Assembly (NCBI GenBank): GCA_029565065.1
Contig: JAKQOW010000036.1
Location: 59,846 to 123,845 of the forward strand
DNA length: 64,000 bases
Reading direction: 5' to 3'
DNA from: Acidobacteriota bacterium
GTDB taxonomy: Bacteria; Acidobacteriota; JAAYUB01
Position numbers and translations under genes: made by a program
Notes under the pieces: generated by a model
What the model was told of the DNA's origin: nothing
What the model saw: the letters and a program-made list of their open reading frames with translations, nothing else
Databases searched by the model: none
Shown here: positions 1 to 64,000 of the stretch, one piece after another
Numbering within the stretch: position 1 is the first letter of the stretch
How the letters are laid out: every line of letters begins with the position of its first letter

Positions 1-592
1 ACTTGATGCTCCGCCCGAGCGAGGAGATGATCCCGTGGCTCATGGTGCGGGTGAGTCCGAACGGATTGCCGATGGCGAACACGTGCTGGCCCACTTTCAG
101 ATCGGCCGACGTCCCCATGGGGAGCGGTTTGAGCTGGTCGGCCGGGGCCTTGATCCGGATGACCGCCAGGTCGTCAATTTCGTCAAAGCCCACCACCTCG
201 GCGGGATATTTCAACTTGTCCGTCAGGCTGACGAGGATCTGGTCGGCTTTCTCGATCACGTGGTGGTTTGTCAGGATATGGCCGTCGGTGTCCAGGATCG
301 AACCCGAACCGGTGCCCGATTCGCGGTACGGCTCGAAGAAAAAATCGTACGAGACCTCGGTGGTGGTGATGTTGACCACCGACGGGCTGAGCTGCTCGTA
401 GATGCGGATGCCCGTGGCTTCGTCCGGGGTGGGCGGCGCCGCGGCCGTGGCTTCCGCCAGGCGGGGCGGCTGATTGGGCCCGGGAACCGACGGGGTTTCG
501 GATTCGCCCAGATGGTAAAACAGCAAACCGGTGAACGCGCCGCCGATGAGGCAGCCGAGCACCAAGATGGCCAGCACGTAGCGTTTGGACAT
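1..592 (-). CDS. Trypsin-like serine protease, HtrA/DegP family (5' partial at window edge; C-terminal part lies outside window)
   Basis: Minus-strand translation from ATG (complement 590-592) gives MSKRYVLAILVLGCLIGGAF (signal/TM), then TEVSYDFFFEPYRESGTGSGSILDTDGHILTNHHV and GQHVFAIGNPFGLTRTMSHGIISSLGRSI, which are classic S1C HtrA motifs. Not in ORF track because the frame runs off the window. Confidence 0.8.
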   Translation of the reverse strand, partial: MSKRYVLAILVLGCLIGGAFTGLLFYHLGESETPSVPGPNQPPRLAEATAAAPPTPDEATGIRIYEQLSPSVVNITTTEVSYDFFFEPYRESGTGSGSILDTDGHILTNHHVIEKADQILVSLTDKLKYPAEVVGFDEIDDLAVIRIKAPADQLKPLPMGTSADLKVGQHVFAIGNPFGLTRTMSHGIISSLGRSIK

Positions 593-663
593 GACGGAAT
601 CACCCCGCAAAAAAAAGGGCCAGCTTATAAACTGGCCCGTTCATAGTCCGTGAGGCGGCGCGG

Positions 664-1530
664 CTATTTGGGAGCCGGCGCGGCCGGTTCAACCGGGGCC
701 TGCACTTCGACCGGCAGGTCGAGTTTCCATTTCTTGATCAGCTCGTCGAGCTCGCCGCTGTCCTTGAGCTTTTGGATGATCCGGTCCACTTCCGCCTTGA
801 GTTCGACGTCGTTGGGCCGGAACACCACCCCGTATTCCTCCTGGGTCAACAGCCCGCCCACGAGCTTCAGGTTGGTGAGCATCCGGATGTCGAACTGGAC
901 GGTGGGCGCGTCGCCGACCACCGCATCCAGGAGTTTCCGGTTCAACTCGAAAAGGGCGTCGTCGGGGGAGTCGAACTGGACGATCTGGAGCTCGCCGGGG
1001 CTCATCTTCATCAGGAACTGCTCGGCGGTGGTCTCTTTCTGCACACCGACCTTCTTGCCCTTCAGGTCAGCCGCCGACTTGATGTCCTCGTTTTCCTTCC
1101 GAACAGCGATGATCTGGCCGGTGGTGTAGTACGGGATGGAAAAGAGGAACGTCTTGGTTCGTTCCGGGGTGATGGTCACGGCGTTGACCACGACGTCCAC
1201 CTCGCCGGTCTGCAGGTACTCGAAGCACTGTTCGAACTGCTTCTTGATCCACTGGGTTTTGACGCCCATTTCCCTGGCCACCGCTTCAGCCAGCTCGTAG
1301 TCGAAGCCGGCCACACCGGTGCCTGAACCGAACTCGAAAGGCGGATTGACCGGGTGGGTGGCGATGATCAGCTTGCCTTCCTTCTTGACTTTTTCCAGAG
1401 TGTTTTTGGGAGCCCCGGGACCGCAGGCGGCCATGAGGACCAGCAGGGCCAAAACCAAGACAGGGGCTATGATTGCGAGCTTTTTCAAGTTGTCCTCCTC
1501 GACATCCCGACTCGAATCAGAAGGTGACAT
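664..1530 (-). CDS. Amino-acid ABC transporter substrate-binding lipoprotein (family 3 SBP, glutamine/polar amino-acid type)
   Basis: ORF 664..1548; lipoprotein signal LVLALLVLMAAC; SBP_bac_3-like sequence (LIIATHPVNPPFEF, GFDYELAEAVAREMGVK, NAVTITPER). ATG at complement 1528-1530 preferred over upstream GTG. Confidence 0.75.
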   Translation of the reverse strand: MSPSDSSRDVEEDNLKKLAIIAPVLVLALLVLMAACGPGAPKNTLEKVKKEGKLIIATHPVNPPFEFGSGTGVAGFDYELAEAVAREMGVKTQWIKKQFEQCFEYLQTGEVDVVVNAVTITPERTKTFLFSIPYYTTGQIIAVRKENEDIKSAADLKGKKVGVQKETTAEQFLMKMSPGELQIVQFDSPDDALFELNRKLLDAVVGDAPTVQFDIRMLTNLKLVGGLLTQEEYGVVFRPNDVELKAEVDRIIQKLKDSGELDELIKKWKLDLPVEVQAPVEPAAPAPK

Positions 1531-1558
1531 GTAACATACTCTCGCCACCGGGGCAAAA

Positions 1559-2044
1559 TCAAGACAAAAATGCCTGCGCCGGCGGCCCGGCCAACCGGCA
1601 GGACATGCACAGGGCGTCCTCGGGCGGCAAGGCGTAATACCCGGGCCGGATCCGATCCGGAGTGAAGCCGTGGCGGGTGTACAGAGCGATCGCCGGATGG
1701 TTTGAGACGCGGACCTCCAGATGGCAGACCGAGACGCCGGCGGCGGAAAGACCGGCCAGGGCGCCGCGCAGGAGGCAGCCGCCGAAGCCGCGCCGCTTGA
1801 ATTCCGGCAAAACGCCCATGTCGAAGATCTCGGCCTCGGGCGGGATCACCTGGTACAGGATGAATCCCACCGGATGTCGCGAAAGCAGGGGAACCAGCAG
1901 CAGGCGGATGCGGGTGGCTGGATGGCGCCGGAGGGTATGGATCTGGTTCAGCGTGGGGGGCGTCAGCCCGGTACGGACCGCGATCCGGCGGAGGCCGGCG
2001 GCGGCAGATACGTCCAGGGTGCGGTGGAAGCGGTGGGCCAGCAT
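1559..2044 (-). CDS. rimI: GNAT N-acetyltransferase, RimI-like (ribosomal-protein-alanine acetyltransferase)
   Basis: Motifs EIFDMGVLPEFKRRGFGGCLL and HLEVRVSNHPAIALYTRHGF; sits immediately downstream of tsaB as in the conserved tsaB-rimI pair. Confidence 0.7.
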   Translation of the reverse strand: MLAHRFHRTLDVSAAAGLRRIAVRTGLTPPTLNQIHTLRRHPATRIRLLLVPLLSRHPVGFILYQVIPPEAEIFDMGVLPEFKRRGFGGCLLRGALAGLSAAGVSVCHLEVRVSNHPAIALYTRHGFTPDRIRPGYYALPPEDALCMSCRLAGPPAQAFLS

Positions 2045-2051
2045 GATCGGA

Positions 2052-2756
2052 TCAGCCGGTGGTTTTCGGCCGGCGGATGTCAGGCGGCCGGATGTAGAAC
2101 GCCTCCGGCGCCTCCGCTCCGGCGAGCGCCGCCGGTCCGGCCCGGCCGATCTCCACGGCGAGGATGTCGACCGGCCCCAGCGGGTGTTGGCCGGCTGGGA
2201 AAGTTTCGGCGGTCACGTCCGGCTCGTGGAACCCCTGGATCAGGGACGCAGCGGAACCGATCAGCGCCGCGCCCGGATGCGCCGCCAGCACCGCTCGCGT
2301 CGCGTCGAGGTCGCGTTCGCCGTATGGCGCGCGCAGGGTCAGCCGTTCGCCGTCACGGTGGAACACCGCCCCGTAGATGTGGCCGCGACGAGCGTCCAGG
2401 AAGACCCCCACCGGGCCGTCCGACAGCGACGGGTGCCGGGCCAGCAGTTCCATGGCGTTGCGTCCGACGACCGGGATGCCCAGCGTGTCCGCCAGTCCCA
2501 GCGCGGTGGCGATGCCGATCCGGATGCCGGTGAACGAACCCGGGCCGGTGACCACGGCGACGGCGCCCAACTCCGCCAGGCGCCAACCGCTGAGCGCCAG
2601 CACGCGGTCGACGCTGGCCAGCAGCGTCTCGGCGTGCGGGGTGTCGGCGCGGAGCTCCAGCCGCCCACGGATCGCCGAGTCTTCGGCCGTGGCCAGCGCC
2701 TGGACGGGCGTCGTGGTGTCAAGAGCCAGAATCCGCAGCGGTGGCGCAACGTGCAT
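2052..2756 (-). CDS. tsaB: tRNA threonylcarbamoyladenosine biosynthesis protein TsaB (YeaZ)
   Basis: LRILALDTTT and VVTGPGSFTGIRIGIATALGLA are typical of inactive Kae1/TsaD paralog TsaB. Confidence 0.75.
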   Translation of the reverse strand: MHVAPPLRILALDTTTPVQALATAEDSAIRGRLELRADTPHAETLLASVDRVLALSGWRLAELGAVAVVTGPGSFTGIRIGIATALGLADTLGIPVVGRNAMELLARHPSLSDGPVGVFLDARRGHIYGAVFHRDGERLTLRAPYGERDLDATRAVLAAHPGAALIGSAASLIQGFHEPDVTAETFPAGQHPLGPVDILAVEIGRAGPAALAGAEAPEAFYIRPPDIRRPKTTG

Positions 2757-2789
2757 CGGTCCGCCTGTGGGGCGCCGGCGGGCGCCCGG

Positions 2790-3542
2790 TCAATCGGTGT
2801 GGAAACCCGCGGGGAAGCCTTTCTTCGGGAACGTCCGGTGCAGCGTGCGGGCGATCTCGCGGATTTCCTGAATATCGGTCAATGGCGTGCCATGCTCGGC
2901 CAGTTCGTCGAGTGAGACGGTGTGGGTCTGCGGAAACAGGAGGTTGCAGAATCGTCGCTCGAACGCGCTGACCCGGTGCAGCAGGAGCGTGATCATGGCG
3001 TTTTGCTGCCCCTTGCGCGCCATCTCGTTGTAGCGGCGCCGGATCTTGCTCCGGTCAAACTGGTCGTCGAGTTGCATCGGCAGGAGGAAGCTGAGGCGGT
3101 TGGCCAGGCCGCCGCTGAGCTTGTCGATATCCTCGAAGATGCCGCTCACGGGATACTCCTTGTACCGCTCCGGCGGCGACAACCGGAGATAGAGTGCTTC
3201 CCGTGCGGTTGTGACGAGCTTGGCGTTCGTGTTGAGCAGATCGTTGATGTAGATCCGGAACCGCCCGCGGAAGATCAGCCGGTCGCTCTCCGCCATTTCC
3301 GTCTCGCGCGAGTTGGCGCCGATCAGGGGCGCCAGCGAGTGGGACATGTAATCGTAGTACTGCTGGCGGAGGGTGGGGTTGACCTGGTAGAAGTCGTCCG
3401 GTTCGTCCAGCGCGGGCGGCACACACTCGTAGATGTCCTGAACGGCCGGCTGGACTTCGTCGACCGACCCCTGCGGGAAACCGGTCGATCCGATCCAGAT
3501 CCCCAACAGCAAGCCCGTGACGACGCGGCAGGTTTTCTTCAT
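2790..3542 (-). CDS. Hypothetical secreted protein (N-terminal signal peptide)
   Basis: 250-aa ORF with MKKTCRVVTGLLLGIWIGSTG signal; no recognisable domain. Confidence 0.5.
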   Translation of the reverse strand: MKKTCRVVTGLLLGIWIGSTGFPQGSVDEVQPAVQDIYECVPPALDEPDDFYQVNPTLRQQYYDYMSHSLAPLIGANSRETEMAESDRLIFRGRFRIYINDLLNTNAKLVTTAREALYLRLSPPERYKEYPVSGIFEDIDKLSGGLANRLSFLLPMQLDDQFDRSKIRRRYNEMARKGQQNAMITLLLHRVSAFERRFCNLLFPQTHTVSLDELAEHGTPLTDIQEIREIARTLHRTFPKKGFPAGFHTD

Positions 3543-3548
3543 GGGGCG

Positions 3549-4349
3549 TCAATCCTTCGGCCAGAAGATCAGAATCAGCGGCACGAGCGCCAGGCGGTAC
3601 CAGGCGAACGGCCGGAGCGTCGCGCGGCCCAGCAGGTGGATGAAGCCTTTGACCGCCAGCCACGCCGAGGCGAACGAGACCACGAAGCCGACGAGGAGAA
3701 ACAGCAGGTCGCCGGCGGAGAGCTGGTTCCAACTGCCGGCCAACTCGAAGCAGCCGGCCGCCAGCAGGAGCGGCACGGCGGCGATGAACGAGTACTCGGC
3801 CGCCAGCCGGCGGCCGGCGCCCAGGATCATGGCGCCCATGATGGTGGCGGCAGACCGGGAAAAACCGGGCCAGAGGGACAGGCACTGGAACAGGCCGATC
3901 CCGAGCGCCTGTTTGAAGTCCAGCTCGTCGAGGCTGGCGATGCGCGGGGCGGGCGGCCGGGCCTCGATGACCAAGATGGCCAAGGCGCCCACGGCCAGGG
4001 CCCCGGCCACGGTCAGGGGCGTGAACAGGTGCGTCTTGATCAGCCGATGGACCAGCAAGCCCAGCAGGGCGGCCGGTGCCGACGTGGCGGCGAGCAGCAG
4101 CAGCCCTCGCCAGCCGGAAAACCGGCTGGCCGGATCGGTGCGGAGCAGCCCGATGAAACGCGGCCAGTAGATTACGACCACCGAGAGAATCGCCCCCATC
4201 TGGATGACGATCTCGAACGTGGCGGCCTTGGGCCCCTTGAAATCGAGGAGATAACCGGCCAGAATCAGGTGGCCGGTGGAGGAGACGGGGAGGAACTCGG
4301 TCAGTCCTTCGACGATTCCCAGGATCACGGCGGCGGCGAGTGAGATCAT
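3549..4349 (-). CDS. uppP: Undecaprenyl-diphosphate phosphatase UppP (BacA)
   Basis: Diagnostic GLTEFLPVSSTGHL motif near N-terminus; polytopic membrane protein of 266 aa. Confidence 0.9.
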   Translation of the reverse strand: MISLAAAVILGIVEGLTEFLPVSSTGHLILAGYLLDFKGPKAATFEIVIQMGAILSVVVIYWPRFIGLLRTDPASRFSGWRGLLLLAATSAPAALLGLLVHRLIKTHLFTPLTVAGALAVGALAILVIEARPPAPRIASLDELDFKQALGIGLFQCLSLWPGFSRSAATIMGAMILGAGRRLAAEYSFIAAVPLLLAAGCFELAGSWNQLSAGDLLFLLVGFVVSFASAWLAVKGFIHLLGRATLRPFAWYRLALVPLILIFWPKD

Positions 4350-6163
4350 GCGGTGTTCTCCGATGTGCTCTTGGCCTGTTTGAGTTGCGCGTGGAGTTGC
4401 TTCACCTGGTTCAGCATCCGGGTGCGCTCGGGCACGTCATACTTCACACCGGCAAACCGGGCCTCATCGCAATTGTTCAGGACCTGGAAGACGCTGTCGA
4501 CGCCCTCGGCGTCGACGCCGCGACGGCGAAGGACATCCCGCAGCTCATCCTGAACCAGGGCGGCGGGCGTCACACCGGCGCTTTCCTGGATGGACCGGAT
4601 GAGTGCGTCCGACAGCAGGTCCCACAGTGAATCGGCTCCCCGATGGGCGGCCACCTCCTCGGCCTCCTTGAGCACGGCATCCACCGACGGCGGCCGCCGC
4701 TTGAGCGCCTTGACCCCGGGCGAACGGCGTCTGAGCCAGACACCGTAGCCGAGCATCGCCGCCAGGGTGGCTGTCAGGGCGACGAGGGTGCCGACGAGCA
4801 CAGGAGCGGGCGCCGCCGCCCCCCGGGCCGGCGCCTGGGTGTCGGCCAGCGAAGCGGCCGGGTTGTCCAGCTCCAGCACGTCGAAGCGCACCGGCTCCGT
4901 CGCCCGCCGTACATACTCCTGGCGGTCGGTGTCGAATGTCACGAACGCCACCGCGGGAAAGTGGATCTGCCCGAGCCGCTTCGGGTACAGGAGGATCTCC
5001 CAGATCTTTTCGCCGCCGAACCGCGTCCGCGGCGGATTGTCGGACTGGTCCACGAACGGCTGGAAGCTCGCGTGGACGGCGCGCACCGACACGATGTTGA
5101 AATCCGGGTTATCCATGGGCATTTCCGGCGGCATCAGGCCGCGGATGTTGCCGGAGCCCTTGATGGTCAGGTACAGGGGAAAAGCCTGGCCCAGTTTGAT
5201 TTTGGCGGAGGCGTAATTGAGCGCTAACTGGTAGGCGCCCACCTCGGTGCGTGCGCGGGCGGCATCGGGCGGCGCGGGCAGCGGCCGGACGCTGAACTGG
5301 AGCGGCTCGGTGTTCAGGATCCTGTCTTCAGCCACCGCGGCGCCGGGCGCGGACGATTCACCGAGGATCTTCCAACTGGCGGGCTCCACGGTGAACTGGC
5401 CCGTCTCCAGCGGGAAGAGCACAACCCGTTCCAGGATGAGCTGATGATAGGTGACTCCCTGACGGACGACGGTCTCGAGGGGATTGTCCGCCTGCAGGGG
5501 CAGCTGCTCGGCCCAGAAGTGCTTGAAATCAGGTTTTTTCACCTGGAGTGCCTTGCGCCCGAGCCCCCGGCTGGTGAGCAGCTTGTAGGTGACCAGGATC
5601 TGTTCGCCCAGGTAAGGTGACGAAGTGCTGGCTTCGACGATGAGCTTCAGCTCATCGCCGGGCAGGATGTCCACCCGCCGCTGGGCTGACGGCAGAGTGG
5701 GTGCGGCTGTCGCCGCCGCCAGGCGCCGCGGGTTTTCCGTGCCGTCGGTGTTCAGGATCTTGATGTCGATGGGTTTGGAGCGGAATTGGAAGTTCGGTAA
5801 TCGGACCTCGATGACGGGCACGGTGGTGACGCCGCTCTCCATCGGCACGTAAGACGCCACGAAACGGAACAGGGTGACGGTCTTGCCGCCGATCCCGAAG
5901 GGGACGACGGAGCTGGTCTGGTCCACCAGGATGCAGCCCGGGATCTTCGGCCACTGAGGCGAGGACAGGGCCGCCAGATTGACGCCCTTGATCTGCAGGG
6001 TGACGTTGAGCGTGTCCGAAGGTGTCAGCGTCATCTTGCTGATGGTCAGCCGCACCTCGGGTTTGGCCTCGGCGGCGGCGTCGGCCCGCAGCCAAACGGT
6101 GGGAATGGCCAGGGCGAGCAACAGCAAGGGGATAGACAACCTCGTGCGCATAGGTCCGCTCAC
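4346..6163 (-). CDS. batD: BatD-family protein (Bacteroides aerotolerance operon-like; signal peptide plus C-terminal TM)
   Basis: 605 aa; signal peptide; C-proximal TM segment (LVGTLVALTATLAAMLGYGVWL); overall BatD-like architecture; stop overlaps start of upstream VWA/TPR gene by 4 nt. Confidence 0.55.
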   Translation of the reverse strand: MSGPMRTRLSIPLLLLALAIPTVWLRADAAAEAKPEVRLTISKMTLTPSDTLNVTLQIKGVNLAALSSPQWPKIPGCILVDQTSSVVPFGIGGKTVTLFRFVASYVPMESGVTTVPVIEVRLPNFQFRSKPIDIKILNTDGTENPRRLAAATAAPTLPSAQRRVDILPGDELKLIVEASTSSPYLGEQILVTYKLLTSRGLGRKALQVKKPDFKHFWAEQLPLQADNPLETVVRQGVTYHQLILERVVLFPLETGQFTVEPASWKILGESSAPGAAVAEDRILNTEPLQFSVRPLPAPPDAARARTEVGAYQLALNYASAKIKLGQAFPLYLTIKGSGNIRGLMPPEMPMDNPDFNIVSVRAVHASFQPFVDQSDNPPRTRFGGEKIWEILLYPKRLGQIHFPAVAFVTFDTDRQEYVRRATEPVRFDVLELDNPAASLADTQAPARGAAAPAPVLVGTLVALTATLAAMLGYGVWLRRRSPGVKALKRRPPSVDAVLKEAEEVAAHRGADSLWDLLSDALIRSIQESAGVTPAALVQDELRDVLRRRGVDAEGVDSVFQVLNNCDEARFAGVKYDVPERTRMLNQVKQLHAQLKQAKSTSENTA

Positions 6164-7722
6164 CAGTATGGGCCGCTGGTGTCCAGCGGGCGATGGCGTG
6201 GCTGGGGCATGCGGGTCTGCTCCTGGTCCCGCAGGGAATCCAGCAGCCGGTCAAGCGGCTCGTCCGGCGGGGGAGGCTGCGGTGTGGGCGTCGTCGTCGG
6301 TTCCCGGTGGCGGAGCAGCAGTTCCAGGTTCCAGCGGGCCCCGAAATCCGCAGGGGCGCGCTCCAGGGCGAGCCGGTAGGCGGCCGCGGCCGGCTCGGAC
6401 CGGCCCTGGAGATGGCGGCAGCAGCCCAGATTGTATTGCAGGTCACCTGCGCGGGAGCCGGATCCATCCCGACGAACGGCCGTCTCCAGGACGTTGACGG
6501 CCGCGTCGAGCCGGCCGCCCATGGCCAGCGCCGCGGACAGGTTGGCGGCGGCCAGGGCGTGCGGTTCGCTGCCGGCGGGCGATGCCTCCAGGGAGGCCCG
6601 GTAGGCGGCCGCCGCCCGATCGTAGTCGCCGCTGCGGTAGAAGGCGTTGCCCGCCTCGATCTGCCCGGCCCAGCGGCTCACGTCGCCACAGCCGCCCAGG
6701 GCGGCGGGCAGGAGGATCACCAGGAGCGCCATTTCCGCCGCCGGCGCACGAAACTCGCGGTCCCGCAGCACGAGCAAGGCCCCGAGGATGAGCAGAGCGA
6801 GGCCGGCGGCCCAGGGCGAACGGTCGCGGGCCCGCCGGGCCTTGCCGAAGGTGCCGGACACCTGGTTTTTCAGGTTCTCGTTCAGAATTTCCCGCGCGGT
6901 GACTCCGACGGTTTCCAGCCGGTGGTAATCGCCGGCGAGGGACTGGGCCAGGGCCGTGAGGTGCTCTTCCTGAAGACGGGAGCGGACGTACCGGCCGTCG
7001 CGGTCCTTGATCCAGCTTTGGAAGCGGGTGCGCGGATCCTCGATGAATGAGCCATCGGTGGTGCCGATGCCGACCACGATCAGGTTGACGGCCTCCCGGC
7101 GCAGGGCTTCGATGACCCGGGGCGAGGGCGATTTGAAGGACTCGCCGTCCGAGAGGAAGACGACCGCCAGCTGGCGGCCCGACTCCCGCTTGGCGATCAT
7201 CCGTGACAGCGTGTCCATCGGGGCGTCGAAATTGGTGCCCTGACGGTTGAGCACCTCGGGGCTGATCTGGGCCAGCAGCCGGCCGATGATGTCCATGTCC
7301 GCGGTCATGGGGCAGACGGGGAATGCGCCGCCGGCGAACGCGATCAGGCCGGCGCGCGCCCCGGGCAGCTCCTTGAGGAGGCTCAGTGCGAGGAATGAGG
7401 CCGCCTTGAGACGGGACGGCGGCACATCGCGCGCGGTCATGCTGTAGGAACAGTCGAGTACGAAGTAGATGTCCAGCCCGCTCGTGTAAACGACCTGGAC
7501 CTCGTCGCCCCAGCTGGGTCCGGCCAGGGCGATCAGGATGGCGACGGCCGCGGCCGGGATCAGCCACGCCCGCCCGATCCCCGTGCGCCGCCGGCCCGGT
7601 GTCTGCGGCAGGAACCGGCGGCGCGCTGCGTCGGACCGCCGCCACTGCCAGTACAGCCAGGCCAGCCCGGCGGCCAGCGCCAGCCATACCCAACTTAGCA
7701 GGTAAGCGTTCCGAAACATCAT
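6160..7722 (-). CDS. BatA/BatB-like membrane VWA-domain protein fused to a TPR (BatC-like) domain
   Basis: N-terminal MMFRNAYLLSWVWLALAAGL TM (BatA/B-like), VWA MIDAS-like DxSxS (FVLDCSYSM); second TM then TPR-like repeats. Confidence 0.6.
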   Translation of the reverse strand: MMFRNAYLLSWVWLALAAGLAWLYWQWRRSDAARRRFLPQTPGRRRTGIGRAWLIPAAAVAILIALAGPSWGDEVQVVYTSGLDIYFVLDCSYSMTARDVPPSRLKAASFLALSLLKELPGARAGLIAFAGGAFPVCPMTADMDIIGRLLAQISPEVLNRQGTNFDAPMDTLSRMIAKRESGRQLAVVFLSDGESFKSPSPRVIEALRREAVNLIVVGIGTTDGSFIEDPRTRFQSWIKDRDGRYVRSRLQEEHLTALAQSLAGDYHRLETVGVTAREILNENLKNQVSGTFGKARRARDRSPWAAGLALLILGALLVLRDREFRAPAAEMALLVILLPAALGGCGDVSRWAGQIEAGNAFYRSGDYDRAAAAYRASLEASPAGSEPHALAAANLSAALAMGGRLDAAVNVLETAVRRDGSGSRAGDLQYNLGCCRHLQGRSEPAAAAYRLALERAPADFGARWNLELLLRHREPTTTPTPQPPPPDEPLDRLLDSLRDQEQTRMPQPRHRPLDTSGPYW

Positions 7723-7924
7723 GGGTGATCCTTCAAATCCTCCCCACTATAACATACCCCCCGGACTCCGACCAACGGACTTCCCGCCTCGGTCGGGAGT
7801 CGGACGGCCGCCGTACCATCTGACCCCGCTCGCGGCCTAGGCTTGACAGAAGCGGTAAGGTAGTCTATAAAAATGACACTTCTGAATGACACGGCGGCGA
7901 CATCCGTTGGGTGGGAGGCAGCCC

Positions 7925-8932
7925 ATGCTGTTCAACAAACGCAAGAAGACCATCATCACACTCGGGATCGGGCAGGCGCCTCAGGGAGTGGACGCACCGC
8001 CCGCCCGCAGAACTGACGCGCCCCAAGCCGAGCCGGCAAAAGCTCCGCCAGAACCCGGACTGCCGCTGCGCGCCGAGGAGCCCGCCGCGCCGCCGGTGGC
8101 GATCGCCGAAAAACCAGCGCCCGTGCCGCGGCCCGAGGCGACGCCGGCCGTGGTGCCCGTCCACCCGGCACCGCCGGCGGCGGTCCCGGCGGATGCGCCG
8201 GCGCCGGAATCCGTTGAGACAGCTGCTCCTCCGCAGCCCAGGGCCGAGATGTCGGCTGTCCAGGCGGAGGATATTCCCCAGCAGGGCCTGGAGGCGCCGC
8301 CCGCCGAGTTAGAGATTCAGGCAGAAGGGGTGCCGGGCGAGACGACGGGATTCATCCAGTGCCCGTTCTGCCTCAAGAACAGCCGGGTGGGACTGACCCA
8401 CTGCGAGTCATGCGGCAACCTGATTGAAAGCACGCGGTTGCCGGCGGAACCGGAGCCGGAAGCGGCGGTTCCGGAGCCGGCGGCGCCGGTCGCGTCCGGG
8501 GCTGCCCTGGTGGAGCGGCCCGACCAGGCGGACACCCATCGCCTGGCCCACCACCCCGTGCCCCAGATCCTCAAGGAAACCACGCTGTTCACTCCCGCCA
8601 TGCTCCGGCTGCAGCCGGAGCAGGGGCAGACCGGGGAAAAGATTTATAACCTGAACATCGGCGACAGCACCATCGGGCGCGGCATCGACAACACGCTGGC
8701 GTTCCCCGACGAGGAGTTCATCAGCCGGCGTCACTGCAGCATCGGCTACCACAAGTACCAGTATGTTCTGAAGGATTATGACAGCGCCAACGGGACCTAT
8801 GTGAATGACGTGCGGATCCGGGAGACCATCCTCCGGGACGGTGATTGCGTGCAGATCGGCTCGATGCGTTTCATCTTCGACGATCCCATGGAACGGATCA
8901 AAAAGAAGAAGGCCGCCGCCGGCGAGGATTGA
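7925..8932 (+). CDS. FHA-domain protein with N-proximal C4 zinc-ribbon and Pro/Ala-rich linker
   Basis: C-terminal FHA signature (TIGRGIDNTLAFPDEEFISRRHCSI, YVLKDYDSANGTYVNDVRI); CPFC...CESCG zinc ribbon; GGGAGG RBS 7 nt upstream of ATG 7925. Confidence 0.75.
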   Translation: MLFNKRKKTIITLGIGQAPQGVDAPPARRTDAPQAEPAKAPPEPGLPLRAEEPAAPPVAIAEKPAPVPRPEATPAVVPVHPAPPAAVPADAPAPESVETAAPPQPRAEMSAVQAEDIPQQGLEAPPAELEIQAEGVPGETTGFIQCPFCLKNSRVGLTHCESCGNLIESTRLPAEPEPEAAVPEPAAPVASGAALVERPDQADTHRLAHHPVPQILKETTLFTPAMLRLQPEQGQTGEKIYNLNIGDSTIGRGIDNTLAFPDEEFISRRHCSIGYHKYQYVLKDYDSANGTYVNDVRIRETILRDGDCVQIGSMRFIFDDPMERIKKKKAAAGED

Positions 8933-9045
8933 TCCGTTTCGGCGGCGGACCGGTCGGGCGAAGGCCATTTATTTTGTTGAAATGGCTGAATTGCATCGTG
9001 TAAGATGATCCTGTCGAATGAGTCAGACGGGATGAGGAGTCGCGG

Positions 9046-9546
9046 ATGGGACATTCGAACATCGTCCTGTACGAAGAGGAATACCAGCAGATCAAGACCA
9101 TCCTGGGCCGCCTCAATCAGGAGGCCAATGCCCGGGTGGTGTTCCTCGTGGACAAGAACGGCCAGCAGATCGCGGCCTGCGGCGAGATCGAGAACCTCGA
9201 TACGACCTCGCTCGCGTCCCTCACCGCCGGCAATGTCGCGGCCACCGACGGCCTGGCCAAGCTCATTGGTGAGAAGGAATTCTCCATCCTGTTCCACGAG
9301 GGCGAACGCGACAACATCCACATCTCCTTGGTGGGCAAGCGCGTAATCCTGGTTATCATTTTTGACGAACGGTCCTCGCTCGGCCTGGTCCGGCTGCGCG
9401 TCAAGCGCGCCTCGATCGAGCTGGAGCGGGTCTTCGACACGATCGTCAAGAAGGTGGAGATGGAACGCCAGGCTCAGGAGACCGGCACCGCTTCACCGTT
9501 CGCCGAAATCACGGACGAGGACATCGACAACCTGTTTTCCAGCTGA
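9046..9546 (+). CDS. mglB: Roadblock/LC7-domain protein, MglB-like (GAP partner of MglA)
   Basis: 166 aa Roadblock/LC7 fold; immediately upstream (24-nt gap) of mglA; promoter-like TTGAAA-17-TAAGAT upstream. Confidence 0.7.
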   Translation: MGHSNIVLYEEEYQQIKTILGRLNQEANARVVFLVDKNGQQIAACGEIENLDTTSLASLTAGNVAATDGLAKLIGEKEFSILFHEGERDNIHISLVGKRVILVIIFDERSSLGLVRLRVKRASIELERVFDTIVKKVEMERQAQETGTASPFAEITDEDIDNLFSS

Positions 9547-9570
9547 TTTTGCGGGTAAAAGGGACCGACT

Positions 9571-10161
9571 TTGACTTTCATCAACTACGCTTCGCGGGAA
9601 ATCAATTGTAAAATTGTATATTACGGCCCCGGCCTGGGCGGGAAGACCACCAATATCCAGTACATCTACGACACCACCAACTCCGACTCCAAAGGCAAGC
9701 TCATCTCGCTGGCGACCGAAACCGACCGCACCCTGTTCTTCGACTTCCTGCCGCTGGACCTGGGCACCATCCGCGGCTTCAAGACCCGCTTCCACCTGTA
9801 CACCGTACCGGGCCAGGTGTTCTACGACGCGTCGCGCAAGCTCATCCTCAAGGGCGTCGACGGCATCGTCTTCGTCGCCGACTCGCAGGACGAGCGGATG
9901 GACGCCAACATCGAGAGCATCTCGAACCTGAAAATCAACCTCGTGGAGAACGGGTTCGACATCAACGCCATCCCGTACGTCCTGCAGCTCAACAAGCGCG
10001 ACCTGCCCAACATCACGAACATCGACGACATGGTGCAGGAGCTCAAGGTTCGGGACGAGCCCATCTTCGAGGCGGTGGCCATCAAGGGCGTCGGCGTCAT
10101 GGAAACGCTCAAGGCGGTGGCCAAGCAGGTGATCATGGAACTCAAGCGGGGCGGCAAGTAG
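9571..10161 (+). CDS. mglA: Ras-like small GTPase MglA (gliding/polarity GTPase)
   Basis: KIVYYGPGLGGKTTN P-loop, LYTVPGQVFY switch II; 196 aa, size and motifs typical of MglA. Confidence 0.85.
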   Translation: MTFINYASREINCKIVYYGPGLGGKTTNIQYIYDTTNSDSKGKLISLATETDRTLFFDFLPLDLGTIRGFKTRFHLYTVPGQVFYDASRKLILKGVDGIVFVADSQDERMDANIESISNLKINLVENGFDINAIPYVLQLNKRDLPNITNIDDMVQELKVRDEPIFEAVAIKGVGVMETLKAVAKQVIMELKRGGK

Positions 10162-10193
10162 GCCGGCCACCCCACCTTATCCCTAGGCAAAAA

Positions 10194-10230
10194 GAATCGC
10201 CCGGCTTGCCGGGCGATTCGCATTTTCAGA
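10194..10230. terminator. Bidirectional rho-independent terminator between mglA (+) and membrane-protein gene (-)
   Basis: GAATCGCCCGGC-TTGC-CGGGCGATTC hairpin followed by ATTTTC. Confidence 0.6.
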
Positions 10231-10243
10231 GGACGGACGGCGG

Positions 10244-10846
10244 TCAGTCGATCTTGGGCGGCGGGATCACCTCGGGTGCCGCCGCGGCGGCGCTCCCGGT
10301 CAGGCTGCGGGCGAATTTTTCCGGCAGCATGAAGATGAGGATGATCACGGGATAGGGCAGGCCGCAGCAAATGCCTAAAAACGGTTTGAATTTCGCGGTC
10401 ATCACCATGGCGTTGACCATGTTCTCGTCCAGGCCGCTGGCCATGTAGAGATCCACCTCGGCCGGCATGATGGCCAGATAGTTGAAGGCGACGGAGATGA
10501 TGGTGTAGGCGATGCCGATGCCGGCGTACGCCAGGGAGAGGGTGCGCCCGGACGGCTGGTGCTTGAGCAGGTGAAGCCCGGCCACCACGAGCAGGACGGT
10601 CATGAGCACGCCGACGACGATGCCGATATACACGTTCGCCTTGACTGCGGGTATGGCCATCAGATCGTTCTGGATCTGCGTGATTTCCTCGGCGCCGGGG
10701 GCGTCGCCGCCAAAGGACATGCCGCTGCCGCCAGTGGCCAGGCTGATGACGCCGAATATCAGCATGATGGCGCCCAGTCCGGCAAAGACCAAATGGATGA
10801 TCCCGAACGTTTTCGCCACACCGGGCGAGGACACTTCCTCGTTCAT
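10244..10846 (-). CDS. Hypothetical integral membrane protein (4-5 TM)
   Basis: 200 aa, several hydrophobic helices; lies downstream of ECF sigma gene but lacks a recognisable anti-sigma N-domain. Confidence 0.5.
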   Translation of the reverse strand: MNEEVSSPGVAKTFGIIHLVFAGLGAIMLIFGVISLATGGSGMSFGGDAPGAEEITQIQNDLMAIPAVKANVYIGIVVGVLMTVLLVVAGLHLLKHQPSGRTLSLAYAGIGIAYTIISVAFNYLAIMPAEVDLYMASGLDENMVNAMVMTAKFKPFLGICCGLPYPVIILIFMLPEKFARSLTGSAAAAAPEVIPPPKID

Positions 10847-11047
10847 GACAACCTCCTATGAAAAATGATACCGGCTGAGTATACGTGCGGACCGCAACGG
10901 TGTTGCCGGGTGCGGTTGTGCGAAGCCGCTGATGGCCGATCAACGACAGTGTTTGGGTCGACACCTAAGTATATCACGCCCGCAGGCGATGAAAAAAAGA
11001 GGCTGCCGTGGTGCGGCAGCCTCGAAAGCCGGCGGTCATCCGTGCGG

Positions 11048-11641
11048 TCAGTTGCTTGGGGTGGCGTACTCCTGAATCTGGTCCCGCAGGAAGAGCCGGG
11101 CCCGGTGGATGCGGGACTTGATCGCCGCCACGCTGAGGTTGAGCATCTCGCTGACCTCTTCGTTGGAGTACTGCTTGAGGTCGCGGAGCTGGAAAACCTC
11201 GCGGTATTTATCGGGGAGCTGCTCCATGGATTGGAGCACCTTGTCCATGAACTCCCGCTCGATCACCGTTTCGTCGGCGAACTTCCGCTTGTCCGGAATG
11301 ATGGCGGTGAGCAGCGCCTCATCCCCGTCGGGCCGGCTGAACTCCTCGATGGGGATGTGCTTCTCTTTCCGCCGGGAGCGGAGTTTCATGAACGCATAGT
11401 TGACGGTGATGCGGTAGATCCAGGTGTAGAACGACGAGTTGCCTTTGAACGTGTGGATCTTCCGGTAGATGGTGAAGAACACATCCTGGGCGATTTCCTG
11501 GGCGTCGTTGTGGTTCTTGACGATGTTGTAGGCGGTGTTGTAAATCTTGGCGTTGTACTTCTCCATGATCTCCTCGAGGGCGGTCGCGTCGCCCTGGAGA
11601 AGCCTATCCACATAGATGCGATCCTGGTTCACTTTCTTCAT
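11048..11641 (-). CDS. RNA polymerase sigma-70 factor, ECF subfamily
   Basis: Region 2 (FYTWIYRITVNYAFMKLR) and region 4 HTH (EEVSEMLNLSVAAIKSRIHRAR) signatures. Confidence 0.85.
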   Translation of the reverse strand: MKKVNQDRIYVDRLLQGDATALEEIMEKYNAKIYNTAYNIVKNHNDAQEIAQDVFFTIYRKIHTFKGNSSFYTWIYRITVNYAFMKLRSRRKEKHIPIEEFSRPDGDEALLTAIIPDKRKFADETVIEREFMDKVLQSMEQLPDKYREVFQLRDLKQYSNEEVSEMLNLSVAAIKSRIHRARLFLRDQIQEYATPSN

Positions 11642-11939
11642 GGCCCCACCTCGAAGAATGTAAATCTTCCGTCAAGCGATTTCACAGATCGAATACTTGT
11701 ATAACTTACTTCACTATTATGAACCTGTCAACACTTTTTTTTCGTCGACCCGCACCCGGGCAGGTCATCGACCGGAGGGCCGGCAACCGGCGCACCAGCC
11801 GGAAGTGGGGAGAGAGAATCGGGCTAACATCAATTGGTAGTGCGCATTACGCTTTTTTCGAGGAGGGGTCAGATTCATCTTGACACTCGCTTCGGTCGCC
11901 TATTACACTGAGCCCGCAAAATTGCGTTAGGAGGTTCGC

Positions 11940-12110
11940 ATGGCACACGTTATCAGTGACGAATGCACGGCTTGTGGAACTTGCCAGCCGGAATGCCCGG
12001 TGGATGCGATCAGCGAAGGCGACATCTACAAGATCGATCCCGATATCTGCACGGATTGCGGCGCGTGCGCCGAGGTCTGCCCCGTGGGCGCCATCTCCCC
12101 GGGCGAATAG
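11940..12110 (+). CDS. 2x[4Fe-4S] ferredoxin (56 aa)
   Basis: Translation MAHVISDECTACGTCQPECPVDAISEGDIYKIDPDICTDCGACAEVCPVGAISPGE with two CxxCxxCxxxCP motifs; AGGAGG RBS 6 nt upstream; too short for the ORF track. Confidence 0.8.
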   Translation: MAHVISDECTACGTCQPECPVDAISEGDIYKIDPDICTDCGACAEVCPVGAISPGE

Positions 12111-12134
12111 CCGTTATTTTATCACCAGCCACAA

Positions 12135-12731
12135 CTAGCGGGGGCCGTCAGGCCCCCTTTTGTTTTCCCCTTGCGCCTGCCCCAGGAACGCCGCCTCATT
12201 GACCGCCAGCAACGCCGGCTTCACAATCTGCCGCAACGCCTGCCGGATGTCCTCGTGCGTCAGCACGAACGGATGCGCGTCCATGAACCGGCCCAGCAGG
12301 ACCAGGTTGGCGATGCGCGGCTGCCCGAGCCGCAGGGCGACGGCATCGGCGTCGTGGACAAACACACGGTAGCCGGCAGCCGCCAGCCGGCGGACCTCCG
12401 GTGCGTCCGGATCCGGATGATTCAGGACCACCTGTCCGCCGGGTCGCAGCTGTCGCAGGTGGGTATACAGTTCGGAGCGTTCCAGCACGAACAGGGTGTC
12501 CACGCTGCCCGGGAACAGCACGGGAGAGCGGAAGGCGCCGATCTTCAGTGAACTGTACACCGAGCCGCCCCGCTGACTCATTCCGTGTATCTCATACGTG
12601 AAGACGGGCCGGTCCTGGATCTGGGCGGCGGCGTACAGGAGCCGGCTCAGGAAGAGCACGCCCTGTCCGCCCAGGCCGGCGATGAGAATCTGGTGGTCCA
12701 CCCGCTCCTCCTTGAGAACCGGCGTGTTCAT
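12135..12731 (-). CDS. iorB: Indolepyruvate:ferredoxin oxidoreductase beta subunit IorB
   Basis: ILIAGLGGQGVLFLSRLL pyruvate/2-ketoacid oxidoreductase gamma-type domain; ATG (complement 12729-12731) overlaps iorA stop as ATGA. Confidence 0.75.
   Translation of the reverse strand: MNTPVLKEERVDHQILIAGLGGQGVLFLSRLLYAAAQIQDRPVFTYEIHGMSQRGGSVYSSLKIGAFRSPVLFPGSVDTLFVLERSELYTHLRQLRPGGQVVLNHPDPDAPEVRRLAAAGYRVFVHDADAVALRLGQPRIANLVLLGRFMDAHPFVLTHEDIRQALRQIVKPALLAVNEAAFLGQAQGENKRGPDGPR
12139..12168 (+). terminator. Rho-independent terminator after ferredoxin gene
   Basis: GGGGGCC-GTCA-GGCCCCC perfect hairpin followed by TTTTGTTTT; overlaps last codons of iorB on the opposite strand. Confidence 0.7.
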
Positions 12732-14550
12732 GGCTGCTCCCGGATCGCCCCGGACGGGCAGACGGCGATGCAGTTCCCGCACTGGGCGCAGATCCGGCGG
12801 TCAATGCCTGCCTTGCCGTCGGGGGTGGCGATGATCGCCGGGCACTGGAACACGTTCATGCAGACCTTGCAGCCGGTGCAGGCGGCCGGATCGACCGTCA
12901 CGGGACGTTTCACGGGCACGCCGCCCCTGGGATCGTTGAGTACGCACGGATGCCGGAAGATCAGCACGGCGACGCCGCCGTCGGGCTGCCGGGTGAATGC
13001 GTGCGCCGCCCGCAGCGCCTCGATGCACGCGTCCATCGCGTAGGGGTCGCGGATCTCCAGGAAGCGCACGCCGCAGCCCCGGACGGCCTCCTCGAGCCGG
13101 ACCGGCCGGCCCGGCGTGCCGTCGATCCGCGCGCCGGTGGAGACGGCGGGCTGCATGCCGGTCATCGCCGTCACCTCGTTGTCCAGGATGACCACGATGA
13201 TCCGGCTGTCGTTGTACACCGCGTTGGCCAGCTGCGGCAGGCCGGAATGCAGGAACGTCGAATCGCCGATGGTGGCCACGACGGGCTGCTCCCGGCCGTC
13301 CTGGCGGTAGGCCTGGTGGATGCCCATGGCCAGGCCGATGGAGGCGCCCATGACCAGCACCGTGTCCACCGCCTTCATGTTGACGCCCAGGGTGTAGCAG
13401 CCGATGTCCCCGGTGTAGATGCCCTTGGGCAGCGCCTTGCGGATGGCGTGGAACGAGTTGCGGTGGGGGCAGGCCGGACAGAGCGTCGGCCGCCGGGCCG
13501 GCGCCGGGGCCGGATTCTCCGGGACCGTGATCGACACGGCAGGCCGATCGAGGAACCGGCCGAGTATCTCGTCGAGCCGCTGGCCGTCGATCTCCCCTTC
13601 GGCGGGCACCCAGCCGTCGAGGCGGCCGGATATGCGGCCGCGATCGGCGATCTGTTGTTCGATCACCGGACCCGTCTCCTCCAGGACCAGCACCCGCTCG
13701 TGCTGGCCGATGAACGCCGCCACCGGTCCGGCGGGGAACGGAAAGGCGCAGCCCAAGTGGAGCAGGGGCAGCGACAGGCCGCGGCCCGCCGCCCAGTCCT
13801 GGATCATGCCGCGGAGCACCCCGCCGGCGATGATGCCGCGGGCGCCCTCGCCCGGGTCGGCCCAGGTGAGCGCCCGCTCGCTCTCGATATGGGCGCGGAT
13901 CGCCTCCAGCTTCCGGTTCAGCTCCCGGTGCAGCTCCAGGCGGTACTTCGGTGTGGCGGCCCACCGGTTGGGATTTTTGACGAACGCCGCCGGCGGGCAG
14001 GCGTCGATCGCAGTGTCCAGCGACACGGTCTGGCGGGCGTGGCACACCCGCAGCGAGGGGCGCAGGATCACCGGGATCTCGAAGCGCTCCGACAGGGCCA
14101 CCGCCAGCTTGGCGTAGGCGCAGGCTTCCTGCGGGGTGGCCGGGTCCAGGACCGGCACCTTGGCGAACTGGGCGAAAGCGCGCGTGTCCTGTTCGGTCTG
14201 GGAGGAATAGGGGCCGGGATCGTCGGCGCTAACGATCACGAAGCCGCCCTGGCACCCGGTGTACGCCGAACTCATGAGCGCGTCGGCGGCGACGTTGAGC
14301 CCCACCTGCTTCATGATCGTGGCGCTGCGCTTGCCAGCGTAGGAAGCCCCCAGGGCCACCTGGAAGGCGACCATCTCGTTGAGCGACCACTCGACGGCGA
14401 CCTCGGCGCCCAGCTCGGAACGGATGGCGAGGACGGCCGGGAGGATCTCGGAGCTGGGCGTGCCCGGGTACGAGGTCACCACCTGGCAGCCGCCGGTCGC
14501 CAACCCCCAGGCGACCGCCTCGTTACCCATGAGAACGCGTTGATCCGGCA
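12728..14550 (-). CDS. iorA: Indolepyruvate:ferredoxin oxidoreductase alpha subunit IorA (TPP-dependent, two C-terminal 4Fe-4S clusters)
   Basis: Start MPDQRVLMGNEAVAWG; TPP region GDIGCYTLG; C-terminal CTGCKVC...CPAII and CAQCGNCIAVCP ferredoxin motifs. Confidence 0.8.
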
Positions 14551-14683
14551 TCGGTGGCTCCTGAAGGACGATCTGAAACGGTCGGGGCGCGCTGGAAATC
14601 TCATTAAAACAGAACGCTGGGCCCAAACAAAGAAAAATATTGTTGCGATCCCGTCCCCCCGTTATCATACCTGCGGATCGGCC

Positions 14684-15511
14684 ATGCACCCAGACCTGAC
14701 CTCAACTTACCGGGACGTGATGCCCGGCGTCCGGAGCCGGTTGGACGCCGCCGAACTCCGGCGCCGCCTCGCCGCGGCGGACGTCGCTGTCCTGGACGTG
14801 GACGAGTGCATGATGCCCGGCTACGCCCAGATCGCCCTCGGCCACCGCCTGTTGCGGGATGCGCCGGGCGCCGGTGGCCCGGCCGGTCCGCGCGTCATCC
14901 GCGCCGGGCGGCTGATCGCGCTGGGAGCCTGTCTGTACGGGCTCAAGCTGCTGCCCGGCGACCCGGTCCGCAAGAACCTTCGCCTCCACACCCTGTACGG
15001 GCTAGCGCTCCGGGGCATCGAGCGCGCTGCGTTCCGACGGGTCATGCCGGACGTGTGGCGAACCGTGTACCCGGAGGTCCGGCCCTGCCTGCGCCGCCTG
15101 GCCGGACGGCGGCCCGTCGGCGTCATCTCGCTGGGCCTCGACTGCCTGCTCGACGGCCTCAGTGCGGCGCTGGCCGAGGGCGGGGAGCCGATCCCGTTCC
15201 GCTTTCTCGAGGGGAACCGCATCGTCTGGCTGAACGACCGGTTCGCCGGCCTGGCCGCGCCGATCTGCCACGGACCGCTGGACAAGGCGGCAGTCTACGA
15301 GACGGAAGCGGCGCGCCATGGCTGGCGCACGCCGCTGGTGATCGGCCACAACGCCGACGAGACGGAGCTGTGCGCCATCGCCGGTTCAGCCGGCGGACTC
15401 AGTGTCGGCATCGGCGCCCGGCCGGCCCACCGGGACCGGTTCCACGTGCTGCTGCCCCGGGGGGCGTGGGGCCTGCTGGAGGAATTCCTCCGCGCCTACG
15501 ATGTGGAGTGA
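14684..15511 (+). CDS. Hypothetical protein (275 aa), divergent from iorA
   Basis: C-terminal part of long ORF 12950..15511; only the segment from ATG 14684 is non-antisense; no recognisable motif. Confidence 0.45.
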   Translation: MHPDLTSTYRDVMPGVRSRLDAAELRRRLAAADVAVLDVDECMMPGYAQIALGHRLLRDAPGAGGPAGPRVIRAGRLIALGACLYGLKLLPGDPVRKNLRLHTLYGLALRGIERAAFRRVMPDVWRTVYPEVRPCLRRLAGRRPVGVISLGLDCLLDGLSAALAEGGEPIPFRFLEGNRIVWLNDRFAGLAAPICHGPLDKAAVYETEAARHGWRTPLVIGHNADETELCAIAGSAGGLSVGIGARPAHRDRFHVLLPRGAWGLLEEFLRAYDVE

Positions 15512-15530
15512 GCGGTCGTGCGATCGCTGA

Positions 15531-15570
15531 AAAAAAACAGGGCGGCCGGTGCGGCCGCCCTGTGGTTTTG
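15531..15570. terminator. Bidirectional terminator between hypothetical gene (+) and aor (-)
   Basis: AAAAAAAA-CAGGGCGGCCG-GTGC-GGCCGCCCTG-TGGTTTT. Confidence 0.65.
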
Positions 15571-15586
15571 GAGACAGGTCAATCGT

Positions 15587-17764
15587 TTAGCGCAGGTGGC
15601 GCTCCACCACGGCCAGGACCTCAGGCAGATCCATGCCGATCTTGCGGAGATGCTCGGGCGTGGGTACGCCTTCGGACGTCCAGCCTTTGCGCTTGTAGAC
15701 GGCATTCAGCAGGTGCTGGTACTGCTCCTCGCGGTAGTGGCGCAGGATTCTGAGTTTTTCCTCGCTGCTCTTGCCGGCGGGATCGACGCCCACTTTTTCG
15801 CGCAGTTGCTGATCGTACCGATCCTGCCGTGATTCATACTCCTCGACGGTGACCGGGCCCATCATGCGGAACGGCGGGATATCGTCGCTGCGTCGGCCGC
15901 GCCCCAGTCGCATGCAGAGGACTTTCTGGAAGTTGTACACGCGCTCCGATTGCAGGATCAGCTCCTTCTTGTTGAGGTTCCCGCCGGTGATGGCGTTGTA
16001 GATGTCGACGTAGTTCTGGACATGCTCCGGCACCTTGGCCGGTTCATCGGTCTGGGCGTTGTTGGCGGGTTCCACGTCGTTCCAGGGCAGCTTGCACAGG
16101 CCCTGCAGCCCGAACCAGGTCCGGAACATGGGGAAGTAGTGAAGCGCTTCGGCCTTGTCGGTGAAGGTGGGGATCTGGTTGTTGACCATGTCCATGAAGA
16201 TCAGCCAGGCCTCGTCGTGCTGCGGGCCCTTGAGCGCCATGCTGTAACCGCCCTGCTGGGCCAGCGATTCCTTGGAAACGTACTGGGAATATTCGAGGCC
16301 CTTGCACTCGCAGCCGATGTCCTGCATGAGCTGGGGATCGGCGTCGAAATGATCGATGAAATACTCCTTCATCTTCCGGGTTCCCAGCCCGGCGATGAGA
16401 CCGAACCCTTCGCCCCGGGCGATCTGGTGCATCATCTCCAGCGTGTCCCGCCAGTTCCCCCAGGTGAAATCCAGGCCGCCCGTGCGCTCGGCGTTGAGCA
16501 CGCCTTTCTCCCAGCATTCCATGATGAAGGCGGTCATCGTGCCGAAGGAGATGGTGTCCAGGCCGTAAGTGTCGCAGTAGAAGTTGATCTCCATGATGGC
16601 GCGGGGATTGAATATGCCGACGTTGGAGCCGCAGCCGCCCACGGTCTCGTATTCGGGGCCGTCGACGGTGACGCGCTGCCCCTGGTAGGGGCCGGTCACC
16701 AGCTCGAAGCCGTCCGCCGCCTTGGCGCAGGCCATGGTGCAGCCGAACCAGCAGCCGTCGGGCAGCCCGTGAGTGACGAGCTCGTAGAAGGCGTGCGAAT
16801 TGATTTTGGGCGAGTCGGCGTGCCGGCCGAACTTGAAGTTGTGCGTGGGCAGCAGATCGTACTCGTCCATGATCTCGACGAGGTGGGCGGTACCGATCTG
16901 GCGCATCCGGCATTGCTGGTCGTCCAGGGCGATGATCTCCTTGTGGAGCTTCAGGCCGGTGCGCTGGAGCGTGTCCAGGTCGGCGGGATCGTTGGACTTG
17001 CCCGACAGGCCCGAATACTTGACCACGACCGCCTTGATCTTCTTGTCGCGGAGCACCGTTCCGATGCCCCCGCGGCCGGCCTGCTTGAGCCGCGCCACCT
17101 TGCGGCGCCGGTCATAGAAGGAGAAGTTCAGGCACCCGATCAGGGCGTGCTCGGCGCCGCGGCCGGCGCTCACCGCGGAGATGTGCATTTTCTCAAGATC
17201 GTTGTCGGCGAACAGCTCCACCATCTGCTCGGCCAGGATGTGGCTGTCCACCGCTTCGGCGGGGGCCTCGAAGATCTGGATCAGCCCCTGGTTGCCGTCG
17301 ATGTACACGATGACGTCGCGCTCGGCCTTGCCCTGGATCTCGATGGCGTCGAAGCCGGAGAACTTCAGGTAGGGGCCGAAATAGCCGCCCACGTTGCTGT
17401 CGATGGGAATGTCGGTGAGCGGAGAGATCGAGACCACCAGCGATTTCCCCGAACCCGGGTAGTTGGTGTTGCCGCAGATGGGCCCCATGGCGATGTTGAT
17501 CTCGTTCTCGGGATCGTTCCAGCGAGTGGTGTCGGAGATCGCGTCCCAAAGCAGCTTCAGGCCGAAACCCTTGCCTCCGGTGAACTTCTGCTTCATTTCC
17601 TCGGAGACCGGTTTTTCCCGGATCTCGTTCGACGAGACGTTCACATACAGCGTGCGCATGTTGTAGCCGCGCACCACCGGCCGGAGCTCGTAGCGGAATT
17701 CCTTGAGCAGAACGTGCCGGGCCTTCAGGGCGTCGACGTCGGTGTGGATCTTGGTGTTGTTCAT
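15587..17764 (-). CDS. aor: Tungsten-containing aldehyde:ferredoxin oxidoreductase (AOR family)
   Basis: N-terminal AOR_N domain (MRTLYVNVSSNEIREKPV...KFTGGKGFGLKLLWD) starting at internal ATG complement 17762-17764; large AOR C-domain; 726 aa. Confidence 0.85.
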   Translation of the reverse strand: MNNTKIHTDVDALKARHVLLKEFRYELRPVVRGYNMRTLYVNVSSNEIREKPVSEEMKQKFTGGKGFGLKLLWDAISDTTRWNDPENEINIAMGPICGNTNYPGSGKSLVVSISPLTDIPIDSNVGGYFGPYLKFSGFDAIEIQGKAERDVIVYIDGNQGLIQIFEAPAEAVDSHILAEQMVELFADNDLEKMHISAVSAGRGAEHALIGCLNFSFYDRRRKVARLKQAGRGGIGTVLRDKKIKAVVVKYSGLSGKSNDPADLDTLQRTGLKLHKEIIALDDQQCRMRQIGTAHLVEIMDEYDLLPTHNFKFGRHADSPKINSHAFYELVTHGLPDGCWFGCTMACAKAADGFELVTGPYQGQRVTVDGPEYETVGGCGSNVGIFNPRAIMEINFYCDTYGLDTISFGTMTAFIMECWEKGVLNAERTGGLDFTWGNWRDTLEMMHQIARGEGFGLIAGLGTRKMKEYFIDHFDADPQLMQDIGCECKGLEYSQYVSKESLAQQGGYSMALKGPQHDEAWLIFMDMVNNQIPTFTDKAEALHYFPMFRTWFGLQGLCKLPWNDVEPANNAQTDEPAKVPEHVQNYVDIYNAITGGNLNKKELILQSERVYNFQKVLCMRLGRGRRSDDIPPFRMMGPVTVEEYESRQDRYDQQLREKVGVDPAGKSSEEKLRILRHYREEQYQHLLNAVYKRKGWTSEGVPTPEHLRKIGMDLPEVLAVVERHLR

Positions 17765-17769
17765 GGTTG

Positions 17770-18162
17770 CTACTCCTCGGTCACGATCTCGATCGCCTGA
17801 GTGGGGCAGCCCTTGACACAGACGCCGCATGCCACGCACTTGAAGGGATTCAACACGCCGTCGCACCGCCGCATGGCGTCGATGGGACAAACGGCCACGC
17901 AGGCGAAACAGCTGATGCACAGCTTCTTGTTGATCATCACCACGCCCTGCTTGTTGATGGTGATGGCCTGAGTGGGGCATTCATCGACGCATTTGCGGTA
18001 CTGCTGGTCGCAGACCACCAGGTGATACCCTCCGTCGGGCTTCTCGATGACCTGGATGGCCGACTTGGCGGGGATGTCCTCTTTGAAGAACGCCATGGAA
18101 CAGGCCGTCATGCACTGGTTGCAGCCGATGCATTTCTCGTCGTAGGTTTTGAGATACTTCAT
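17770..18162 (-). CDS. 4Fe-4S polyferredoxin (AOR-associated electron carrier)
   Basis: Multiple CxxCxxCxxxCP motifs (CIGCNQCMTAC, CISCFACVAVCP, CVACGVCVKGCP); ends 5 nt before aor start. Confidence 0.85.
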   Translation of the reverse strand: MKYLKTYDEKCIGCNQCMTACSMAFFKEDIPAKSAIQVIEKPDGGYHLVVCDQQYRKCVDECPTQAITINKQGVVMINKKLCISCFACVAVCPIDAMRRCDGVLNPFKCVACGVCVKGCPTQAIEIVTEE

Positions 18163-18298
18163 GGGGGCGGAACCTCCATTTTTAATGACATTTTATAATA
18201 TCGATCAGGGTGTAATAAGTCAACGGGATTTCCGCCTCTTGCGCCCGACTTCGGCCGGCGGTTATAATCACCGTGACAGGATGAGCGAGAGGTGTGGC

Positions 18299-18502
18299 AT
18301 GCGGCTGGTCATCAATAACCGAGACACCGACTTGACGGGCAGCCAACTCACCGTCCGTCAGATGCTGCAGCAGATGAAGTTCACCTTCCCGATGATCTTC
18401 GTCCGGGTCAACGGCGAGGTGATCCGGAAAGACCAGTACGACTCGTTCGTGATCCGCGAGGGGGACCGCGTGGACGCCATCCACCTGATGGGCGGAGGAT
18501 AG
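18299..18502 (+). CDS. ThiS/MoaD-family sulfur-carrier protein (C-terminal GG)
   Basis: 67-aa product MRLVINN...VRVNGEVIRKD...DAIHLMGGG ending in Gly-Gly; beta-grasp size typical of ThiS/MoaD; divergent from the ferredoxin-aor operon. Confidence 0.65.
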   Translation: MRLVINNRDTDLTGSQLTVRQMLQQMKFTFPMIFVRVNGEVIRKDQYDSFVIREGDRVDAIHLMGGG

Positions 18503-18557
18503 GGCGTTCGCCAGGGACGCCCGGTCATCCGGCCGTCCCCGCCCGGGTCGCGTCGTC

Positions 18558-20372
18558 TCAGGGCCGGCCGCCGGCCGCGGGCGGGAACCGGACCGGCAGA
18601 CCTTTCCGTTCCAGGCACTCCCAGACATCGATGACGGAGATGTTGGCCGCCAGCACCTGGCGCAGGCAGTCTTCGGGAATCTTGCCGGTCAGTTGTTGCC
18701 GGATGGCTTCCCGCTGCGCGCCCTGGGCCGCCAGGCCCAGATTGTGGCTGAGGCGTTCGATCTTTTCGTCGTCCAGACCCTGGCTGATGGCGGCGGCCAG
18801 GCTGTCGGTCGACAGGCCGGTCTGGATCCAGAACCGGATCAGGTGGCCGGCGCGGTCCACCGCGTTCGGCTCCGGCCGGGAGCGGAAATCCTGCGGTCGG
18901 CAGGGCGTGAGGCGATGCGTGGCCGCGGCGGCCCGGGCCGATTCCGGACAATCGGTGAGGCCGGTGACGGCATCGTAGAATCGCAGGGCCCGGTCACGAT
19001 CGCCGGCGACATCCCAGAGCTGCCCCGCCAGGAGCAGGCCGTCGGCCCAGGCCGAGGCGGGCAGCGCCGCGCGGAGCGACTCCGGACGGTCGGCGAAGTC
19101 CCGGATCGCGGCCTGCGCGTCAGCTGGCCGGTTGGCGCCGGCCAGAACCCGGGCCAGCATGTGCCGGCCCAGGGGCGACAGGTCGGTGCGCGGCTCCAGC
19201 ATCCGCACCCCGTCGGCGTAGAGTCCGGGCGTCAGGATCTCGTCCCGGAAGTTCCCCCAGACCAAGATCTCGCTCACCGGGAGTTGCTTCAGCCCCGCCG
19301 CCCACCGGGACCACAGCTCCGCCAGCGGGGCGCCGAAACAGGCGGGAAAGTCCTTGTCGAGGCCCTGGCCGCGTTTCCAGAATTCCAGATACTTCTCCCA
19401 GCCGACCTGATCCACCAGAAACGCCGTGAAGGAGCACACCAGGTCGAACACCCACGGGTTGTTCCGGTAGCAGTCGATCCGCTCCAGCTCGGCCAGCGTC
19501 GGCAGGTCCCGGGCCTGGACGATTCGGGCGGCCGGCTGATGCCATCGCTCCGGCTGCTCCCGCCGGTTGAGGTATTCGGTGAGGCCTTCGGTGATCAGAA
19601 ACGACGGGTAGTTGCGCCGGTTGATCCGCCAGACCAGCAGGTGCATGAACTCGTGGCGCAGGCGGGCCTCCGGCCACCCGTGGATGACCTGCTCCTCGAG
19701 CAGGATGAAGGTGTGGGGGGCGTCGGGCTGCACACGGCGGAACAGGGCCTCGTCGGGATAATAGTAGAAGTGGATTTGAGGATTCTCCGGCAGTTTGTGT
19801 TCCCGGCAGAAGGATTGCACGAGGGCCGTGTACTCCCCCTGGAGGCGATACACCACCGGCTCGATGTCGGCCTGCTCCGGATAATGGAATACGATCTGGG
19901 GGGTCGGCCGACTCCGCCAGCCGGCGAGCTCCTTCTCCAGCGTAATCTTGGCGGACAGCTCCTCGATCTGGCGCAGTTGCGCCGCGGGCAGCCTCGGCAG
20001 CCGGCGCGCCTGGGCGAACCAGCGGAGCGCGGCCTGGTAGTTGCCGAACTGGTAGTCGATCAAACCCAGCATGGTGAACGTCCGGGCCATGACCGGCGCG
20101 GTGACGGCGCCCTGGAGGGATTGATTGAGAACCGTGTACGCCTGCATGTAGTCGCGTTTCTCGAACAGGACCATGCCCAGTGCGTAGTACGCCGCCGGGC
20201 CCGGCTCCCGTTCCGCCCACTGCGTGGCCAGCGCCTCCGCCTCCGCCAACCGGTGTTCCCGGATCAGCTGGATGATCTGGTCACTGGGGTTGTTACCAGC
20301 CTCCGCCTGTTGGGCTATGCCGGCGATGGCGAGAACCGCCACCAGTATTCCGATCCCGACCAGTCGCACCAT
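18558..20372 (-). CDS. Secreted TPR-like protein with HEXXH zinc-metallopeptidase-like motif
   Basis: Signal peptide MVRLVGIGILVAVLAIAGIAQQAEA from ATG complement 20370-20372; HEFMH (HExxH) motif; TPR-like repeats at both ends. Confidence 0.55.
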   Translation of the reverse strand: MVRLVGIGILVAVLAIAGIAQQAEAGNNPSDQIIQLIREHRLAEAEALATQWAEREPGPAAYYALGMVLFEKRDYMQAYTVLNQSLQGAVTAPVMARTFTMLGLIDYQFGNYQAALRWFAQARRLPRLPAAQLRQIEELSAKITLEKELAGWRSRPTPQIVFHYPEQADIEPVVYRLQGEYTALVQSFCREHKLPENPQIHFYYYPDEALFRRVQPDAPHTFILLEEQVIHGWPEARLRHEFMHLLVWRINRRNYPSFLITEGLTEYLNRREQPERWHQPAARIVQARDLPTLAELERIDCYRNNPWVFDLVCSFTAFLVDQVGWEKYLEFWKRGQGLDKDFPACFGAPLAELWSRWAAGLKQLPVSEILVWGNFRDEILTPGLYADGVRMLEPRTDLSPLGRHMLARVLAGANRPADAQAAIRDFADRPESLRAALPASAWADGLLLAGQLWDVAGDRDRALRFYDAVTGLTDCPESARAAAATHRLTPCRPQDFRSRPEPNAVDRAGHLIRFWIQTGLSTDSLAAAISQGLDDEKIERLSHNLGLAAQGAQREAIRQQLTGKIPEDCLRQVLAANISVIDVWECLERKGLPVRFPPAAGGRP

Positions 20373-20544
20373 GCGGCACCTCCATGATCTGAAAAGGTGG
20401 CAGTATAGCACAGGCCCGTCGGCTGCGGACGGGAGAGTTCGCCCGGGCCGGAGTCCGCGGCCGGCAGCAGTTGCCATTGATTTGTCGAAGCGGTTCCGTT
20501 AAAATGGCGCCAAATTTTTGAGGTTCTCGTCGCGAGCAACCCCC

Positions 20545-22005
20545 ATGAACGACACGAATAACGAGATCCTGAAGACCCAACAGAACGAGATCGAGAAATT
20601 TCTGCTCGATCCGCGGATCCAGCGCGTGGCCGGATTCCTCAGCCGCGGCAACGGCGATCGCCGGACGCTGTTCGAACGGATGATGTTTTCCTACGACAAT
20701 CAATCGGCGCCCCGGTCCGACCGGCTGCTGTTCTATCCCCTGCACACGGTGTTCGAACACTTCATCCGGACCCGCGGCGCCAACGCCGACATGGTGAAGT
20801 TCAAGCTGTTCCACCACCGGCCCACGCTGCGGGCGCTGGTGAACACGTTCCGCAGCATCCATGCTTACGGTCTGACCGTGCCGCAGAAATTCCAGATGCC
20901 CCTCATGATCGTCTGGAACTTCACCCAGGCCTGCAACCTGAAGTGCATCCATTGCTATCAGGATGCCTGCAGCCGACCGCTCCCCGACGAGCTGGATCTG
21001 GAGCAGAAGCTGAAGGTCGTGGACGAAATGGGCCGGGAGTACGTCCCTTTCCTGGCGCTGGCCGGCGGCGAGCCTTTGATGGGCCGGTACTTCTGGGAGG
21101 TGCTGGAGCGGTGCCGGCAGTGGGGAATCCACGTCACCATCGCCTCCAACGGCACGATGCTGACTCCGGACATGACCGCCCGGCTGGTGCAACACGGCGT
21201 CAAGTACGTCGAGGTCAGCCTGGACTCGGTGGATCCGGACAAACACGACGCATTTCGCGGCATACCCGGCGCCTGGCGCCGCGCTGTGGACGGCATCCGC
21301 ACCGCCGCCGCGACACCCGGACTGCGGGTGGGGCTGGCCGCCTGCATCTCCCGAATCAATCTCGATGAAGCCGACCGGATCATCCAACTGGCGGTGGACA
21401 TGGGCTGTTCCACCTTTGTGCACTTCAATTACATCCCGGTGGGACGCGGGGTGCGGAACGACATCCACGACCTGGACCCCGAACAGCGGGAACAGCTGCT
21501 CCAAATCCTGGAGCGCCGGCTGCAGCGGAAAGAGATCAGCATCATGAGCACGGCGCCGCAGTTCGGCCGGGCCTGCTTCATGTATGCCGACATGGAGAGC
21601 CGGATGGCGCTCGGCCATGCCGGTTCGGGCTCCGGGTCCAAAACCCGCGTTCTGGCCAAGTACATCGGCGGCTGCGGCTCGGCCCGGTGCTACTGTTCCC
21701 TGCAGCCCAACGGCGACGTCACGCCGTGCGTCTACATCCCCCACCGCGTGGTGGGCAACGTCAAGCACCAGAGCATCCGGGAGATCTGGCAGACCAATGT
21801 CTACTTCGAAAAGTTGACGGACCGGGAGCTCCTGGGCGACCACTGCGGCGTGTGCGAATTCCGTCCCGTGTGCGGCGGCTGCCGCGCCCGCGCGGACGCC
21901 TACACGGGCGATATTCTGGCCGGCGATCCGGGCTGCATCCTCAATGCCGATTTGTGGGAGCGGCTCAGCGCGGTGACACCCGAAAGCGCGTCCGCGGACC
22001 GGTGA
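20545..22005 (+). CDS. Radical SAM/SPASM-domain protein with ~120-aa N-terminal extension
   Basis: CNLKCIHC (CxxxCxxC) radical SAM cluster motif, GGEPLM; C-terminal Cys-rich SPASM region (CGSARCYC...CGVCEFRPVCGGC). Start uncertain (20518 or 20545). Confidence 0.8.
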   Translation: MNDTNNEILKTQQNEIEKFLLDPRIQRVAGFLSRGNGDRRTLFERMMFSYDNQSAPRSDRLLFYPLHTVFEHFIRTRGANADMVKFKLFHHRPTLRALVNTFRSIHAYGLTVPQKFQMPLMIVWNFTQACNLKCIHCYQDACSRPLPDELDLEQKLKVVDEMGREYVPFLALAGGEPLMGRYFWEVLERCRQWGIHVTIASNGTMLTPDMTARLVQHGVKYVEVSLDSVDPDKHDAFRGIPGAWRRAVDGIRTAAATPGLRVGLAACISRINLDEADRIIQLAVDMGCSTFVHFNYIPVGRGVRNDIHDLDPEQREQLLQILERRLQRKEISIMSTAPQFGRACFMYADMESRMALGHAGSGSGSKTRVLAKYIGGCGSARCYCSLQPNGDVTPCVYIPHRVVGNVKHQSIREIWQTNVYFEKLTDRELLGDHCGVCEFRPVCGGCRARADAYTGDILAGDPGCILNADLWERLSAVTPESASADR

Positions 22006-22100
22006 TCCGCCGGACCGTCGCGGGGTGATGCCCGCCGCCGGATGCTCCGGACCGGCCGCCGCCGATGGCGGCGGCACCTTGCCGGGGAGACAGCCCCAAC

Positions 22101-23150
22101 ATGATCGCAGCGGCGATGATCCTCGCGGCCGGCTACGCCACGCGGCTGCGTCCGCTCAGCAACGAGATTCCCAAGGCCTGCCTGCCGGTGCTCGGCCGGC
22201 CGCTGGTTCACCACCTGCTCGACTGGCTGGGCCGGTGGGGCGTGGAGGATGTGGCCGTCAACCTCCATCACCTGCCCGACGCGGTGCGCCGGGCGGTGGC
22301 CGCCTACGACGGTCGCCCCTTCCAGTTCCATTTTTCCGAGGAGCCGGGGCCGATCCTGCTCACCGCCGGCGCGCTGGCGCCGCTGCGCGACTGCTTCACC
22401 GGCCGCGGCACGTTCCTTCTGGTCAACGCGAAGATCGTCACCACGATCGACCTGGCCCCGGCGCTGGACGCCCACCGCGCCGGCGGCAGCCTGGCCACGA
22501 TGGTCCTGACGCCGAACCGGCGGCGCGATCCGTTCACCCACGTGCGACTGGACGCCGACGGCTGCATCGGCGGCTACGTGCCGTTCGCCGAGGCGGACGG
22601 GCGGGCGGATCCGCTCCTGGCGTTCACCGGCATCCATCTGCTGGAGCCGCGGGTGCTGGATTTCATCCCCGACGGCCGGCCCTTCGACACCATCCGGCAC
22701 CTTTACCCCGCGCTGGCGGCGGCCGGCCACCCGGTGCGCGGGTTCGTCGCGGAGGGCGACTGGCTGGAATTCTCCACTCCCGGCCGGTACCTGCGCAACA
22801 GCCTGGAGCTGCTCCGGGCAGGCGGGCTGGACAACTGGACCACCTGGAACGTGATGCTCGATCCGGCCGCCCGAGTGCGCGAGACCGTGTTCGGCGAACA
22901 CGTGGTCGTGGACGCCGGCGCCGCGGTGGCGCGCAGCCTGCTCCTGGGCCGCAACACCGTGAGCGCCGGGGCGACGGTGGAGGACTGCATCGTGACGCCG
23001 GGCGTGGACGTGCCGCCGGGCGCGTGGCGCTGCGCGCTGCTGGCCTACGGGACCGACCGGACGGCGGGGACGACGCTGGAGCTGACCGCGCATCCGCTCG
23101 AGGCGGCGGCCGGCCCGGGCGCCGAAGCCGGCGGTTCGTCCGAGGGTTGA
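22101..23150 (+). CDS. Sugar-phosphate nucleotidyltransferase-like protein with C-terminal left-handed beta-helix
   Basis: MILAAGYATRLRPLSNEIPKACLPVLGRPLV matches NTP_transferase glycine-rich loop; C-terminal hexapeptide-repeat-like region. Confidence 0.65.
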   Translation: MIAAAMILAAGYATRLRPLSNEIPKACLPVLGRPLVHHLLDWLGRWGVEDVAVNLHHLPDAVRRAVAAYDGRPFQFHFSEEPGPILLTAGALAPLRDCFTGRGTFLLVNAKIVTTIDLAPALDAHRAGGSLATMVLTPNRRRDPFTHVRLDADGCIGGYVPFAEADGRADPLLAFTGIHLLEPRVLDFIPDGRPFDTIRHLYPALAAAGHPVRGFVAEGDWLEFSTPGRYLRNSLELLRAGGLDNWTTWNVMLDPAARVRETVFGEHVVVDAGAAVARSLLLGRNTVSAGATVEDCIVTPGVDVPPGAWRCALLAYGTDRTAGTTLELTAHPLEAAAGPGAEAGGSSEG

Positions 23151-23223
23151 GTGGAACCGCTGCCGGCGCCGGAACAACTTGTTTTGGGAGGTTGATTTCG
23201 CTGTGAGAGGCCGCGCGCTGTGG

Positions 23224-24276
23224 ATGCTCGCCGCCTGGCTGCTGGCGCTGACCGCCTGGGCGACCGGCCAGGCGGTTCGCGTCAAGATGAAGAACGGGGA
23301 TGTGCTCTCCGGCACGCTTGTGGCGCTGGACGGCTCGCGGGTGGCGCTCCGGACCGACTACGCCCCGTCGTTGGAATTGCCGCTGGAGCGGGTGGCCGAA
23401 GTGACGGGCAATGCCGCCGTCCAGCTGCAGCTTGACGACGACACCACGCTGCGGACCACGCTGACGGGCTGGGCGGACGGCGTGTTCCATCTGGCCAGCG
23501 GCGACCACACGTTCACCCTTGCCCCGACCCGGGTTCGGGGCATCGAGCTGGATCCGGCGGCCGCCGAACCAGCGACGGATCTCCGCGCGGTCGCCGTCCG
23601 GGTGGACGGGCTGGACGAAGTCCGGCCGAAGCGCTGGGGCGGCGCGGTCAATTTCGGCTATACCCTGGCGCGGGGCAACGCGTCATCCGACGATCTGTAC
23701 CTGCGGACCTCCGCGCGCTACGCTCGGCAGCGCGACACGTTTTCCGCCAGCGCCCATACGCTCTACGGCGTGCTGAACGAGGCCGCGTCACGGAACGAGG
23801 TGTACGGTTCGTTCCGGTATGACTACAAGCTGCCGAAACGGTATTTCGTGTTCGGCTCGGTGAGCGGGGAGTACGATGAAGTGGAAGGGATCGACCTGCG
23901 CCACACGTGGAACGCCGGCGTCGGTTACAGCCTGGTCGCCCGGCCGGCGCTGAGCCTGGACGTGGGCACCGGCGTCGGTTTTCTCCAGGAGGTCTACCCC
24001 AGCCTGTCCAACCGGAGCGACGGCAGCACCCTGCTCGAGGGACATCTGAACTGGAAGCTGAATGACCGCGTCGCGTTCACCCAGAACCTGCTGGTCATCC
24101 CATACCTGACCGGCGATTCGCGATACCGGACGATCCTGGACGCCACGCTGAACCTGACCGTGAATCGCATGTTCAAATTCAACATCGGCATGCTCAACCG
24201 GTACGATTCGCGACCGCTCCCCGACGTGGAGCACAACGATTTCACCATGTTCACGGGGGTCGGCTGGATCTTCTGA
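23224..24276 (+). CDS. DUF481-family outer membrane beta-barrel protein (YdiY-like)
   Basis: Signal peptide MLAAWLLALTAWATGQA; alternating amphipathic beta strands; C-terminal ...GVGWIF aromatic terminus typical of OMPs. Confidence 0.6.
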   Translation: MLAAWLLALTAWATGQAVRVKMKNGDVLSGTLVALDGSRVALRTDYAPSLELPLERVAEVTGNAAVQLQLDDDTTLRTTLTGWADGVFHLASGDHTFTLAPTRVRGIELDPAAAEPATDLRAVAVRVDGLDEVRPKRWGGAVNFGYTLARGNASSDDLYLRTSARYARQRDTFSASAHTLYGVLNEAASRNEVYGSFRYDYKLPKRYFVFGSVSGEYDEVEGIDLRHTWNAGVGYSLVARPALSLDVGTGVGFLQEVYPSLSNRSDGSTLLEGHLNWKLNDRVAFTQNLLVIPYLTGDSRYRTILDATLNLTVNRMFKFNIGMLNRYDSRPLPDVEHNDFTMFTGVGWIF

Positions 24277-24354
24277 CGGCGATCGGGTGCACCGTGGGCC
24301 GCGGTCCGGGACCGGGGCCGGCCGGAGCACCGCGCCGTCGGGCGGAGGGAACGG

Positions 24355-25116
24355 ATGACGCAGCCACCGCCGCTGTTCCGGCGCCAGCCGGACGCGTCAC
24401 CGCTGATCGGCGCCCACCGGGGCGCCCACGGCGGCGAGCGTCCCGAAAACACGGCGGCGGCCTTCCGGCGGGCGATCGAACTCGAGTGCGACCTCGTGGA
24501 GCTCGACGTCCGGCGGACCGCGGACGGCGAACTCCTCGTCTTCCATGACGCCGCCATCGGGGGACGAACGGTCGCGGCAATGACCGCGGCCGAAGCCCGC
24601 GGCGCCGCGGCGCGCCATGGCATCGACATTCCGACGCTGGACGAAGCGCTGGGCATCTGCGCCGGCCGGATCGTGGTGGACATCGAGATCAAGGACACGG
24701 TCGCGGCCGCCGCTGCAGCCGCGACGGCCGCCCGGCTGCTTCCGCCGGGCTCCTTTCTGCTTTCTTCGTTCTCCCTTCGGGCCCTGCGGATCGTGCGGCG
24801 AATGTTTCCCGCGCTGCCGCGAGGGTGGATCGTGGGACGCGCGGTCCCGGGCGGATGGCGAATGCTGGCGGGGCTGGCGACTGGACCGCTGGCCGGCCTG
24901 GCCGGCTGCCCGGCGTGCCTGATCCTCGACCACCGCCTGGCGGTCGCCGGCTCAGCCGGGGGCAGGGACGCCCCGGCGCTCCCCTGGCTGGCCTGGACGG
25001 TTAACGATCCGGCTGAAGCCGGCCGTTTGGCCGATCTCGGCGCCTGGGTGCTCATCACCGACGTCCCGGACACCCTGCTGGCGTGGCGCCGGGAGCGCCG
25101 GGGGGCGGGCCGCTAA
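24355..25116 (+). CDS. Glycerophosphodiester phosphodiesterase (GDPD family)
   Basis: IGAHRGAHGGERPENTAAAFRRAIELECDLVELDVRRTADGELLVFHD is the canonical GDPD active-site region. Confidence 0.8.
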   Translation: MTQPPPLFRRQPDASPLIGAHRGAHGGERPENTAAAFRRAIELECDLVELDVRRTADGELLVFHDAAIGGRTVAAMTAAEARGAAARHGIDIPTLDEALGICAGRIVVDIEIKDTVAAAAAAATAARLLPPGSFLLSSFSLRALRIVRRMFPALPRGWIVGRAVPGGWRMLAGLATGPLAGLAGCPACLILDHRLAVAGSAGGRDAPALPWLAWTVNDPAEAGRLADLGAWVLITDVPDTLLAWRRERRGAGR

Positions 25117-27722
25117 TTCCGCGGCACGGCCGACAGCAGCCGGGAATTGTTATCCAGGAACAGCTCGAACGCCACGACGGGTCCCGTGGCATCCAGGACC
25201 ACGTAGCCGCCCAGTTGCGGCCACGCCGCCGGGATGATGTTGCTGAGCAGCCCGAGGTAGCGGCTGTCAGCCTCCAGGTGAAGGACGTGCGTGCCGGTGA
25301 GCGTGCCGTCCTGACGGAAGATCCAGACGGTCGCGTCCACGGGGTAGGCGTTGAAATTGCACACGCTGATGCCGTTGAAGTACACCAGCGTCCCGTCGCC
25401 CACCGGGCCGTGCGCCACGTGGCTGAAAACAGCCTGCCGCGCGGGAGCGTTCTCCAGGGCCAGGCAGGATTCGAAGGCCGGCAGGGCGTTCAGCCCGTCG
25501 CCGAACACCACGTCGCCGAGGAGGCCGGCGCGATCGGACGTGATCTTCACGTTGCCGGTCACGTAGGTCGGCCGGGTGGCGGGATCCGGCAGGCTGAACG
25601 CCTGCCAGGCGGGGACGACGAGTTGCTGCCCGGCGGTGAGCGTGTAATTGGCTGAAGTGCTGGCGGTGTCGGCGTCGTCGGTGAAGGCGAGGGTCACCTG
25701 GGCCGTCTCCGCCGCCGTGTTGATCACGTGGAAGACGGTATCGTACGGATTGATGAACGCCGGCTGTTCCCCGCCGCTGGCCACGTGGGCGCTGTACAGC
25801 GTGTTCACTTTCGGATCCCACTGCAGCGGGACCGAGTGAACGGTGACGACTCCGCCCCCGGCGTTCAGGTGGCGGATCATGGCGAAACCAACCACGCCGT
25901 ACCCGTCGTCGGTGGTCCCCACGAGATAGCCGTCGGCCAGGTTCAGGAAGCTCTCGTTGCGGAAGAAGAGATCGTGCATCGTGCCCGTCAGCATGTGCCG
26001 GCCTTCCAGATCCGTCTCCATGAAGCCGATCTGCGTCCCGGTGGCGTTTCGGAGCGAGAGCTCCACGTGGATCGTGGCGTCGTACGGATTGAGGATGAAC
26101 AGCTCGGTCTGCACGGTGTAGACGCCGTCGTCGAAATGCTCCTGGACGTGGGTGACGGTATAGTCCTCGAACACGCCGTCGGTGGCGATCGTGCCGTCCA
26201 TGTAGTCGCCGGTCAGGTTGGTGTTCAGGAAGAACGCCCGGGCGGTGAGGCTGTTGCTGATCACCCGGAGCCAGCCGGTGTGGGTGCCGGCGGGCAGGCC
26301 GAGCTGGATGTCGCCGATGAAGGAGAACTGGGTCAGGGGCTCCATGAGCTGGGCGGCGCCGTTGTTGGTGCCGACGAGCAGCTCGCCGTCATTGTCATAA
26401 CCGAAGATCAGCAGGCTCTGCGAGCCGTTCACGGGATTGCTCACCCCGTAGCCGGTGAACTCGCCGGTGCCGGTGCGGAAGAACGGGAAGTCGATGATGG
26501 CGGGCGCCAGGCAGAAGATGGAGGTGCTGTCCTCGCCCAGGGCGCGGCCCACATTGAGTCCGGCCAGGAACTGCTCGTCGGGCGAGACGGCCAGGTCCTC
26601 CGGGGCCGGGCCGGTGTCGCGGAAGGAGTAGCCGCCGGTCAGGCAGTCGAAGATCATCAGCTCGTCGCTGCCCACCGAGTGGATCAGGCCCGTCCGGTTG
26701 TCCGACAGCACGGCGATGTTGTTGTATCCGTCGAAGTCGGCGAAGCCCAGGGCGTCGGTGATGGTGCGGAGGAGTTCCAGCGAGCCGGCGTCGATCACGT
26801 AGAGGCGGTTCAGCACGATCGACGACGCGACCAGGCGGGCGCCGTCGGGCGTGATGGCGATCCGGCTGAGGCTGGCATCCGGCGTGGCCTCGCCCGGGAT
26901 GTCCAGGTGCGGCTGGTTGGTGTAGTTGCCGATTTCGAAGGCGACCACGTTGTTGTACTGGGGATCGCAGACGAAGCCCCACCGGCTGTCGGGGGAGAAG
27001 ACGATGTTGTTGAGGCAAATGAAATCGGAGCCCGTGCGGTCGAAGTCGGCGTCCACCACCACGAAGGTGTGCTGGACGGCGAAAGTGGGCTCGTTGAACA
27101 GGTCGATGACGCTGATCTGGTCATCATCATTCCGCCCGTTGCAGAGCACGAACGCGCGCTGGCCGTCGGGGGAGACGTACGTCCGGGCGGGGCCGGTGCC
27201 CGTGTTGGCCCAGAGCGTCGCGTGATGCAGGTCGCCCGCCGCGGTGGTCACCCGGAACACGTAGATCTGGTTGACGGTGGTCCGGGCGTCGCAGACGAAG
27301 CCGAAGTTGCCGGTCGGGCTGAAGGCGATGTTGTTGTAGTAGGCGAAGTCGGTGAGGACCGGCGGTGTGTAGGTGGCGGTCTGGAAGTCGGCGAGGCGGA
27401 TGATGGTCACCGTGTTGCTGTCGATGTTCAGCACGCAGGCGTGCAGGCCGTCGGGAGTCAGGTAAATGCCGGCCGGCTCCTGGCCGGTGGCGATGTAGGC
27501 GAGGATGTTGTCGGTCCAGCGATAGGGATCGAAGACGATCACCCGCGAGTTCTGGGGATCGGTGATCAGCCCCAGCAGCCCGTCGGCCGTGAACACGGCG
27601 TTGTTGTAGAAGCCGAAATCCTCGTCGCCGGCGACGACTTCACCCATCAGGATTTGGGCCGCCGCCGTGGCGGTGAGACCGGCGATCAGGATCAGTCCGA
27701 TCAAGGCACGTTGACGGTTCAT
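25113..27722 (-). CDS. Large secreted beta-propeller repeat protein (YVTN/lactonase-like repeats)
   Basis: 869 aa, signal peptide; numerous repeated Y-x-S/T-PDG and NN[IV][AV] motifs consistent with multiple beta-propeller blades. Confidence 0.55.
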   Translation of the reverse strand: MNRQRALIGLILIAGLTATAAAQILMGEVVAGDEDFGFYNNAVFTADGLLGLITDPQNSRVIVFDPYRWTDNILAYIATGQEPAGIYLTPDGLHACVLNIDSNTVTIIRLADFQTATYTPPVLTDFAYYNNIAFSPTGNFGFVCDARTTVNQIYVFRVTTAAGDLHHATLWANTGTGPARTYVSPDGQRAFVLCNGRNDDDQISVIDLFNEPTFAVQHTFVVVDADFDRTGSDFICLNNIVFSPDSRWGFVCDPQYNNVVAFEIGNYTNQPHLDIPGEATPDASLSRIAITPDGARLVASSIVLNRLYVIDAGSLELLRTITDALGFADFDGYNNIAVLSDNRTGLIHSVGSDELMIFDCLTGGYSFRDTGPAPEDLAVSPDEQFLAGLNVGRALGEDSTSIFCLAPAIIDFPFFRTGTGEFTGYGVSNPVNGSQSLLIFGYDNDGELLVGTNNGAAQLMEPLTQFSFIGDIQLGLPAGTHTGWLRVISNSLTARAFFLNTNLTGDYMDGTIATDGVFEDYTVTHVQEHFDDGVYTVQTELFILNPYDATIHVELSLRNATGTQIGFMETDLEGRHMLTGTMHDLFFRNESFLNLADGYLVGTTDDGYGVVGFAMIRHLNAGGGVVTVHSVPLQWDPKVNTLYSAHVASGGEQPAFINPYDTVFHVINTAAETAQVTLAFTDDADTASTSANYTLTAGQQLVVPAWQAFSLPDPATRPTYVTGNVKITSDRAGLLGDVVFGDGLNALPAFESCLALENAPARQAVFSHVAHGPVGDGTLVYFNGISVCNFNAYPVDATVWIFRQDGTLTGTHVLHLEADSRYLGLLSNIIPAAWPQLGGYVVLDATGPVVAFELFLDNNSRLLSAVPRN

Positions 27723-27749
27723 GGCGCTGACCTCCCGGTTGTCTCGTCG

Positions 27750-29042
27750 TCAGGGATAAATCTTGTACAGCATGCGGGGGAAGGCGATGGTTTCCCGGAT
27801 GTGCTCCAGGCCGCACAGCCAGGCGACGCACCGCTCGATGCCCATGCCGAAGCCGCCGTGGGGGCAGGTGCCGTAGCGGCGCAGGTCCAGGTACCACTGG
27901 AACGCCGCCTCGGGCAGCCCGTGCTCGCGGATGCGCGCCTGCAGCTTGTCCAGGTCCGCCAGACGCTGGCCGCCGCCGATCACCTCGCCGTAGCCCTCGG
28001 GGGCCAGCACGTCCACGCAGAGGGCCTTGCCGGGATCGGCCGGGTCGGTCTCCATGTAGAAGGCCTTGACTGCGGCCGGGTAGCGGTGGACCATCACCGG
28101 GCGGTCGAATCCCTCGCTGACCAGGGTTTCGTCGGTGCCGCCGAAGTCGCCGCCGTAGACGAATTCGGTGCCCTTCCCCTCGAGCATCCTGGCGGCGTCG
28201 TCGTACGCCAGGCGGGGGAACGGCGCCCGGACGTTCTCCAGCTTGGATGTGTCGCGCTCCAGCACCTTGAGCTCCTCGCGGCGTGTGTCCAGGACGAAGG
28301 CGACGATGTGGCTGATGAAGTTCTCGGCCAGCTCCATCACGTCGTCGAGGGTGGCCCAGGCCATCTCCGGCTCGATCATCCAGAACTCCATCAGGTGGCG
28401 GCGGGTTTTCGATTTTTCGGCCCGGAAGGTGGGCCCGAAGCAGTACACCTTGCCGAACGCCATGGCCGTCGCCTCGTTGTAGAGCTGGCCGCTCTGGGTG
28501 AGATAAGCCTTGTCGTCGAAGTACTGCGTCTCGAACAGGGTGGTGGTGCCCTCGCAGGCGTTGGGCGTGAAGATGGGCGTATCCACCAGGGTGAAGCCGT
28601 TGGCGTCCAGGTAGTCGCGGCAGGCCTTGATGATGGCGTGGCGGATGCGGATCACCGCATGCTGGCGGCGGGAACGCAGCCAGAGGTGGCGGTTCTCCAT
28701 GAGGAACGCGGTTCCGTGCTCCTTTTTGGTGATGGGGTAGTCGGCGACCGCCTGGACCACCTCCAGGCCGGTGACGTCCATCTCGTGTCCGCCGGCGGCG
28801 CGGGCCTCGGCGCGGACGCGGCCGGTGACGATCAGGCTCGACTCCAGGCCGATCGCCTCGGCCTGCGCGAACACGTCCGGGGCGACGTTGTTCTTGGCCA
28901 TCACGCACTGCATGATGCCCGTGCCGTCACGCAGGATCAGGAACAGGATCTTGCCGCTGGAGCGACGGTTGTAGAGCCAGCCCTTGAGCGTGACCGTCTG
29001 GTCGACGAACCGGGCGGCGGTTTCGATGGTGAACGCGGACAT
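27750..29042 (-). CDS. asnS: Asparagine--tRNA ligase
   Basis: Class IIb aaRS: OB-fold N-domain; motif 2 [25 protein letters not shown]; motif 3 [14 protein letters not shown]; C-terminal ...AFPR typical of AsnRS. Confidence 0.8.
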
Positions 29043-29111
29043 GGTACCTCCGGCAGCGGGAGACGGATTTCACCGATGATAATCAAAGACGCGCCAAAAG
29101 ACAATGGCCGA

Positions 29112-31532
29112 TCAGCGTCCGGCGGCGGCGGGTTCCGCGAGGCGGGTGAGCTCGGGGTGGACCAGGCGGTAAAGCCGCATGTTGGCCATCACGTGGTTCA
29201 CATAGCCGCGGGTCTGGTGGAAGTGGATTTCCGGCGGCAGGTACAGGTCGGCCGGCTGGCCGGCCAGGCGAGTCCAGTACGCCGCCTGGCCGAGGCCGGC
29301 GTTGTACGCGGCGGCCGCGGCGGCGGGGGACTGGAGGCGGTCCAGCAGCTCGCGCAGGTAGCGGACGCCGAGCCGGATGTTCAGCCCCGGCTGGTACAGG
29401 GCGGCGCCGGCGTCGGGCAGCTCGATGCCGCTCCGGGCCGCCACCGCACGGGCCGTGTCGGGCATGAGCTGCATGAGTCCGCGGGCGGAGACCGGGGAGT
29501 GGGCGCGGGGATTGAACCGGCTTTCCTGGAGGATGATGCTGTAGATCAGGTAAGGATCGACGCCGGCCTCCCGGTTGGCGGCGCGAACGTCCTCCTGGTA
29601 GGGCGCCGGATAGCTGAGGCGGAGCAGTTCCGGGTTGATCATCGCCAGCGGCGTGCCTTCGGGGTAGCGCTCCAGGGCCAGGTAGGACCAGCGATACGCC
29701 TGGTGCGGGGCGCCGGCCCGCTCAAACAGGCGGGCCAGCGTCACGGCGCGCCGGATCCCGAGGTCGCGCTCGGAATCGCCGGTGTGCCGCGCCACGAACG
29801 CCAGCGGCGTGCGGCTGTACTCGAGGGCGGCCGGCTCCGCCAGCCCCAGCCGCTGGAAGGTCCGCGCGCGGAACAGCCGTCCCGCCGGCGTATCGACGGC
29901 GGATGCGGCGGGCGGGGTCATGGCGTCGGCCGGGAGCGACGGGATATCCGCCAGCTCGGCGATCCCCTCCCGGTACCGGGGCAGCTGCTGGATGCCCAGC
30001 CGCCAAGCGGCGGCGTCGCCGGTCAGGAAATACAGCCGGCCGTATTCCTCGTAGGCGGCCGGTTGGTCGCCCTGCGCGGCGAGGTCGGCCGCCCGGGTGC
30101 GGGCGGCGGCAGCGAGCGCCGTCCGCAGTTCCGGCCGGCCGGCCAGAACGGCTTCGGCCCGCTCCATGGACAGGAACGCGTACTGGCTGTGGCGGTGGTA
30201 CAGTTCGGCGGTCCACGTCTCCACCGCCCGCTGCGGGTCGCCCGCGCTCTCGTGGGCGAGGCCGAGGAAGAACCGGGCCTCGAGCCGGTCCGGCAGATTG
30301 CCGGAGGCGGGAGCGGCGAGCTGCGGCAGCAGCGCCTCGAGGATGGGGACGGCCTGCTTGGGCATTCCCAGTCGCAGGTGGAACAGGGCTTCCTGATATT
30401 CGAAGCGCCGGCGCTCCCGCCCGCTGAATTCGGCGGTGGCACGCTGCAGCCAGCCGAGCGGCGCCGCGCTCGGACCCGTGAGGCGGGTGACGTTGTAGAG
30501 GGTGGCATAGATGTCCGACCGCGTGGCCTCATCGTCCGCCAGCTCCAGCGCGGCGGCGTACACCGGTAGGGCCTCGGCTTCCCGGCCGGCCAGCAGGAGC
30601 GTCCGGCCCAGGGCGAGCCGGCTCTGGACCCGGAGGTCCTCGTCGTCGGCGCGTCCCGCCTCTTCGTAGAACTGGGCGGCGGCGGCGTAATCCCCCTGGA
30701 GGAAGCGGCAACGGCCCACCCAGAAGGTGTAGAGCGGCCGCTTGGCCGACTGGGGGAAGCGCTGGCGGAGTTCCTCGGCCAGCGGGAGCGCCCGGCGGGC
30801 TTCGCGGTTCTGCACCAGCACCGCCGTCAGACGGGCCAGGCGGTCCTCCGACTGGCGGACCCGGTTCATGAGCGGTTCGCTGTCGAGCAGGCCCAGCGCC
30901 GCGGCCGCCTCGGTGCGCGCCCGGCCGGAGGCCAGCGCCGGCCAGAGCAGCCCCCAGGCGGCGTCCCACTGCTTGAGCCGGGCGTGGATGCCGGCCGCCG
31001 CCAGCCGGGCCTCGTCGCGGCGCGACTTGTACTTGTGGGCGCAGTTCTGGAAGGTCTGCAGGGCCAGTTTGAGCTTGCCGCTGTCGCGGTAGCTGGCCGC
31101 CAGCAGGAAGTGGGCGTCCGGGGTGTAGGGGCTTTTCGGGTGGCTTTTGACCAGCGCGTACCAGTTCTTGCGGGCTGCGACGGGCGTCCCCGCCGCGTCG
31201 TGCAGGCGGGCCTGCTCCATGAGCATGTAGTCGGTGAAAAGGGGATCACGGGGGATCCAGGCGGCGTGGAGGGCGATCGCCTCCGCGCGCTGGTCGGACG
31301 ATTCGTGCAGCCAGGCCTGCAGCAGGTACAGCCGGTCGCGCCGGTAGGCCGCCGGATCCGATTGCCGCAGGGCCTCCACCTCGGCCAGCGCCTCCGGCCA
31401 GCGGCCGGCCTGCACGTGCGTTTCCACTTCGGGGATTCCGATGGACGCCCGAAGCGGAAGCAACCCCGCGCCCAGCAGGAGAGCGAGCGGGATCAGGCGA
31501 TATATCCAGGTGCGGGCCTTCGGTGTCTTCAT
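29112..31532 (-). CDS. Soluble lytic murein transglycosylase (Slt family; N-terminal superhelical TPR-like domain plus C-terminal SLT domain)
   Basis: C-terminal SLT catalytic region YSIILQESRFNPRAHSPVSARGLMQLMPDTA and AYNAGLGQ; signal peptide. Confidence 0.8.
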   Translation of the reverse strand: MKTPKARTWIYRLIPLALLLGAGLLPLRASIGIPEVETHVQAGRWPEALAEVEALRQSDPAAYRRDRLYLLQAWLHESSDQRAEAIALHAAWIPRDPLFTDYMLMEQARLHDAAGTPVAARKNWYALVKSHPKSPYTPDAHFLLAASYRDSGKLKLALQTFQNCAHKYKSRRDEARLAAAGIHARLKQWDAAWGLLWPALASGRARTEAAAALGLLDSEPLMNRVRQSEDRLARLTAVLVQNREARRALPLAEELRQRFPQSAKRPLYTFWVGRCRFLQGDYAAAAQFYEEAGRADDEDLRVQSRLALGRTLLLAGREAEALPVYAAALELADDEATRSDIYATLYNVTRLTGPSAAPLGWLQRATAEFSGRERRRFEYQEALFHLRLGMPKQAVPILEALLPQLAAPASGNLPDRLEARFFLGLAHESAGDPQRAVETWTAELYHRHSQYAFLSMERAEAVLAGRPELRTALAAAARTRAADLAAQGDQPAAYEEYGRLYFLTGDAAAWRLGIQQLPRYREGIAELADIPSLPADAMTPPAASAVDTPAGRLFRARTFQRLGLAEPAALEYSRTPLAFVARHTGDSERDLGIRRAVTLARLFERAGAPHQAYRWSYLALERYPEGTPLAMINPELLRLSYPAPYQEDVRAANREAGVDPYLIYSIILQESRFNPRAHSPVSARGLMQLMPDTARAVAARSGIELPDAGAALYQPGLNIRLGVRYLRELLDRLQSPAAAAAAYNAGLGQAAYWTRLAGQPADLYLPPEIHFHQTRGYVNHVMANMRLYRLVHPELTRLAEPAAAGR

Positions 31533-31719
31533 CGGTGCTTCGGCGGACCCGGGGCGCGGGGCCGGCCGCCCGGGGTCAACCGGCTATTGTACCGGAACCG
31601 GCCGTTTCGCCAAGCGGTTTTTGCAGATGGGGGCTGTGTTACAATAACAGGCAAGGCCGATTTGACAACGGTCATCAGGCCCGGGGCGGGGCGGGGAGGA
31701 GCGGGAGGCATGCCCAACG

Positions 31720-34700
31720 ATGAGCCAGACGACCGCCCAGCCATCGCGGCGTTCGAACGGTAGCCGGCCGGAACACGGCCCGAGCGCCCGTCTGCGGCTC
31801 GCGGGCGGCCGCCTCGGCGGGGCCGTGCTGCTCGCCCTGGTCCTCGCCGCCGCACCGGCGGCCCTCGATCCGGACAAGCTGATCACCCAGTACTCCCGCC
31901 GCGTGTGGAACATCGAGAGCGGGCTGCCGCAGAACTCGGTGAACGTCATCGTCCAGGACCGCCAGGGCTACCTGTGGCTGGCCACCCAGGAGGGGATGGC
32001 GCGGTTCGACGGCGCCGGCTTCAGCGTCTACGACAAGCTCACCACCCGGGCTCTGACCACCAACAACATCCGGACGCTCCTGGTGGACCGGGCCGGCACG
32101 CTGTGGGCGGGCACCAACAGCGGCGGGCTGCTCCGCTTCAAGGACGGCCGCTTCCGCGTGTTCACCACCCGCGACGGGCTGGCGTTCGACATCGTCACCG
32201 CCCTGGCGGAGGGGCCGGACGGCTCCATCTGGATCGGCACCTACGGCGGCGGCCTGAGCTGCCTGCGCGGGGATCGGTTCCGCACCTACACCACCCGCGA
32301 CGGCCTGGCTCACAACAGCATCCTGAGCCTGCTCGCCGACGCCGACGGCACACTCTGGATCGGCACCAATGGCGCCGGGATCGGCCGCCTGCGCGACGGC
32401 GTGTTTGATCGGCTGGACGAGCGGCACGGCCTGCCCAACCCCGTCGTGTACTGCCTGACGCGCGGCCGCGACGGCACGCTCTGGGCGGGCACCTACGGCG
32501 GCGGGCTGGCCCGCCTGGACGGCGACCGCTTCGCCGTGATCACCACCCGCGACGGCCTGTCCAGCAACCGGATCCTGGGGGTGTTCGAGGACCGGGCCGG
32601 CAACCTGTGGGTGGGCACGTTCGGCGGCGGTGTGTGCCGGCGGGCCCGCGGGCGCTGGTCCGTCTTTTCCCGGGCGGAGGGGCTGCCGTACGAGGTGGCG
32701 CGGGCGTTCTGCGAGGACCGCGAAGGGAACCTCTGGATCGGCACCGACGGCGGCGGGCTCGTCCGGCTGGCCGACGGCAGCTTCACCACCTCCAGCGTCG
32801 CCGAGGGACTCTCCAGCGCGTACATCATCGGGGTGCTAGAGGCACGCGGCGGCGACATCTGGATCGGCACCAACGGCGGGGGGCTGAATCGCCTTCGCGG
32901 CGAGCGGATCGAGCACCTGGACGTGCGCCACGGCTTTCCCCACGACCTGATCCGCTCCATGTGGGAGGCGCCCGACGGCGATCTCTGGGTGGGCACCGAC
33001 GGCGGCGGCCTGGTCCGCCTGCGCGACGGCCGGGTGGCGGCGCACGTCACGCGGCGCGAGGGGCTGTCCGGTGACCGGGTCATCAGCGTGTTGGGTGACC
33101 GCCGCGGCGTCATCTGGGCCGGCACCAACGGCGCCGGGCTCAACCGCCTGGAGGGCGGGCGCATCACCACGTTCTCGCGCCGCGCCGGCCGGCTGGCCGA
33201 CATGGTCAACCTGCTGTACGAGGACCGGTCGGGCCGGCTCTGGGTGGGCACCTACGGCGGGTTGTGGCAGTTTCGCGACGGCGAGTTCGTCGGCTTTCCC
33301 GGCCAGGAGGAGGTGGGCAACGCCATCGTCACCGACATTCATGAGGACGAGCGGGGCGTGCTCTGGCTCGGCACCATCGGCGCGGGCCTCCTGCGGCTGG
33401 AGGCGGGGCGGGTGGTGCGGATCGCCCGCGAGCACGGACTCTATGACGACATCGCCTATGAGGTGGCCGACGACGGCCGGGGCAGCCTGTGGATGAGCTG
33501 CAACCGCGGCGTCTACCGGGCGGCCATCGCCGACCTGGAAGCCTTCGCCGCCGGACGGAGCCCCCGGGTGACCTGCGTGGCCTACGGCAGCGCCGACGGC
33601 ATGAAGACCGCCGAGTGCAACGGCGGCTTTCAACCGTCGGGGGCGCGCACCCGCGACGGCCGCATCTGGTTCCCCACGTCCGACGGCGTGGCGGTGGTGG
33701 ACCCGGGCAAGATCCAGGTCAACCGGACGCCGCCGCCGGTGTTCGTGGAGCGGGTGATGGTCAACGGCCGGCTCGCGCCGGCCGGCGAGCGGCTGGTGCT
33801 CCCGCCGGGCCGGCACGACCTCGAGTTCCACTACACCGGACTGTCGCTGGTGGCGCCGGAGAAAGTCCTGTTCCGGTACCGGCTGGATGGGTACGACATC
33901 GCCTGGCGTGATGCCGGCAACCGGCGGATCGCCTACTACACCAACCTCCCGCCCGGTGAATTCAATTTTCACGTCATCGCCTGCAACAACGACGGTGTCT
34001 GGAACGAGCGCGGGGATCGCGTGGCGATGATCCAGCATCCGCGGCTCTGGCAGACCCCCTGGTTCCCGTTCCTCGTCGGCGGACTGGTGGTCCTGGCGGG
34101 CGCCGGCGCGGCGTGGGGACGGGAGCGGCGGCTCAAGACCCGGCAGCGGGAACTGGAACTGCTCGTGGACGAGCGGACGGCCCAGTTGCGATCGGCCAAC
34201 GAGCGGCTGGCGCGGCTATCCACCGAGGACCCGCTCACCGGCCTGGCCAACCGGCGCCGGTTCGACGACCACCTTGGCGCCCTGTGGCGGCAATACGCCC
34301 GGGTGCAGTCGCCCCTGGCACTGGTGATGGTGGACTTGGACGGCTTCAAGGATTTCAACGACCACTACGGCCACCCCGCCGGCGACGCCTGCCTGGTGCA
34401 GGTGGCCGGGGTGCTGGCCGCCGGCGCCAAGCGGGCCGGCGACCTGGTGGCGCGCTACGGCGGCGAGGAGTTCGTCCTGGTGCTGGCCGGGTCGGACGCC
34501 GCCGGCGCGGCCGGACTGGCCGAGGGGCTCAGGGCCGAGGTGGAGCGGCTGGCGATTCCCCACGAGCACGCCCCGCACGGCCGGATCCACGTGAGCATCA
34601 GCCTCGGCGTAGCCGCCGCGCGACCTGAGATCGGCGCGCCCTGGCGCGGGCTGGTGGCCCGCGCCGACGCCGCTCTGTACCGGGCCAAGGCGCGCGGCCG

Positions 34701-34755
34701 CAACCGGGTGGAGGTGGAAGGGGAGACCCAGGACGGTGCCGGACCCGCAGTTTGA
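31720..34755 (+). CDS. Diguanylate cyclase with periplasmic two-component-regulator beta-propeller repeats and Y_Y_Y domain, TM, GGDEF
   Basis: Repeated GT/LW(I)GT..GGL propeller motifs; Y_Y_Y-like region; TM (WFPFLVGGLVVLAGAGAAW); GGDEF core RYGGEEFVLVL. Confidence 0.85.
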   Translation: MSQTTAQPSRRSNGSRPEHGPSARLRLAGGRLGGAVLLALVLAAAPAALDPDKLITQYSRRVWNIESGLPQNSVNVIVQDRQGYLWLATQEGMARFDGAGFSVYDKLTTRALTTNNIRTLLVDRAGTLWAGTNSGGLLRFKDGRFRVFTTRDGLAFDIVTALAEGPDGSIWIGTYGGGLSCLRGDRFRTYTTRDGLAHNSILSLLADADGTLWIGTNGAGIGRLRDGVFDRLDERHGLPNPVVYCLTRGRDGTLWAGTYGGGLARLDGDRFAVITTRDGLSSNRILGVFEDRAGNLWVGTFGGGVCRRARGRWSVFSRAEGLPYEVARAFCEDREGNLWIGTDGGGLVRLADGSFTTSSVAEGLSSAYIIGVLEARGGDIWIGTNGGGLNRLRGERIEHLDVRHGFPHDLIRSMWEAPDGDLWVGTDGGGLVRLRDGRVAAHVTRREGLSGDRVISVLGDRRGVIWAGTNGAGLNRLEGGRITTFSRRAGRLADMVNLLYEDRSGRLWVGTYGGLWQFRDGEFVGFPGQEEVGNAIVTDIHEDERGVLWLGTIGAGLLRLEAGRVVRIAREHGLYDDIAYEVADDGRGSLWMSCNRGVYRAAIADLEAFAAGRSPRVTCVAYGSADGMKTAECNGGFQPSGARTRDGRIWFPTSDGVAVVDPGKIQVNRTPPPVFVERVMVNGRLAPAGERLVLPPGRHDLEFHYTGLSLVAPEKVLFRYRLDGYDIAWRDAGNRRIAYYTNLPPGEFNFHVIACNNDGVWNERGDRVAMIQHPRLWQTPWFPFLVGGLVVLAGAGAAWGRERRLKTRQRELELLVDERTAQLRSANERLARLSTEDPLTGLANRRRFDDHLGALWRQYARVQSPLALVMVDLDGFKDFNDHYGHPAGDACLVQVAGVLAAGAKRAGDLVARYGGEEFVLVLAGSDAAGAAGLAEGLRAEVERLAIPHEHAPHGRIHVSISLGVAAARPEIGAPWRGLVARADAALYRAKARGRNRVEVEGETQDGAGPAV

Positions 34756-34835
34756 TTTCCAAATCCCCGAATCACCGCAGTGGACACGGAGTCCACACGG
34801 GGAACCATTTGTCATTGGTCATCTGACATTTTTCA

Positions 34836-34892
34836 TTGGGCATTTCGGATTATTGGTTATTGGTGATTGCTAATATTTTATTGGCTATTTGG
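34836..34892. repeat. AT-rich degenerate heptamer block (TNATTGG)n
   Basis: gtcattgg...ttcattgg...attattgg ttattgg tgattgc...ttattgg c tatttgg seen directly. Confidence 0.5.
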
Positions 34893-34911
34893 AGACGAGT
34901 CCGTTCTTGCG

Positions 34912-35072
34912 GTTGATGGTTGATAGTTGATCGTTGATCGTGGGGAGCAGCTCCAAGATCCGAACCGCGAACCCCGAACCGCGAGACCCGATCTCCGAAG
35001 TCCGATTTCCGTGTCCGATTTCCGATGTCCGATGTCCGCACGGTGCGAGCGAGCCCTCAGCCTTTGCCTCGA
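34912..35072 (+). repeat. Composite ~160-bp repeat, copy A: (GTTGATN)4 - (CCGAAC-like)n - (GTCCGAT)n - GAGCC..CTCAGCC tail
   Basis: Same module order and orientation as copy B at 36410-36575. Confidence 0.7.
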
Positions 35073-35073
35073 T

Positions 35074-36207
35074 CTAAGGCGCGTTCCCCAGCGTCGAGCC
35101 TTCCCGTCGGTGATAACGCGAGAAGGCGATCCACGCTTTTTTCCCATCAAGCAGATAATGCACTTTCAACGTTTCCTGGCCTCTCTCGGGCTTGAAGGTG
35201 TGCTCGATGACGGCATCGACCCATATGCCCGGTTCCCGGTACCGGAAAGTGAAGAACTGGCCGTAATAATTGCCCGAAGCATCGCGCTGGTCGGCGAATT
35301 TCAGGAAGACGATCCCCTTGTGGTAACCCACGTAATAATCCGGAACGTGATCGTCATATTTTCGGGCGACGTAATATCCCCCTTCCCTGGAGATGACGGT
35401 CAAACCCTCCCGCCAGCTGCCGGTCAGGTCATTTGGAATGGTTGGCGGACTCGATGGCGGCGGATCGACGCGCTGGGTTGCGGCCAAGGTTCCCTTCGTC
35501 GCGGGCGAATCGAAGCCCGGTTCCAGGTTTAGACTGGCCAGCCGGACATCGTTTTCCAGGGTCCGGATCATTGCGTTGAATTCCCCAGTGGTTTTCAGGT
35601 TCGGAACATTCAGATTGTTCGCCTGAGCCTCGGTGAGAAAGGAACAGCCGAGCGAACCGCGCACCATTGTTCCCATGCTGAGGGCCTGATTGATTCCGCT
35701 TCTGGCCATCTCCAGGCGAATACTTTCCCCCACCTGGGTGGCGGCGACGGCCTGGCCGCTGTGGAATCCGAGATCGGCGACATATGTGTCGCAGGTGGAA
35801 AAGTTTTGGATGCCCTGATCGGACCTGAAGACCGTCGACATCGCCGTTTTCAAATTGGAGTGGCATCCCTCCAGATAAGCCATCTTCTGCCGGTTGTTCA
35901 TGCTGTCCGTCGCCTGGGGGAAGCGCCGCAGCAAGTCAACGATCCGGCGGATCTGGCCGGAATCGAAAGGGGGATCGAAGTACTGGTCGGCGAGCTGGTT
36001 CAGCATGGTGATGGCCGTGTTGATGTAGAGGTTGATGGAATTGGAATTTTCGGGAGTGATTCCCTGGTATTCGATGATCAGTGCGGTCATGCCGATGTTG
36101 CCCGCCGCGTTGAACACCAGGCGCTGGCGCTCGTTGGCTTTCAGTTGCTGGCCGCCCAGCCAAAGCAACAGGCAGGACACGATGAACAGGGCGGACCTGT
36201 TTCTCAT
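35074..36207 (-). CDS. Hypothetical secreted protein (377 aa), lower GC than surroundings
   Basis: Signal peptide MRNRSALFIVSCLLLWLGGQQLKA from ATG complement 36205-36207; visibly AT-richer codon usage; flanked by the two composite direct repeats. Confidence 0.6.
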   Translation of the reverse strand: MRNRSALFIVSCLLLWLGGQQLKANERQRLVFNAAGNIGMTALIIEYQGITPENSNSINLYINTAITMLNQLADQYFDPPFDSGQIRRIVDLLRRFPQATDSMNNRQKMAYLEGCHSNLKTAMSTVFRSDQGIQNFSTCDTYVADLGFHSGQAVAATQVGESIRLEMARSGINQALSMGTMVRGSLGCSFLTEAQANNLNVPNLKTTGEFNAMIRTLENDVRLASLNLEPGFDSPATKGTLAATQRVDPPPSSPPTIPNDLTGSWREGLTVISREGGYYVARKYDDHVPDYYVGYHKGIVFLKFADQRDASGNYYGQFFTFRYREPGIWVDAVIEHTFKPERGQETLKVHYLLDGKKAWIAFSRYHRREGSTLGNAP

Positions 36208-36304
36208 CCCGGCACCTCCGCTGGTCGGCGATCCTGGTGTTTCTAAATCGAAATGTAGGTTAATCACCGGTCGATGTCAATCGACAGTTGAATGGCAGGA
36301 TGGA

Positions 36305-36346
36305 GCCTGGGGTCTGGGACCTGGGACCTGGGTTTTTAGACCTGGG
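36305..36346. repeat. Tandem heptamer block (GACCTGG)n
   Basis: cctggg gtctgg gacctgg gacctgg ...gacctgg. Confidence 0.5.
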
Positions 36347-36409
36347 ATCTAGAGCGGGTTTTGGGAGCCGGGAACAAGGACCCAGCACCGAGGATCCAGG
36401 TCCGAGATA

Positions 36410-36575
36410 GTTGATGGTTGATCGTTGATGGTTGATCGTTGGGAGCGAGCCCCGAATCCCGAACCCCGAGCCCCGAACTCCGAGCCCCGAACCCCGAAGT
36501 CCGATGTCCGATGTCCGAACTCCGCAAGACGTGAACGAGCCTCCAGCCTCGAGCCTCGAGCCTCGATTCGGATGC
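36410..36575 (+). repeat. Composite ~160-bp repeat, copy B (direct repeat of 34912-35072)
   Basis: gttgatggttgatcgttgatggttgatcgtt - cccgaatcccgaaccccgagccccgaac... - gtccgatgtccgatgtccg - cgagcctccagcctcgagcctcgagcctcga. Confidence 0.7.
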
Positions 36576-36652
36576 GCCTTGACATTGTGCCGGTCGGCCG
36601 GTATCTTCGCGAGGATGACCATGCAATCCGGGTTGCGGAGTGCCCGCCCCGC

Positions 36653-37897
36653 ATGAACAAGCCCACGCCCCACTCCATGCGGCTGCCGGCGGCGGTGGTG
36701 GCGCTCGGGCTGGTGAGCTTCTTCACCGACCTGTCCAGCGAGATGATCTACCCGCTGCTGCCGCTGTTCCTGGCCACCACCATGGGCGCGGGCGCGTGGG
36801 TGATCGGGCTCATCGAAGGGGTGGCCGAGTCCACCGCCGCGGTCCTCAAACTGGTGTCAGGCATCTTCGCCGACCGGGTGCGGCGGCGCAAGCCCATGCT
36901 CCTCGCCGGCTACGGACTCTCCTCGGTGGCCCGGCCGCTCATCGGCCTGGCCCGCGCCTGGCCGGCGGTGCTGGCGCTGCGCTTCGTCGACCGGGTGGGG
37001 AAGGGCGTCCGCACTTCGCCCCGCGACGCGCTCATTGCCGATGTGACCGCGCCGGAGATCCGCGGCGCCGCCTTCGGCTTCCACCGTGCCATGGACCACG
37101 CCGGCGCGGTGGTGGGGCCGCTCGCGGCCGCGGCGCTGCTGGTGGGTGCGGGGCTGAAACTCGGACAGGTGTTCCTCCTGGCGGCGATCCCCGGTGTGGC
37201 GGTGCTCGTGACCCTTATCGTGGGGGTCCGGGAGCCGGCGCGGGGCACGCCGCCGGCGCCGCCGCGCTTGGACGTGCGTCGCGACTGGCAAGGCCTTGGT
37301 CGCCCCTTCCATCGGTACCTGCTGGCCATGCTGGTGTTCACGCTGGGCAACTCGACCGACGCCTTCCTCCTGCTCCGCTTGGCGCAGTCGGGTGTGCCCG
37401 AGGCGTGGGTGGCGGTGCTCTGGTCGCTCCACCACGTGGTCAAGATGGCCGCCACCTACATCGGCGGGCGCCTCTCCGACCGGCTGGGGCGGCGGCCCAT
37501 GGTGCTGGCCGGCTGGGCCGTCTACGCGGCCGTCTACCTGGTCTTCGCCGCCGGGCCGACGATGCCCGGGCTCATCGCCGCATTTATGATCTACGGCGTC
37601 TATTTCGGCCTGACGGAGCCGGTGGAGAAGGCCTGGGTGGCCGACCTGGCCCCGGCGGCGCTTCGCGGCTCGGCTTTCGGCTGCTACCATGCCGTAGTCG
37701 GACTGGGCGCGCTGCCGGCCAGCCTCATCTTCGGTCTGGTCTGGCAGGCGTGGGGCGCTCCGGCCGCGTTCGCACTCGGCGCGGCGCTGGCCGCCGCGGC
37801 GGCCGCTCTGCTCCTGCGCGTGCGCGACGATCGAATAATCGCGGCCGGTGGACAGAACCAAACGGCCGGAACCACGTACAACCCACCCAAGGAGTAG
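36653..37897 (+). CDS. MFS transporter
   Basis: 12-TM profile; MFS motif A-like GRLSDRLGRRPMVL. Confidence 0.75.
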   Translation: MNKPTPHSMRLPAAVVALGLVSFFTDLSSEMIYPLLPLFLATTMGAGAWVIGLIEGVAESTAAVLKLVSGIFADRVRRRKPMLLAGYGLSSVARPLIGLARAWPAVLALRFVDRVGKGVRTSPRDALIADVTAPEIRGAAFGFHRAMDHAGAVVGPLAAAALLVGAGLKLGQVFLLAAIPGVAVLVTLIVGVREPARGTPPAPPRLDVRRDWQGLGRPFHRYLLAMLVFTLGNSTDAFLLLRLAQSGVPEAWVAVLWSLHHVVKMAATYIGGRLSDRLGRRPMVLAGWAVYAAVYLVFAAGPTMPGLIAAFMIYGVYFGLTEPVEKAWVADLAPAALRGSAFGCYHAVVGLGALPASLIFGLVWQAWGAPAAFALGAALAAAAAALLLRVRDDRIIAAGGQNQTAGTTYNPPKE

Positions 37898-37901
37898 CGG
37901 T

Positions 37902-39341
37902 ATGGCGGAATCCCCCGAAATCCCCGAGAAGAAGAGCCCCTGGCGCGAGATCGTGGAGCCGTTCGTGAACCTGGCGCGGGCGCCCCAGGCGCTCTGGGCG
38001 GCCAACCTGAGCTACTGCCTCGAGGGGCTGGCCTACTTCGGGACGCTGGCCCTGCTCGCAATCTACTACAACGACTTCCTCGGCTTCGACGACCACGCCG
38101 CCGACTGGATGGTGGGCGTGCTCACGGGCGGCATCACCCTGGGCATGCTGTTCCTCGGCAGCATCCCCGACCGCTGGGGCGTGCGCCGGGCGCTGGTGGC
38201 GGCGATGGCGTTCGTCCTGGCCGGCCGGGCGCTGCTCGCGGCCGGGCCCACGTTCCTGCCGTGGTTCGGCGGCGCGGCGTCGCCGCTGTTCCTGGTGTCG
38301 CTGGCGGGGATCCTGTGCGTGGTGGTGGGCTGGGGGATGTACCAGCCGGCGATCTTCTCCGCCGTCAAGCACTTCACGAACGAGAAGACCGCGGCCATGG
38401 GCTTCGCCATGCTGTACGCGGTGAACAACCTGGGCGGATTCCTCCCCGGGCTCATTTCGCCCCGGGTGCGCGCCGCCACCAACGCCTTCTTCGAGGCCCA
38501 CGCGCCCACCGCCGGCCCCGGGCCTCGCGGCGAGATCCACTACGGCATCCTCGGGGTGTACTGGGTGTACGTGGCCCTGACCGTGGTGGGGCTGTTGGTG
38601 GTGGCGTTCCTGCTGAACCGGCGCGCGGTGGAGCGGGCCCGCCGGATCCTAGCCGGCGACTCGGCCGCCGGCGCGCCCCCCGCGGCGGAGGGGACCGGCC
38701 GGCCGCGGCGCACCCTGGGCGAGTACCTGCGCCAGCATCCGCTGCGCGACGGCAAGTTCACCTTCTTCGTCTTCGTCCTGATCCCGGTGCAGACGCTGTT
38801 CGCCCACAACTGGCTGACCCTGCCCCAGTACGTGGACCGCTGCTTCGGCCAGGGTGTTCGGGATAACATGGAGTTCTTCGTCAACTTCAGCCCGCTGCTC
38901 ATCTTCGTGCTCACGCCGCTGGTGGCCGCGCTCACCACAAAGGTGCCCGTCTACCGCATGATGATGCTGGGCACGCTGGTGATGGCCGCCCCCACGTTCC
39001 TGCTGTCGCTCGGCACCAACGTCTACCTCCTGGTCGCCTACATCGTGATCATGTCGGTGGGCGAAGCGATGTGGTCGCCCCGCTTCCTGCAGTTCATCAC
39101 CCAGATCGCGCCCGCCGGGCGCACCGGCGAGTACGTGGGCGTGGGGCAGTTCCCCTGGTTCCTGACCAAGATCCTCACCAGCCTGTACGCCGGCTTCTTT
39201 CTGGCCCGCTTCGTGCCCATCGACGGGCTGCGCCATCCCCAGACCATGTGGCTGGTGTACGGCGGCGTCGCCATGATCACGCCGGTGGCGCTGTTCCTGG
39301 CCCGCCGGCGGGTCAGCGGCAAGCTGGAGGAGAAAGGCTGA
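37902..39341 (+). CDS. MFS-type transporter (second, adjacent)
   Basis: AAGGAG RBS 8 nt upstream of ATG 37902; polytopic membrane protein of 479 aa. Confidence 0.65.
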   Translation: MAESPEIPEKKSPWREIVEPFVNLARAPQALWAANLSYCLEGLAYFGTLALLAIYYNDFLGFDDHAADWMVGVLTGGITLGMLFLGSIPDRWGVRRALVAAMAFVLAGRALLAAGPTFLPWFGGAASPLFLVSLAGILCVVVGWGMYQPAIFSAVKHFTNEKTAAMGFAMLYAVNNLGGFLPGLISPRVRAATNAFFEAHAPTAGPGPRGEIHYGILGVYWVYVALTVVGLLVVAFLLNRRAVERARRILAGDSAAGAPPAAEGTGRPRRTLGEYLRQHPLRDGKFTFFVFVLIPVQTLFAHNWLTLPQYVDRCFGQGVRDNMEFFVNFSPLLIFVLTPLVAALTTKVPVYRMMMLGTLVMAAPTFLLSLGTNVYLLVAYIVIMSVGEAMWSPRFLQFITQIAPAGRTGEYVGVGQFPWFLTKILTSLYAGFFLARFVPIDGLRHPQTMWLVYGGVAMITPVALFLARRRVSGKLEEKG

Positions 39342-39456
39342 CGTGACGGGCGCGCGGCGGCGCGGGCACCGGCCGCCGGCGCGCGTATAGATACGTGGAA
39401 CGGTTTCCGCGGCGCCGGTCCTGGCCCGCGAACCTTATTTCGACTGAGGAGGCGAC

Positions 39457-41592
39457 ATGCGCAACGCGACTATCCGCATCCTGCTGACGGCGGTCCTGGC
39501 GGCCGCCGGCATCCTGGGCGCTCTGGCGGCGGATCCGCCGGCGCTTCAGTATCCCAAGACGGCCACGGTGGACCAGACGGACGACTACCACGGCACCAAG
39601 GTGGCCGACCCGTACCGCTGGCTCGAGGACGACAAGGCCCCGGCCGTGGCCGCCTGGGTGCAGGAGCAGAACGCCCTCACCTTTGGCTACCTGGGCCAGA
39701 TCCCCTACCGCGACGCCATCCGCCGGCGGCTGGAGACGCTGATGAACTACCCCCGCTACAGCGCGCCGTTCCGCGCCGGGGACTACTATTTCTTCTCAAA
39801 GAACGACGGCCTCCAGAACCAGAGCGTGACCTACTACCAGAAGGGCCTGACCGGTGAGCCCAGGGTCTTCCTCGATCCCAACACGCTCTCGAAGGACGGC
39901 ACCACGCGGGCCGGCCTGGCCGGTTTCTCCGAAGACGATCGCTACGTCGTGGTCCGCTACTCGGCGGCCGGCTCCGACTGGGGCGAGCTGAAGGTCATGG
40001 GCGTGGCCAGCCGCCGCGAGCTGTCGGACCACCTGAAGTGGGTCAAGTTCTCCGGCGCGGCCTGGCGCGGCAACGGCTTCTACTACAGCCGCTACGACGC
40101 CCCCAAGCCGGGCGAGGAGCTCACCGCCCGGAACGAGAACCAGAAGATCTACTTCCACAAGCTGGGCGATCCCCAGGCCAAGGACCGCCTCGTCTTCGAG
40201 GACCCCGAGCATCCGCTGCGCTACCACGGCGCCGGCGTGACCGAGGACGGGCGCTACCTCATCATCTCCAGCTCCGAGGGGACCCACGGCAACGAGGTGC
40301 GCGTCCGCGACCTGAAGCGGAAGGGCAGCCAGTTCCAGGTGCTCTGCCCGGGATTCCAGTACAACTACTCGATCATCGACAACGTGGGCGAGCGCTTCCT
40401 CGTCCACACGGACCACGGGGCGCCCAACTACCGGGTGGTCCTGGTCGATCCGCGCCGGCCCGGGCCGGAGAACTGGCAGACCGTCGTCGCCGAGAAGAAG
40501 GACGTGCTGCGCGGCGCCTCGACCGCCGGCGGCAAGCTGTTCTGCACCTACCTTGTGGACGTGTCCACCCGCGTTTACCAGCACGCCCTGGACGGCCGCC
40601 TGGAGAAGGAGATCGAGCTCCCCGGCCTGGGCTCGGCGGGCGGTTTCTACGGCAAGCGGAAGGACACGACCCTGTTCTACACCTTCACCAACTTCACCTA
40701 TCCGCCGGTGATCTTCAAGTACGACCTGAAGACAGGCCGGAGCGAGCTGTTCCGCCGCACTGAGCTCCCCTTCGACTCGACCGGCTTTGAGGCGAAGCAG
40801 GTGTTCTATCCCTCGAAGGACGGCACGAAGATCCCCATGTTCATCGTGCACAAGAAAGGGTTGGCGCTCTCCGGCGACAACCCCACCTACCTGTACGCCT
40901 ACGGCGGCTTCAACGCCAGCATGACGCCGTCGTTCAGCGCCACGATGATGCTCTGGCTGGAAAGCGGCGGCGTCTACGCCATGGCCAACCTGCGGGGCGG
41001 CGGCGAGTACGGCGAGGCGTGGCACCAGGCCGGCATGCGCGAAAAGAAGCAGAACGTGTTCGATGACTTCATCGCTGCGGCCGAGTACCTGATCCGCGAA
41101 AAGTACACCTCGTCGAAGCGGCTGGCCATCGCCGGCGGCTCCAACGGCGGGTTGCTGGTGGGCGCCTGCATGACCCAGCGCCCCGAGCTTTACCAGGTCG
41201 CCCTGCCGGCGGTGGGCGTCATGGATATGCTCCGCTTCCACAAGTTCACCGTTGGGTGGGGCTGGACCGTGGAGTACGGCACCAGCGACGATCCCGCCCA
41301 GTTCAAGTACCTGCAGGCGTATTCACCGCTCCACAACCTGAAGCCGGGCGTGCGCTATCCGGCCACGCTGGTCACCACCGCCGACCACGACGACCGCGTG
41401 GTGCCGGCCCACTCGTTCAAGTTCATCGCCGCACTGCAGGCGTGCCAGGCCGGCCCGGACCCGGTGCTCATCCGCGTCGAGACCCGCTCCGGCCACGGCG
41501 CCTCTTCGCTCACCAAGGGCCTCGACCTCCAGGCCGACGCCTGGGCGTTCACGTTCTGGAACATGGGGGTGAAGCCCAAAATCGGTGAATAG
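39457..41592 (+). CDS. Prolyl oligopeptidase (S9A family), secreted
   Basis: Signal peptide; N-terminal beta-propeller region ([22 protein letters not shown]); catalytic domain [11 protein letters not shown] (Ser), [16 protein letters not shown] (Asp), RSGHGAS (His). Confidence 0.85.
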
Positions 41593-41616
41593 GTGAGTGG
41601 GTGAATCGGGAGGAGC

Positions 41617-41658
41617 AAACAGTGAACAGTAAACAGTAAACAGTAGACAGTGAATAGT
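41617..41658. repeat. Tandem heptamer array (RAACAGT) x6
   Basis: aaacagt gaacagt aaacagt aaacagt agacagt gaatagt. Confidence 0.7.
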
Positions 41659-41673
41659 GGGGAAAATTGGTAA

Positions 41674-41720
41674 ATCGGGCAGAGGGATCCGCCGGGACCC
41701 TCTGCCCGATTCATTTCTTG
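41674..41720 (+). terminator. Hairpin downstream of prolyl oligopeptidase gene (possible terminator)
   Basis: 13-bp stem ATCGGGCAGAGGG / CCCTCTGCCCGAT with 11-nt loop, then TCATTTCTTG. Confidence 0.45.
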
Positions 41721-41809
41721 CACCTGGAACCTGCGAACCTGAGAACCTGCGGACCTGCGACCTGGAACCTGCGAACCTGGAACCTGAGAACCTGGAACCT
41801 GTGAACCTG
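41721..41809. repeat. Tandem 7/8-mer array (N)GAACCTG x~12
   Basis: cacctg gaacctg cgaacctg agaacctg cggacctg cgacctg gaacctg cgaacctg gaacctg agaacctg gaacctg tgaacctg. Confidence 0.75.
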
Positions 41810-41942
41810 AGAATCGGTGAACGATGACAGGCACGATCGCCCGGCGGGCAGGCGGGAGGTACCGCGACCGGGAGGGAGCGGCGCGAAAGCCCACCCCGCG
41901 AAACCAGGGGAGCCCGCGACACCATTCCATCGCCCGCGGCAG

Positions 41943-41981
41943 CGAGTTTCACGGCGCCCGTCCGGCGGACGGGCGCTACTG
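41943..41981 (+). repeat. 39-bp direct repeat copy 1 (contains 9-bp-stem palindrome GCCCGTCCG-GC-GGACGGGC)
   Basis: cgagtttcacggcgcccgtccggcggacgggcgctactg; 38/39 identical to copy at 42121. Confidence 0.7.
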
Positions 41982-42120
41982 TGCCGTAGACTGCGTCACA
42001 GCGAACAGTAGGCCGCACGCCCGCCGGGCGCGGCCCGTCCCCAAGGCACGATTAAGCGATTCGCTCACAGGTTCGAGTCGCAGCGCGGCAAGGACGGATC
42101 AGACTCCCGCCACTTCTTGC

Positions 42121-42159
42121 CGAGTGTCACGGCGCCCGTCCGGCGGACGGGCGCTACTG
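42121..42159 (+). repeat. 39-bp direct repeat copy 2
   Basis: cgagtgtcacggcgcccgtccggcggacgggcgctactg. Confidence 0.7.
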
Positions 42160-42186
42160 CCATTGTGAGGCAACGCGATCGGGGAC

Positions 42187-42215
42187 TTGACAACTGTCAC
42201 GTGACACATTACACT
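42187..42215 (+). promoter_or_regulatory. higBA promoter-like TTGACA-17-TACACT with embedded 12-bp palindrome TGTCACGTGACA (candidate HigA operator)
   Basis: Seen directly; palindrome spans 42195-42206 between -35 and -10 elements. Confidence 0.55.
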
Positions 42216-42221
42216 TGAGGC

Positions 42222-42503
42222 GTGATCAAGAGCTTCGTTGACAAGCATACGGCGGAACTGTTCACGACCGGCCGGTCCAGGCGATTGCCGCCAGACATGG
42301 TGCGTCGGGCGAGAAGAAAGCTCGAGTCCGTCGATCTGGCCGCGCGTCTGGATGACCTTCGGGTTCCTCCGGGCAATCGCCTCCACAAACTCGGCGGAGA
42401 CCGGGAAGGACAGCATGCGATCACCATCAACGACCAGTGGCGCATCTGCTTCCGGTTCGTGGAGGGCGCTGCCTACGATGTTGAAGTGACGGATTATCAC
42501 TGA
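42222..42503 (+). CDS. higB: HigB toxin (RelE/ParE superfamily mRNA interferase)
   Basis: GTG start; product MIKSFVDKHTAELF...LHKLGGDREGQHAITINDQWRICFRFVEGAAYDVEVTDYH closely parallels plasmid/Vibrio HigB (MIKSF..., KLHPLKGDREGYWSI..., ...DYH). Confidence 0.85.
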   Translation: MIKSFVDKHTAELFTTGRSRRLPPDMVRRARRKLESVDLAARLDDLRVPPGNRLHKLGGDREGQHAITINDQWRICFRFVEGAAYDVEVTDYH

Positions 42504-42516
42504 AGCGAGGTGCGGG

Positions 42517-42831
42517 ATGAGCATCCTGAACACGAGACGGAAGATCGTTCGCCCCATCCACCCGGGGGAGATACTTCGGGAGGACTTCCTGCCTGACTAT
42601 GGCCTGACGGCTTCCGGTCTCGCGGCGGCGCTGGGCGTTTCGCGACAGACCGTGAATGAGCTGCTGCGCGAGCGTCGGTCGGTCAGCCCGGAGATGGCGC
42701 TCCGGCTTTCGCGTCTGTTTGGCAACTCCCCCGAGTTCTGGCTGAATGCTCAGCGTACGGTCGACCTCTGGGATGCAGCCCAATCTATCGGACGGGAGGT
42801 CGAGCGGATCAAGCCTTTGTCTGTGGCCTGA
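42517..42831 (+). CDS. higA: HigA antitoxin (XRE-family HTH)
   Basis: IHPGEILREDFL and HTH LAAALGVSRQTVNELLRERRSVSPEMALRLSRLFGNSPEFWLNAQ, typical HigA. Confidence 0.85.
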   Translation: MSILNTRRKIVRPIHPGEILREDFLPDYGLTASGLAAALGVSRQTVNELLRERRSVSPEMALRLSRLFGNSPEFWLNAQRTVDLWDAAQSIGREVERIKPLSVA

Positions 42832-42906
42832 CAACGACTTGCAGCGGATGGTCCACTGCGCGGCCCGCCGCTGAACCGGAGCGTTAGGCGGCTTACGACA
42901 TCATCA

Positions 42907-43848
42907 TTGCGGAGTATCGATTTGGAAGAAAAAACTGAAATTACGACCTTGCTTGAGAGAATTGCGATCGCGCTTGAGCGAATAGCAGACTTGCTTGCCA
43001 GACCAGACCAATCAGAAGATTCGTCTGGTCTGGTTGATTCAGAACCTCCTATTGCTCCCGAACCAACAGAACCTGCGCCTTCTACCAACGATATTACCTG
43101 GCTGCGGGACTTTCTTGCTTCACGGGGGATTTCAATAAAGACCATTCCTCAGGAGCAAGAGAGCGATGAAACTCTCGACAAGATAGCCTTGTTCATTGGG
43201 AACAGGCTAGAATCAGTCAATAGTGTTCTCGATTCCATCAAGGCGAATATGAATGTTGGGAGACCGTTCAGTCTGAATCTGAGAAACGAGTCCCAACAAA
43301 CCGTTGCAGATACAACCAATCTGTGTACAAATCTCTATAACATCGCCTTTCTTACAGCATACTACTATCAGAAATCCCCAGCCTATCAGCTTTATGCAAC
43401 CCCAAGCACATCGCCCAGAGCATTGAATTTTTATTCCGGACAATGGTTGGAGCGATTCATCAAGATCCAAGCCGTCTCGCTACTCAGAAGCAAATCGCTT
43501 GAATTCTCCTATATCTGCAATGCTCAAATTTCATTGCCAAAGGGGGATGATTTTGAACTGGATATGTTGTTTGAGGCAGAGGGAGAAGTGTTCTGGCTAG
43601 AAGCGAAAACTGGTGATTATAGAAGGCATATCGAAAAATATTCCAAGATGTCCAAGACTTTAGGTCTAGACCGCTCACATACCTTTATGATATTGGCGGA
43701 TGGCTCGGTAACTGACGCTCTGGCGCGCGACTTGGGTAATTTGTTTGGAATGACTGTGGCAAGGGTTGAGAAATTTGCAGAGCAATTGACCAAAGTGCTA
43801 CCCAAAAACCGCAATGAGACAGTTCAAGGTCGAGAAATATCACCATGA
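42907..43848 (+). CDS. Hypothetical low-GC protein with C-terminal PD-(D/E)xK nuclease-like motif
   Basis: No in-frame ATG near start (TTG/alternative start); Pro-rich linker; GDDFELDMLFEAEGEVFWLEAKTG fits D...E-x-K restriction-endonuclease-like core; GC well below genome average. Confidence 0.5.
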   Translation: MRSIDLEEKTEITTLLERIAIALERIADLLARPDQSEDSSGLVDSEPPIAPEPTEPAPSTNDITWLRDFLASRGISIKTIPQEQESDETLDKIALFIGNRLESVNSVLDSIKANMNVGRPFSLNLRNESQQTVADTTNLCTNLYNIAFLTAYYYQKSPAYQLYATPSTSPRALNFYSGQWLERFIKIQAVSLLRSKSLEFSYICNAQISLPKGDDFELDMLFEAEGEVFWLEAKTGDYRRHIEKYSKMSKTLGLDRSHTFMILADGSVTDALARDLGNLFGMTVARVEKFAEQLTKVLPKNRNETVQGREISP

Positions 43849-43965
43849 CCAGACGCCCAACAAGCGCTTGCAGCGGACGCTCGCTACGCTCGCAGCGCTG
43901 AAGCGCCAGCCGTTAGCCCGAAAGAGATTCGGGGCGACATGAGGACCAATGTGATATGAGTAAGG

Positions 43966-45432
43966 ATGACCATGTTTGAACAAGCTTTCAAGAATATTGA
44001 CGATGTGCTTTGGAAGGATGCCGGGTGTACCAGTGAACTGGATTACACCGAGCAGACTTCCTGGCTGCTATTCCTGAAATACCTCGATGCACTGGAGGCC
44101 GACCGTGCCACGGCTGCCGCCCTGAACGGCAAGACCTACACCCACATTCTGGATAAACCATACCGCTGGGGCTCCTGGGCCGCGCCGAGGGGCAAGGATG
44201 GCTCGATTGACCACAACACCGCTCTAACCGGCGACGACCTGATCCAGTTCGTCAACGGCAAGCTTTTCCCTTACCTGCACGGCTTCAAGCAGAAGGCTAG
44301 CGGGCCGAACACGGTCGAATACAAGATCGGCGAGATTTTCGGCGAGATCAAGAACCGCATCCAGAGCGGCTACAACCTACGCGAGGTCATTGACCAAATT
44401 GATGAACTGCGCTTCGCGTCGCAAGTTGAGAAGCACGAGCTTTCGCACCTGTACGAGGCGAAGATCAAGAACATGGGCAACGCCGGGCGCAACGGCGGCG
44501 AGTATTACACCCCGCGCCCGCTCATCCGCGCCATCGTGGCGGTGGTCGCGCCCAAGCTCGGCGAGACCATCTGCGACCCGGCGGTCGGCTCGGCGGGCTT
44601 CCTGTGCGAGGCATTCGAATATCTCAAGGCTCAGAACCCGAAGCGCACCACCGCCCAGGACCGCGCCTTGCAGGAGCGCACCTTCTTCGGCAAGGAAAAG
44701 AAGTCGCTGGCCTACGTCATCGCGATCATGAACATGATCCTGCACGGCATCGAGGCGCCCAACATCCTCCACGTCAACACGCTGGCCGAGAACCTGGCCG
44801 ACGTGCAGGAAAAGGACCGATTCGACATCATCCTCGCCAATCCGCCTTTTGGCGGCAAGGAGCGCAAGGAGGTCCAGCAGAACTTCCCAATTCGCACCGG
44901 TGAAACGGCTTTTCTCTTCCTCCAGCACTTCATCAAGGTACTCAAGGCCGGCGGCCGGGCGGGGATCGTCATCAAGAATACGTTTCTGAGCAACACCGAC
45001 AATGCCTCCGTAAGCCTGCGGCGGAAACTGCTGGAGGAATGCAACCTGCATACCGTGCTCGACTGCCCCGGCGGCACGTTCCAGGGCGCGGGCGTGAAGA
45101 CCGTGGTGCTGTTTTTCGAGAAGGGCGCGAAGACCAGGAAGGTGTGGTACTACCAACTCGACCCCGGCCGCAGCCTCGGCAAGACCAACCCGCTCAATGA
45201 TGACGACCTCGCCGAGTTCGTGCAGCTCCAGAAGACCTTCGCCGACTCACCCAAGAGCTGGAGCGTTGACGCCAATTATATTGATCCGACCACTTTCGAC
45301 CTCTCCGTGAAGAACCCCAACGGCGGCGAGACCGTGACCCACCGCAGTCCGCAGGAGATCATGGAAGAAATCGCCGTCCTAGACATCGAAAGCGCTGAGG
45401 TGCTGGAGAAGATCAGGGGGCTGCTGAAATGA
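43966..45432 (+). CDS. hsdM: Type I restriction-modification system, DNA methyltransferase subunit M (N6-adenine)
   Basis: HsdM N-domain; SAM-binding DPAVGSAGFL; catalytic NPPFG motif. Confidence 0.9.
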   Translation: MTMFEQAFKNIDDVLWKDAGCTSELDYTEQTSWLLFLKYLDALEADRATAAALNGKTYTHILDKPYRWGSWAAPRGKDGSIDHNTALTGDDLIQFVNGKLFPYLHGFKQKASGPNTVEYKIGEIFGEIKNRIQSGYNLREVIDQIDELRFASQVEKHELSHLYEAKIKNMGNAGRNGGEYYTPRPLIRAIVAVVAPKLGETICDPAVGSAGFLCEAFEYLKAQNPKRTTAQDRALQERTFFGKEKKSLAYVIAIMNMILHGIEAPNILHVNTLAENLADVQEKDRFDIILANPPFGGKERKEVQQNFPIRTGETAFLFLQHFIKVLKAGGRAGIVIKNTFLSNTDNASVSLRRKLLEECNLHTVLDCPGGTFQGAGVKTVVLFFEKGAKTRKVWYYQLDPGRSLGKTNPLNDDDLAEFVQLQKTFADSPKSWSVDANYIDPTTFDLSVKNPNGGETVTHRSPQEIMEEIAVLDIESAEVLEKIRGLLK

Positions 45433-46571
45433 AGAAGGGGTGGGAAACGAGGCGTATCGATGAGCTTTGCATAGTGGTCGCCGGGCAATCGCCGGAGGGG
45501 AAGTTCTATAACTCCGAGGGTCGGGGCCTTCCGTTCTATCAAGGTAAAAAGGACTTTGGGGAAAAGTTCATCGAGGCACCCACCACTTGGACAACGCAGA
45601 CGACCAAGATTGCCAAACAGGGCGATATCTTGATGTCCGTCCGCGCACCTGTTGGCCCTGTGAATTTTTCCACCGAGGAAATCTGCATTGGGCGCGGATT
45701 AGCTGCGATACGCTGCGGGACACAACTGAATCGAGATTTTCTTTTCTACCAGTTGCTCCACTTACAGCCTGAGATTGCTGGGAAAGAAGGCGCAGTGTTC
45801 GCATCAATCAACAAATCCGAAATCGAAGCCTTGCCGCTCGCGTTTACCCCGCTCCCCGAACAGCAGCGGATCGTGGGGGTATTGGATGAAACTTTTGCTG
45901 GTCTGGCCACCGCCCAAGCCAACGCCGAAAAGAACCTCCTGAACGCCCGCGCCCTATTCGAAAGCCACATGAATGACGTGTTCAGCAAGCGGGGCGAAGG
46001 GTGGGTGGAGAAGACGTTGGGGAAAATCGGCAAGGTCTCCATGTGCAAGAGAATCTTCAAGGAGGAGACGACAGCGACCGGAGACATTCCATTCTACAAG
46101 ATTGGGACTTTCGGAAAAGAGCCCGATGCATTCATTTCAAGCCAAACCTACAATGAATACAGGGCGAGATACCCCTTTCCTAAAAAAGGCGATATTCTTA
46201 TCTCGGCGTCGGGAACAATCGGGCGACGCGTCAGATACGACGGTGAACCCGCATATTTTCAGGACTCGAATATCGTCTGGATTGATAACGATGAAAGACA
46301 GGTGTCGAACGACTACCTGTATCACTTCTACGGAGCCTGTGAGTGGAACTCGACGAAAGGCGCTACCATATCGCGACTCTACAATGACAATCTGAGGCAA
46401 ATCGCTATTGCATTCCCTGAATCGAGTCAGGAGCAGCGGCGGATTGTCACCCAACTCGACTCCCTCTCCGCCGAAACCCGCCGCTTGGCCGCCATCTACG
46501 AGCGGAAGCTGGCGGCGCTGGAGACGCTGAAGAAATCGCTTCTACATCAGGCGTTTAACGGAGAACTGTGA
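45429..46571 (+). CDS. hsdS: Type I restriction-modification system, specificity subunit S
   Basis: Overlaps hsdM by ATGA; two target-recognition domains separated by a conserved central helix (LPEQQRIVGVLDETFAGLATAQANAEKN) and C-terminal helix (QEQRRIVTQLDSLSAETRRLAAIYERK). Confidence 0.85.
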   Translation: MKKGWETRRIDELCIVVAGQSPEGKFYNSEGRGLPFYQGKKDFGEKFIEAPTTWTTQTTKIAKQGDILMSVRAPVGPVNFSTEEICIGRGLAAIRCGTQLNRDFLFYQLLHLQPEIAGKEGAVFASINKSEIEALPLAFTPLPEQQRIVGVLDETFAGLATAQANAEKNLLNARALFESHMNDVFSKRGEGWVEKTLGKIGKVSMCKRIFKEETTATGDIPFYKIGTFGKEPDAFISSQTYNEYRARYPFPKKGDILISASGTIGRRVRYDGEPAYFQDSNIVWIDNDERQVSNDYLYHFYGACEWNSTKGATISRLYNDNLRQIAIAFPESSQEQRRIVTQLDSLSAETRRLAAIYERKLAALETLKKSLLHQAFNGEL

Positions 46572-46572
46572 C

Positions 46573-47496
46573 ATGAAAAGCTACTACCGAGTCATGTTGG
46601 GTGAAAAGAGCAAGTATGCCGAGGAGTGTTTTGCAGCGAACTGCATTGCCGCCGGCTTCATCCCTGATCAGAACTTGAAAGGAAAGTTGCCCGATCAATG
46701 GCGCACCTTCAATAAACAGTTTATTCCCGTGTTCCTCGCCGCTCATCCGGAGAAAACAAAAATCGGTGCAGGGCTAGCTTGTGGCGCGTTGTGGACGGTA
46801 TGCAAAGGGATGCAAAATGGCGATATAGTCTTATGTCCTGACGGCACGGGCAGATACCGGGCCGGTGAAATCAGTGGCGATTACTTTTATGAGCCCAGCA
46901 AGCACTTGTGCCATAGACGGCCTGTGACTTGGCTGAACGTGATGATTGACCGGGCCACGATGAGTGAGCCGCTGCGCAAATCCACCGGTTCAATCGGCAC
47001 GGTGAGCAACATCACGCTGCACCGCGATGAAATTGAAAAGCACACCGGCGGCGTTTCAACTCCGAAACTAATTTCCACCGACACCACAGTTGAGGACGCC
47101 TCTGCTTTCGCATTAGAAGAGCATTTGGAGGATTTCCTCGTCAAAAATTGGTCTCACACCGAACTCGGCAAAGATTACACAATTTACGAGGAGGACGGAG
47201 AGAAAGCACAGCAATACCAGACCGACACAGGACCGTTGGACATCCTCGCGATCAGCAAGGACAAAAAACATCTGTTGGTTGTGGAGTTGAAAAAGGGACG
47301 GGCCAGTGATCTGGTGGTCGGACAGACTCTCCGCTACATGAGCTTCGTCCAGGATGAATTGGCTGAGGAGGGACAGACAGTGCGGGGGTTGATAATCGCT
47401 CACGAGGACGATCAAAAAATCCGGCGCGCCCTCAGCATGACACCCAACATTTCCTTCTATCGCTACCAAGTCAGTTTCAAGTTAATGAAGGGATGA
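46573..47496 (+). CDS. Embedded cassette gene A: hypothetical protein with C-terminal PD-(D/E)xK (NucS/Mrr-cat-like) nuclease motif
   Basis: GPLDILAISKDKKHLLVVELKKGRASDLVVGQTLRYMSF ... VRGLIIAHEDD fits D-x(n)-E-L-K nuclease core; N-terminal ~150-aa domain of unknown function; starts 2 nt after hsdS stop. Confidence 0.6.
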   Translation: MKSYYRVMLGEKSKYAEECFAANCIAAGFIPDQNLKGKLPDQWRTFNKQFIPVFLAAHPEKTKIGAGLACGALWTVCKGMQNGDIVLCPDGTGRYRAGEISGDYFYEPSKHLCHRRPVTWLNVMIDRATMSEPLRKSTGSIGTVSNITLHRDEIEKHTGGVSTPKLISTDTTVEDASAFALEEHLEDFLVKNWSHTELGKDYTIYEEDGEKAQQYQTDTGPLDILAISKDKKHLLVVELKKGRASDLVVGQTLRYMSFVQDELAEEGQTVRGLIIAHEDDQKIRRALSMTPNISFYRYQVSFKLMKG

Positions 47497-47497
47497 C

Positions 47498-47593
47498 ATG
47501 AACGAAGCTGAAACGAGAGCCGAGCATATTGATCCCGCGCTGGCGGCGTTGAAGAAGTCGCTGCTGCTCCTGGCCTTTGCAGGAGAACTGTGA
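47498..47593 (+). pseudogene. Chimeric remnant: 51-nt hsdR 5' fragment (MNEAETRAEHIDPALAA) fused to 45-nt hsdS 3' fragment (LKKSLLLLAFAGEL-stop)
   Basis: 47498-47548 is 47/51 nt identical (all 4 differences synonymous) to hsdR start at 48391-48441. 47549-47593 parallels the hsdS 3' end at 46527-46571 (LKKSLLHQAFNGEL-stop). Confidence 0.8.
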
Positions 47594-48375
47594 TGAATAT
47601 GAAGAAATACTGCTACGACACAGAACCGATAGCCGGAATTGAGAAGCTGTGTGAGCGAATGACGGGGAAGGCGTTACAGTCTCCGTATCGTTCCACTGTG
47701 CCTTTACTGAGCCTCGTTGAACACAGTCAGCCTGAATGGCATTCGCTATTGGCGTCGTTGGGGACGCCGCCTGACCGAACGGTCCACTTTGAATACTGCA
47801 TCGCCTCGCCAAAGCCTGGAGGAAATCCGTCACAGACAGACGCCCTGCTGATGTCAGATTCAACTGTGTGGGCCGTTGAGGCGAAGTGGACAGAACCTCG
47901 GTATGAAACAGTGGCGAAAAGAATAAGCAAACCAGAGTCGGACGGCGCTGATCCGCGAACCACGGTTGATGGCTGGCTGAAATATCTCCAGCCGTTTACA
48001 ACACGAGATTTGCGCGTCGATGACTTTTTGGATGTGGTATATCAAGTATTGCATCGCGCCGCATCGGCGTGTGCTGTCGCAACCGATCTGCAACTCTCGC
48101 CGCACCTTGTGTATCTGCATTTTCATCCATCCCCGCTGGAGAGTTCCGCGACGACCGATCAGTATGTCTCGGACCTTCAGCATCTATATGCGTTGCTCGG
48201 CAATCCCTCCACCCTGAAGATCACCGTGGTTGAAATGCCGCTCAAGCCGACTGCGGAATTTGATGCCATCAAGGGTCTGGATAAGCGAGATCCAGGATCT
48301 GCCGCTGTGGTGAAAGCGGCGCTGTGCAAAGAGCCATTATTTACTTTCGGAAGCCCGATCATTACGCGATCATGA
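47593..48375 (+). CDS. Embedded cassette gene B: hypothetical protein with PD-(D/E)xK restriction-endonuclease-like core
   Basis: HFEYCIASPKPGGNPSQTDALLMSDSTVWAVEAKWTE contains E...D...E-A-K pattern; start overlaps remnant stop (TGATG). Confidence 0.55.
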   Translation: MNMKKYCYDTEPIAGIEKLCERMTGKALQSPYRSTVPLLSLVEHSQPEWHSLLASLGTPPDRTVHFEYCIASPKPGGNPSQTDALLMSDSTVWAVEAKWTEPRYETVAKRISKPESDGADPRTTVDGWLKYLQPFTTRDLRVDDFLDVVYQVLHRAASACAVATDLQLSPHLVYLHFHPSPLESSATTDQYVSDLQHLYALLGNPSTLKITVVEMPLKPTAEFDAIKGLDKRDPGSAAVVKAALCKEPLFTFGSPIITRS

Positions 48376-48390
48376 GGTCAGATCTCACGC

Positions 48391-50718
48391 ATGAACGAAG
48401 CCGAAACCAGAGCCGAGCACATTGACCCCGCGCTGGCGGCGGCGGGCTGGGGCGTCGTGGAGGGCAGCCGCGTGAGGCGGGAGTTTCCCATCACGCCGGG
48501 GCGCATCGAGGGGCTGGGCCGGCGCGGAAAGCCGCTGACCGCCGATTACGTTCTGGAATACCGCAACCGCAAACTGGCCGTAATCGAGGCCAAGGCGTGG
48601 GATCAAGAGTTGACCGAAGGAGTGGCGCAGGGCAAGAACTACGCGGGCAAGCTGCAGGTGCGCTTTGTCTATGCCACAAACGGGCGGGGCATCTACGCGA
48701 TAGACATGCAGACGGGCAAGGAAGGCGAGATCGCCGCCTACCCAACCCCGGACGAACTCTGGGCGATGACCTTTGCCGAGGAGAACGCCTGGCGGGACCG
48801 GTTCGCGGCGGTGCCGTACGAGGACAAGGGCGGCTCGCATCCGACGCGTTACTACCAGGACATCGCCATCGAGCGGGTGATGCAGGCCATTTCGGAGAAC
48901 CGGACGCGCATCCTGCTGACGCTGGCCACCGGAACGGGGAAAACCTTCATCGCATTCCAGATCGCGTGGAAGCTGTTCCATGCGCGCTGGAACCTCTCCC
49001 GCGAACCGACGCGCCGGCCGCGCATCCTGTTCTTGGCCGACCGGAACATCCTGGCGAACCAGGCTTACAACGCCTTCTCCGCCTTCCCCGAGGACGCGCT
49101 GGTGCGGATCGAGCCGGGCGACATCCGCAAGAAAGGCAAGGTGCCGAAGAACGGCAGCCTGTTTTTCACCATCTTCCAGACGTTCATGAGTGGTCCGCCC
49201 AAGGACGGCCGACCGTCACCCTATTTCGGCGAATACCCGCCGGACTTCTTCGACTTTATCGTGATTGATGAGTGCCATCGCGGCGGGGCGAACGACGAGA
49301 GCACCTGGCGTGGCATCCTGGACTACTTCGCGCCCGCCGTGCAGCTCGGCCTCACCGCCACACCCAAGCGCGATGAGAACGTGAACACCTACCGCTATTT
49401 CGGCGAGCCGGTCTATATGTATTCGCTCAAGGACGGGATCAACGACGGCTTCCTGACCCCGTTCAAGGTGAAGCAGATCCAGACCACGCTGGACGAGTAC
49501 GTGTACACGCCGGACGACACGGTGATCGAAGGCGAGATCGAGGAGGGCAAGCGGTACGAAGAGGCGGACTTCAACCGCATCATCGAGATCAGGAAACGCG
49601 AGGAATACCGGGTCAGAATCTTCATGGATCTGATCAACCAGAACGAGAAGACGCTGGTGTTCTGCGCGAACCAGGCCCACGCCCTGGCCGTGCGCGACCT
49701 CGTCAACCAGCTGAAGACCAGCAAGGACCCGAACTACTGCCAGCGGGTGACGGCGAACGACGGTGAGCTGGGCGAGCAGCATTTGCGCGACTTCCAGGAC
49801 AACGAGAAGACGATCCCGATGGTCCTGACCACGTCACAGAAGCTCTCGACGGGGGTGGACGCTCGGAACATCCGCAACATCGTCCTGATGCGGCCCATCA
49901 ACCGGCTCATCGAGTTCAAACAGATCATCGGGCGCGGCACCCGGCTCTATGACGGCAAAGATTACTTCACGATCTACGACTTCGTGAATGCGCACGAGCA
50001 TTTCAGCGATTCTGGGTGGGACGGCGAGCCGATGGCCCCGGAACCGCACGAGATCTATCCGCCGCACGAACCGAGCCTGGCAGGCGAAGTGCGGGAACCC
50101 AGGGAGAAATATCCAAAACGCCAGCGGGTGAAAGTGAAACTGGCGGACGGCAAGGAGCGCACCATCCAGCACATGATGATGACGAGCTTCTGGCATCCCG
50201 ACGGCACGCCCATGTCCGCGCAGCAGTTCATGGAACTGCTCTTCGGAAAGCTCCCGTACTTCTTCAAGGACGAAGCCGAACTCCGGGCCATTTGGAGTGC
50301 GCCTGACACGCGCAAAAAGTTATTGCAGGGCTTGGCCGAGAAGGGCTTCGGGCATGACCAACTGGCTGAGATGCAGACGATCATCGACGCCGAGAAGAGC
50401 GATCTGTTCGACGTGCTCGCCCATGTTGCCTACGCCTTGCCGCCCGTCACGCGTGAAGTCCGCGCCGCGAATGCGAGAGTTCACATCAATACCCGTTTCA
50501 GCGACAAGCAGAAGGTGTTCCTCGATTTCGTGCTCCAGCATTACATCACGGTCGGCGTGGAAGAGCTCGATCAAGAAAAGCTTACCCCGCTGCTCCTGCT
50601 CAAGTACCACAATTCCCTGGCGGATGCCGTTGCCGACCTGGGCGGCCGGCCCGAAGAGATAAGCAAAGCCTTCGCCGGGTTCCAGAAATATCTCTATCAG
50701 CAAACGTCTGCGGCATGA
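48391..50718 (+). CDS. hsdR: Type I restriction enzyme, R subunit (nuclease plus SF2 helicase)
   Basis: N-terminal nuclease motif LAVIEAKAW; Walker A LATGTGKT; DEAH-like VIDECHR; motif VI QIIGRGTRL. Confidence 0.9.
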   Translation: MNEAETRAEHIDPALAAAGWGVVEGSRVRREFPITPGRIEGLGRRGKPLTADYVLEYRNRKLAVIEAKAWDQELTEGVAQGKNYAGKLQVRFVYATNGRGIYAIDMQTGKEGEIAAYPTPDELWAMTFAEENAWRDRFAAVPYEDKGGSHPTRYYQDIAIERVMQAISENRTRILLTLATGTGKTFIAFQIAWKLFHARWNLSREPTRRPRILFLADRNILANQAYNAFSAFPEDALVRIEPGDIRKKGKVPKNGSLFFTIFQTFMSGPPKDGRPSPYFGEYPPDFFDFIVIDECHRGGANDESTWRGILDYFAPAVQLGLTATPKRDENVNTYRYFGEPVYMYSLKDGINDGFLTPFKVKQIQTTLDEYVYTPDDTVIEGEIEEGKRYEEADFNRIIEIRKREEYRVRIFMDLINQNEKTLVFCANQAHALAVRDLVNQLKTSKDPNYCQRVTANDGELGEQHLRDFQDNEKTIPMVLTTSQKLSTGVDARNIRNIVLMRPINRLIEFKQIIGRGTRLYDGKDYFTIYDFVNAHEHFSDSGWDGEPMAPEPHEIYPPHEPSLAGEVREPREKYPKRQRVKVKLADGKERTIQHMMMTSFWHPDGTPMSAQQFMELLFGKLPYFFKDEAELRAIWSAPDTRKKLLQGLAEKGFGHDQLAEMQTIIDAEKSDLFDVLAHVAYALPPVTREVRAANARVHINTRFSDKQKVFLDFVLQHYITVGVEELDQEKLTPLLLLKYHNSLADAVADLGGRPEEISKAFAGFQKYLYQQTSAA

Positions 50719-50790
50719 TAGGTGCGAGAAGATAATAGGTTAACAAACAGTTACAGCGGACGGCTCGCAGCGCGGCCCTCCGCTTAACCG

Positions 50791-51522
50791 ATGGATGAGT
50801 GTTCAGATGGGAAAGGAATGATAACAAAGTGGCTACATATCAGTGAACTGGGGGGCGATCCCTGGATTTTGCCGATCTGGACGGCTGTGAATGAAGCTGT
50901 GAAATCTGGTAAAGCCACCGATCTTCAGCCCGAAGTGTACCGTCTTGGATTACACGTCTCACTACGACTGAATATCTTGCCTCGGGTAGTCAAACGGGTG
51001 AATTCCAACACATTGCTCTTGTATAGAATCATCAGAGAACACGGACCCGAGTATGTTTCGACTGAAGCAATTAGGGGATACGCATTTCCTGTCGATGATG
51101 ATCTGAAGTACTCATTGTTAGCTGATATCGATGCCCTGCTCTTTGAACTCAATTCGGTTTGTGAACTTATGAAGAATCTTTTTGGGTTATTGCAGGCGCA
51201 TATTGGCCGGCCGATACATAAAGATAAGATTGGCAAAGCTTTAAATGATGTACTTTCTCAAAGTACCCGGAATGCAAATTGGTTTGCAATGTTGGATGAG
51301 CATAGAAATTTTTTTATGCACAATGGTGCTCCGTACATAGCCGTGGATCTTTCGAATGAGCCGGTGGAATTGGAAATTCTGATTATGAAAGAAAATATAA
51401 AGAGCTTTACAGATCCAGCAAAATTCGTTTCACTTTCGCAGATCAATTCTATTGTCCAAGGGTTTATAGATTCGAAACAAAAGCTGCAAGACTATTTGAT
51501 ATCACTCTTCAAACAGGAGTAA
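50791..51522 (+). CDS. Hypothetical AT-rich protein with Rx4H (HEPN-like) motif, downstream of hsdR
   Basis: Lowest GC in the window; EHRNFFMHNG contains R-x4-H; alternative start ATG 50818 with AAAGGA RBS. Confidence 0.45.
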   Translation: MDECSDGKGMITKWLHISELGGDPWILPIWTAVNEAVKSGKATDLQPEVYRLGLHVSLRLNILPRVVKRVNSNTLLLYRIIREHGPEYVSTEAIRGYAFPVDDDLKYSLLADIDALLFELNSVCELMKNLFGLLQAHIGRPIHKDKIGKALNDVLSQSTRNANWFAMLDEHRNFFMHNGAPYIAVDLSNEPVELEILIMKENIKSFTDPAKFVSLSQINSIVQGFIDSKQKLQDYLISLFKQE

Positions 51523-51541
51523 GCGCGAACCAGCAAATCCA

Positions 51542-52213
51542 GTGAACAGCTTTCAAATCCACCAGACCACGCGCCGCGTGGCGGTTGATTCTCGGCGTTT
51601 GAAGGCAGCTGCAGATATCATGTCTGACAACAAGCTTATTCTTCATCCCATCGATCCCATGGCAAGCCTACCGTCGGTGTCCGCGGTACGGATCCGCCTC
51701 TCTGAGATTGGTCTCATCGGGCCGCCCATCGAGTATTACGGAAAGACACATTATCTTCAGGGTCCGCGATTTGAAGCGCTCGTGCCGTTCGCCCATTCGC
51801 ATCGGTCCGTAGTCCTCACTTCAATTGATCCCACCTTCTTCACACCACGCATCACCGACAGTCGCAGCATCGTTTCCATAGAAATCTGCCAACCGACCGA
51901 CGCTATCGAATTTCTTGGGGCGGGCAACGTAGAAAGCCCCTGCTGTCCCTCGTGTGACTTCGAGATCAAGGATTGGGCGGCCTTGGTCTCGACGTGGTGT
52001 AACAACAAATGCACATACCAGTGGACTTGTCCGGGTTGTCAGCGCAGCTGGAGACCCTGGCATCTCGATTGGCGCGGCACGAACGGTTTTGGTCGCTTCG
52101 CCATTGCCTTCTGGAACGTCCATCAAAGCGAAGCCATACCCAGCCAGGAACTTCTAGAGGTTGTTCACGAAGTCTGCGGCACGCCGTGGACCTTCTTCTA
52201 CTATCGGCTTTAG
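51542..52213 (+). CDS. Hypothetical protein with C-terminal Cys-rich (zinc-binding-like) region
   Basis: CCPSCDF...CNNKCTYQWTCPGCQRSW; start uncertain (51542 or 51620). Confidence 0.4.
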   Translation: MNSFQIHQTTRRVAVDSRRLKAAADIMSDNKLILHPIDPMASLPSVSAVRIRLSEIGLIGPPIEYYGKTHYLQGPRFEALVPFAHSHRSVVLTSIDPTFFTPRITDSRSIVSIEICQPTDAIEFLGAGNVESPCCPSCDFEIKDWAALVSTWCNNKCTYQWTCPGCQRSWRPWHLDWRGTNGFGRFAIAFWNVHQSEAIPSQELLEVVHEVCGTPWTFFYYRL

Positions 52214-52669
52214 GTCCTGCAATATGTTCCAGGCATGCAGTGAACTGCCACTGTTGACTGGCAGAAGGTCGTATTTATGGAACCCATGCAATTCAATACT
52301 ATCGCGGTCAGAACGACTTCGTCGTGATGCTATCAATGTGAGCCGGCGGTTGCTGAGAGACGCTGACGGAGTGGCGTGTCATCTCAGGTGAGGCGCCGCG
52401 AGGACCCCTCCCGCGTCGACGCCGCTACCACTCCAACAACAGTCGTCTTCGCAGTAATGGTTGGGAAGATGCAGTGCGGGTTGACACGGATGGGTTCAGA
52501 TGGTAAAGGACGATAACGATATGGCCATACCTGATTTTGGGAGTGCGATCTGTACACGTCTGATGTTTTGAGCTGACTGTAAGGATCACGCCGACCATGA
52601 GGCGCCCGACGCACTCGCTCTTGGAGCAACCTACCTGAGGATGGATTAAAGACGTGATGGAGACATGAC

Positions 52670-53200
52670 ATGCGCAAGGAGTACGGGAAAGCGCTCCGGC
52701 AGTATTTCGCCAAGCAGATGAAGGAGCGACTCCCGGAATTCAAAGAGGAGACGGTGCAGTCCGTGTACCTGTGGCCCGGGCAGCGGGCGTTCGGCCGGTC
52801 CGTCTCCGGTTCGCTGAAGTGCTGGATCGTGCTCAGCCCCAGCCCCAAGGACTACGACGAGTTCACGGTCCTGATCGGATGGTCGACGTGGGGGCGCTAT
52901 CCGGAGCTATCGGTGATCCCGTCCATCCAATCGCCGTCGCCGGACCGGGCGGAGTTCAGCCAGCCGGAGTACCTCACGCGACTCCCGCAGCTCTGGACCC
53001 AGCGGGACGAATGGTGGGTGATTCAGAAGTTCGAGCCGGCGCTCACCGTGGAGCAGATGACGGCCCGGATGGCGCCCATCCCGGCGCCGGCGGCCGAGGC
53101 GAAAGTGATCCCTCGCGTGGACGACGCCATCGACCAGGTGATCAAGATCGGCATCCCTTATCTTTCCGAGTTCGTCAACACAAGGGAAGGAAGCGAATGA
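52670..53200 (+). CDS. Hypothetical protein (176 aa)
   Basis: High-GC ORF with consistent codon usage; no recognisable motif. Confidence 0.45.
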   Translation: MRKEYGKALRQYFAKQMKERLPEFKEETVQSVYLWPGQRAFGRSVSGSLKCWIVLSPSPKDYDEFTVLIGWSTWGRYPELSVIPSIQSPSPDRAEFSQPEYLTRLPQLWTQRDEWWVIQKFEPALTVEQMTARMAPIPAPAAEAKVIPRVDDAIDQVIKIGIPYLSEFVNTREGSE

Positions 53201-53285
53201 CCCGAAGTATCCGGCGGCGCGCCCGGCGCGCGCCGCCGCGGCGCCGGCGTCGGTCCTCAACTCAGACTGAAGGAGTGACACATCC

Positions 53286-53954
53286 ATGGCCATGACTCTC
53301 CAGGAAGCGCTGGCGCGGCTCGAGGCAATGGGGGACGAGAAGGTGCGGAAGCACAACCGCAAGAGCGGCGCCGGCGACGACCAGTACGGCGTCCGGCTGG
53401 GCGACATCCGCAAGCTCGCTGCGACGATCAAGGCCGACCATGCACTCGCCCTGGCGCTCTGGGAAACGGGGAACATCGACGCCCGGCTCCTGGCCGTCCT
53501 GCTGCTCAAGCCGAAGGAACTGTCCCGCGATCAGGTGGACCGGCTGGTGCGCTCCGGCGACTTCGCCCAGTTGGCCGACTGGCTGAACGCCTACGTGGTC
53601 CAGAAACATCCCGAGAAGGAATCGCTCCGCCAGCGGTGGCTGGCGGACGCCGACCCGTGGGCGGCGCGCGCCGGCTGGAGCCTGACCTACGAACGGATCA
53701 CCCGGGATCCGGCCGGGCTCGACCTGCCGGCGCTCCTGGACCGGCTCGAGGCGGAGATGGGGGGCGCCCCGCCGCCCGCGCAGTGGACCATGAATTTCTG
53801 CCTCGGCGGGATCGGCATCCACTTCCCCGAGCATCGCCGGCGGGCGGTGGCCATCGGCGAGACGCTCGGGCTCTACCGCGACTACCCGGTCTCCAAGGGC
53901 TGCACCTCGCCGTACGTCCCGGCCTGGATCGCCGAGATGGTGCGCCGGCTTTAG
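53286..53954 (+). CDS. DNA alkylation repair enzyme (AlkD/AlkC-like HEAT-repeat glycosylase family)
   Basis: GAAGGAG RBS; helical repeat protein with ...DIRKLAATIKADHALALALWETGNIDARLLAVLLL... characteristic of the DNA_alkylation family. Confidence 0.65.
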   Translation: MAMTLQEALARLEAMGDEKVRKHNRKSGAGDDQYGVRLGDIRKLAATIKADHALALALWETGNIDARLLAVLLLKPKELSRDQVDRLVRSGDFAQLADWLNAYVVQKHPEKESLRQRWLADADPWAARAGWSLTYERITRDPAGLDLPALLDRLEAEMGGAPPPAQWTMNFCLGGIGIHFPEHRRRAVAIGETLGLYRDYPVSKGCTSPYVPAWIAEMVRRL

Positions 53955-54303
53955 ATAGCGCGGGCCGGCCGCGGCCCGCGCTCTGGAGTGCGGCGGCTGG
54001 ACGCCGCTTTGGATTCCGGAACAGATTACGGATTTGAGAGTGCGAATATCGGAAGGTAGCCAAAGACGCGACCCGCGTCCATCCAGAGCGCAGTCGAGCC
54101 TGCGCACTCCAGAGCGCTCGCGCGCTATCCAAAGCGCAGTTGGGCCTGCGCCGGTTGCCTGTGTGCCTGACCAAGCCGGTGAACCTGAAATCCCCCGATC
54201 ATGGGTTGAACTCCGCGGCTGCGGCGCAGCCGAACCGGCGTGCGGATTTGCGGCCTCAACACGAGATGGGCTCAAATTCCTGTCACCCAGATGAGGTCAG
54301 GAT

Positions 54304-54354
54304 TGGACAACAGATGTTCCTCCCTTATAATGAACCTACCGTCGAAAAATCGAC
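54304..54354 (+). promoter_or_regulatory. Near-consensus sigma70 promoter TTGGAC-17-TATAAT followed by palindrome GTCGAAAAATCGAC (candidate redox-regulator operator) upstream of peroxiredoxin
   Basis: -35 at 54304-54309, -10 at 54327-54332, inverted repeat at 54341-54354. Confidence 0.5.
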
Positions 54355-54394
54355 ACGCCCGATGCGTGCACAACCTCACTTCCGAGGAGGCGAC

Positions 54395-55111
54395 ATGGCG
54401 GACAAAAAACCACAAGGCTGCGTGCAGCCGGCGGCGGGGCCCATCGCCCCGAAGCCCGGACCCGAGGCGGTTCCGGCGGCCGGCGAAGCGCCGCGAAAGG
54501 AGGCGACCGTGAGCGTGATGGTCGGCAAGCCGGCCCCCGATTTCGAGGCGTCGGCCTTCCACGAGGGGAACTTCAAGAACATCAAGCTGTCCGACTTCAA
54601 GGGCCAGTGGGTGATGCTCTGTTTCTACCCCGGCGATTTCACCTTCGTCTGACCCACCGAATTGGCGGCGGTCGCCGCCAAAGCCGACGAATTCCGCAAG
54701 CTGGGCGTCCAGGTGCTCTCCTGCAGCACCGACAGCCGGTTCATCCACAAGATGTGGCAGGAGCACGAGCTGGCCAAGATGGTGCCGGGCGGCTTCCCGT
54801 TCCCCATGCTCTCCGACGCCGGGGGGCGGATCGGGACGATCTACGGGATCTTCGACGAGGCCGGCGGCGTGGACGTGCGCGGCCGCTTCCTCATCGATCC
54901 GGACGGCATCGTCCAGGCCATCGAGATCCTGACGCCCCCGGTGGGCCGCAAGATCACCGAGGCCATCCGGCAGGTGCACGCCTACCAGCACGTCCGGGCC
55001 ACCGGCGGCGCCGAGGTGTGCCCCGCCGGCTGGGAACCGGGCCAGCCCACTCTCAAGGTGGGTCCCGACCTGGTGGGCAACGTCTGGAAGATTTGGAAGC
55101 CCAAGGAATAG
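54395..55111 (+). CDS. 2-Cys peroxiredoxin (AhpC/Prx1 family) with in-frame TGA at the peroxidatic Cys position: predicted selenocysteine-containing peroxiredoxin (PrxU-like)
   Basis: ORFs 54140..54652 and 54662..55111 are in the same frame. Joined read-through gives ...[24 protein letters not shown]...; canonical motif is FTFVCPTE. Resolving Cys EVCPAGW retained. Alternative start ATG 54518 ([11 protein letters not shown]) with AAAGGAGG RBS. Confidence 0.75.
54664..54679 (+). promoter_or_regulatory. Candidate bacterial SECIS hairpin 12 nt downstream of the UGA
   Basis: GGCGGC-GGUC-GCCGCC; apical loop contains GU; spacing from UGA (54650-54652) consistent with bSECIS. Confidence 0.55.
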
Positions 55112-55180
55112 AAGAACCGCATTTTGCAAGCAAACGCCGCCCGGTCCCGGATCCCTGCGGGCAACGGACACGAGCGGGAT

Positions 55181-55218
55181 AAAAAAGCGGGGCCTGGCAT
55201 CCAGGCCCCGCTTGTTTT
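55181..55218. terminator. Bidirectional terminator between peroxiredoxin (+) and katG (-)
   Basis: AAAAAA-GCGGGGCCTGG-CATC-CAGGCCCCGC-TTGTTTT. Confidence 0.7.
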
Positions 55219-55273
55219 GGGTCAGCCGGCTGCGCCGCCCGGGGCGCAGCCCATGGGGACGGAACGATTGCGA

Positions 55274-57469
<2,196 letters not shown>

Positions 57470-57552
57470 CTACTATGTGTGATTTCAAAAAGCTGTATTT
57501 CGGTTCTGCCAGGCGTCCGTCGGGTCGGACGCCCGGTTGAAGCGCCGGATCG

Positions 57553-58011
57553 TCAGTCGCTCCCCTGGCAGTCCCGGCAGATCCCGAAGAAGTCCAGCCG
57601 GTGGGTGAGGATCCGGAAGCCCGTCTCCGCGGCGACCTCCTGGGTCAGGTCGTGCAGGCTGCTCAAGTCCGGATCGAAGATGGCGCCGCACCGCGTGCAG
57701 ATTAGGTGGGGGTGCGGGTACGGCCGGTGGCCGTCGTATCGATTGCCCCGGTCGGCAAACCCCAGTTCCAGCACCTCGCCGATTTCCTTCAGCACGGCGA
57801 TGGTCTTGTAGATCGTGGCCAGGCTGACGGTGGGGAAGCGGGCGTGGACCTTGGCGTAAACGGCCTCGACGCTGGGGTGGCCTTCGCTCCGGGACAGCAC
57901 CTCGAGCACCGCCAGGCGCTGCGGGGTGACGCGGAAACCCCGCGCCCGTAATTTCTCCAGCATCTGGCTGCGACGGGATCGGCTCTCGGATTCAGACTTG
58001 TGGGTGTGCAT
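57553..58011 (-). CDS. Fur-family transcriptional regulator (PerR-like, adjacent to katG)
   Basis: DNA-binding helix TPQRLAVLEVL; metal sites HPHLICTRCG and CRDCQG (Cys4); alternative start at internal MLEKLRARG (57963). Confidence 0.8.
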   Translation of the reverse strand: MHTHKSESESRSRRSQMLEKLRARGFRVTPQRLAVLEVLSRSEGHPSVEAVYAKVHARFPTVSLATIYKTIAVLKEIGEVLELGFADRGNRYDGHRPYPHPHLICTRCGAIFDPDLSSLHDLTQEVAAETGFRILTHRLDFFGICRDCQGSD

Positions 58012-58045
58012 GGTATCAAGCTATCAACTGGCAGATGATTAGTCA

Positions 58046-58073
58046 ATAATTATTATTTTAAAATAATTATTAT
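58046..58073. promoter_or_regulatory. AT-rich Fur/PerR-box-like inverted repeat upstream of the Fur-family gene
   Basis: ATAATTATTATTTT|AAAATAATTATTAT, 13/14 matched arms, in an otherwise GC-rich genome. Confidence 0.55.
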
Positions 58074-58474
58074 TTATAATACGGGGATTGAATCCTGCTG
58101 CTCCCGCGGGTTGAATTGCATTGTCTGCGGGGAGGGGTATTGAATAATCTGTTTGAAATAAAAAAACGGTGTGCTCATCGGCGTGATCGCCATCGTCCAC
58201 GTGTTCATGTCCCACGTCGCCTCAAGTTGTGGAAAATTTTCTCCGCCCCGCATCAGGCGTGACGGAAGCGTCCGACTGACGAGACGGAACCGGCCGAACG
58301 GATCATTCTCGCCATCCGGCCACCGGGCGGGGCTGGGATGCCGCAGCCCGCGGTGGCCCCGGGCTCCTATCCGCGCGGGCAATTAAAATTCGTGCGGACA
58401 AATCAACCGTTTACCGCTATGCTGAGGGCACATTCTGCGGTCGGAATGGAACCGTCTGACCTGGAGTTCATCGG

Positions 58475-60457
58475 ATGAGCGTGCTGGCCGATGGTCTCAT
58501 CGTCCTGGGGCTGGCGATCGCGGTGGCGGTCATCTGCCACCGCCTGCGCATTCCGGCGGTGGTGGGGTTCCTCCTGACCGGGGTGATCGCCGGTCCTTGC
58601 GGTCTGGCCCTGGTGCCCACCACCGCTGAGGTGGACCATCTCGCCGAGTTGGGCGTGGTCCTGCTGCTGTTCACCATCGGAGTCGAATTTTCCCTGACCC
58701 AGCTGCTGGCCATCCGCCGCTACGTCCTGCTCGGGGGCACGCTCCAGGTGGGGCTGACCGCCGCCGTGGCCGGCGCTCTCGCGGTCGGCCTGGGCCGGCC
58801 CTGGGGGGAGGCGGTGTTCATCGGCTGGCTGGTGTCGCTCAGCAGCACCGCGGTGGTGTTGAAGCTGATGCAAGAACGGGCCGAAGTGGACACGCCCCAC
58901 GGCCGGATGATCCTCGGCATCCTGATCTTCCAGGACATCATCGCGGTGCCCATGATGCTGGTCGCGCCGCTGCTGTCCGCCAGTCATGCCGGTGGCGTCG
59001 GCGCGATCGCCCTCCTCCTGGCCAAAGGCGTCGGCATCATCGCCGTCGCCGTCCTGGCGGCCCGCTGGGCGGTGCCCCGGCTGTTGCACCTCGTGGCGCG
59101 CACCCGCAACCGCGAGGTGTTTCTGCTGGCGGTGATCGCCGTCTGCCTGAGCGTGGCCTGGCTGACCGCGACGGCGGGCTTGTCGCTGGCCCTGGGCGCG
59201 TTCCTGGCCGGACTCATCATCTCCGAATCCGAGTACGGCCTGCAGGCGCTGGGGAACATCATCCCCCTGCGCGACGTGTTCACCAGCTTCTTCTTCGTCT
59301 CGGTGGGCATGCTGCTCGATACCGGTTTTGTCGTCCAGCATCCCCTCCTGGTGACCGTGGCGGTGATCGGTGTGATTTTCGTCAAGGGGATGCTGGCCGG
59401 CGTAACCGCCTGGCTGATGGGCGGCATCCTGCGGGCATCGGTCGGGGTGGGGCTGGCGCTGGCCCAGGTGGGCGAGTTTTCGTTCATCCTGGCCCGGGTG
59501 GGGCAGGCGAACGGTCTCATGGCGGATTGGGTCTTTCCGCTTTTTCTCGCGGCCGCGGTGGCCAGCATGGCCGCCACGCCCCTGACGATGGCCGCCGCGG
59601 ACCGTGTCACCGCCTGGCTCAGCCACCTGCCGCTGCCGGAGCGGGCGTGGTCCGGCCGCTTTCCGGCGCTCCCGCACGACGTCGGCAACCTGAGGGATCA
59701 CCTGGTGATCGTGGGTTTCGGCGTCAACGGCCGCAATGTGGCCGCGGCGGCCAGGCGGGCGGGCATCCCGTACATCGTGACGGAGCTCAACCCGGACACC
59801 GTCCGCCGCGAGCAGGCGGCCGGCGAGCCCGTCATCTTCGGCGATGCCAGCCGGGAGCTGGTGCTGGAGCACGCGGGTGTCGGCGCCGCGCGGGTGGTGG
59901 TGGTGGCCATCAACGATCCGGCAGCCACGCGGGCGGTGGCCGCCGCCGTGCGCCGGCTGCATCCGGCGGTCCACCTGATCGTGCGGACGCGGTACCTGCA
60001 GGAGGTCCAGCCGCTCGCGGCGATGGGCGTGAGCGAGATCATCCCCGAGGAGTTCGAGACCTCGGTGGAGATCTTCACCCGCGTGCTGTCCCACTACCTG
60101 GTGCCCAGCGACGCCATCGAGGAGCATGTGGCGGCGATCCGCGCGTCCGGATACGCGATGTTCCGCAGCCTGTCGACCGGGACGGCGCCGCTGCCCGCGC
60201 GACCCGAGATCAACATCGCCGCGGTGCGCCTGGAGGCCGGATCCGATCTGGCCGGGCAGACGCTGGCGGAGGCGCGGTTGCGCAACCGGTTCGGCGTGAC
60301 CGTGGCATCCGTCCAGCGAGGCGCCGAGACTCTCGATGCCGCCGCAGCCGATTTGCGGCTGCAGGAAGGGGACGTCCTATACGTGATCGGCGCCCCGGAC
60401 CGCGTGGCGGCCATGGGGCGGGCCTGCCGGGGCTGCCGGCCGGGTGATTCTCCGTGA
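58475..60457 (+). CDS. Monovalent cation:proton antiporter (CPA2 family, KefB/KefC-like) with TrkA-N (RCK) and TrkA-C domains
   Basis: 12-13 TM Na_H_exchanger core; Rossmann HLVIVGFGVNGRNVAAAARRAG; C-terminal TrkA-C. Confidence 0.85.
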   Translation: MSVLADGLIVLGLAIAVAVICHRLRIPAVVGFLLTGVIAGPCGLALVPTTAEVDHLAELGVVLLLFTIGVEFSLTQLLAIRRYVLLGGTLQVGLTAAVAGALAVGLGRPWGEAVFIGWLVSLSSTAVVLKLMQERAEVDTPHGRMILGILIFQDIIAVPMMLVAPLLSASHAGGVGAIALLLAKGVGIIAVAVLAARWAVPRLLHLVARTRNREVFLLAVIAVCLSVAWLTATAGLSLALGAFLAGLIISESEYGLQALGNIIPLRDVFTSFFFVSVGMLLDTGFVVQHPLLVTVAVIGVIFVKGMLAGVTAWLMGGILRASVGVGLALAQVGEFSFILARVGQANGLMADWVFPLFLAAAVASMAATPLTMAAADRVTAWLSHLPLPERAWSGRFPALPHDVGNLRDHLVIVGFGVNGRNVAAAARRAGIPYIVTELNPDTVRREQAAGEPVIFGDASRELVLEHAGVGAARVVVVAINDPAATRAVAAAVRRLHPAVHLIVRTRYLQEVQPLAAMGVSEIIPEEFETSVEIFTRVLSHYLVPSDAIEEHVAAIRASGYAMFRSLSTGTAPLPARPEINIAAVRLEAGSDLAGQTLAEARLRNRFGVTVASVQRGAETLDAAAADLRLQEGDVLYVIGAPDRVAAMGRACRGCRPGDSP

Positions 60458-60575
60458 TGTCCGCTCACCGCCGCACCCGACACTCGTAGCCCCTTACCGC
60501 CTGCGGCCAGCCGTCAAATCAATCCACCCGCCCGAGGTGAGACAACCGATCCAGCCCTTGCCGCCGCGGCCGGAT

Positions 60576-62816
60576 TCAGAGCGTCAGGTCGCCGCTGAGG
60601 CAGCCGCAGAGGATCATCAGGTCCTGCGTCGTCACGGCGGAATCGTCGTCCAAGTCCATGTTCACCCATCCCTGGGTGGTCAGGACGGCCTGCCCGGTGA
60701 AGTGGCAGAGACAGGCCAGCGCGTCCAGAATGTTCACGGTTCCATCGAGATTCGCGTCGCCCGGCAGTTCCGATGTTGCTTCCGAGTAGGTGATCTCCAG
60801 GTACGAGCGGCTGCCGGCGGAGTACTCACTGGCCTTGAGCTGGGTGATGGTGGCCGAGTCGTTGACCAGCAGGAAGCCGAAGTTGTCCTCGACGCCATCC
60901 ACCCATTGCTGGACCTGCGCGGTCACGTCAATGACCGGATAGAAGCAGTGGTCGCAGCCCTGGGTGATCTCCGAATGGCCCAGCCACTCGCCGTAGTCGC
61001 CGCCGGGCTGGGTCCAGCTCTGCCCGGACCATGCGCTGTTCCAGGTGGTCTGGGACTCCGACCAGGCGTGGGTGACCCGGTACAGGTCCATGTATTGGCC
61101 CGGCTGCCAGTTGCTCTGCCCCCAGCCATAGAAACCGACCGCCGCGGCCACGATCTGCCGGCCCTGCAGCTCGGCCGGCAGCGCGAACCGGATGATGAAA
61201 TGGTACAGGCGGGTGTAGGCCGTGTTGCCGAAATTCGTGTTGGGCTGGGTCGGATCCAGGAAGGCGTCCTCGACCTCGGAAGTGTCCTCCAGCCGGATGG
61301 TGTGGCTTTCGTTGGGCACGAAGACGACGGCCTCGTTGCTGTAGGCCGAATCGCCGAAGCCGTTCCGGGCTTTCACCCGGTAGTGGTAGGTGTGCAACAC
61401 CGCGGGATTGAGGTCCTGGTAGGTGGTGGTGTCGGCCGGCAGGGTGTCGTCCAAAATCACGAATGAGCCGCTGTCGATGGCTCGCTCCACCACGAAGTGA
61501 TCCTCGATGGTGGAGTTGTCGGTCCAGTTGAGGATCACGTGAACGCCGCTGAACGTAGCGCCCAGGCCGCTCGGGGCGGGCGGCGGCTGCGTCGCCAGCA
61601 CCGCGGTGTCAGCCGGAGACGGGGCGGAGGCGCACTCGGCGGTGAAGGCCACCACCCGGTACGTGTACGTGCCGTCGGGCAAAGGCCCGCCTCCGTGGTT
61701 GTTGTCCGTGTAGGCGGTGACGTCAGCGGCGACTTCGGCATAGTCGTCGTCCCAGGCGCCGCCGCCGTATTGGCGCTGGATCCGGAAGCCGGTTTCCTCG
61801 GGGTCGCTGGAGTTGTCGGTCCAGGTCAGCTGCACCCGGTGCTGGTACTGGTCCGGCGTGGCCTGGAGGCCGGAGGGGGCGGGCAGGCATTCGTCGCCGT
61901 CCCAGCCGGCCAGCCGGGCGAAGAGCCACCAGGCCGACCGGCCCTTGAGCACGCAGTTGAGATTGGCTGCGGCGGGATTGTCCGAATGGGCGCAGCCGCT
62001 GCAGCCGCTGTAGCCGGGCACACCGTTGCCGGTGGTCAGCAGCGCCAGTTCGGCCGTCGGATTTGCGGCGATCCACTGGGCGGCCCAGTTGCCGCCGCTG
62101 TAATCCAGGTTGTCATACAGCCCCAGGTCCCAGAAGTAATCGCCGTCCGGGTCGTAGGCCTCGATGTCGGCGAAGTCGAACAGCACCCGGCCATGATTCT
62201 GGCAGTGCTGGCGGATGTACTGGTTGTTGAAATGGACGTTGCCGTTGCCCGTGTCCGGATTCTGGTAGGCGTATTCTCCTTCGCCCTCCGCGTGACCGGT
62301 CATGAACACGAAGGTGACGTCCGGATACTCGCTGACCAGCTTCTCCATGTTGGTGACGTAGCGGGGTGCGTTGTGCCCGTTGATGCTGCACCAGGACCAG
62401 ATCACCACGTTGATGTGGCTGTTGGCCGGATTGTCCAGCAACTCGCGGGTGGCCACGACCCAGGGGGTGTCGCCATTTCCGTCCACCCAGTCTCCCTGGC
62501 TGAGGTCGGCGCAACCCGGGATGCCGTAATCGTCCAGATCCAGCGCGCCGGGAACGGCCCCAGCATCATCCCAGTCATACCGGGTCCCGAAAGGCGGATA
62601 GGCGCTCAGGCTGTTCATCCCGGTGATCAGCTGGCTGCCGTGCGAGGTGTGCTGATAGGCGATGTGAAGGTTCGATTTGGCCAGATCGAGCCAAGCTTCC
62701 GGAATCTGTGCCAGGTCCGTATTCCGGTGGCCGATCACCATGCCCTGTCCCAGGCACGAGGTTATCAGACATCCGCACAACAGGCAGTACCAAAGAAGTC
62801 GTGTCAACATCAACAT
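60576..62816 (-). CDS. Secreted multidomain protein: N-terminal putative hydrolase domain, two FN3-like domains, C-terminal dockerin-like Ca-binding repeats
   Basis: Signal peptide; FN3-like segments (LQATPDQYQHRVQLTWTDNSSD; LGATFSGVHVILNWTDNS); dockerin-like GDANLDGTVNILDALACL and DLDDDSAVTTQDLMIL. Confidence 0.6.
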   Translation of the reverse strand: MLMLTRLLWYCLLCGCLITSCLGQGMVIGHRNTDLAQIPEAWLDLAKSNLHIAYQHTSHGSQLITGMNSLSAYPPFGTRYDWDDAGAVPGALDLDDYGIPGCADLSQGDWVDGNGDTPWVVATRELLDNPANSHINVVIWSWCSINGHNAPRYVTNMEKLVSEYPDVTFVFMTGHAEGEGEYAYQNPDTGNGNVHFNNQYIRQHCQNHGRVLFDFADIEAYDPDGDYFWDLGLYDNLDYSGGNWAAQWIAANPTAELALLTTGNGVPGYSGCSGCAHSDNPAAANLNCVLKGRSAWWLFARLAGWDGDECLPAPSGLQATPDQYQHRVQLTWTDNSSDPEETGFRIQRQYGGGAWDDDYAEVAADVTAYTDNNHGGGPLPDGTYTYRVVAFTAECASAPSPADTAVLATQPPPAPSGLGATFSGVHVILNWTDNSTIEDHFVVERAIDSGSFVILDDTLPADTTTYQDLNPAVLHTYHYRVKARNGFGDSAYSNEAVVFVPNESHTIRLEDTSEVEDAFLDPTQPNTNFGNTAYTRLYHFIIRFALPAELQGRQIVAAAVGFYGWGQSNWQPGQYMDLYRVTHAWSESQTTWNSAWSGQSWTQPGGDYGEWLGHSEITQGCDHCFYPVIDVTAQVQQWVDGVEDNFGFLLVNDSATITQLKASEYSAGSRSYLEITYSEATSELPGDANLDGTVNILDALACLCHFTGQAVLTTQGWVNMDLDDDSAVTTQDLMILCGCLSGDLTL

Positions 62817-63219
62817 CCGCTCCTTGGGGTGAAATGGGTGAAAACAAACTATAGCAAAGTTGATGCCAAAATATCACGATATTGTTGCAGGTTCTCGCGG
62901 GGTTTGCCCAGCCTGTAGTTCAAAGTGCAATCTACTGATTAAATTGACGTTGGTGGAATTTGTGGAGTGTGGGACAGTGGAAACCGAATCCCGGCGAACG
63001 GGTTGAGCTCTTTCAAAAGTCACAAAATCCATCACCGGGTGATGCAATTTGTTACCAGCTTTGCGATCCGGGGAACTCGGCAGTGGCGGGGTGGGTTTCG
63101 AGCGTGCGGCCGCGTATGCTATGATGAGCTCGTCAGCAGACGGATGTAGCAGGCGAGCCGGAAGTCCATATCGGCTTCAGGCATCGGCCCGGTGAGCCGG
63201 ATCAATTCCAGGGGGTGCG

Positions 63220-63465
63220 ATGATGCACGAGGTGCCGGAGAACACCTTCAAACTGTACCGGATCTTCAAGGCGGCGGTGGAGGACGAGCGCAAGGCCCAG
63301 CAAATGTACCAGGACGCGCTGGCCCTCTGCGAGGACCCCATGGTCCGCGCGGCCATCGAGGGCTTGTACGCGGACGAGGTGCGACACGAGCGGGAGGTCA
63401 TCGGCCGCTACAACGATCTGCGCAAGCAGTACGCGGCGCTTGCGGCGGATAAAGACCCGGTCTGA
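63220..63465 (+). CDS. Small ferritin-like/rubrerythrin-like domain protein (81 aa)
   Basis: ExxH-type motif (ADEVRHERE) and ERKAQQMYQ helix reminiscent of diiron ferritin-like half-domain; weak. Confidence 0.4.
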   Translation: MMHEVPENTFKLYRIFKAAVEDERKAQQMYQDALALCEDPMVRAAIEGLYADEVRHEREVIGRYNDLRKQYAALAADKDPV

Positions 63466-63530
63466 CCGGGCGTTCGCCCGACGGTCGGCCACCGGCGCGG
63501 TTCAACGGGCGCCGCGCAGGCGGCCGGGGA

Positions 63531-64000
63531 TCAGAACCGGCGGGTCAGGGACACCGCCGCGATGAATCCGTCGTAGGCGCCGCTGGCGGCCGGGTTGTTG
63601 CTGACATAGCCCGCACGGGCCACCACCATCCAGTCGCTGAAGATCCCGAAGGAAGCCTCGGCGTTGACATCGCCGCCGAACCGGAATTCGGCCATCAGGT
63701 CGTCTTTCAGGACGCCGAAGGCGGCGTCGACGCTGAGCCCGACGTTTTCGCTGACCTTCCAGTAGGTGAATGCGGTGCCCGCGTACCGCTGATAGCGGCG
63801 GGGATCGTAGTAGCCGTTGTCCAGGTTTTTGTCGAAGCCCTGCCACCAACCGCGGAATCCCAGATCCAGGTTCATCAGCTCCCGCCGCAGCACGGACTTG
63901 CGGGGCGCCACGATGAACTCCCAGCGGCTGTTGTCGTCGGAGAAGGTGTCGTAACCGCCGATGGCGTCCACGTACCAGCCCAGCGCGGGGTTGAGCCGGA
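63531..64000 (-). CDS. Outer membrane beta-barrel protein, C-terminal part (gene continues beyond window end)
   Basis: Frame open to window edge; alternating amphipathic strands; C-terminal ...VSLTRRF aromatic terminus. Confidence 0.5.
   Translation of the reverse strand, partial: RLNPALGWYVDAIGGYDTFSDDNSRWEFIVAPRKSVLRRELMNLDLGFRGWWQGFDKNLDNGYYDPRRYQRYAGTAFTYWKVSENVGLSVDAAFGVLKDDLMAEFRFGGDVNAEASFGIFSDWMVVARAGYVSNNPAASGAYDGFIAAVSLTRRF

Follow-up and report, generated by a model that had tools for sequence, protein, structure and literature searches.

Chained heptanucleotide repeat arrays in intergenic spacers of an Acidobacteriota/Aminicenantes-like genome

Introduction

In the stretch of DNA studied here (64,000 nucleotides, hereafter the window), a prolyl oligopeptidase gene is followed by two arrays of tandemly repeated seven-nucleotide units, and similar arrays lie in other spacers nearby. 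What kind of DNA are these arrays, how do they come and go, and do they switch the genes beside them? Heptanucleotide arrays were reportedly described in cyanobacteria in 1990, when Mazel and colleagues are said to have described the STRR of heterocyst-forming species. To our knowledge, nobody knows why the unit has seven bases or what such arrays do. A previous inspection of the window, made from its letters only (the sequence-only reading), had called the arrays STRR-like and uncharacteristic of high-GC anaerobes, and had proposed that they vary promoter spacing by strand slippage or serve as recombination substrates.

The STRRs of cyanobacteria have a 7-bp repeat unit, are able to form hairpins and lack a known function, although greater transcript stability or translational coupling has been proposed (PMC2670836). 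In Haemophilus influenzae, 7-bp repeats upstream of hmw1A and hmw2A mediate heptanucleotide phase variation (PMC8262952). For many prokaryotes, heptanucleotides are also the most abundant class of long SSRs, whose proposed origin is slippage of the polymerase, as far as the survey by Mrazek, Guo and Shah (2007) is represented in later accounts (PMC4679880, PMC4692102).

Results

Arrays in three intergenic spacers

Chained, imperfect 7-nt tandem arrays occupy three intergenic spacers of the window, at 34806-35073 (locus A), 36306-36566 (locus B) and 41617-41809 (locus C), with at least eight unrelated unit sequences within 7 kb. In a self-match scan of the whole window (periods 2-15), period-7 segments and their 14-nt multiples were confined to these three loci; the remaining signals came from locus C, whose mixed 7/8-nt array scored at periods 8 and 15, and from a period-6 run at 57125-57162, which lies within a gene. 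Six period-7 segments were found, compared to none in each of 50 first-order Markov simulations, and pattern searches returned 4 and 13 matches where shuffled sequences gave an expectation of 0.00 and 0.01. Similar to the long SSRs defined by Mrazek and colleagues, these are tracts of 5-11-nt units that exceed chance length (0 to 0.01 expected), with an excess of period 7 over neighbouring periods and a mainly intergenic location, both in the window and in 120 metagenome loci (see below). We confirmed that the arrays lie entirely outside called genes (gene calls and a GC3-based map), are non-coding and comprise several unit types, for which STRR-like is a fair label. The imperfection of the units (68-91% matches by TRF; longest perfect run about 2.4 units) argues against high mutability.

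The spacers differ in their setting: the arrays lie upstream of the -35 boxes of both flanking genes at locus B, between convergent gene ends at locus A and around a terminator-like hairpin at locus C. A location in divergent promoter regions, as had been suggested for some of the arrays, therefore holds for 36306-36566 only, and neither for 34806-35073 (convergent ends) nor for 41617-41809 (a gene end). G-quadruplex motifs (at least four tracts of three or more Gs with 7-nt spacing) were found in two of about 11 arrays, both at locus B, while a motif scan of the arrays at 41617-41809 found none. A tRNA scan of the window found nothing.

Locus C follows the prolyl oligopeptidase gene

Locus C is located 3' of the end of the prolyl oligopeptidase gene. 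A short GGTGAAT-like array with a period of 7-8 nt (41580-41606; TRF and sequence) overlaps the stop codon of this gene, and a similar GGTGAAT array is found in locus A of two relatives, L217 and L206. Array 1, (RAACAGT)6 (41617-41658; sequence, TRF and pattern search, 0 expected by chance), indeed consists of the six units counted previously, namely AAACAGT, GAACAGT, AAACAGT, AAACAGT, AGACAGT and GAATAGT (four exact, two with one mismatch). Array 2, (N)GAACCTG (41721-41809; sequence and TRF), holds 12-13 units, in agreement with the earlier estimate of about twelve, with a period alternating between 7 and 8 nt (period 8/15 and 84-88% matches by TRF). Between the two arrays, a GC-rich hairpin on the plus strand (CGGGCAGAGGG...CCCTCTGCCCG, then AUUCAUUUCUU; 41674-41719) dominates the centroid fold and is, judging from this predicted structure, the probable terminator of the oligopeptidase gene; a simple terminator scan did not call it.

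Loci A and B flank a gene of 377 amino acids

The other heptamer blocks indicated by the sequence-only reading were also real, with YATTGGT, (GTTGATN)4 and about 12 CCGANNN units at 34806-35038, and about 4-6 GGGACCT units, (GTTGATN)5, (CCGANNN)11 and (CGAGCCT)4 at 36306-36566. The left edge of locus A is formed by a terminator-like hairpin directly 3' of the stop codon of a GGDEF gene (CCCCG...GTGGAC-loop-GTCCAC...CGGGG; 34764-34802, plus strand; MFE and centroid folds, sequence). It is followed by array 1, a degenerate (Y/C)ATTGGT array of about 8.7 copies with 68% matches (34806-34869; TRF and sequence), array 2, (GTTGATN)4, with 4.3 copies, 91% matches and only the seventh base variable (34912-34941; TRF and sequence), and arrays 3-4, about 12 CCGANNN units in a single 7-nt register that drift from CCGARCC to CCGAWNT (34956-35038; TRF and pattern search). 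The remnant of a CGAGCCT array (CGAGCCCTCAGCCTTTGCCTCGAT; 35050-35073), recognised by alignment with locus B and with orthologues, adjoins the stop codon of a minus-strand gene of 377 or 397 amino acids (35074-36267). This lineage-specific hypothetical gene has a lower GC3 than the neighbouring genes, and its product of 377 or 397 amino acids has no Pfam match.

On the other side of the 377-aa gene, locus B consists of array 1, (GGGACCT/CCTGGGA)n with about 4-6 units (36306-36347; TRF) and a plus-strand G-quadruplex motif at 36309-36332, array 2, (GTTGATN)5 with a 14-nt period and 95% matches (36406-36441; TRF), arrays 3-4, (CCGANNN)11 in one register with the same change from CCGARCC to CCGAWNT (36446-36524; TRF and pattern search) and a minus-strand G-quadruplex motif at 36450-36474, and array 5, (CGAGCCT)4.4 (36536-36566; TRF). 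The 377-aa gene thus has a composite array block of identical type on either side, in direct orientation, and the blocks are conserved in the relatives L206/L217, L211 and L212. That a composite block is kept at both ends of one gene in relatives of 80-95% identity is a counterpoint to a reading based on slippage.

The GTTGATN units (n = 9) vary at the seventh base alone, and the CCGA core is almost invariant in about 23 CCGANNN units. This uneven spread of the variation, a further counterpoint to slippage, could reflect selection on the core motif, although propagation of 14- or 21-nt units can mimic such a pattern.

Predicted promoters at locus B and the case for phase variation

Locus B is the only one of the three loci in a divergent promoter region. 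A sigma70-like promoter (TTGACA-17-TACATT, 10/12; 36280 to 36252, minus strand) is predicted for the 377-aa gene, with its -35 box at 36275-36280, and a second one (TTGACA-17-TATCTT, 10/12; 36579-36607, plus strand) for the MFS transporter genes, with its -35 box at 36579-36584. The former box is readable at the corresponding site in L206, L211 and L217, and a TTGACT box is found at the site of the latter in the same three relatives. All locus B arrays lie between the two predicted -35 boxes and outside any -35/-10 spacer, with array 5 ending 12 nt upstream of the MFS promoter -35 box; the idea that slipped strands vary promoter spacing here finds no support in this arrangement. Being upstream of both promoters, locus B is probably not transcribed.

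If the arrays were contingency loci, slipped-strand changes in unit number would alter promoter geometry and switch or grade the flanking genes, as for hmw1A and hmw2A. Such a role would fit the position of locus B between divergent promoters, the variation of copy number among relatives and the precedent of H. influenzae (PMC8262952). However, the arrays are found upstream of both -35 boxes and neither in a -35/-10 spacer nor in a promoter-to-start interval, and loci A and C follow gene ends instead of being placed in a reading frame or a promoter. Long perfect tracts are also lacking, no uninterrupted run exceeding about 2.4 units, and imperfect units lower the rate of slippage. As five consensus assemblies from different samples were moreover equal in length (see below), we consider this explanation very unlikely, and we do not regard the arrays as phase-variation switches of the classical kind.

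Five assemblies of the strain agree

Array lengths were identical in all five assemblies of the strain, which were obtained from different samples with different assemblers and whose consensus sequences differ by 0-3 substitutions per 15-22 kb. Slippage itself was not observed, the five assemblies being identical in all arrays, and this is a counterpoint to slippage as the origin of the arrays. In assembly L003, locus A seemed to differ in length by 155 bp; this was discarded as a polymorphism, because the difference consists of a scaffold gap of 100 Ns inside the array, the ends of which are duplicated. This gap is the one feature that would suggest an artefact of short-read metagenome assembly; yet the four other assemblies agree base for base through every array despite different samples and assemblers, and orthologous arrays are present in relatives, so that an artefact is almost certainly not the explanation.

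Orthologous spacers differ between relatives

Orthologous spacers were compared in relatives of 80, 88-89, 91 and 95% identity. Where the flanking proteins were 80-95% identical, the unit types of the relatives followed one another in the same order with differing copy numbers, and the arrays thereby share with long SSRs a change in copy number between related genomes. Comparing array lengths, as the sequence-only reading had advised, thus gave no difference at the strain level and clear differences between relatives. At locus C, the 91% relative L218 carries array 1 with a different unit make-up, (GTRAACA)7, its homology to the window ends at 41659, and (GGAGATA)x3 takes the place of the missing array 2, while the 95% relative L217 has neither array. 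At locus A, array 1 is missing in L217 and the segment 34976-35038 is kept in L217/L206 with 84% identity. At locus B, array 1 is missing in L217, L206 and L211, the exact GTTGATN units of array 2 number one in L217, two in L211 and three in L212, and the CGAGCCT array near the MFS -35 box keeps 3-4 units in L206/L217 and L211. Orthologous arrays, and the partner arms of inverted pairs (see below), have degenerated at all positions. Overall, these comparisons show a turnover of the arrays as fast as the divergence of closely related species: their order persists, copies change and whole arrays come and go.

Homology to L217 breaks at 34975, 36292-36478 and about 41593-41594, in each case within or at the edge of an array. 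This 95% relative lacks a GGDEF gene and a 13.6-kb segment of the window, the latter with an island of low GC that encodes HigBA and a type I R-M system. The arrays coincide with points at which relatives differ in gene content, and of the earlier proposal that the arrays are recombination substrates a plausible link remains, as these breaks in homology to L217 concern all three loci. At their far borders (31625 and 55186), the two variable segments carry no arrays, which ruled out that arrays mark both borders of these segments. An nhmmer profile of the composite block, run over about 2.4 Mb (about 71 kb of distinct DNA of this genome), found full copies solely around the 377-aa gene and its orthologues. 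Within this limited sample, the block was accordingly rejected as a dispersed mobile element, and the many dispersed copies that define REP/BIME or MITE-type elements, with their palindromic unit or terminal inverted repeats, were not found.

The arrays could be scars or hot spots of recombination, serving as entry and exit sites of cassettes and islands by homologous or illegitimate recombination. The direct repeats of the composite block around the 377-aa gene with its lower GC3 would be the product of such an integration, the GGDEF gene and the 13.6-kb island segment are missing from the 95% relative with break points at or inside arrays, and heptamer repeats of Bacteroidetes and Beggiatoaceae have been proposed to take part in gene rearrangement (PMC4679880). 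On the other hand, the far boundaries are free of arrays, the block-gene-block layout is old and stable over the 80-95% relatives, no further copy of the block occurs in the DNA searched, and fast-evolving spacers would match break points anyway. We therefore judge this explanation unlikely.

A fourth locus and the folding of the arrays

A fourth array locus was found in the same genome about 7 kb beyond the window (L215:15322-15473), bringing the sample of about 71 kb to four spacers with at least eight unit types. With this locus and the arrays of the relatives, the arrays are not a curiosity confined to a single place, a possibility that had been considered at the outset. At this fourth locus, (AAACAGT)n is opposed to (ACTGTTC)n between convergent peptidase genes, and the predicted fold is very stable (-72.8 kcal/mol, z = -8.97). 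The ability to form hairpins through inverted arrays, a trait of STRRs, is thus present in this genome. A hairpin of this kind would probably terminate transcription from both sides or protect 3' ends. Loci A, B and C showed no folding excess on either strand (z for RNA -0.6, -1.5 and 0.0; for DNA +2.1 and +0.5). The plus strand of locus B folds more poorly than 197 of 200 shuffles, and in the plus-strand RNA of locus A CAUUGG can pair with CCGAUG through G-U pairs, with a z of just -1.5. The window arrays were consequently dropped as candidate hairpins or structured RNAs.

These results also bear on the possibility that the arrays function as transcribed RNA, in the form of UTR stabilisers, small RNAs or translational elements. 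Loci A and C probably belong to the 3' untranslated regions of the genes before them, effects on transcript stability and translational coupling have been proposed for STRRs (PMC2670836), and the inverted pair of L215 forms a very stable hairpin; but the window gave no Rfam 15 match at the gathering score, the three window loci have no excess of structure on either strand, and locus B, upstream of both promoters, is probably untranscribed. An RNA function thus appears quite improbable.

Distribution of heptamer arrays and possible binding sites

The host genome has a GC content of 65%. For two genes, the best relatives among the matches listed were MAGs named Acidobacteria or Aminicenantes, and the oligopeptidase protein was 69% identical to the best of the matches listed; the organism may therefore be placed near Acidobacteriota/Aminicenantes, as far as the names of best matches indicate. 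In a metagenome scan, GTTGATN arrays occurred in contigs of 24-70% GC. The statement that such arrays are best known from cyanobacteria and not from high-GC anaerobes was too strong, since an excess of heptanucleotide SSRs has been reported for many bacteria, among them Xanthomonas with its high GC and the anaerobe Geobacter metallireducens (PMC4679880, PMC4692102, PMC2700814). A limited literature search returned no paper on heptanucleotide repeats with Acidobacteria and none on tandem repeats with Aminicenantes.

Period 7 dominated the 120 metagenome loci, with 245 arrays compared to at most 52 for any other period; the loci had been selected by one heptamer, and more than 100 of the period-7 arrays are other, adjoining heptamers. 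Among 380 heptamer arrays, inverted pairs outnumbered direct pairs of the same unit by 30 to 6. The GTTGAT arm always came first in inverted GTTGATN pairs (16-20 versus 0-2), for which only the upstream versus downstream asymmetry was used, as reversed-only and complement-only controls resemble rotations of the repeats. A purely thermodynamic role as a hairpin falls short of explaining this polarity. Some units recur across phyla, which is a further counterpoint to slippage. Four exact matches were found between window units and unrelated loci, where 0.5 were expected (equalled in 4 of 500 shuffles); the excess was not significant with one mismatch permitted. Contig L132 combines CCGAAGT/CCGATGT, GTTGATG and CATTGGT, and contig L013 carries CAGTAAA and TGGTCAT.

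Conserved cores next to variable positions (GTTGAT+N, CCGA+NNN), the recurrence of window units in the unrelated contigs L132 and L013, the excess of exact matches, the polarity of the inverted pairs and the CGAGCCT array that every relative has retained directly before the -35 box of the MFS promoter could also be explained by a protein that reads the arrays in a 7-nt register of DNA or RNA, with a regulatory, architectural or insulating function; in Geobacter, similar elements are putative sites of a global regulator (PMC2700814). However, we found no candidate protein, and for at least eight unrelated units in 7 kb either numerous binding proteins or one of very relaxed specificity would have to be assumed. 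No position is spared from degeneration in partner arms and orthologous arrays, arrays are gained or lost between 91-95% relatives while the neighbouring genes are retained, and the shared-vocabulary test loses significance with one mismatch. Binding sites are therefore an unlikely explanation, if a slightly better one than the recombination scars above. A broader proposal would treat the arrays as more than products of slippage, namely as cis elements common to several phyla that draw on a small stock of units (such as GTTGATN, CATTGGT, RAACAGT and CCGAWGT), keep their cores conserved and pair in inverted form with one polarity only. A conserved machinery would read or write them in a 7-nt register, and they would mark the borders of cassettes and islands, where they would guide recombination or insulate transcription units; we regard this as doubtful, to the same degree as recombination scars.

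Discussion

We favour, with moderate confidence, the explanation that the arrays are non-coding DNA of the heptanucleotide long-SSR (STRR) type, made and resized by slippage in spacers that coincide with breaks in synteny. Replication slippage and unequal recombination would create and resize the arrays, in units of 7 nt and 14- or 21-nt multiples, and arrays would be tolerated solely where the reading frame and the core promoter stay undisturbed. Direct arrays, with their low self-complementarity, would chiefly be spacer DNA, whereas facing arrays of complementary units would fold into a long hairpin where convergent genes meet.

Similar to STRRs, the arrays consist of tandem 7-bp units, of several families within the about 71 kb of this genome covered here, are non-coding and can form hairpins if inverted. 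We take CATTGGT of the window to be a rotation of the STRR unit TTGGTCA, and RAACAGT to be one base off CAACAGT; the majority of window units are GC-rich and presumably unrelated to STRR1-3. The host differs in being Acidobacteriota/Aminicenantes-like and no heterocyst-forming cyanobacterium, and the arrays are thus STRR-like and not STRRs in the strict sense. With the long SSRs of Mrazek and colleagues they share tracts above chance, the dominance of period 7, the intergenic location and slippage as the proposed origin, as far as that survey is represented in the accounts used here; the survey concerned cultivated genomes, and chains of differing heptamers in a fixed order conserved in relatives are not described in those parts of it.

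The intergenic heptamers GGGAATC of Xanthomonas and GGGGAYT of Nostoc have conserved and variable positions, and those of Xanthomonas form inverted pairs and vary in length and sequence among close species between the same gene pairs (Rehm et al. 2015, PMC4692102). The arrays described here resemble them in all these traits and in the G-quadruplex motifs of two locus B arrays, but only two of about 11 arrays are G-quadruplex-capable, and many unit types occur without a single dominant family. TAACTGA direct repeats are found in marine Beggiatoaceae, some Cyanobacteria and Bacteroidetes, and in Bacteroidetes and Beggiatoaceae heptamer repeats have been proposed to contribute to the rearrangement of genes (MacGregor 2015, PMC4679880). 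They, too, are intergenic arrays in distant phyla, with assemblages of mixed heptamers in near-identical spacers; TAACTGA repeats mostly precede start codons, over the ribosome-binding site, whereas the window arrays are placed ahead of promoters or beyond the ends of genes. Geobacter metallireducens, an anaerobe of fairly high GC, has GC-rich tandem heptamers (GGGACCG x4 in 49 places, close to GGGACCT of locus B, and MTYCTGA x5 in 15/16 sites), for which the annotation gives a putative role as sites of a global regulator (Aklujkar et al. 2009, PMC2700814). These elements have a fixed unit number, form a dispersed, defined family and are also intragenic, unlike the window arrays with their varying unit numbers and a composite block found around one gene only. 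The hmw1A/hmw2A repeats are likewise heptanucleotides arranged in tandem close to promoters, and variable in number, but they are perfect, lie in the interval between promoter and gene and vary within populations, whereas the window units are imperfect, outside core promoters and identical in five assemblies.

For practical purposes, arrays of this kind disrupt short-read assemblies, as seen from the gap in L003, and phase-variation switch is unsuitable as their default label in annotation. Heptamer arrays as such are an already known class of repeats, and the present case adds a lineage of uncultured, Acidobacteriota/Aminicenantes-like bacteria to it. With the spacers available from five identical assemblies as well as from relatives of 80, 88-89, 91 and 95% identity, nature provides a well-controlled comparison, in which the order of the arrays is kept, copy number shifts and whole arrays are gained or lost at breaks in synteny.

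Results

Heptamer arrays in three intergenic spacers

The heptamer arrays that the sequence-only reading had described at 41617-41658 and 41721-41809, together with two further blocks, were all found in the sequence, by Tandem Repeats Finder and against simulations. At locus C, array 1 (41617-41658) consists of six RAACAGT units, and array 2 (41721-41809) of 12-13 units of GAACCTG plus or minus one extra base, its period alternating between 7 and 8 nt; Tandem Repeats Finder also recovers both. The locus A cluster (34806-35038) comprises YATTGGT, (GTTGATN)4 and an unbroken (CCGANNN)~12 run, and the locus B cluster (36306-36566) comprises (GGGACCT)n, (GTTGATN)5, (CCGANNN)11 and (CGAGCCT)4. In a self-match scan of the window (periods 2-15), period-7 segments and their 14-nt multiples were limited to these three loci, the only remaining signals being the mixed 7/8-nt locus C array and an intragenic period-6 run (57125-57162). 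Six period-7 segments were counted in the window compared to none in 50 Markov simulations, and pattern searches returned 4 and 13 matches where 0.00 and 0.01 were expected. The arrays are real and far beyond chance. A 21-nt repeat of 2.6 copies (42944-42997) within a 308-aa hypothetical gene downstream of HigA is coding and unrelated to them.

Gene calls of public assemblies and a GC3-based map placed every array outside genes, bearing out the earlier claim of an intergenic location; arrays occupy three of about ten long spacers of the window, the other long spacers inspected being free of them. A Reg_prop/GGDEF gene (+) and a 377/397-aa hypothetical gene (-) converge on locus A, which separates their 3' ends; locus B stands between the hypothetical gene and two divergently transcribed MFS transporter genes, and locus C 3' of the prolyl oligopeptidase gene. 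The suggestion that some arrays lie in divergent promoter regions thus applies to locus B and not to locus A (convergent ends) or locus C (after a gene end).

Promoters and folding

At locus B, a consensus scan predicted two sigma70-like promoters with 10/12 matches each, at 36280->36252 (-) and 36579-36607 (+), where 0.5 were expected from shuffles; relatives show a TTGACA or TTGACT box at the corresponding positions. The arrays (36306-36566) occupy the interval between the two predicted -35 boxes without touching a -35/-10 spacer, and probably remain untranscribed. The arrays lie outside core promoters, and the proposed slipped-strand switch of promoter spacing fails on each of its three defining features, namely position, tract perfection and strain-level variation. 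In Haemophilus influenzae hmw1A, phase variation proceeds through perfect 7-bp repeats (PMC8262952). Public gene calls let the first MFS gene begin at either 36572 or 36653 (441 aa vs 414 aa), and the 414-aa call is more likely because the start of the 441-aa call lies upstream of the promoter predicted at 36579-36607. Of only six G-quadruplex motifs in the 64-kb window, two lie inside the locus B arrays, one per strand between the divergent promoters (36309-36332, +; 36450-36474, -).

Single-stranded folding of loci A, B and C was no better than that of shuffles (z = -0.6, -1.5 and 0.0 as RNA; +2.1 and +0.5 as DNA), and the plus strand of locus B folded worse than 197 of 200 shuffles. The centroid fold of locus C is dominated by a hairpin at 41674-41719 that is GC-rich and has a U-rich tail; array 1 precedes it and array 2 follows it. 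Neither Rfam families nor tRNAs were found in the whole window. A GC-rich hairpin element (CACGGCGCCCGTCCGGCGGACGGGCGCTACTG) is present twice in direct orientation (41947-41985 and 42125-42163) in the stretch from locus C to the HigB gene, and the two copies look like a small REP-type repeat.

The arrays are not a single-locus feature. To the left of the window, about 7 kb beyond its edge in the same genome, a fourth locus consists of (AAACAGT)~7, 23 nt and (ACTGTTC)~9, its unit being identical to that of locus C array 1. M48 and M23 peptidase genes converge on this locus, which sits exactly between their stop codons. On folding, this inverted pair forms a single long hairpin (-72.8 kcal/mol, z = -8.97). 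Such pairs of inverted arrays, which form long hairpins, may serve as two-way terminators or 3'-end protectors.

Stability within the strain and turnover among relatives

The exact oligopeptidase protein is present in 13 contigs, and five loci were fetched from ENA, JGI and NCBI (GCA_035348115.1) for strain comparison. These differed from the window by 0-3 substitutions over 15-22 kb, and array lengths were all equal. An apparent length difference in array A of GCA_035348115.1 (DAOPQQ010000001.1) was a 100-N scaffold gap (5370-5469 of the fetched locus) with ~55 bp duplicated on both sides and not a polymorphism. As the five loci agree and this one difference is a scaffold gap, the arrays are no artefacts, and within the strain they are stable at the consensus level; they do break or mis-join short-read assemblies. 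The closest named relatives of the 377-aa protein and, among the matches listed, of the oligopeptidase are Acidobacteria or Candidatus Aminicenantes MAGs, which suggests that the host is an Acidobacteriota/Aminicenantes-like organism of ~65% GC.

Length polymorphism between genomes, the check named in the sequence-only reading, was seen between close species and not within the strain. Homologues of the 377-aa gene were found at 89% (L206, of the same lineage as L217), 88% (L212), 80% (L211) and 73% identity (L207-L210). In L206, L212 and L211, one composite block stands on each side of the gene, in the order (GGGACCT)n - (GTTGATN)n - GGGAGYGAG - (CCCCGAR)n - (TCCGAWN)n - short unique stretch - (CGAGCCT)n. 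Across relatives the unit order is constant and copy numbers vary: GTTGATN units in exact form number 4 at each of loci A and B of the window, 1 in L217, 2 in L211 and 3 in L212, and the GGGACCT array is absent in L217, L206 and L211. No arrays lie beside the homologue in the 73% relative. In a profile search of ~2.4 Mb of fetched sequence, ~71 kb of it distinct DNA of this genome, full block copies were found only flanking the 377-aa gene and its homologues. In the window, this lineage-specific hypothetical gene (35074-36267) lies between ~165-bp direct block copies (34910-35074 and 36406-36569), an arrangement kept in relatives of 80-95% identity that could permit loop-out deletion of the gene or may be the trace of an old integration. 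At locus C, the spacer of a 91% relative (L218) carries (GTRAACA)7 after the stop codon and then (GGAGATA)3 replacing the hairpin and the GAACCTG array, and that of the 95% relative L217 is entirely without arrays. Turnover of the arrays is thus seen among close relatives, and stability within the strain.

Coincidence with synteny breaks

By BLAST, L217 and the window share a backbone of ~90-93% identity, with homology interrupted at three places. At the first (31625/34975), L217 and L206 lack the stretch 31626-34975, which holds the Reg_prop/Y_Y_Y/GGDEF diguanylate cyclase gene and locus A's left half, and in both relatives a TPR-SLT gene directly follows the 377-aa gene. The second (36292-36478) covers the left half of locus B. 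At the third, homology stops exactly with the oligopeptidase stop codon, 41594 being the first base beyond it, and a 13.6-kb segment (41594-55186) follows with a HigB/HigA pair, HsdM, HsdS and HsdR of a type I restriction-modification system, and other genes, its GC content being 46-61% over ~42-52.6 kb compared to 65-74% in the backbone; L217 has a different 4.4-kb segment instead (B12-binding protein, FtsX/ABC, RND adaptor). The far borders of both variable segments carry no arrays. Since all three breaks fall at or within array loci, the arrays coincide with plastic junctions, which is compatible with arrays causing the plasticity or merely accumulating there and does not show which.

Distribution in metagenomes and other genomes

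When metagenome contigs were scanned for (GTTGATN)4, at least 120 stretches were returned, those listed lying on contigs with a GC content of 24-70%. Among the matches listed (120 loci, preselected by this single heptamer), Tandem Repeats Finder found 245 period-7 arrays, no other period exceeding 52, and more than 100 of the period-7 arrays were other heptamers adjoining the selected one. Among these matches, many arrays adjoin gene ends, with a complementary array following within 10-130 nt. Inverted pairs outnumbered direct same-unit pairs 30 to 6 among 380 heptamer arrays from all non-redundant loci (the metagenome part being the matches listed). A complementary arm lay downstream of 16-20 of 94 GTTGATN arrays and upstream of 0-2 of 94 (matches listed, L086-L205); because an inverted repeat reads alike on both strands, GTTGAT as first arm is a true polarity. 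Loci fetched with the oligopeptidase protein also carry heptamer arrays beside that gene, in an Acidobacteria MAG (L007), a Sphingobacteriales MAG (L013; CAGTAAA, TGGTCAT), Pedobacter and Saprospiraceae. Exact matches to window units occurred in unrelated loci 4 times vs 0.5 expected, a number reached by 4 of 500 shuffles; with one mismatch allowed, sharing showed no significant excess.

Three of the fetched loci show further arrangements. Just upstream of the oligopeptidase gene in L007 (RA.bin124; 9540-9910), a ~120-nt unit is repeated three times in tandem, each with an inverted heptamer pair, GGCRTAN facing CCTTRCG, around a short centre, and further arrays follow the gene. A sediment metagenome contig unrelated to ours (L132, OSEO01002223, GC 0.67; ~600-1000) chains CCGAAGT/CCGATGT, GTTGATG and CATTGGT arrays in one spacer, with units as in locus A and the middle array reversed in orientation. 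The arrays of L190 (440-721 and 1257-1577) are TTTAGGG/CCCTAAA telomere-type repeats, so that at least one contig among the metagenome matches is probably eukaryotic.

Discussion

The arrays are non-coding, dominated by period 7 and built from many unit types. Heptanucleotide repeats made up the commonest long-SSR class in most surveyed genomes, with polymerase slippage proposed as their origin, according to the accounts of Mrazek 2007 in PMC4679880 and PMC4692102. The STRRs of cyanobacteria, to which the sequence-only reading likened the arrays, are hairpin-capable 7-bp repeats of no known function (PMC2670836), and TAACTGA arrays are common to Beggiatoaceae, Cyanobacteria and Bacteroidetes (PMC4679880). 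Xanthomonas GGGAATC repeats have conserved and variable positions, form inverted pairs and, when close species are compared, differ in length at the same gene pairs (PMC4692102), and Geobacter metallireducens carries four GGGACCG units at 49 places (PMC2700814). Our literature search found no paper joining heptanucleotide repeats with Acidobacteria, or tandem repeats with Aminicenantes.

The arrays would arise and change size as units of 7, 14 and 21 nt slip or are exchanged unequally, and direct arrays would be mostly spacer DNA. Such a neutral origin leaves four features unexplained: cores that stay constant (GTTGAT+N, CCGA+NNN), some units that recur in different phyla, inverted GTTGATN pairs whose arms keep a fixed order, and a composite block long retained on either side of the 377-aa gene. 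On account of these four features, a sequence-specific function keeps a small chance, although we consider it improbable. The arrays add a new lineage to a known, still unexplained repeat class, and the value of the case lies mainly in providing a clean comparative example of heptamer arrays.

Follow-up and report, generated by a model that had tools for sequence, protein, structure and literature searches.

A compositionally mosaic defence island in an Acidobacteriota bacterium, with a probable scar of module stacking in its Type I restriction-modification operon

Between a prolyl-oligopeptidase gene and a gene for an AlkD-like DNA-repair protein, an uncultured Acidobacteriota bacterium carries a block that is a compositional mosaic made of defence-type modules. 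The block lies in the window analysed here, a 64-kb stretch of DNA, and is probably a horizontally acquired, stepwise-assembled defence locus, its insertion being deduced from composition only. At its core is a complete Type I restriction-modification (R-M) system of the EcoAI family (Type IB), predicted to be active, with two cargo genes between hsdS and hsdR. A 31-codon open reading frame (ORF) separates the cargo genes and is probably a scar from the joining of two hsdS-cargo-hsdR modules. The island is of an already known sort, the kind found by ‘guilt-by-embedding’, with new family members, and it leaves current understanding standing.

Composition and gene content

GC content is 56.0% in the island (41593-53285) versus 66.5% in the rest of the window. 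A preliminary description of this DNA had reported gene-by-gene shifts in GC, and these are confirmed: individual genes range from 41.6% (the HEPN gene) and 44.9% (the gene at 42907-43848) up to 61.2% (hsdR) and 63.7% (the gene at 52670-53200). Third-position GC (GC3) varies from 0.43 to 0.87 by gene, against 0.92-0.95 in flanking host genes, with values of 0.82-0.84 in hsdM and hsdR, 0.71-0.75 in the HigBA pair, 0.56-0.65 in hsdS, the cargo genes and the zinc-ribbon gene, 0.45 in gene 42907-43848 and 0.43 in the HEPN gene. The features are as follows.

41580..41822, no strand: tandem arrays of 7/8-mers (AAACAGT; ACCTG[N]GA) in the spacer that follows the gene for the prolyl-oligopeptidase; TRF scores 56-116
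41943-41981 and 42121-42159, + strand: pair of 39-bp palindromic direct repeats, 97% identical, 139 bp between them
42187..42215, + strand: higBA promoter-like site, TTGACA-17-TACACT, 10/12 consensus match
42195-42206, + strand: perfect 12-bp palindrome TGTCACGTGACA in the promoter spacer, read directly from the sequence
42222..42503, + strand: higB, RelE-fold toxin, 93 aa; PF05015 2.1e-17, profile positions 1-91 of 91; GC3 0.71
42517..42831, + strand: higA, XRE-HTH antitoxin, 104 aa; HTH_3 4.9e-10, HTH_31 8e-7
42907..43848, + strand: CARF-less Can2/VC1899 (Card1-type) PD-(D/E)xK nuclease; probable start 42922
43966..45432, + strand: hsdM, methyltransferase subunit; N6_Mtase 2.2e-62, HsdM_N 1.3e-8, PADLOC MTase_I 1e-164
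45429..46571, + strand: hsdS, specificity subunit with two target-recognition domains; Methylase_S 6.8e-42 in two stretches, PADLOC Specificity_I 1e-92; GC3 0.65
46573..47496, + strand: cargo 1, PDC-S02; N-terminal DUF8426 and C-terminal NucS-like PD-(D/E)xK domain
47498..47593, + strand: 31-codon chimeric ORF, read as a scar; first 17 hsdR codons fused to the last ~14 hsdS codons
47593..48375, + strand: cargo 2, PDDEXK-clan protein (DUF6946); PF22187 cut-off of 27 bits narrowly exceeded at 29.5, D...EAK motif in the translation
48391..50718, + strand: hsdR, EcoAI/FtnUII (Type IB) restriction subunit; NF046051, with ResIII, Helicase_C and EcoEI_R_C domains
50818..51522, + strand: HEPN-domain protein, 234 aa, predicted RNase; probable start 50818 (50791 in the preliminary description)
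51620..52213, + strand: four-Cys zinc-ribbon protein, 197 aa from M27; probable start 51620, the ORF opening at 51542
52214..52669, no strand: 456 bp without a convincing gene; GC 53.9%, only short or overlapping ORFs
52670..53200, + strand: 176-aa protein; GC3 0.87, near-host composition

Every descriptive element of the preliminary account was located where it had been placed, among them the HigB/HigA pair, the full Type I system with two embedded genes and the two further low-GC genes after hsdR, and the labels PD-(D/E)xK, HEPN-like and Cys-rich that it had given from raw sequence were all right. Its statement that several genes lack a recognisable family did not survive, as structure and profiles place most of them in known superfamilies (the Can2/Card1 nuclease domain, HEPN, the PDDEXK clan). 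PADLOC, Pfam and NCBIfam profiles assign the R-M system, HigBA, PDC-S02 and DUF6946. Fold-level assignments were obtained for the Can2-like nuclease, for the putative HEPN protein and for the four-Cys zinc-ribbon protein, the last having no defence link. The proposal that the island holds new defence components stands in part: the R-M system, HigBA, PDC-S02, DUF6946 and the HEPN protein are defence-type modules, and there is little or no defence evidence for 42907-43848, the zinc-ribbon protein or 52670-53200.

The Type I core and its cargo slot

Type I enzymes methylate a bipartite target as HsdM2S and, as HsdR2M2S, translocate and cut unmethylated DNA. In the island HsdM and HsdS are full length, their genes overlapping by 4 nt (45429-45432), and HsdR lies above the equivalog cut-off of NF046051 (817.7 bits, cut-off 550, positions 1-770 of 768), as in EcoAI/FtnUII (Type IB) systems. 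The island differs from these in that hsdR stands downstream of hsdM-hsdS with 1.8 kb of cargo in between. Its HsdR shares 75% identity with that encoded on a Methylomagnum plasmid, within a range of 62-75% across plasmid-borne family members. A MADS reading of the hsd genes was discarded, with NF047738 (MAD2) reaching 82 bits where its cut-off is 720 and PADLOC mad2/mad5 far weaker than the Type I models, as were BREX, Dnd and PbeA readings, over which the Type I models also score far higher.

The hsdM-hsdS-[cargo]-hsdR layout is already known. EcoprrI/PrrC, the Campylobacter Rlo genes, TgvAB of V. cholerae and the PADLOC PDC candidates share this order, with nucleases not required for R-M chemistry as cargo and with relatives in which that slot is filled by other cargo. 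Such operons are already in use to nominate new defence systems. Precedents are found in the account of TgvAB as genes embedded in a Type I operon (PMC11411939) and in that of the ‘guilt-by-embedding’ approach from which the PDC models originate (10.1101/2024.01.29.577857). One of the island cargo genes is itself a PDC model: cargo 1 matches PDC-S02 at 4.4e-147, residues 1-306 aligning to profile positions 1-307 of 308, and NucS_C at 8.7e-7, the DUF8426 assignment coming from precomputed Pfam annotation. One PDC-S02 representative was tested previously and did not protect against T4, T5 or T7 (10.1101/2024.09.26.614923). Cargo 2 belongs to DUF6946, a family placed in clan CL0236 (PMC10584680); unlike the PDC candidates it lies outside PADLOC, and searches of PADLOC, PHROG, plasmid and phage collections returned no match to it. 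The cargo also differs from PrrC/RloC, no island protein having an ABC-ATPase fused to an anticodon-nuclease domain, and is not GmrSD-like. With start and stop codons that overlap or directly adjoin, the cargo genes are likely to be translated together with the R-M genes.

The content of the slot varies among related systems. A PDC-S02 homologue occupies the same hsdS-hsdR position in Acinetobacter plasmids, alongside an Abi gene, and the closest plasmid EcoAI systems show the same gene order with other cargo, namely Phd/PIN in Methylomagnum and a PDDEXK protein in Nostoc. In Aquincola, Phd/PIN immediately precedes hsdR, hsdM and hsdS lying outside the retrieved stretch. The hsdS-hsdR junction probably serves as a cargo slot for both PDC-S02 and DUF6946.

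A chimeric ORF between the cargo genes

The 31-codon ORF translates as MNEAETRAEHIDPALAALKKSLLLLAFAGEL. Positions 47497-47548 are 92% identical to the start of hsdR (48390-48441), and positions 47537-47593 are 77% identical to the end of hsdS (46515-46571), the two parts meeting in a 9-nt microhomology, CTGGCGGCG. The hsdR fragment most resembles the resident hsdR (47/51 nt). Gene calls in the conspecific contigs include the ORF.

In the explanation that we consider probable, recombination at the 9-nt microhomology would have joined an hsdS-PDC-S02-hsdR module to an hsdS-DUF6946-hsdR module, either at a junction between two modules or by deletion between tandem systems, and the fusion would have left the hsdR’-‘hsdS chimera behind. 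It is this putative scar, recording the stacking of the two cargo genes, that distinguishes the island from known Type I systems with embedded genes. No hsdR’-‘hsdS scar was found in the three comparison loci (Acinetobacter, Methylomagnum and Nostoc), and the passages on embedded genes in PMC11411939 and 10.1101/2024.01.29.577857 mention none. Ranked by nucleotide conservation, the opening 60 nt of hsdR come 3rd-4th among 40 windows, which favours the fusion but may be mere protein constraint. The scar offers a testable route for the accumulation of embedded cassettes.

A broader proposal is put forward only tentatively and is more doubtful than the fusion itself. The conserved 3’ end of EcoAI-family hsdS and 5’ end of hsdR might act as recombination anchors round a general cargo slot in which defence genes are swapped and stacked across phyla without a dedicated recombinase; the chimera would then be a fossil of one such stacking, and the CARF-less Can2 nuclease and the Pfam-less HEPN protein would be further single-gene effectors recruited to the locus.

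Accessory genes around the operon

HigBA is an ordinary member of its class, with the toxin gene first, a full-length PF05015 toxin, an XRE-HTH antitoxin and a palindrome in the promoter, and nothing notable sets it apart. HigB scores 63.8 bits (PF05015 cut-off 27) and HigA 39.7 bits (HTH_3 cut-off 23), the genes being separated by 13 nt. The 12-bp palindrome is likely the HigA operator. The pair would comprise a ribosome-dependent mRNA-cleaving toxin and an autorepressing antitoxin, likely acting in addiction or abortive infection.

According to its structure model, gene 42907-43848 encodes a nuclease domain of the Can2/VC1899 type whose catalytic residues are intact but which lacks the CARF sensor. 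The model shows a conserved N-terminal helix (residues 6-31), a disordered linker and an extended nuclease domain (~residues 61-300), and its best structural matches are Can2, Card1, Can1 and Cdn1. The family keeps the catalytic residues and the GxW[LF]E ... ELD ... E[AC]K motifs, giving a Card1-type (DUF1887) PD-(D/E)xK domain with the catalytic E/D...ExK residues. The nuclease motifs and catalytic residues are thus shared with Can2, Card1 and VC1899 (DUF1887), whereas in the island family the place of CARF is taken by an N-terminal helix, amphipathic and conserved, and by a disordered linker. Can2 combines a 149-residue CARF domain with a 200-residue nuclease domain, and VC1899, which is an orphan too and unresponsive to cA4, has kept the CARF fold (PMC7969007). 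As the sensor is absent, cyclic oligoadenylates would have no CARF domain through which to switch on the island nuclease. The CARF-less family comprises ~80 clusters and has neither a Pfam family nor a PADLOC defence model; the protein has no match in the plasmid collection and almost none in viral contigs. The family bears on the regulation and evolution of CARF nucleases and provides a naturally ‘sensor-free’ form with which they can be compared biochemically.

The HEPN protein would be an RNase of an undescribed family, a side module with its own base composition. Its top structural matches are HEPN toxins, and residues R163, N164 and H168, which form an Rx4-6H motif, are invariant in 92 sequences of ~50% mean identity. 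The family comprises at least 249 clusters and has no Pfam family; no Pfam, PADLOC or NCBIfam model matches it above threshold, the window protein matches no curated HEPN model, and sub-threshold matches to PF18730 (HEPN_Cthe2314) occur in 12 of the 92 members (best E 0.0035). The invariant R-N-x3-H is shared with HEPN RNases such as HepT/YutE, SO_3166, the AbiA C-terminal domain, HEC-08 and HEPN_Cthe2314, whose helical-bundle core the island protein may have as well. Unlike the HEPN RNases of toxin-antitoxin and Abi systems, the island family is extended at the N-terminus by ~90 residues that include an invariant W/P-rich motif, carries a small inserted beta-sheet after the catalytic motif, and has no conserved MNT or other partner gene. 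Its distribution is sporadic and linked to mobile elements. Phage, plasmid and viral-contig collections gave no or almost no matches to the island HEPN, DUF6946, Can2-like and 176-aa proteins. In Ferrovum a homologue of the HEPN protein is embedded in a Type I R-M system, so that the family is seen in two different Type I contexts. The HEPN family, the CARF-less Can2 family and the embedded DUF6946, all three without a PADLOC model, are possible additions to candidate lists.

The zinc-ribbon protein carries invariant cysteines at C109, C112, C137 and C140 and belongs to a family of 621 representative clusters by profile search, with no Pfam family except generic zinc ribbons. Its homologues sit in housekeeping contexts, and it is without evidence of a defence role.

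Two other interpretations of these accessory genes were weighed. Gene 42907-43848 could be a true type III CRISPR ancillary effector of the Can2/Card1 kind, activated by cyclic oligoadenylates made elsewhere and present in the island incidentally. The identity of its top structural matches, weak PADLOC matches to CARF_PDDEXK and Csx1, and a homologue (P0152, 55% identical) with a type III-A cas6-cas10-csm operon ~0.5 kb away all favour such a role. It is nevertheless improbable, for the PADLOC match begins only at profile position 132 of 364, past the CARF part, the single helix and disordered linker leave only ~240 structured residues, and none of 57 family members matches a CARF family in Pfam. 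Moreover, whereas Can2 and Card1 are type III CRISPR CARF nucleases, the island family is usually not beside CRISPR-cas: across the six other loci on which the neighbourhood figures rest, five have no CRISPR genes within 8-9 kb and five have non-defence neighbourhoods, so that type III CRISPR-cas accompanies the gene in one of seven loci with this window counted, short of an association. The second interpretation pairs the HEPN and zinc-ribbon genes as a toxin-antitoxin or abortive-infection module appended to hsdR. A cognate partner is usual for HEPN toxins (as in HEPN-MNT systems), and the two genes, on the same strand and separated by 20-98 nt, follow hsdR directly. Their GC3 values (0.43 vs 0.64), however, suggest separate acquisitions; HEPN loci (L086-L089, L103) have different neighbours and zinc-ribbon loci (L093, L094) have no HEPN neighbour. 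For this lack of co-occurrence in the loci examined the pairing was ruled out as a most unlikely one, and HigBA, the CARF-less nuclease, the HEPN protein and the zinc-ribbon protein are preferably read as side modules that differ in base composition.

Edges and acquisition of the island

The heptamer arrays that had been described as preceding the island are present at its left edge but are not specific to it, as others with different units lie at 34956-35038 and 36306-36566; they are a genome-wide intergenic feature and not a boundary mark. The pair of 39-bp hairpin repeats, also described before, is real, with just two copies in the whole window and a predicted fold z of -4.07. Matches to Rfam CRISPR-DR9 fall below threshold (28.5 and 21.9 bits versus a gathering score of 45), and a CRISPR array, defined by at least three repeats, spacers of 25-50 nt and a score above the Rfam gathering score, was rejected on the two copies, the 139-nt spacer and the best score of 28.5 bits. 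No gene is called in the repeat region in conspecific contigs, and the ORF at 41824-42168 was dismissed as a gene, having no family match and being uncalled in 5/5 of these contigs. On the right, the reported ~450 bp without a convincing ORF (52214-52669) were found as described; the ORFs there match no family and the stretch has no Rfam match. It is probably the right edge of the foreign DNA.

As the preliminary description had stated, integrases and tRNAs are missing: there is no tRNA within the 64-kb window and no integrase or transposase within ~10 kb either side of the island. Direct or inverted repeats flanking it are limited to weak matches, which at 74-81% identity could be due to chance. 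Conspecific contigs found by the exact flanking-peptidase protein all carry the same block (13 read, 5 distinct places inspected), and in the nearest species representatives the peptidase is ≤69% identical and synteny is not shared. A peptidase gene beside the Can2-like homologue in locus L090 was rejected as shared synteny, being a 27%-identical paralogue whose adjacency is coincidence. Neither the conspecific contigs nor the species representatives with peptidase orthologues offer an empty site. The earlier portrayal of the island as a mobile insertion was therefore not upheld by syntenic comparison, and the boundaries given here are compositional ones because no empty site was found.

The identity of the block in every conspecific contig retrieved, together with the lack of an integrase, tRNA or terminal repeats, would also suit a long-resident chromosomal locus whose odd composition stems from gene-specific constraints, and in which the ORF at 47498-47593, intact and placed for translational coupling, is a small functional gene and not a scar. 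GC3 values up to 0.5 off those of host genes and shifting gene by gene are, however, hard to explain except by recent, separate acquisitions, and the hsd genes and PDC-S02 have close relatives on the plasmids of other phyla. The mini-ORF itself begins with 92% nucleotide identity to the hsdR start, continues in frame into the C-terminal motif of hsdS and forms a protein cluster of one member. Long residence is thus unlikely, and stepwise horizontal acquisition remains the preferred reading.

Beyond the right edge, island membership of the 176-aa protein gene is doubtful because its composition is near the host’s. The protein has no match in Pfam, NCBIfam, PADLOC, PHROG, PDB or plasmid searches; its 90%-identity cluster holds five members, all of 176 aa, the sole named one coming from Acidobacteriota MAGs.

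Composition and setting of the island

Between about 41.6 and 53.2 kb lies a patchwork of well-known architecture, embedded defence genes in Type I restriction-modification (R-M) operons being established. The preliminary description of this block as a mosaic defence island is accurate, and the label is reasonable. Worth keeping are a recombination scar, the variable cargo slot (the hsdS-hsdR interval) of this EcoAI lineage, and two undescribed protein families. The located features are:

39457-41592, prolyl oligopeptidase, upstream of the block
41943-41981 and 42121-42159, two 39-bp palindromic repeats
42907-43848, Can2-like nuclease gene
43966-45432, hsdM
45429-46571, hsdS
46573-47496, PDC-S02 cargo gene
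47498-47593, chimeric mini-ORF (96 nt) between the two cargo genes
47593-48375, DUF6946 cargo gene
48391-50718, hsdR
50818-51522, HEPN gene
51620-52213, zinc-ribbon gene
53286-53954, AlkD-like DNA-alkylation repair gene, downstream of the block

Ordinary chromosomal genes flank the block on both sides, including two MFS transporters upstream and an AhpC/TSA-like gene, a haem peroxidase-family gene, and a Kef-type antiporter downstream. The compositional shift first noticed by eye is borne out: GC content is 56.0% in the block (41593-53285) against 66.5% for the window minus the block, and the sliding profile falls to ∼40-45% in two places, 43.0-43.8 kb and 50.8-51.6 kb. Third-position GC (GC3) splits the genes into at least five classes, comprising host genes (0.92-0.95), gene 52670-53200 (0.87), hsdM and hsdR (0.82-0.84), higB and higA (0.71-0.75), hsdS with both cargo genes and the zinc-ribbon gene (0.56-0.65), and gene 42907-43848 with the HEPN gene (0.43-0.45). 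Judged by composition, the foreign DNA spans from the peptidase-higB spacer to the gap at 52214-52669, and the 176-aa gene at 52670-53200, with a GC3 near that of the host, may be resident rather than foreign. As initially described, the gap holds no credible ORF, and Rfam is likewise blank there. The reported absence of an integrase and a tRNA also stands, as no tRNA was found in the whole 64-kb window and no integrase or transposase within ∼10 kb on each side of the block; terminal repeats, a recombinase, and an empty site were all searched for and none was found. Exact-protein look-ups assign the window to an uncultured member of the Acidobacteriota, and the same species was found in at least 13 metagenome/MAG contigs, GCA_035348115.1 among them.

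Outside the island, 700-bp windows below 58% GC occur at 11001-11700, 17501-17900, 57801-58100, and 62301-62800. These may represent other acquired genes or AT-rich spacers.

The Type I operon and its probable recombination scar

The operon is a complete Type I R-M system with two cargo genes, as had been proposed: hsdM, hsdS, and hsdR are full length, and hsdS is separated from hsdR by two genes. HsdR scores 818 bits against the NCBIfam equivalog model of the EcoAI/FtnUII family (cut-off 550), a score that marks the system as a Type IB enzyme. MADS, BREX, and Dnd were rejected, their matches arising only via shared methyltransferase or helicase domains and falling far under cut-offs.

The first cargo protein matches the PADLOC PDC-S02 model end to end (4e-147) and has a NucS-like PD-(D/E)xK C-terminal domain. 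The second only just passes the Pfam threshold for DUF6946, a family placed in the PDDEXK clan by its authors (PMC10584680), and the translation shows a D...E-A-K motif. Between the two lies the 31-codon mini-ORF, whose first 51 nt share 92% identity with the start of hsdR and whose last 57 nt share 77% identity with the end of hsdS. Its translation, MNEAETRAEHIDPALAA followed by LKKSLLLLAFAGEL, consists of the HsdR N-terminus, in frame, and the conserved HsdS C-terminal motif, joined at CTGGCGGCG, a 9-nt string common to both parent sequences. The simplest reading of this chimera is that hsdS-PDC-S02-hsdR and hsdS-DUF6946-hsdR modules were fused by microhomology-mediated recombination. Fusion may have occurred through a direct junction or through deletion between tandem systems, and would have yielded a single R-M system with two cargo genes. 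No comparable scar was found in the other loci examined.

The sequence TGAcATG is present at both the hsdS/PDC-S02 and PDC-S02/mini-ORF boundaries, and TGATG at the mini-ORF/DUF6946 boundary. At each of these boundaries the stop codon adjoins or overlaps the next start codon, so hsdS, PDC-S02, the mini-ORF, and DUF6946 are probably translationally coupled. A 9-nt string, TGACATGAA (stop codon, C, ATGAA), occurs at both ends of PDC-S02 (46569-46577 and 47494-47502). The pair could be the footprint left when PDC-S02 entered an ancestral hsdS-stop/hsdR-start junction; alternatively, it could be a convergent arrangement for translational coupling.

The cargo slot in related loci

The closest EcoAI-family HsdR genes of the plasmid collection display 62-75% identity. 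The order hsdM-hsdS-cargo-hsdR is common to Methylomagnum and Nostoc, with cargo differing from that of the window: a Phd/YefM-PIN pair in the former and a PDDEXK protein in the latter. A Phd/YefM-PIN pair also lies immediately 5' of hsdR in Aquincola, for which the retrieved stretch covered the cargo-hsdR part only. In Acinetobacter plasmids, a 57%-identical PDC-S02 comes directly after hsdS, with an Abi-family gene between it and hsdR. The first 60 nt of hsdR rank third to fourth of 40 windows for conservation in three comparisons, and the HsdS C-terminus is kept between the window and Methylomagnum. Variable content between conserved ends is compatible with cassette exchange by recombination; the conserved ends could also be explained by protein constraint alone.

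PrrC and Rlo genes are known examples of Type I-embedded genes. RloF is also cited in the paper that provides TgvAB of Vibrio cholerae as an embedded-gene precedent (PMC11411939). The PDC models derive from a 'guilt-by-embedding' survey (10.1101/2024.01.29.577857), and the single PDC-S02 representative assayed in E. coli gave no protection against T4, T5, or T7 (10.1101/2024.09.26.614923). On the Nostoc EcoAI-related plasmid (locus L106, 10303-12099), a CBASS cyclase and S-4TM effector lie ∼1 kb 3' of hsdR, a further case of defence genes clustering after hsdR.

A predicted Can2-type nuclease without a CARF domain

Several genes of the island had been regarded as lacking a recognisable family. 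Most fit known superfamilies, and two represent undescribed families, a CARF-less Can2-type nuclease and the HEPN protein. The Can2-like family comprises ∼80 clusters, none named and none with a Pfam domain, with invariant residues G178, W180, E182, R183, D219, E232, and K234. In the confident AlphaFold model (pLDDT 89.7), residues 6-31 form an N-terminal helix, and a disordered linker leads to ∼240 structured residues. Can2 contains a CARF domain spanning residues 3-151, plus a nuclease domain (residues 166-366) with an accessory alpha/beta motif in common with VC1899 (PMC7969007). Aligned lengths and a PADLOC match beginning at profile position 132 of 364 indicate that the window protein is probably a whole extended nuclease domain with the CARF absent. 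We conclude that gene 42907-43848 encodes a nuclease of the Can2/VC1899 lineage, predicted to be metal-dependent and active, that no CARF domain can regulate; any part it plays in defence is putative.

In one genome, an Acidobacteriota MAG (locus L091, 8001-16500), a homologue neighbours a type III-A CRISPR-cas operon. This 55%-identical protein is encoded ∼0.5 kb upstream of cas6-cas10-csm2-5, with only a cold-shock gene between, and is the sole CRISPR-linked case among seven loci. Homologues in five other genomes occupy unrelated, mostly housekeeping neighbourhoods. The family was not found in the plasmid collection, and viral contigs gave one weak match only.

The HEPN and zinc-ribbon genes

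The HEPN family includes at least 249 clusters of ∼232-236 residues from many phyla, with no Pfam domain. R163-N164-x3-H168 is invariant, and the predicted structure has high confidence (pLDDT 90.3). Homologues turn up in mobile or defence-like settings: in Ferrovum one separates hsdS from hsdR in an unrelated Type I system, another sits within a small-gene block flanked by an integrase, and a third is close to a transposase and a Dam-like methylase. A 33%-identical homologue in Cupriavidus necator (locus L103, 8585-9693) has a DUF2513 gene immediately before it and an ISL3 transposase after it. The DUF2513 and HEPN genes might form a two-gene module, a pairing not seen in other loci; no conserved partner gene was found among the loci examined.

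Homologues of the zinc-ribbon protein begin at M27 of the window ORF and share four invariant cysteines (CPxC...CxxC). A word-index search recovered 6 relatives versus 621 from a profile search of cluster representatives, and Pfam and PDB returned generic zinc ribbons and nothing more specific. Both contexts recovered (n=2) are housekeeping. No evidence was seen for a defence role, nor for a partnership with HEPN.

HigBA and the left edge

Both higB and higA are ordinary members of their families. On their 5' side lies a sigma-70-like promoter (10/12 match) whose spacer holds the perfect palindrome TGTCACGTGACA. The tandem arrays and 39-bp palindromic repeats reported at this edge are real, but the arrays do not mark the island. 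The two repeats lie 178 bp apart with a 139-nt spacer, and no further copy exists in the 64 kb. Rfam CRISPR-DR9 matches them below threshold; with two copies, a 139-nt spacer, and this score, a CRISPR array was rejected, as were classical terminators. Pairing between the two palindromes gives the 241-nt repeat region a more stable fold than its shuffled controls (z = -4.07). The repeats could be REP- or MITE-like elements, an sRNA, or paired protein-binding sites.

Intergenic arrays of 7-8-nt units lie at 34956-35038, 36306-36566, and 41580-41822, with units that differ per array (CCGATGT, GATCGTT, CGAACCC, CGAGCCT, AAACAGT, and ACCTGNGA). Since arrays of other units also occur at the first two positions, such arrays characterise spacers in this genome, not the island. 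These two flank a Pfam-less, minus-strand gene of 377 aa (∼35074-36207) in a lower-GC patch. The arrays next to the island are bracketed by a 21-nt direct repeat (41569-41589 and 41801-41821, 81% identity) that takes in the peptidase gene's final codons (AATCGGTGAA).

Follow-up and report, generated by a model that had tools for sequence, protein, structure and literature searches.

A predicted Can2-like nuclease without a CARF domain, encoded in a probable integron-type gene cassette of an integrase-less attC cluster in an Acidobacteriota genome

Clusters of attC sites that lack an integron integrase are known as CALIN, the length criterion for an attC site being roughly 55-140 nt. A toxin-antitoxin (TA) unit in the same array is typical of chromosomal integrons. 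Among the closest described systems, integron cassettes have been documented to carry genes for phage defence (bioRxiv 10.1101/2024.07.02.601719; PMC12614218). The phage-resistance cassettes called BRiCs, which came from mobile integrons of clinical Gammaproteobacteria and were phage-tested, are small and mostly single-gene, and their function was previously unknown; the description of one of them is that of a putative dimeric restriction endonuclease, and the text of that paper mentions neither a Card1-like nor a CARF protein (bioRxiv 10.1101/2024.07.02.601719). The closest described nucleases are Can2/Card1/VC1899 (DUF1887, PF09002 Card1_endonuc), which belong to type III CRISPR and sense cyclic oligoadenylate through an N-terminal, Rossmann-like CARF domain. 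In Can2, the CARF domain comprises residues 3-151 and residues 166-366 make up its nuclease domain, which includes an extra motif of four helices and two strands (PMC7969007).

The locus described here lies in an Acidobacteriota MAG, in a 64-kb stretch of DNA that was analysed as a whole and is called the window. It contains a low-GC ORF of 313 codons at 42907-43848, present as originally predicted, with HigB and HigA encoded upstream and HsdM downstream (Pfam, PADLOC). The ORF has a GC content of 0.449 and a GC3 of 0.447, while the flanking DNA has a GC of about 0.68 (0.68 on its left side) and GC3 is 0.94 in the neighbouring peptidase gene (product HOB51118.1). Its own product, HOB51121.1, is annotated "hypothetical protein". 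The mobile unit is of a known kind, and its nuclease is a known one in a new architectural variant. We assign a probability of about 0.8 to the overall reading, an integron cassette with a Can2-like nuclease for which a stand-alone role in defence is proposed. The features concerned are as follows.

41600..55186, no strand: strain-variable island of 13.6 kb, delimited by homology breaks relative to related strains.
42187..42215, + strand: sigma-70-like promoter of higBA (TTGACA, 17 nt, TACACT), by consensus match only.
42222..42831, + strand: higB (42222-42503) and higA (42517-42831), a TA unit ending in attC site A (Pfam).
42826-42889, + strand: attC site A, 64 nt (covariance model R1, 74.5 bits, E 1e-15).
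42884-43912, + strand: probable gene cassette of 1029 bp, from the TT of the site A R' box to the G of the site B R' box (blastn homology boundary).
42922..43848, + strand: predicted nuclease CDS, 308 aa, TTG start (homologue comparison, GGAG).
43855-43918, + strand: attC site B, the cassette's own, 64 nt (R1, 67.2 bits, E 6e-14).
43966..50718, + strand: type I restriction-modification (R-M) block between attC B and attC C (PADLOC, Pfam).
50738-50800, + strand: attC-like site C, after hsdR (R1, 62.8 bits, E 7e-13).

The unit resembles integron cassettes in that one promoterless ORF precedes an imperfect palindrome, about 64 nt long, that has the left and right boxes, the extrahelical L'' base and the G|TT boundary, and the array in the window resembles those of chromosomal integrons in including a TA unit, higBA. 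Unlike a full integron, the locus has no integrase in 64 kb and has three sites only. Unlike a usual array, it places site C 6.8 kb from site B and without a good R', and one of the units between sites is a multigene R-M block of 6.9 kb, far larger than a usual cassette.

Recognition of the unit starts from a pair of short repeats. The original prediction noted near-identical 13-mers flanking the gene and took them for possible target-site or recombination scars of an inserted cassette. Both are present, CTTGCAGCGGATG at 42838-42850 and CTTGCAGCGGACG at 43867-43879 (the second had been placed one base off, at 43868-43880), and they match at 12 of 13 positions. As a bare pair they are weak evidence; these are the only two matches in the 64-kb window with at most one mismatch, against 0.40 expected, and 6 of 100 shuffles gave two or more. 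Both, though, lie inside 64-nt sites with covariance-model E-values of 1e-15 and 6e-14, where the next, unrelated match in the window has an E-value of 0.12. The 13-mers are the L'' arms, with the extrahelical base (G), of two successive integron attC sites, A and B. The gene thus has the look of an inserted cassette, as first supposed, and the repeats beside it are neither target-site duplications nor scars but attC arms. A puzzling pair of short repeats becomes the trace of a well-defined mechanism, integron cassette capture.

Site A reads GCCTGAC-AACGA-CTT(G)CAGCGG-loop-CCGCTGAA-CCGGAGC-GTTAGGC, with R'' GCCTGAC, L'' CTT(G)CAGCGG, L' CCGCTGAA and R' GTTAGGC (42883-42889); TT(G)CAGCGG pairs with CCGCTGAA, and the higA stop codon lies within R'', where the change from AAC to GAC creates it. 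Site B reads GCCCAAC-AA-GCGCTT(G)CAGCG-loop-CGCTGAAGCGC-CAGCC-GTTAGCC, with R'' GCCCAAC beginning 6 nt past the stop codon of the nuclease gene, L'' GCGCTT(G)CAGCG, L' CGCTGAAGCGC and R' GTTAGCC (43912-43918), and its bottom strand folds as a hairpin with a single bulge. In both sites the left box is of RYYYAAC type and the right box of GTTRRRY type, the L''/L' stems are bulged and the length is about 64 nt; each site has one position off consensus, in R' of site B (GTTAGCC) and in R'' of site A (GCCTGAC). On the bottom strand the extrahelical base is C in both, unlike the G that is usual for attC. Site C, 77% identical to site A over 48 nt, has R'' GGTTAAC, a good L'' and L', and a degenerate R', GATGAGT, that overlaps an ATG at 50791.

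Model R1 is a home-made covariance model built on ten sites from the window and related loci. With filters off, sites A, B and C were its only significant matches in 64 kb, all on the + strand. The alignment used for the model was A2; a second one, A3 (MAFFT), had its right arms misaligned. Of the cells in an alignment of 17 sites, 88.7% are paired, and changes on both sides are seen in six pairs, figures that lean towards structure because the alignment was fitted to the model. Fold energies of sites A and B were no better than those of shuffles (z about 0), so the case is built on conservation, box anatomy and context and not on stability. A hand-written attC scanner that combined box consensus and stem score proved unselective (six matches in the window, 0-10 in shuffles) and missed site A, a stricter version recovered only 5 of 81 gene-proximal sites, and the covariance model replaced these scanners; a strict regular expression for attC gave only four sites.

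Comparison with other genomes defines the ends of the unit. DNA homology with an Anaerolinea MAG (L005, 86.5% nucleotide identity) and an Anaerolineae MAG (L002, 80%) starts at 42883, the G of the core GTTAGGC; nothing upstream of it is shared with either, the neighbours differ, and GCCCAAC stands 6 bases past the stop codon in all close copies. The unit is therefore 42884-43912 (GC 0.466), running from G|TT to G|TT as expected of a cassette. Its ends are not at the 13-mers, as had been supposed, but at the G|TT of the two R' cores, 42883/42884 and 43912/43913. A transposon or IS-like insertion, with the 13-mers as its target-site duplication or recombination scars, would explain why two near-identical direct repeats bracket a low-GC gene. 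Those repeats are only 12/13 identical, however, and form part of longer homologous 64-nt hairpin sites, and the boundary at 42883 lies 33 nt downstream of the first 13-mer, which leaves that copy outside the mobile unit and the second inside it. Neither a transposase ORF nor terminal inverted repeats are present in the 1029-bp unit, and the same type of site occurs in arrays beside integron integrases. We consider an insertion of that sort extremely improbable.

The integrase link comes from copies elsewhere. Just as an integron cassette would, the same cassette occurs in Candidatus Caldilinea saccharophila (L007) as the second in an array that starts beside a divergent integrase, which scores 430.6 bits on TIGR02249 (cutoff 265). 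Distant homologues of the nuclease, at about 40% identity, are flanked by R1 matches outside the training set in an Anaerolinea thermophila MAG (L030), in Sterolibacterium (L042) and in a Gloeomargaritales cyanobacterium (L029); in these three the reading frame extends into the attC, and the R'' box thus codes for the "AQQG" tails found at the C-terminus of many homologues. Scanning metagenomes with nothing but the site A L''/L' motif yielded at least 120 contigs; in many of them R1 matches form same-strand arrays, and two contigs found in this way, L150 and L144, encode integron integrases (486.6 and 436 bits). The window itself yielded no integron integrase or tyrosine recombinase in its 64 kb (best tblastn E-value 3.5), and for this reason the locus is filed as an integrase-less, CALIN-like attC cluster and not as an integron. 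We conclude that the low-GC gene is very probably a promoterless integron-type gene cassette in an integrase-less locus, a reading drawn from sequence comparison in which mobility is seen from the copies elsewhere. This Acidobacteriota attC cluster and Chloroflexota integrons have the cassette type in common, evidence that cassettes travel from phylum to phylum.

The layout of the integrase varies among the contigs with arrays. In L144 (9800-14085), L150 (119-2433) and L124 the integrase gene lies upstream of the attC sites and has their orientation, an inverted-integrase arrangement unlike the divergent integrase of L007.

In the genome of the window, cassette, higBA and R-M block belong to one strain-variable island. 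Homology to the related strains L084, L085 and L088 ends at 41593-41599, and homology to L084 and L085 resumes at 55187, between a conserved prolyl oligopeptidase gene and the katG region; in place of the island L084 and L085 have B12-binding, FtsX and ABC genes, and L088 has other genes. The original prediction proposed a search of related genomes for an empty site in which higA is directly followed by hsdM. None was found, the ORF following higA in all 16 contigs with an identical HigA. Related strains have either the whole island or none of it, and the empty-site comparison is thus positive at the level of the whole island only.

That constant order is one of several observations that would suit a different reading, in which the sites are species-specific REP-like or terminator hairpins and the ORF belongs to the higBA or R-M operon as a native accessory gene: higA, the ORF and hsdR each have a hairpin at the 3' end, and the genome has other dispersed hairpin repeats, for example at 41943-41981 and 42121-42159. 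Yet the sites number only three in 64 kb, all of them in the island, no T-run terminator was found, and no terminator-like site separates the higBA promoter from the cassette. The same type of site flanks homologous genes in Chloroflexota, Betaproteobacteria and Cyanobacteria and adjoins IntI, the ORF is without R-M or HigBA genes in every other context, and its GC3 is 0.45 where that of a host gene is 0.94. Native hairpins and a native gene are accordingly very unlikely, and the cassette reading is kept in what follows.

Strain L001 has higBA, cassette and R-M block in common with the window and diverges from position 50786, inside site C (its counterpart there is at 7840-7903), with different genes after it. 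This break in homology falls just after the L' of site C and not at the canonical crossover G|TT. In L091 (6907-7332), a strain whose HigA is identical, the nuclease gene was called only as a 3' part of 141 aa, a remnant that could reflect a frameshift, gene decay or an assembly error. Directly after site C the window has two low-GC ORFs (GC 0.48), at 50791-51522 (243 aa) and 51542-52213 (223 aa); neither has a match in Pfam, NCBIfam, PADLOC or PHROGs, and no attC was detectable after them.

The TA unit is recognized by Pfam (HigB-like_toxin, E 2e-17; HTH_3, E 5e-10). Its promoter, one site found where 1.5 were expected, has the palindrome TGTCACGTGACA between the hexamers and is the only promoter-like site upstream of the cassette. 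The R-M block consists of hsdM, hsdS, a PDC-S02/NucS_C gene (46573-47496), a DUF6946 gene (47590-48375) and hsdR, with PADLOC matches to MTase_I (E 1e-164), Specificity_I (E 1e-92), REase_I (E 1e-137) and PDC-S02 (E 4e-147).

Several details of the block concern its own history. The gene at 46573-47496, between hsdS and hsdR, belongs to the PADLOC candidate defence family PDC-S02, is present in L001 too, and encodes a product whose C-terminus is a PD-(D/E)xK domain of NucS_C type. Just before the DUF6946 gene, at 47497-47593, two partial copies meet at GCGCTGGCGGCG: 52 nt that repeat the hsdR 5' end (92% identity to 48390-48441) are fused to 57 nt that repeat the hsdS 3' end (77% identity to 46515-46571). 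L001 lacks 47549-48390, and the DUF6946 gene therefore appears to have entered between the PDC-S02 gene and hsdR by recombination with another type I R-M locus. Within hsdS, 45470-45847 has no homology to L001, the rest of the block being about 90-92% identical; this suggests that the target-recognition domain was swapped and that the specificity is accordingly different.

The reading frame of the cassette gene has no in-frame ATG before codon 115 of 313, and a TTG or GTG start is needed, as the original prediction said. A start of the TTG type is borne out by homologue comparison, at the second TTG, 42922, and not at the start of the ORF, 42907. This TTG is conserved in homologues, GGAG stands at 42911-42914, 7 bases ahead of it, and the resulting protein of 308 aa has the length of most close homologues.

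Homologues of the protein are numerous. Eighty of them cover about 95% of its length, and an exhaustive profile search returned at least 1116 representative clusters (50% identity), 543 of them at E<=1e-30. The conserved core of the family is approximately residues 55-300. Its distribution is patchy across more than ten phyla, with the closest copies in Anaerolineae and Caldilineae. An R'' heptamer occurs at the gene end in about 12 of 82 genomic loci, against a background of 2%, and in Roseiflexaceae the nuclease gene shows synteny with housekeeping genes (ABC transporter, glycosidase). Members of the family are therefore found outside integrons and defence islands as well as inside integrons. 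Across 84 loci, with 6 kb inspected on either side, no recurring neighbour family was found save this Roseiflexaceae synteny, and so no association with type III CRISPR-Cas or a nucleotide cyclase emerged.

Some members of the family are larger. Three proteins of 1311-1369 aa (P0176, P0207, P0223) have four tandem copies of a nuclease module of about 245 residues, and other members are extended at the N- or C-terminus by 170-320 aa of unassigned sequence. In cyanobacterial members there is an additional, largely hydrophobic segment at the N-terminus, which could span a membrane. A Pfam search of ten longer members found only a zinc ribbon, in one of the ten.

The window protein has no Pfam match at E<=1 and none in NCBIfam or PHROGs. 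PF09002 matches 32 of 61 homologues, below its gathering threshold and with a best E-value of 1.5e-4, and a viral structure library gave only low-TM PD-(D/E)xK matches. An AlphaFold model (pLDDT 88.5) has a helix at residues 3-26, a disordered linker at 27-58, which is the Pro-rich linker originally described, and an alpha/beta region at 59-300. The C-terminal segment that had been proposed as a D...ExK core, GDDFELDMLFEAEGEVFWLEAKTG, is likewise present; its D and ExK align with those of structure 8z4i, which the family profile matches at E 7e-6. Structure prediction had been named as the check for a PD-(D/E)xK fold, and it returned a nuclease domain of Can2/VC1899 type at residues 59-300. 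The catalytic residues, with codons E177 (43450-43452), D214 (43561-43563), E227 (43600-43602) and K229 (43606-43608), are invariant in a 61-sequence alignment, as is R13, which sits in a conserved amphipathic N-terminal helix, LLERIAxALERIA. From the model and the alignment, a Can2-type nuclease fold with an intact catalytic E-D-ExK is predicted with high confidence.

The protein shares with Can2/Card1/VC1899 the nuclease half with its catalytic D...ExK. Given the domain limits of Can2, the roughly 200 aligned residues correspond to the whole Can2 nuclease domain, with nothing matching CARF, and residues 1-58 of the window protein, a helix and a disordered stretch only, contain no CARF domain. 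A CARF-like reading of residues 55-165 was considered and rejected, since the region modelled alone gave no CARF, in addition to the Can2 domain limits. Unlike Can2/Card1, the window protein thus has no CARF and hence no recognizable cyclic-oligoadenylate (cOA) pocket; the helix LLERIAxALERIA and the Pro-rich linker stand where CARF would be, the score is below the PF09002 threshold, and the neighbours are HigBA and type I R-M genes, not CRISPR. For want of CARF, PF09002 membership and CRISPR context, it is not a member of the Can2/Card1 family as defined. Solitary PD-(D/E)xK endonucleases of type II or IV (NgoMIV, PfoI, Mrr-like) are much less similar to it than Can2 is, and, unlike them, the cassette has no cognate methyltransferase. 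The protein stands for a widespread family without a Pfam model that has the full Can2/Card1 nuclease module without the sensor that normally restrains that module, which raises the question of how a Can2-type nuclease is restrained without CARF.

An alternative would keep the cassette and have its nuclease switched on in trans by the nucleotide signal of a type III CRISPR or CBASS system encoded elsewhere in the genome, in the manner of Can2/Card1. All the closest structures are cOA-activated CARF nucleases, and the best PADLOC matches are CARF_PDDEXK models, which are aligned only from profile position 132 of 364. We think activation of this kind improbable. A nuclease acting alone is preferred, and its N-terminal helix may serve oligomerization or autoinhibition in place of CARF control.

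A history consistent with these observations can be proposed. An integron integrase would have captured the cassette in a lower-GC donor lineage and inserted it by site-specific recombination, with higBA on one side and the type I R-M block on the other; the low GC of the cassette points to recent acquisition from such a donor. Arrival in the Acidobacteriota genome may have been singly or within an array fragment, since the GTTGCAGCGGACG…CCGCTGAAC type is common to sites A and C and to the Caldilinea attC. The promoterless cassette would then be transcribed by read-through from the higBA promoter, and its product would be a dimeric metal-dependent nuclease working alone.

Whether that product serves defence against phage or other mobile DNA, as a single-gene stand-alone effector, is a tentative proposal, for which we would offer slightly less than even odds. 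It is suggested by the TA, type I R-M, PDC-S02 and DUF6946 neighbours, by the strain-variable island, and by the record of integron cassettes as defence-gene carriers. An autonomous defence nuclease would add a compact single-gene system to the catalogue. Like BRiCs, the cassette gene has homologues outside integrons too; unlike the phage-tested BRiCs, the nuclease family is known here from sequence and predicted structure. A cassette with an active nuclease might instead have a role that is not antiviral, as a repair or recombination nuclease, a toxin-like addiction element that stabilizes the array, or a decaying passenger. The housekeeping synteny in Roseiflexaceae and the remnant called in L091 would fit such a role, as would the lack, beyond weak domain similarity, of any match to validated defence models; it sits less well with the patchy occurrence in more than ten phyla, the island shared with a TA module, type I R-M and PDC-S02, the invariance of the catalytic residues across the family, and the documented carriage of phage-defence genes by integron cassettes. 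On balance we hold it to be rather unlikely, and the tentative defence role is retained.

The broadest version of the proposal is doubtful. It would make this cassette the founding example of a large CARF-less Can2-type family of autonomous anti-phage or anti-plasmid effectors, spread across phyla as integron cassettes and controlled through the invariant helix, and would count the R-M block as a cassette of 6.9 kb. Read as such, the block runs from attC B to attC C and comprises a complete type I R-M system in which two accessory nuclease genes are embedded; if it is truly a cassette, it extends the size and complexity of the cargo that integrons can move.

Repeats of another kind lie near the left end of the island. 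Just after the peptidase gene, tandem heptamers occupy 41617-41651 and 41722-41809 (AAACAGT in five copies, and about 12 copies of an ACCTGGA-like unit), and a 39-nt unit with the palindrome GCGCCCGTCCGGCGGACGGGCGC is present in two copies, at 41943-41981 and 42121-42159. Related copies at 34769-35017 and 36404-36567 and in L088 identify the repeats after the peptidase gene as a dispersed species-specific repeat. A second strain-variable segment, 31625-35075, is absent from L084 and L085 and holds a diguanylate cyclase gene (31720-34755) encoding 1011 aa with Reg_prop, Y_Y_Y and GGDEF domains.

Follow-up and report, generated by a model that had tools for sequence, protein, structure and literature searches.

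In Campylobacter, Type I restriction-modification (R-M) loci contain rlo (restriction-linked ORF) genes between hsdS and hsdR, the idea being that such genes act as a reserve against evasion of the R-M system. PrrC of the Type IC system EcoprrI is likewise encoded by an accessory defence gene located between hsdS and hsdR and co-oriented with them, according to two reports (PMC12707154; bioRxiv 10.1101/2024.01.29.577857). The embedding of genes in Type I R-M, BREX and DISARM systems is known, and how it arises and what it signifies were left to be explored (bioRxiv 10.1101/2024.01.29.577857). The word "recombination" is absent from the text of this preprint, and no mention of a recombination joint for the PrrC and rlo cases was found in the literature searched. 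While embedded genes are known, the recurrent joint described below, as a trace of gene stacking, appears to be undescribed.

The operon considered here is located in the window, i.e., the whole 64-kb stretch of DNA analysed, and carries two accessory genes, A and B, between hsdS and hsdR, co-oriented with the operon and in this respect similar to the PrrC and rlo genes. However, PrrC is an anticodon nuclease of a Type IC system, whereas the products of A and B belong to other nuclease families and the locus is of Type IB. The preprint cited above catalogues embedded genes; here the joints themselves are described.

Organization of the operon

Coordinates of the operon and its surroundings are given in Table 1; the positions of hsdS, gene A, the 96-nt ORF (hereafter, the scar), gene B and hsdR proposed in a sequence-only reading of this DNA all hold. 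Besides the R-M operon, the low-GC island contains HigBA (Pfam HigB), a gene for a 313-aa protein, and three unknown ORFs.

Table 1. Features of the R-M operon and its surroundings, in coordinates of the window
Feature	Coordinates	Strand	Description
Low-GC island	42200..53250	.	Composition profile: 41-63% GC, flanks ~67-70%
hsdM, Type I methyltransferase subunit	43966..45432	+	Pfam N6_Mtase 2e-62 and HsdM_N; PADLOC MTase_I 1e-164
hsdS, specificity subunit	45429..46571	+	Pfam Methylase_S 7e-42, 2 stretches
Gene A, 307 aa	46573..47496	+	PDC-S02 candidate; DUF8426 and NucS-like PD-(D/E)xK
Scar (recombination joint)	47498..47593	+	96 nt, 31-codon chimeric ORF between genes A and B
Block absent from L007	47549..48441	+	893 nt: hsdS tail, gene B, 15-nt spacer, hsdR head (blastn vs. 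L007)
Gene B, 260 aa	47593..48375	+	DUF6946, PD-(D/E)xK nuclease fold; lies in the hsdS-hsdR interval
hsdR, restriction subunit, Type IB (EcoAI/FtnUII family)	48391..50718	+	NCBIfam NF046051, 817.7 bits (cutoff 550)

In the closest relative, locus L007, the order is HigB-HigA-308aa-hsdM-hsdS-A-hsdR, and the two loci are collinear, with 89.6-92.2% DNA identity on both sides (blastn). L007 has neither gene B nor the scar, and the stop codon of its gene A abuts the start of hsdR; as the neighbours are the same, the window represents the L007 arrangement plus a block of 893 nt. Direct repeats of 51 nt (47498-47548 and 48391-48441) bound the block, for which 47498-48390 would be an equally valid delimitation. 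The hsdR genes of the window and L007 are 92.2% identical, with mismatches evenly distributed from the first nucleotide, and by this comparison the gene in the window can be taken as the resident copy, not the donor's. The first target-recognition domain of hsdS (45470-45847) is unrelated to its L007 counterpart.

The scar as a chimera of hsdR and hsdS termini

The scar is a chimera of the 5' head of hsdR and the 3' tail of hsdS, translated as MNEAETRAEHIDPALAA (head half) followed by LKKSLLLLAFAGEL and the stop (tail half). As claimed in the sequence-only reading, the first 51 nt (47498-47548) are identical to the start of hsdR (48391-48441) in 47 of 51 positions, all four differences being synonymous; the probability that four random substitutions in this half are all synonymous is 0.003-0.008. 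The last 45 nt (47549-47593), for which similarity to hsdS had been claimed, match the conserved tail of the resident hsdS (46527-46571, LKKSLLHQAFNGEL and stop) in 34/45 positions and the tails of other loci in up to 39/45, with L-L in place of H-Q at conserved positions in this window. An assembly artefact was considered and rejected: assemblies from ENA, JGI, NCBI, and Logan include 16 contigs with the identical arrangement.

Both similarities far exceed chance. Two DNA profiles, one derived from 79 genuine hsdR heads and the other from about 57 genuine hsdS tails, were run against both strands of the window, and the only matches were the true gene ends (46497-46570 for the tail profile on the resident hsdS) and the scar, with E = 1.8e-12 and 1.3e-12 for the scar halves; the head-profile and tail-profile alignments share 13 nt (47535-47547). 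A degenerate head-then-tail pattern matched the window once, and none of its 100 shuffles.

Start and stop codons are closely packed around the scar. The stop of gene A directly precedes its start (TGAcATG), its own stop overlaps the start of gene B (TGATG), and an AGGAG motif resembling a Shine-Dalgarno sequence is located in the tail half (47581-47585), 7 nt upstream of the gene B ATG.

Origin of the joint

The scar is very probably the joint left by the splicing of a second module of embedded genes into a resident EcoAI-family operon in which gene A was already present. The donor would be another EcoAI-family (Type IB) operon, and the module would comprise the final 45 nt of its hsdS, then gene B, then the 5' part of its hsdR. 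On the left, an illegitimate event falling in CCGCGCTG-NNG-GCG, a stretch where heads and tails look alike, would have fused the 51-nt head of the resident hsdR in frame to the donor hsdS tail. Coupling signals would be native to each half, TGAcATG on the left and AGGAG with TGATG on the right; the 31-codon ORF would thereby keep gene B and hsdR translationally coupled, so that the operon could stay functional.

The position of the left joint was examined by comparing each 15-mer of the hsdR head (66 nt) with the hsdS tail (78 nt) in about 30x30 loci. The top mean identity was observed for head positions 37-51 against tail positions -60 to -46, which is exactly the joint. The only register in which the heads (hsdR) and tails (hsdS) of the family resemble each other is CCGCGCTG-NNG-GCG, reading P-A-L-x-A in hsdR and A-A-L-E/D-A in hsdS. 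The microhomology common to head and tail within the scar is CCCGCGCTGGCGGCG (47534-47548); the resident hsdS has GCGGCGCTGGAGACG (46512-46526) in this register. The similarity is modest, with a mean of 9/15 identical positions and a longest exact run of usually 3-8 nt, reaching 14/15 with the L010-type tail. These comparisons suggest that, at the left joint, an hsdR head and an hsdS tail were fused illegitimately and in frame through short microhomology.

A process of this kind, homology-facilitated illegitimate recombination, was reportedly described by de Vries and Wackernagel in natural transformation. The similarity is in the combination of a homologous anchor (here, hsdR) with a short GC-rich microhomology at the other end; the difference is that here the joint recurs in one preferred in-frame register set by two conserved coding termini. 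Microhomology as the mechanism, the way in which the DNA entered, and the coupling of translation are all inferred. Recombination among conserved hsdS segments (shuffling of target-recognition domains, phase-variable Type I systems) also uses conserved stretches as substrates and yields new operon variants, and the first such domain differs between the window and L007; however, it exchanges like with like in hsdS and is often driven by an invertase, whereas here the start of hsdR and the end of hsdS are fused and genes are added.

The donor side is represented by other genomes. Gene B is located between hsdS and hsdR in all seven contexts examined, usually with the same overlap of the hsdS stop and its own start, and directly follows hsdS in L010, L113, L114, L115, and L116; in L010 the overlap CTGTGATGAA is the same as that of the scar and gene B. 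No close donor of gene B was found, the best homologue of its product being about 82% identical. Relative to L007, gene B is an insertion, and these observations, together with the synonymous-only differences in the scar head, support its origin in another locus, in agreement with the earlier proposal of independent donor loci instead of a recent local duplication. That proposal had further assumed two units, each consisting of an hsdS end, cargo, and an hsdR start, stacked by recombination between hsdS tails and hsdR heads. Stacking from another locus and an incoming gene B module are retained, whereas the body of hsdR is the resident one and the join would be illegitimate, not a homologous exchange of like with like. 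The scar is not obligatory for stacking: in L114 the two genes are stacked the other way round, B then A, through seamless junctions that contain no scar.

On the right, an ordinary homologous exchange would have occurred in close proximity to the hsdR 5' end, or else an excised circle would have entered by a single crossover within the 51-nt head. The right-hand crossover itself was not located, hsdR being about 92% identical to that of L007 from nt 1 and a three-way comparison of the 51-nt heads being uninformative. In its full form, which we consider possible but rather unlikely, the circular route assumes that the short direct CCGCGCTG-NNG-GCG repeats on both sides of the cargo, in the hsdS tail and the hsdR head, recombine to release a circle bearing the cargo and one head-tail joint, which then enters another operon through one crossover, either in the 51-nt head or in the 45-nt tail. 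It predicts the exact structure observed, down to the direct repeats of 51 nt and an hsdR resident from nt 1, and cargo-flanking repeats are indeed present in donor-type loci; however, a single crossover on 45-51 nt at about 90% identity is inefficient, and the linear, homology-facilitated model yields an identical product. Such a circle, at the same rather low likelihood, would resemble an integron cassette without an integrase. Integron cassettes are similar in being promoterless, co-oriented, stacked genes with recognisable boundaries, expressed from the host operon, for which a circle is conceivable; the difference is that here integrase, attC, and attI are absent, parts of the adjacent host genes form the boundaries, and there is no sign of site-specific recombination.

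Recurrence of the joint and diversity of cargo

The scar is a recurrent feature of EcoAI-family (Type IB) R-M loci. Metagenomes and MAGs yielded at least 20 distinct sequences with the same in-frame chimera, which differ in the cargo on either side and cover all grades of decay. A pattern search in metagenomes yielded 13 matches, 12 of them true head-tail chimeras, nine of which share the register and keep the 31-codon ORF intact, although the pattern (gap of 15-45 nt) favoured the canonical register and these counts are subject to ascertainment bias; the unbiased genome survey yielded the canonical scar and a 35-codon variant (L048 and L051). One protein cluster holds 15 distinct scar variants of 31-37 aa, one of them on at least 39 contigs. 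The sequence-only reading considered the scar unusual; it recurs in this family.

Genes adjacent to scars encode Bro-N, HEPN/MNT, Macro, RhuM, DUF6932, NucS-like, and other proteins. In the unbiased survey, 50 of 66 EcoAI-family loci had cargo of 0.3-4.2 kb between hsdS and hsdR, in line with the variability anticipated for this position; it falls into more than 50 protein clusters and includes GmrSD, Fic, HEPN/MNT, ABC ATPases, PDC-S13, PDC-S44, and PDC-M63A. This cargo is of the same kind as the embedded genes catalogued in the preprint cited above, which are likewise co-oriented with the operon. The joint looks like a general, recombinase-free means of concatenating embedded defence genes in EcoAI-family R-M systems, and its recurrence in unrelated bacteria points to a common route by which immune operons gain extra genes.

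Recurrence could also reflect one or a few ancient head-tail chimeras that now act as linkers, homologous recombination in their halves swapping the cargo, in which case it would stem from inheritance and not from a hot spot. Shared descent is clear for some scars: L012, L014, and L018 have in common both the scar and gene X downstream of it, and both L012 and L024 have the order Bro-N - scar - X' - HEPN - MNT. The register is identical in nine of the 12 chimeras found by pattern search, and the junction codons (GAG, AAG, and GCG) are distinguished by single-nucleotide changes and hence unsafe as a sign of separate crossovers. Nevertheless, the scar is absent from the sister locus L007, other registers occur in L019, L023, L051, L011, and L091, at least seven distinct cargo pairings are found beside scars, and scar halves are as near to real heads and tails as to other scars. 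The head half in the window is nearest to L007 (48/51) and to its own hsdR (47/51). Formation of the scar in this lineage fits these data, as L007 lacks the scar and the scar head is nearest to resident-type heads; common ancient origin seems doubtful, about on a par with the circle.

Less probable still is that the scar ORF is a selected functional element, either a micro-protein or a leader translated for downstream expression. Nine of the 12 chimeras retain the intact frame, the start and stop codons are in coupling arrangements with AGGAG 7 nt upstream of the gene B ATG, and gene callers label the ORF a hypothetical protein in many assemblies. However, the peptide consists of just two protein termini; near-invariant positions of the hsdR head are relaxed, being altered in 11/30 distinct scars versus 3/79 real heads (Fisher p = 3e-5); conserved H-Q became L-L in the tail half; L017 and L020 retain copies with frameshifts, and L011 has a decayed one; and L114 stacks both genes without such an ORF. 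Selection for translation, i.e., coupling, is compatible with splicing of a second module; selection acting on the peptide as such finds no support. Finally, a local duplication, in which transposition-like insertion or replication slippage copied 51 nt of hsdR, would account for the direct repeats (92% identical) around gene B but is extremely improbable, as it leaves the 45-nt hsdS tail unexplained (at 34/45, no copy of the resident one), synonymous-only differences would not be expected if a dead copy had diverged in situ, no transposase domain was detected in the 10 ORFs scanned (Pfam), and the overlap of the hsdS tail and gene B is native in other genomes.

Predicted functions of genes A and B

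Both proteins have the PD-(D/E)xK folds suggested in the sequence-only reading, and the catalytic D...ExK residues are invariant, at exactly the motifs named there. Gene A matches PADLOC PDC-S02 over its full length. The N-terminus of its product is PUA/EVE/YTH-like (Pfam DUF8426) and matches the structures of VcaM4I, EVE, and YTH proteins, and the C-terminus is a PD-(D/E)xK nuclease domain matching NucS. The product of gene B, assigned to DUF6946, is a predicted PD-(D/E)xK nuclease, and no PADLOC model exists for this family. A function in defence is predicted for both.

Gene A is predicted to be a candidate modification-dependent (Type IV-like) endonuclease, combining a PUA/EVE-like module that would read modified bases with a NucS-like nuclease; if so, it would cover phages with modified DNA that escape the Type I enzyme. 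The same logic of reader plus nuclease is seen in VcaM4I (EVE-HNH) and in MspJI and AspBHI (SRA-like plus PD-(D/E)xK), whereas the reader of gene A is DUF8426, not a recognised EVE family, and its nuclease is NucS-like. EVE domains have been linked to Type I R-M systems (PMC7641849).

The resident operon

By gene content, the operon is predicted to encode a Type I restriction-modification (R-M) system of family IB (EcoAI-like), since its HsdR scores 817.7 bits against the EcoAI/FtnUII equivalog NF046051 (coverage 1-770 of 768 profile positions), above the curated cutoff of 550 bits. The hsdM gene, hsdS with its two target-recognition domains (TRDs), and hsdR form one co-oriented plus-strand operon in which genes overlap or abut, and no convincing plus-strand terminator was found from hsdM through the end of hsdR. 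The layout put forward by the sequence-only reading, with two extra genes and a small ORF between hsdS and hsdR, held together with its coordinates upon ORF listing and direct reading (see table). A low-GC island of roughly 11 kb contains the operon (GC 41-63%, vs. about 68% on both flanks).

Genes of the Type I operon and embedded features (window coordinates)
Feature	Coordinates	Strand	Basis
hsdM	43966-45432	+	ORF listing, direct reading; Pfam N6_Mtase and HsdM_N
hsdS	45429-46571	+	Pfam Methylase_S, two stretches
Gene A	46573-47496	+	ORF listing, direct reading
31-codon ORF (scar)	47498-47593	+	ORF listing, direct reading
Gene B	47593-48375	+	ORF listing, direct reading
hsdR	48391-50718	+	Pfam ResIII and EcoEI_R_C; NF046051

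A chimeric ORF made of hsdR and hsdS ends

The 31-codon ORF, referred to below as the scar, reads MNEAETRAEHIDPALAA followed directly by LKKSLLLLAFAGEL and a stop codon. Its start had been described as 47/51 identical to the hsdR start and its end as a parallel of the HsdS C-terminus. Both likenesses are real: the first half equals the hsdR start at 47 of 51 nt, all four differences being synonymous, and over the final 45 nt identity is 34/45 to the hsdS tail of this operon and as high as 39/45 to genuine hsdS tails elsewhere. With DNA profiles derived from 79 real hsdR heads and about 57 hsdS tails, the two halves were matched at E = 1.8e-12 and 1.3e-12, well beyond chance; in the 64-kb window these profiles match the true gene ends and the scar halves, and nothing else. 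A degenerate head-then-tail pattern has one match in the window and none in 100 shuffles. The same arrangement is on record on 16 contigs from four independent sources, so that an assembly chimera is ruled out, as is any assembly artefact by the many independent assemblies.

The probability that all four head differences would be synonymous is 0.003-0.008, which disfavors a dead local copy. The earlier proposal of separate donor loci, rather than a local duplication, is thus upheld, as the substitutions are those expected if two hsdR heads had diverged in separate loci while selection acted on both. The tail half of the scar has L-L at positions where real hsdS tails have H-Q. A function of the 31-codon peptide itself is unlikely; selection for translation of the ORF is possible.

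The sister locus and the inserted block

Gene A has its closest relative (94% identity) in a sister locus, L007, with the gene order HigB-HigA-308aa-hsdM-hsdS-A-hsdR, like the neighborhood in the window. There, the hsdR start abuts the stop of gene A, and both gene B and the small ORF are absent. In blastn comparison, the window is collinear with L007 over 42130-45470, 45847-47548 and 48391-50786 at 89.6-92.2% identity, the second stretch extending through the 51-nt head half of the scar. The window therefore corresponds to an L007-type locus plus 893 nt, consisting of an hsdS tail, gene B, a 15-nt spacer, and an hsdR head. At the four head positions that differ, the scar agrees with L007 at two and the live hsdR head at the other two; with a background divergence of 8%, L007 thus does not polarize these differences.

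The origin of the block is indicated by L010, a comparison locus in which gene B directly follows hsdS: the hsdS stop overlaps the start of gene B as CTGTGATGAA, the same as the scar stop and the gene B start in the window, and gene B hence arrived with the 3' end of its former hsdS. The right-hand crossover was sought as a divergent 5' tract of hsdR relative to L007 and was not located, as mismatches are evenly distributed from nt 1; the body of hsdR is the resident copy.

Register of the joint and mechanism of fusion

At the joint, the live hsdR reads CCCGCGCTGGCGGCG followed by GCGGGC, the L010-type hsdS tail reads GCCGCGCTGGAGGCG followed by TTGAAA, and the scar reads CCCGCGCTGGCGGCG followed by TTGAAG. 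When every 15-mer of the hsdR head was compared with the hsdS tail across about 30x30 loci, the highest mean identity (9.0/15) was obtained for head nt 37-51 against tail positions -60..-46, which is the register of the scar joint. Over 13 nt (47535-47547), the scar is aligned by both the head and the tail profile. The P-A-L-x-A motif of the hsdR head and the A-A-L-E/D-A motif of the hsdS tail have equal codon phase, so a crossover at this point is automatically in frame. The product retains the left junction of gene A (TGAcATG) and, on the right, AGGAG (47581-47585) followed by the TGATG overlap with gene B; with these signals kept, translational coupling is presumably preserved through to hsdR.

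The most likely mechanism is an illegitimate, microhomology-guided fusion between the head of the resident hsdR and the tail of an incoming hsdS. Of the two marks expected of homology-facilitated illegitimate recombination, microhomology is present at the joint in the best possible register, and hsdR would be a plausible homologous anchor on the other side. The right side could have been completed by homologous exchange at the extreme 5' end of hsdR or, alternatively, an excised circle could have integrated by a single crossover; the data are compatible with both routes. The junction codon (E/D in tails, A/K in heads) was considered as proof of two-sided crossovers and rejected, as these codons differ by single nucleotides. 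An integron-like system, with a dedicated integrase and defined att sites, is rejected: the ORFs scanned around the operon, which take in part of the small ones, yielded neither a recombinase nor another Pfam family, and the cassette boundaries are hsdS and hsdR fragments, not att-like repeats. A target-site duplication is ruled out by the hsdS-tail half of the scar.

Variable cargo and recurrence of joints

A search of species-representative genomes with an alignment of five HsdR sequences revealed HsdR of this family in at least 568 genomes of many phyla at 70-83% protein identity, which is unusually high across phyla and implies that the operon is often transferred horizontally. Eighty loci, from Proteobacteria, Nitrospirota, Acidobacteriota, Verrucomicrobiota, Planctomycetota, Gemmatimonadota, Actinomycetota and others, were kept for a survey, 66 of them with both gene ends visible. 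Counts were taken from nhmmer profiles; a strict regular expression overlooked several real hsdS tails. The hsdS and hsdR genes are adjacent in 15 or 16 of the 66 loci and separated by 0.3-4.2 kb of cargo in about 50; the cargo represents more than 50 protein clusters, typically of defense or toxin types, in agreement with the cargo variability anticipated by the sequence-only reading. Head or tail remnants are present in five of the 80 loci.

A metagenome scan with the head-then-tail pattern yielded 13 loci, 12 of which are real chimeras and nine of which have intact 31-codon ORFs in equal register. The cargo flanking them varies (Bro-N, HEPN/MNT, Macro, RhuM/Fic, DUF6932, NucS-like, small gene X). 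Among viral contigs the pattern had no match. Other joint types occur in L019 (7-codon head), in L023, and in L051 (35 codons), and longer hsdS-tail remnants in L042 and L082. Exact cluster look-up of the scar peptide in a protein collection gave one cluster with 15 distinct variants of 31-37 aa, which carry hypothetical-protein annotations; another variant occurs on at least 39 contigs.

Deviations at nearly invariant head positions are found in 11 of 30 distinct scars vs. three of 79 real heads (p = 3e-5), and some scars are frameshifted. The scar halves resemble real gene ends as closely as they resemble other scars, and there is accordingly no sign of a single scar origin in these sequences. 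Repeated formation followed by neutral decay fits the data; descent is shared among some scars, and older joints may also have spread.

Several loci show further rearrangements. In L012 (reverse complement, 667-1113 and 2059-2286), small gene X (MTAPFPIPTGLH...) starts both after the true hsdS and after a scar whose tail half equals the locus' own hsdS tail at 45 of 45 nt, which fits formation by unequal exchange within one locus, i.e., array duplication. In L023 (reverse complement, 1206-1394), a 62-codon ORF joins 43 aa of hsdM head (98% identity to residues 3-45 of the window HsdM) directly to an hsdS tail; this collapsed hsdM-hsdS unit adjoins Fic cargo and a second, short head-tail scar. 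In L091 (596-1438), L044 and L094, a cargo gene related to Y1 (IS200-like) transposases lies between hsdS and the real hsdR, and its first 13 codons are an hsdR head.

Joints outside intact Type I operons

L008 is a class 1 DISARM operon (DrmD and DrmMI, E = 0) with three embedded genes including a homolog of gene A, and its embedded array has a 72-nt hsdS-tail remnant after drmD (E = 2e-15). This composition suggests that an array moved from a Type I operon into DISARM. Features of the locus are at 3925-3996, 4592-4629 and 5560-5572; a 201-aa cargo protein ends in ...QVFGGEL before its stop, and the next ORF opens with 13 nt of hsdR head.

The relic loci L105-L112 (e.g., L105, 6608-9546) lie between the genes for PNPase and polyprenyl synthase and contain a 188-aa fusion of an hsdM fragment to X, Bro-N, a 31-codon scar, HEPN, MNT, and a 208-aa truncated hsdR; in L111 and L112 the hsdR stub is absent as well. 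Here cargo and scar have outlived the R-M genes. The relic scar variant was found in 79 blocks of the collection.

A possible cassette junction

It is a real possibility, falling just short of probable, that the hsdR start and the hsdS end of EcoAI-family Type I operons constitute a built-in, recombinase-free cassette junction. The shared in-frame microhomology (P-A-L-x-A and A-A-L-E-A) would then serve as a recurrent crossover point, at which arrays of embedded defense genes from different operons could be concatenated or duplicated, each event leaving a 31-codon ORF that keeps translational coupling. Scars would act as provenance tags for cargo, e.g., for a transfer from Type I to a DISARM operon as in L008, and could remain after the R-M genes have decayed, as in L105-L112.

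That Type I operons can harbor embedded defense genes is well known, PrrC being one example (bioRxiv 10.1101/2024.01.29.577857), and EVE proteins are among the genes so embedded (PMC7641849). The main survey of embedding nowhere mentions recombination (bioRxiv 10.1101/2024.01.29.577857). In the searchable literature, which leaves most subscription journals outside its scope, we found no description of the hsdR-head/hsdS-tail joint or of an embedding mechanism, nor of the recurrent joint as a trace of array building. Genes within R-M, BREX and DISARM operons are now a main source of new anti-phage systems, and the joint is a physical trace of embedding, with a before/after pair (L007 and the window) and a defined sequence register. 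Joints can be counted and dated across genomes, decayed ones could flag cargo once resident in a Type I operon, and the joining reaction can be tried in the laboratory, as can the two candidate effectors, PDC-S02 and DUF6946.

Embedded genes A and B

Gene A is assigned, over its full length, to the PADLOC embedded defense candidate PDC-S02 (model PDLC04824, E = 4.4e-147; residues 1-306 align to profile positions 1-307 of 308). It or its homologs are embedded in the hsdS-hsdR interval of the window, L007 and L114, and in the drmD-drmMI interval of the DISARM operon of L008. The predicted structure has two domains. The N-terminal domain matches VcaM4I (10.6), the EVE protein PH1033 (10.2) and YTH domains (8.4-9.6), and by this structural prediction resembles modified-base readers of the PUA superfamily. 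The C-terminal domain has a restriction-endonuclease-like fold with a conserved D...(D/E)xK motif; the PD-(D/E)xK core proposed earlier (D-ILA...VVELKKG) coincides with the invariant residues D223, E238 and K240. A PUA/EVE/SRA/YTH-type reader domain fused to a nuclease is a Type IV architecture, and we read PDC-S02 as a putative reader-plus-nuclease, Type IV-like enzyme and a candidate effector. A search of titles and abstracts of papers mentioning PDC-S02 revealed no validation of anti-phage activity.

Gene B is a member of DUF6946, which was set up from a cluster termed "functionally dark" (PMC10584680); no PADLOC or NCBIfam model exists for it. Its structure is confidently predicted (pLDDT 94.5, pTM 0.91) as a restriction-endonuclease-like fold with a conserved D...(D/E)xK motif, and E67, D83, E96 and K98 are invariant among 55 sequences down to 45% identity; the second proposed PD-(D/E)xK core (TDALL...VEAKW) thus also comprises invariant catalytic residues. 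DUF6946 is a candidate effector; the hsdS-hsdR interval is its sole location in the seven contexts examined (the window, L010, L011 and L113-L116). In tblastn searches, neither gene A nor gene B was found among the 80 surveyed hsdR loci, so neither is common cargo.

In L114 (7001-8708), the two cargo genes occur in reverse order, hsdM-hsdS-B-A-hsdR, with seamless junctions (TGAgATG) and no head or tail remnant. L011 has a decayed 33-codon hsdR-head remnant (MNEAVARAGNIDPELIAADW..., 7903-8001) directly 5' of gene B, in a register unlike that of the window scar; a DUF429 cargo gene of this locus (PDC-S44 match) ends in the hsdS-tail-like residues AFTGALQ before its stop (7500-7524).

Surroundings of the operon

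TRD1 of hsdS (45470-45847) has no similarity to that of L007, the remaining operon being about 90% identical, and DNA specificity has apparently been swapped between these close relatives. Three ORFs 3' of hsdR (50791-53200; 243, 223 and 176 aa), with GC down to 41%, had no match in any library. The two sister loci cease to resemble each other at 50786 and thus differ in the right flank of the island. Immediately 5' of hsdM, a 313-aa ORF (42907-43848; 44-48% GC), also present in L007, belongs to no Pfam family and has weak PADLOC matches to CARF-associated PD-(D/E)xK nucleases (best 8e-06). At the left edge of the island, 5' of HigB, there are two short tandem-repeat arrays (41617-41658 and 41722-41809) with the units AAACAGT (five copies) and ACCTGAGAACCTGGA (about six copies).
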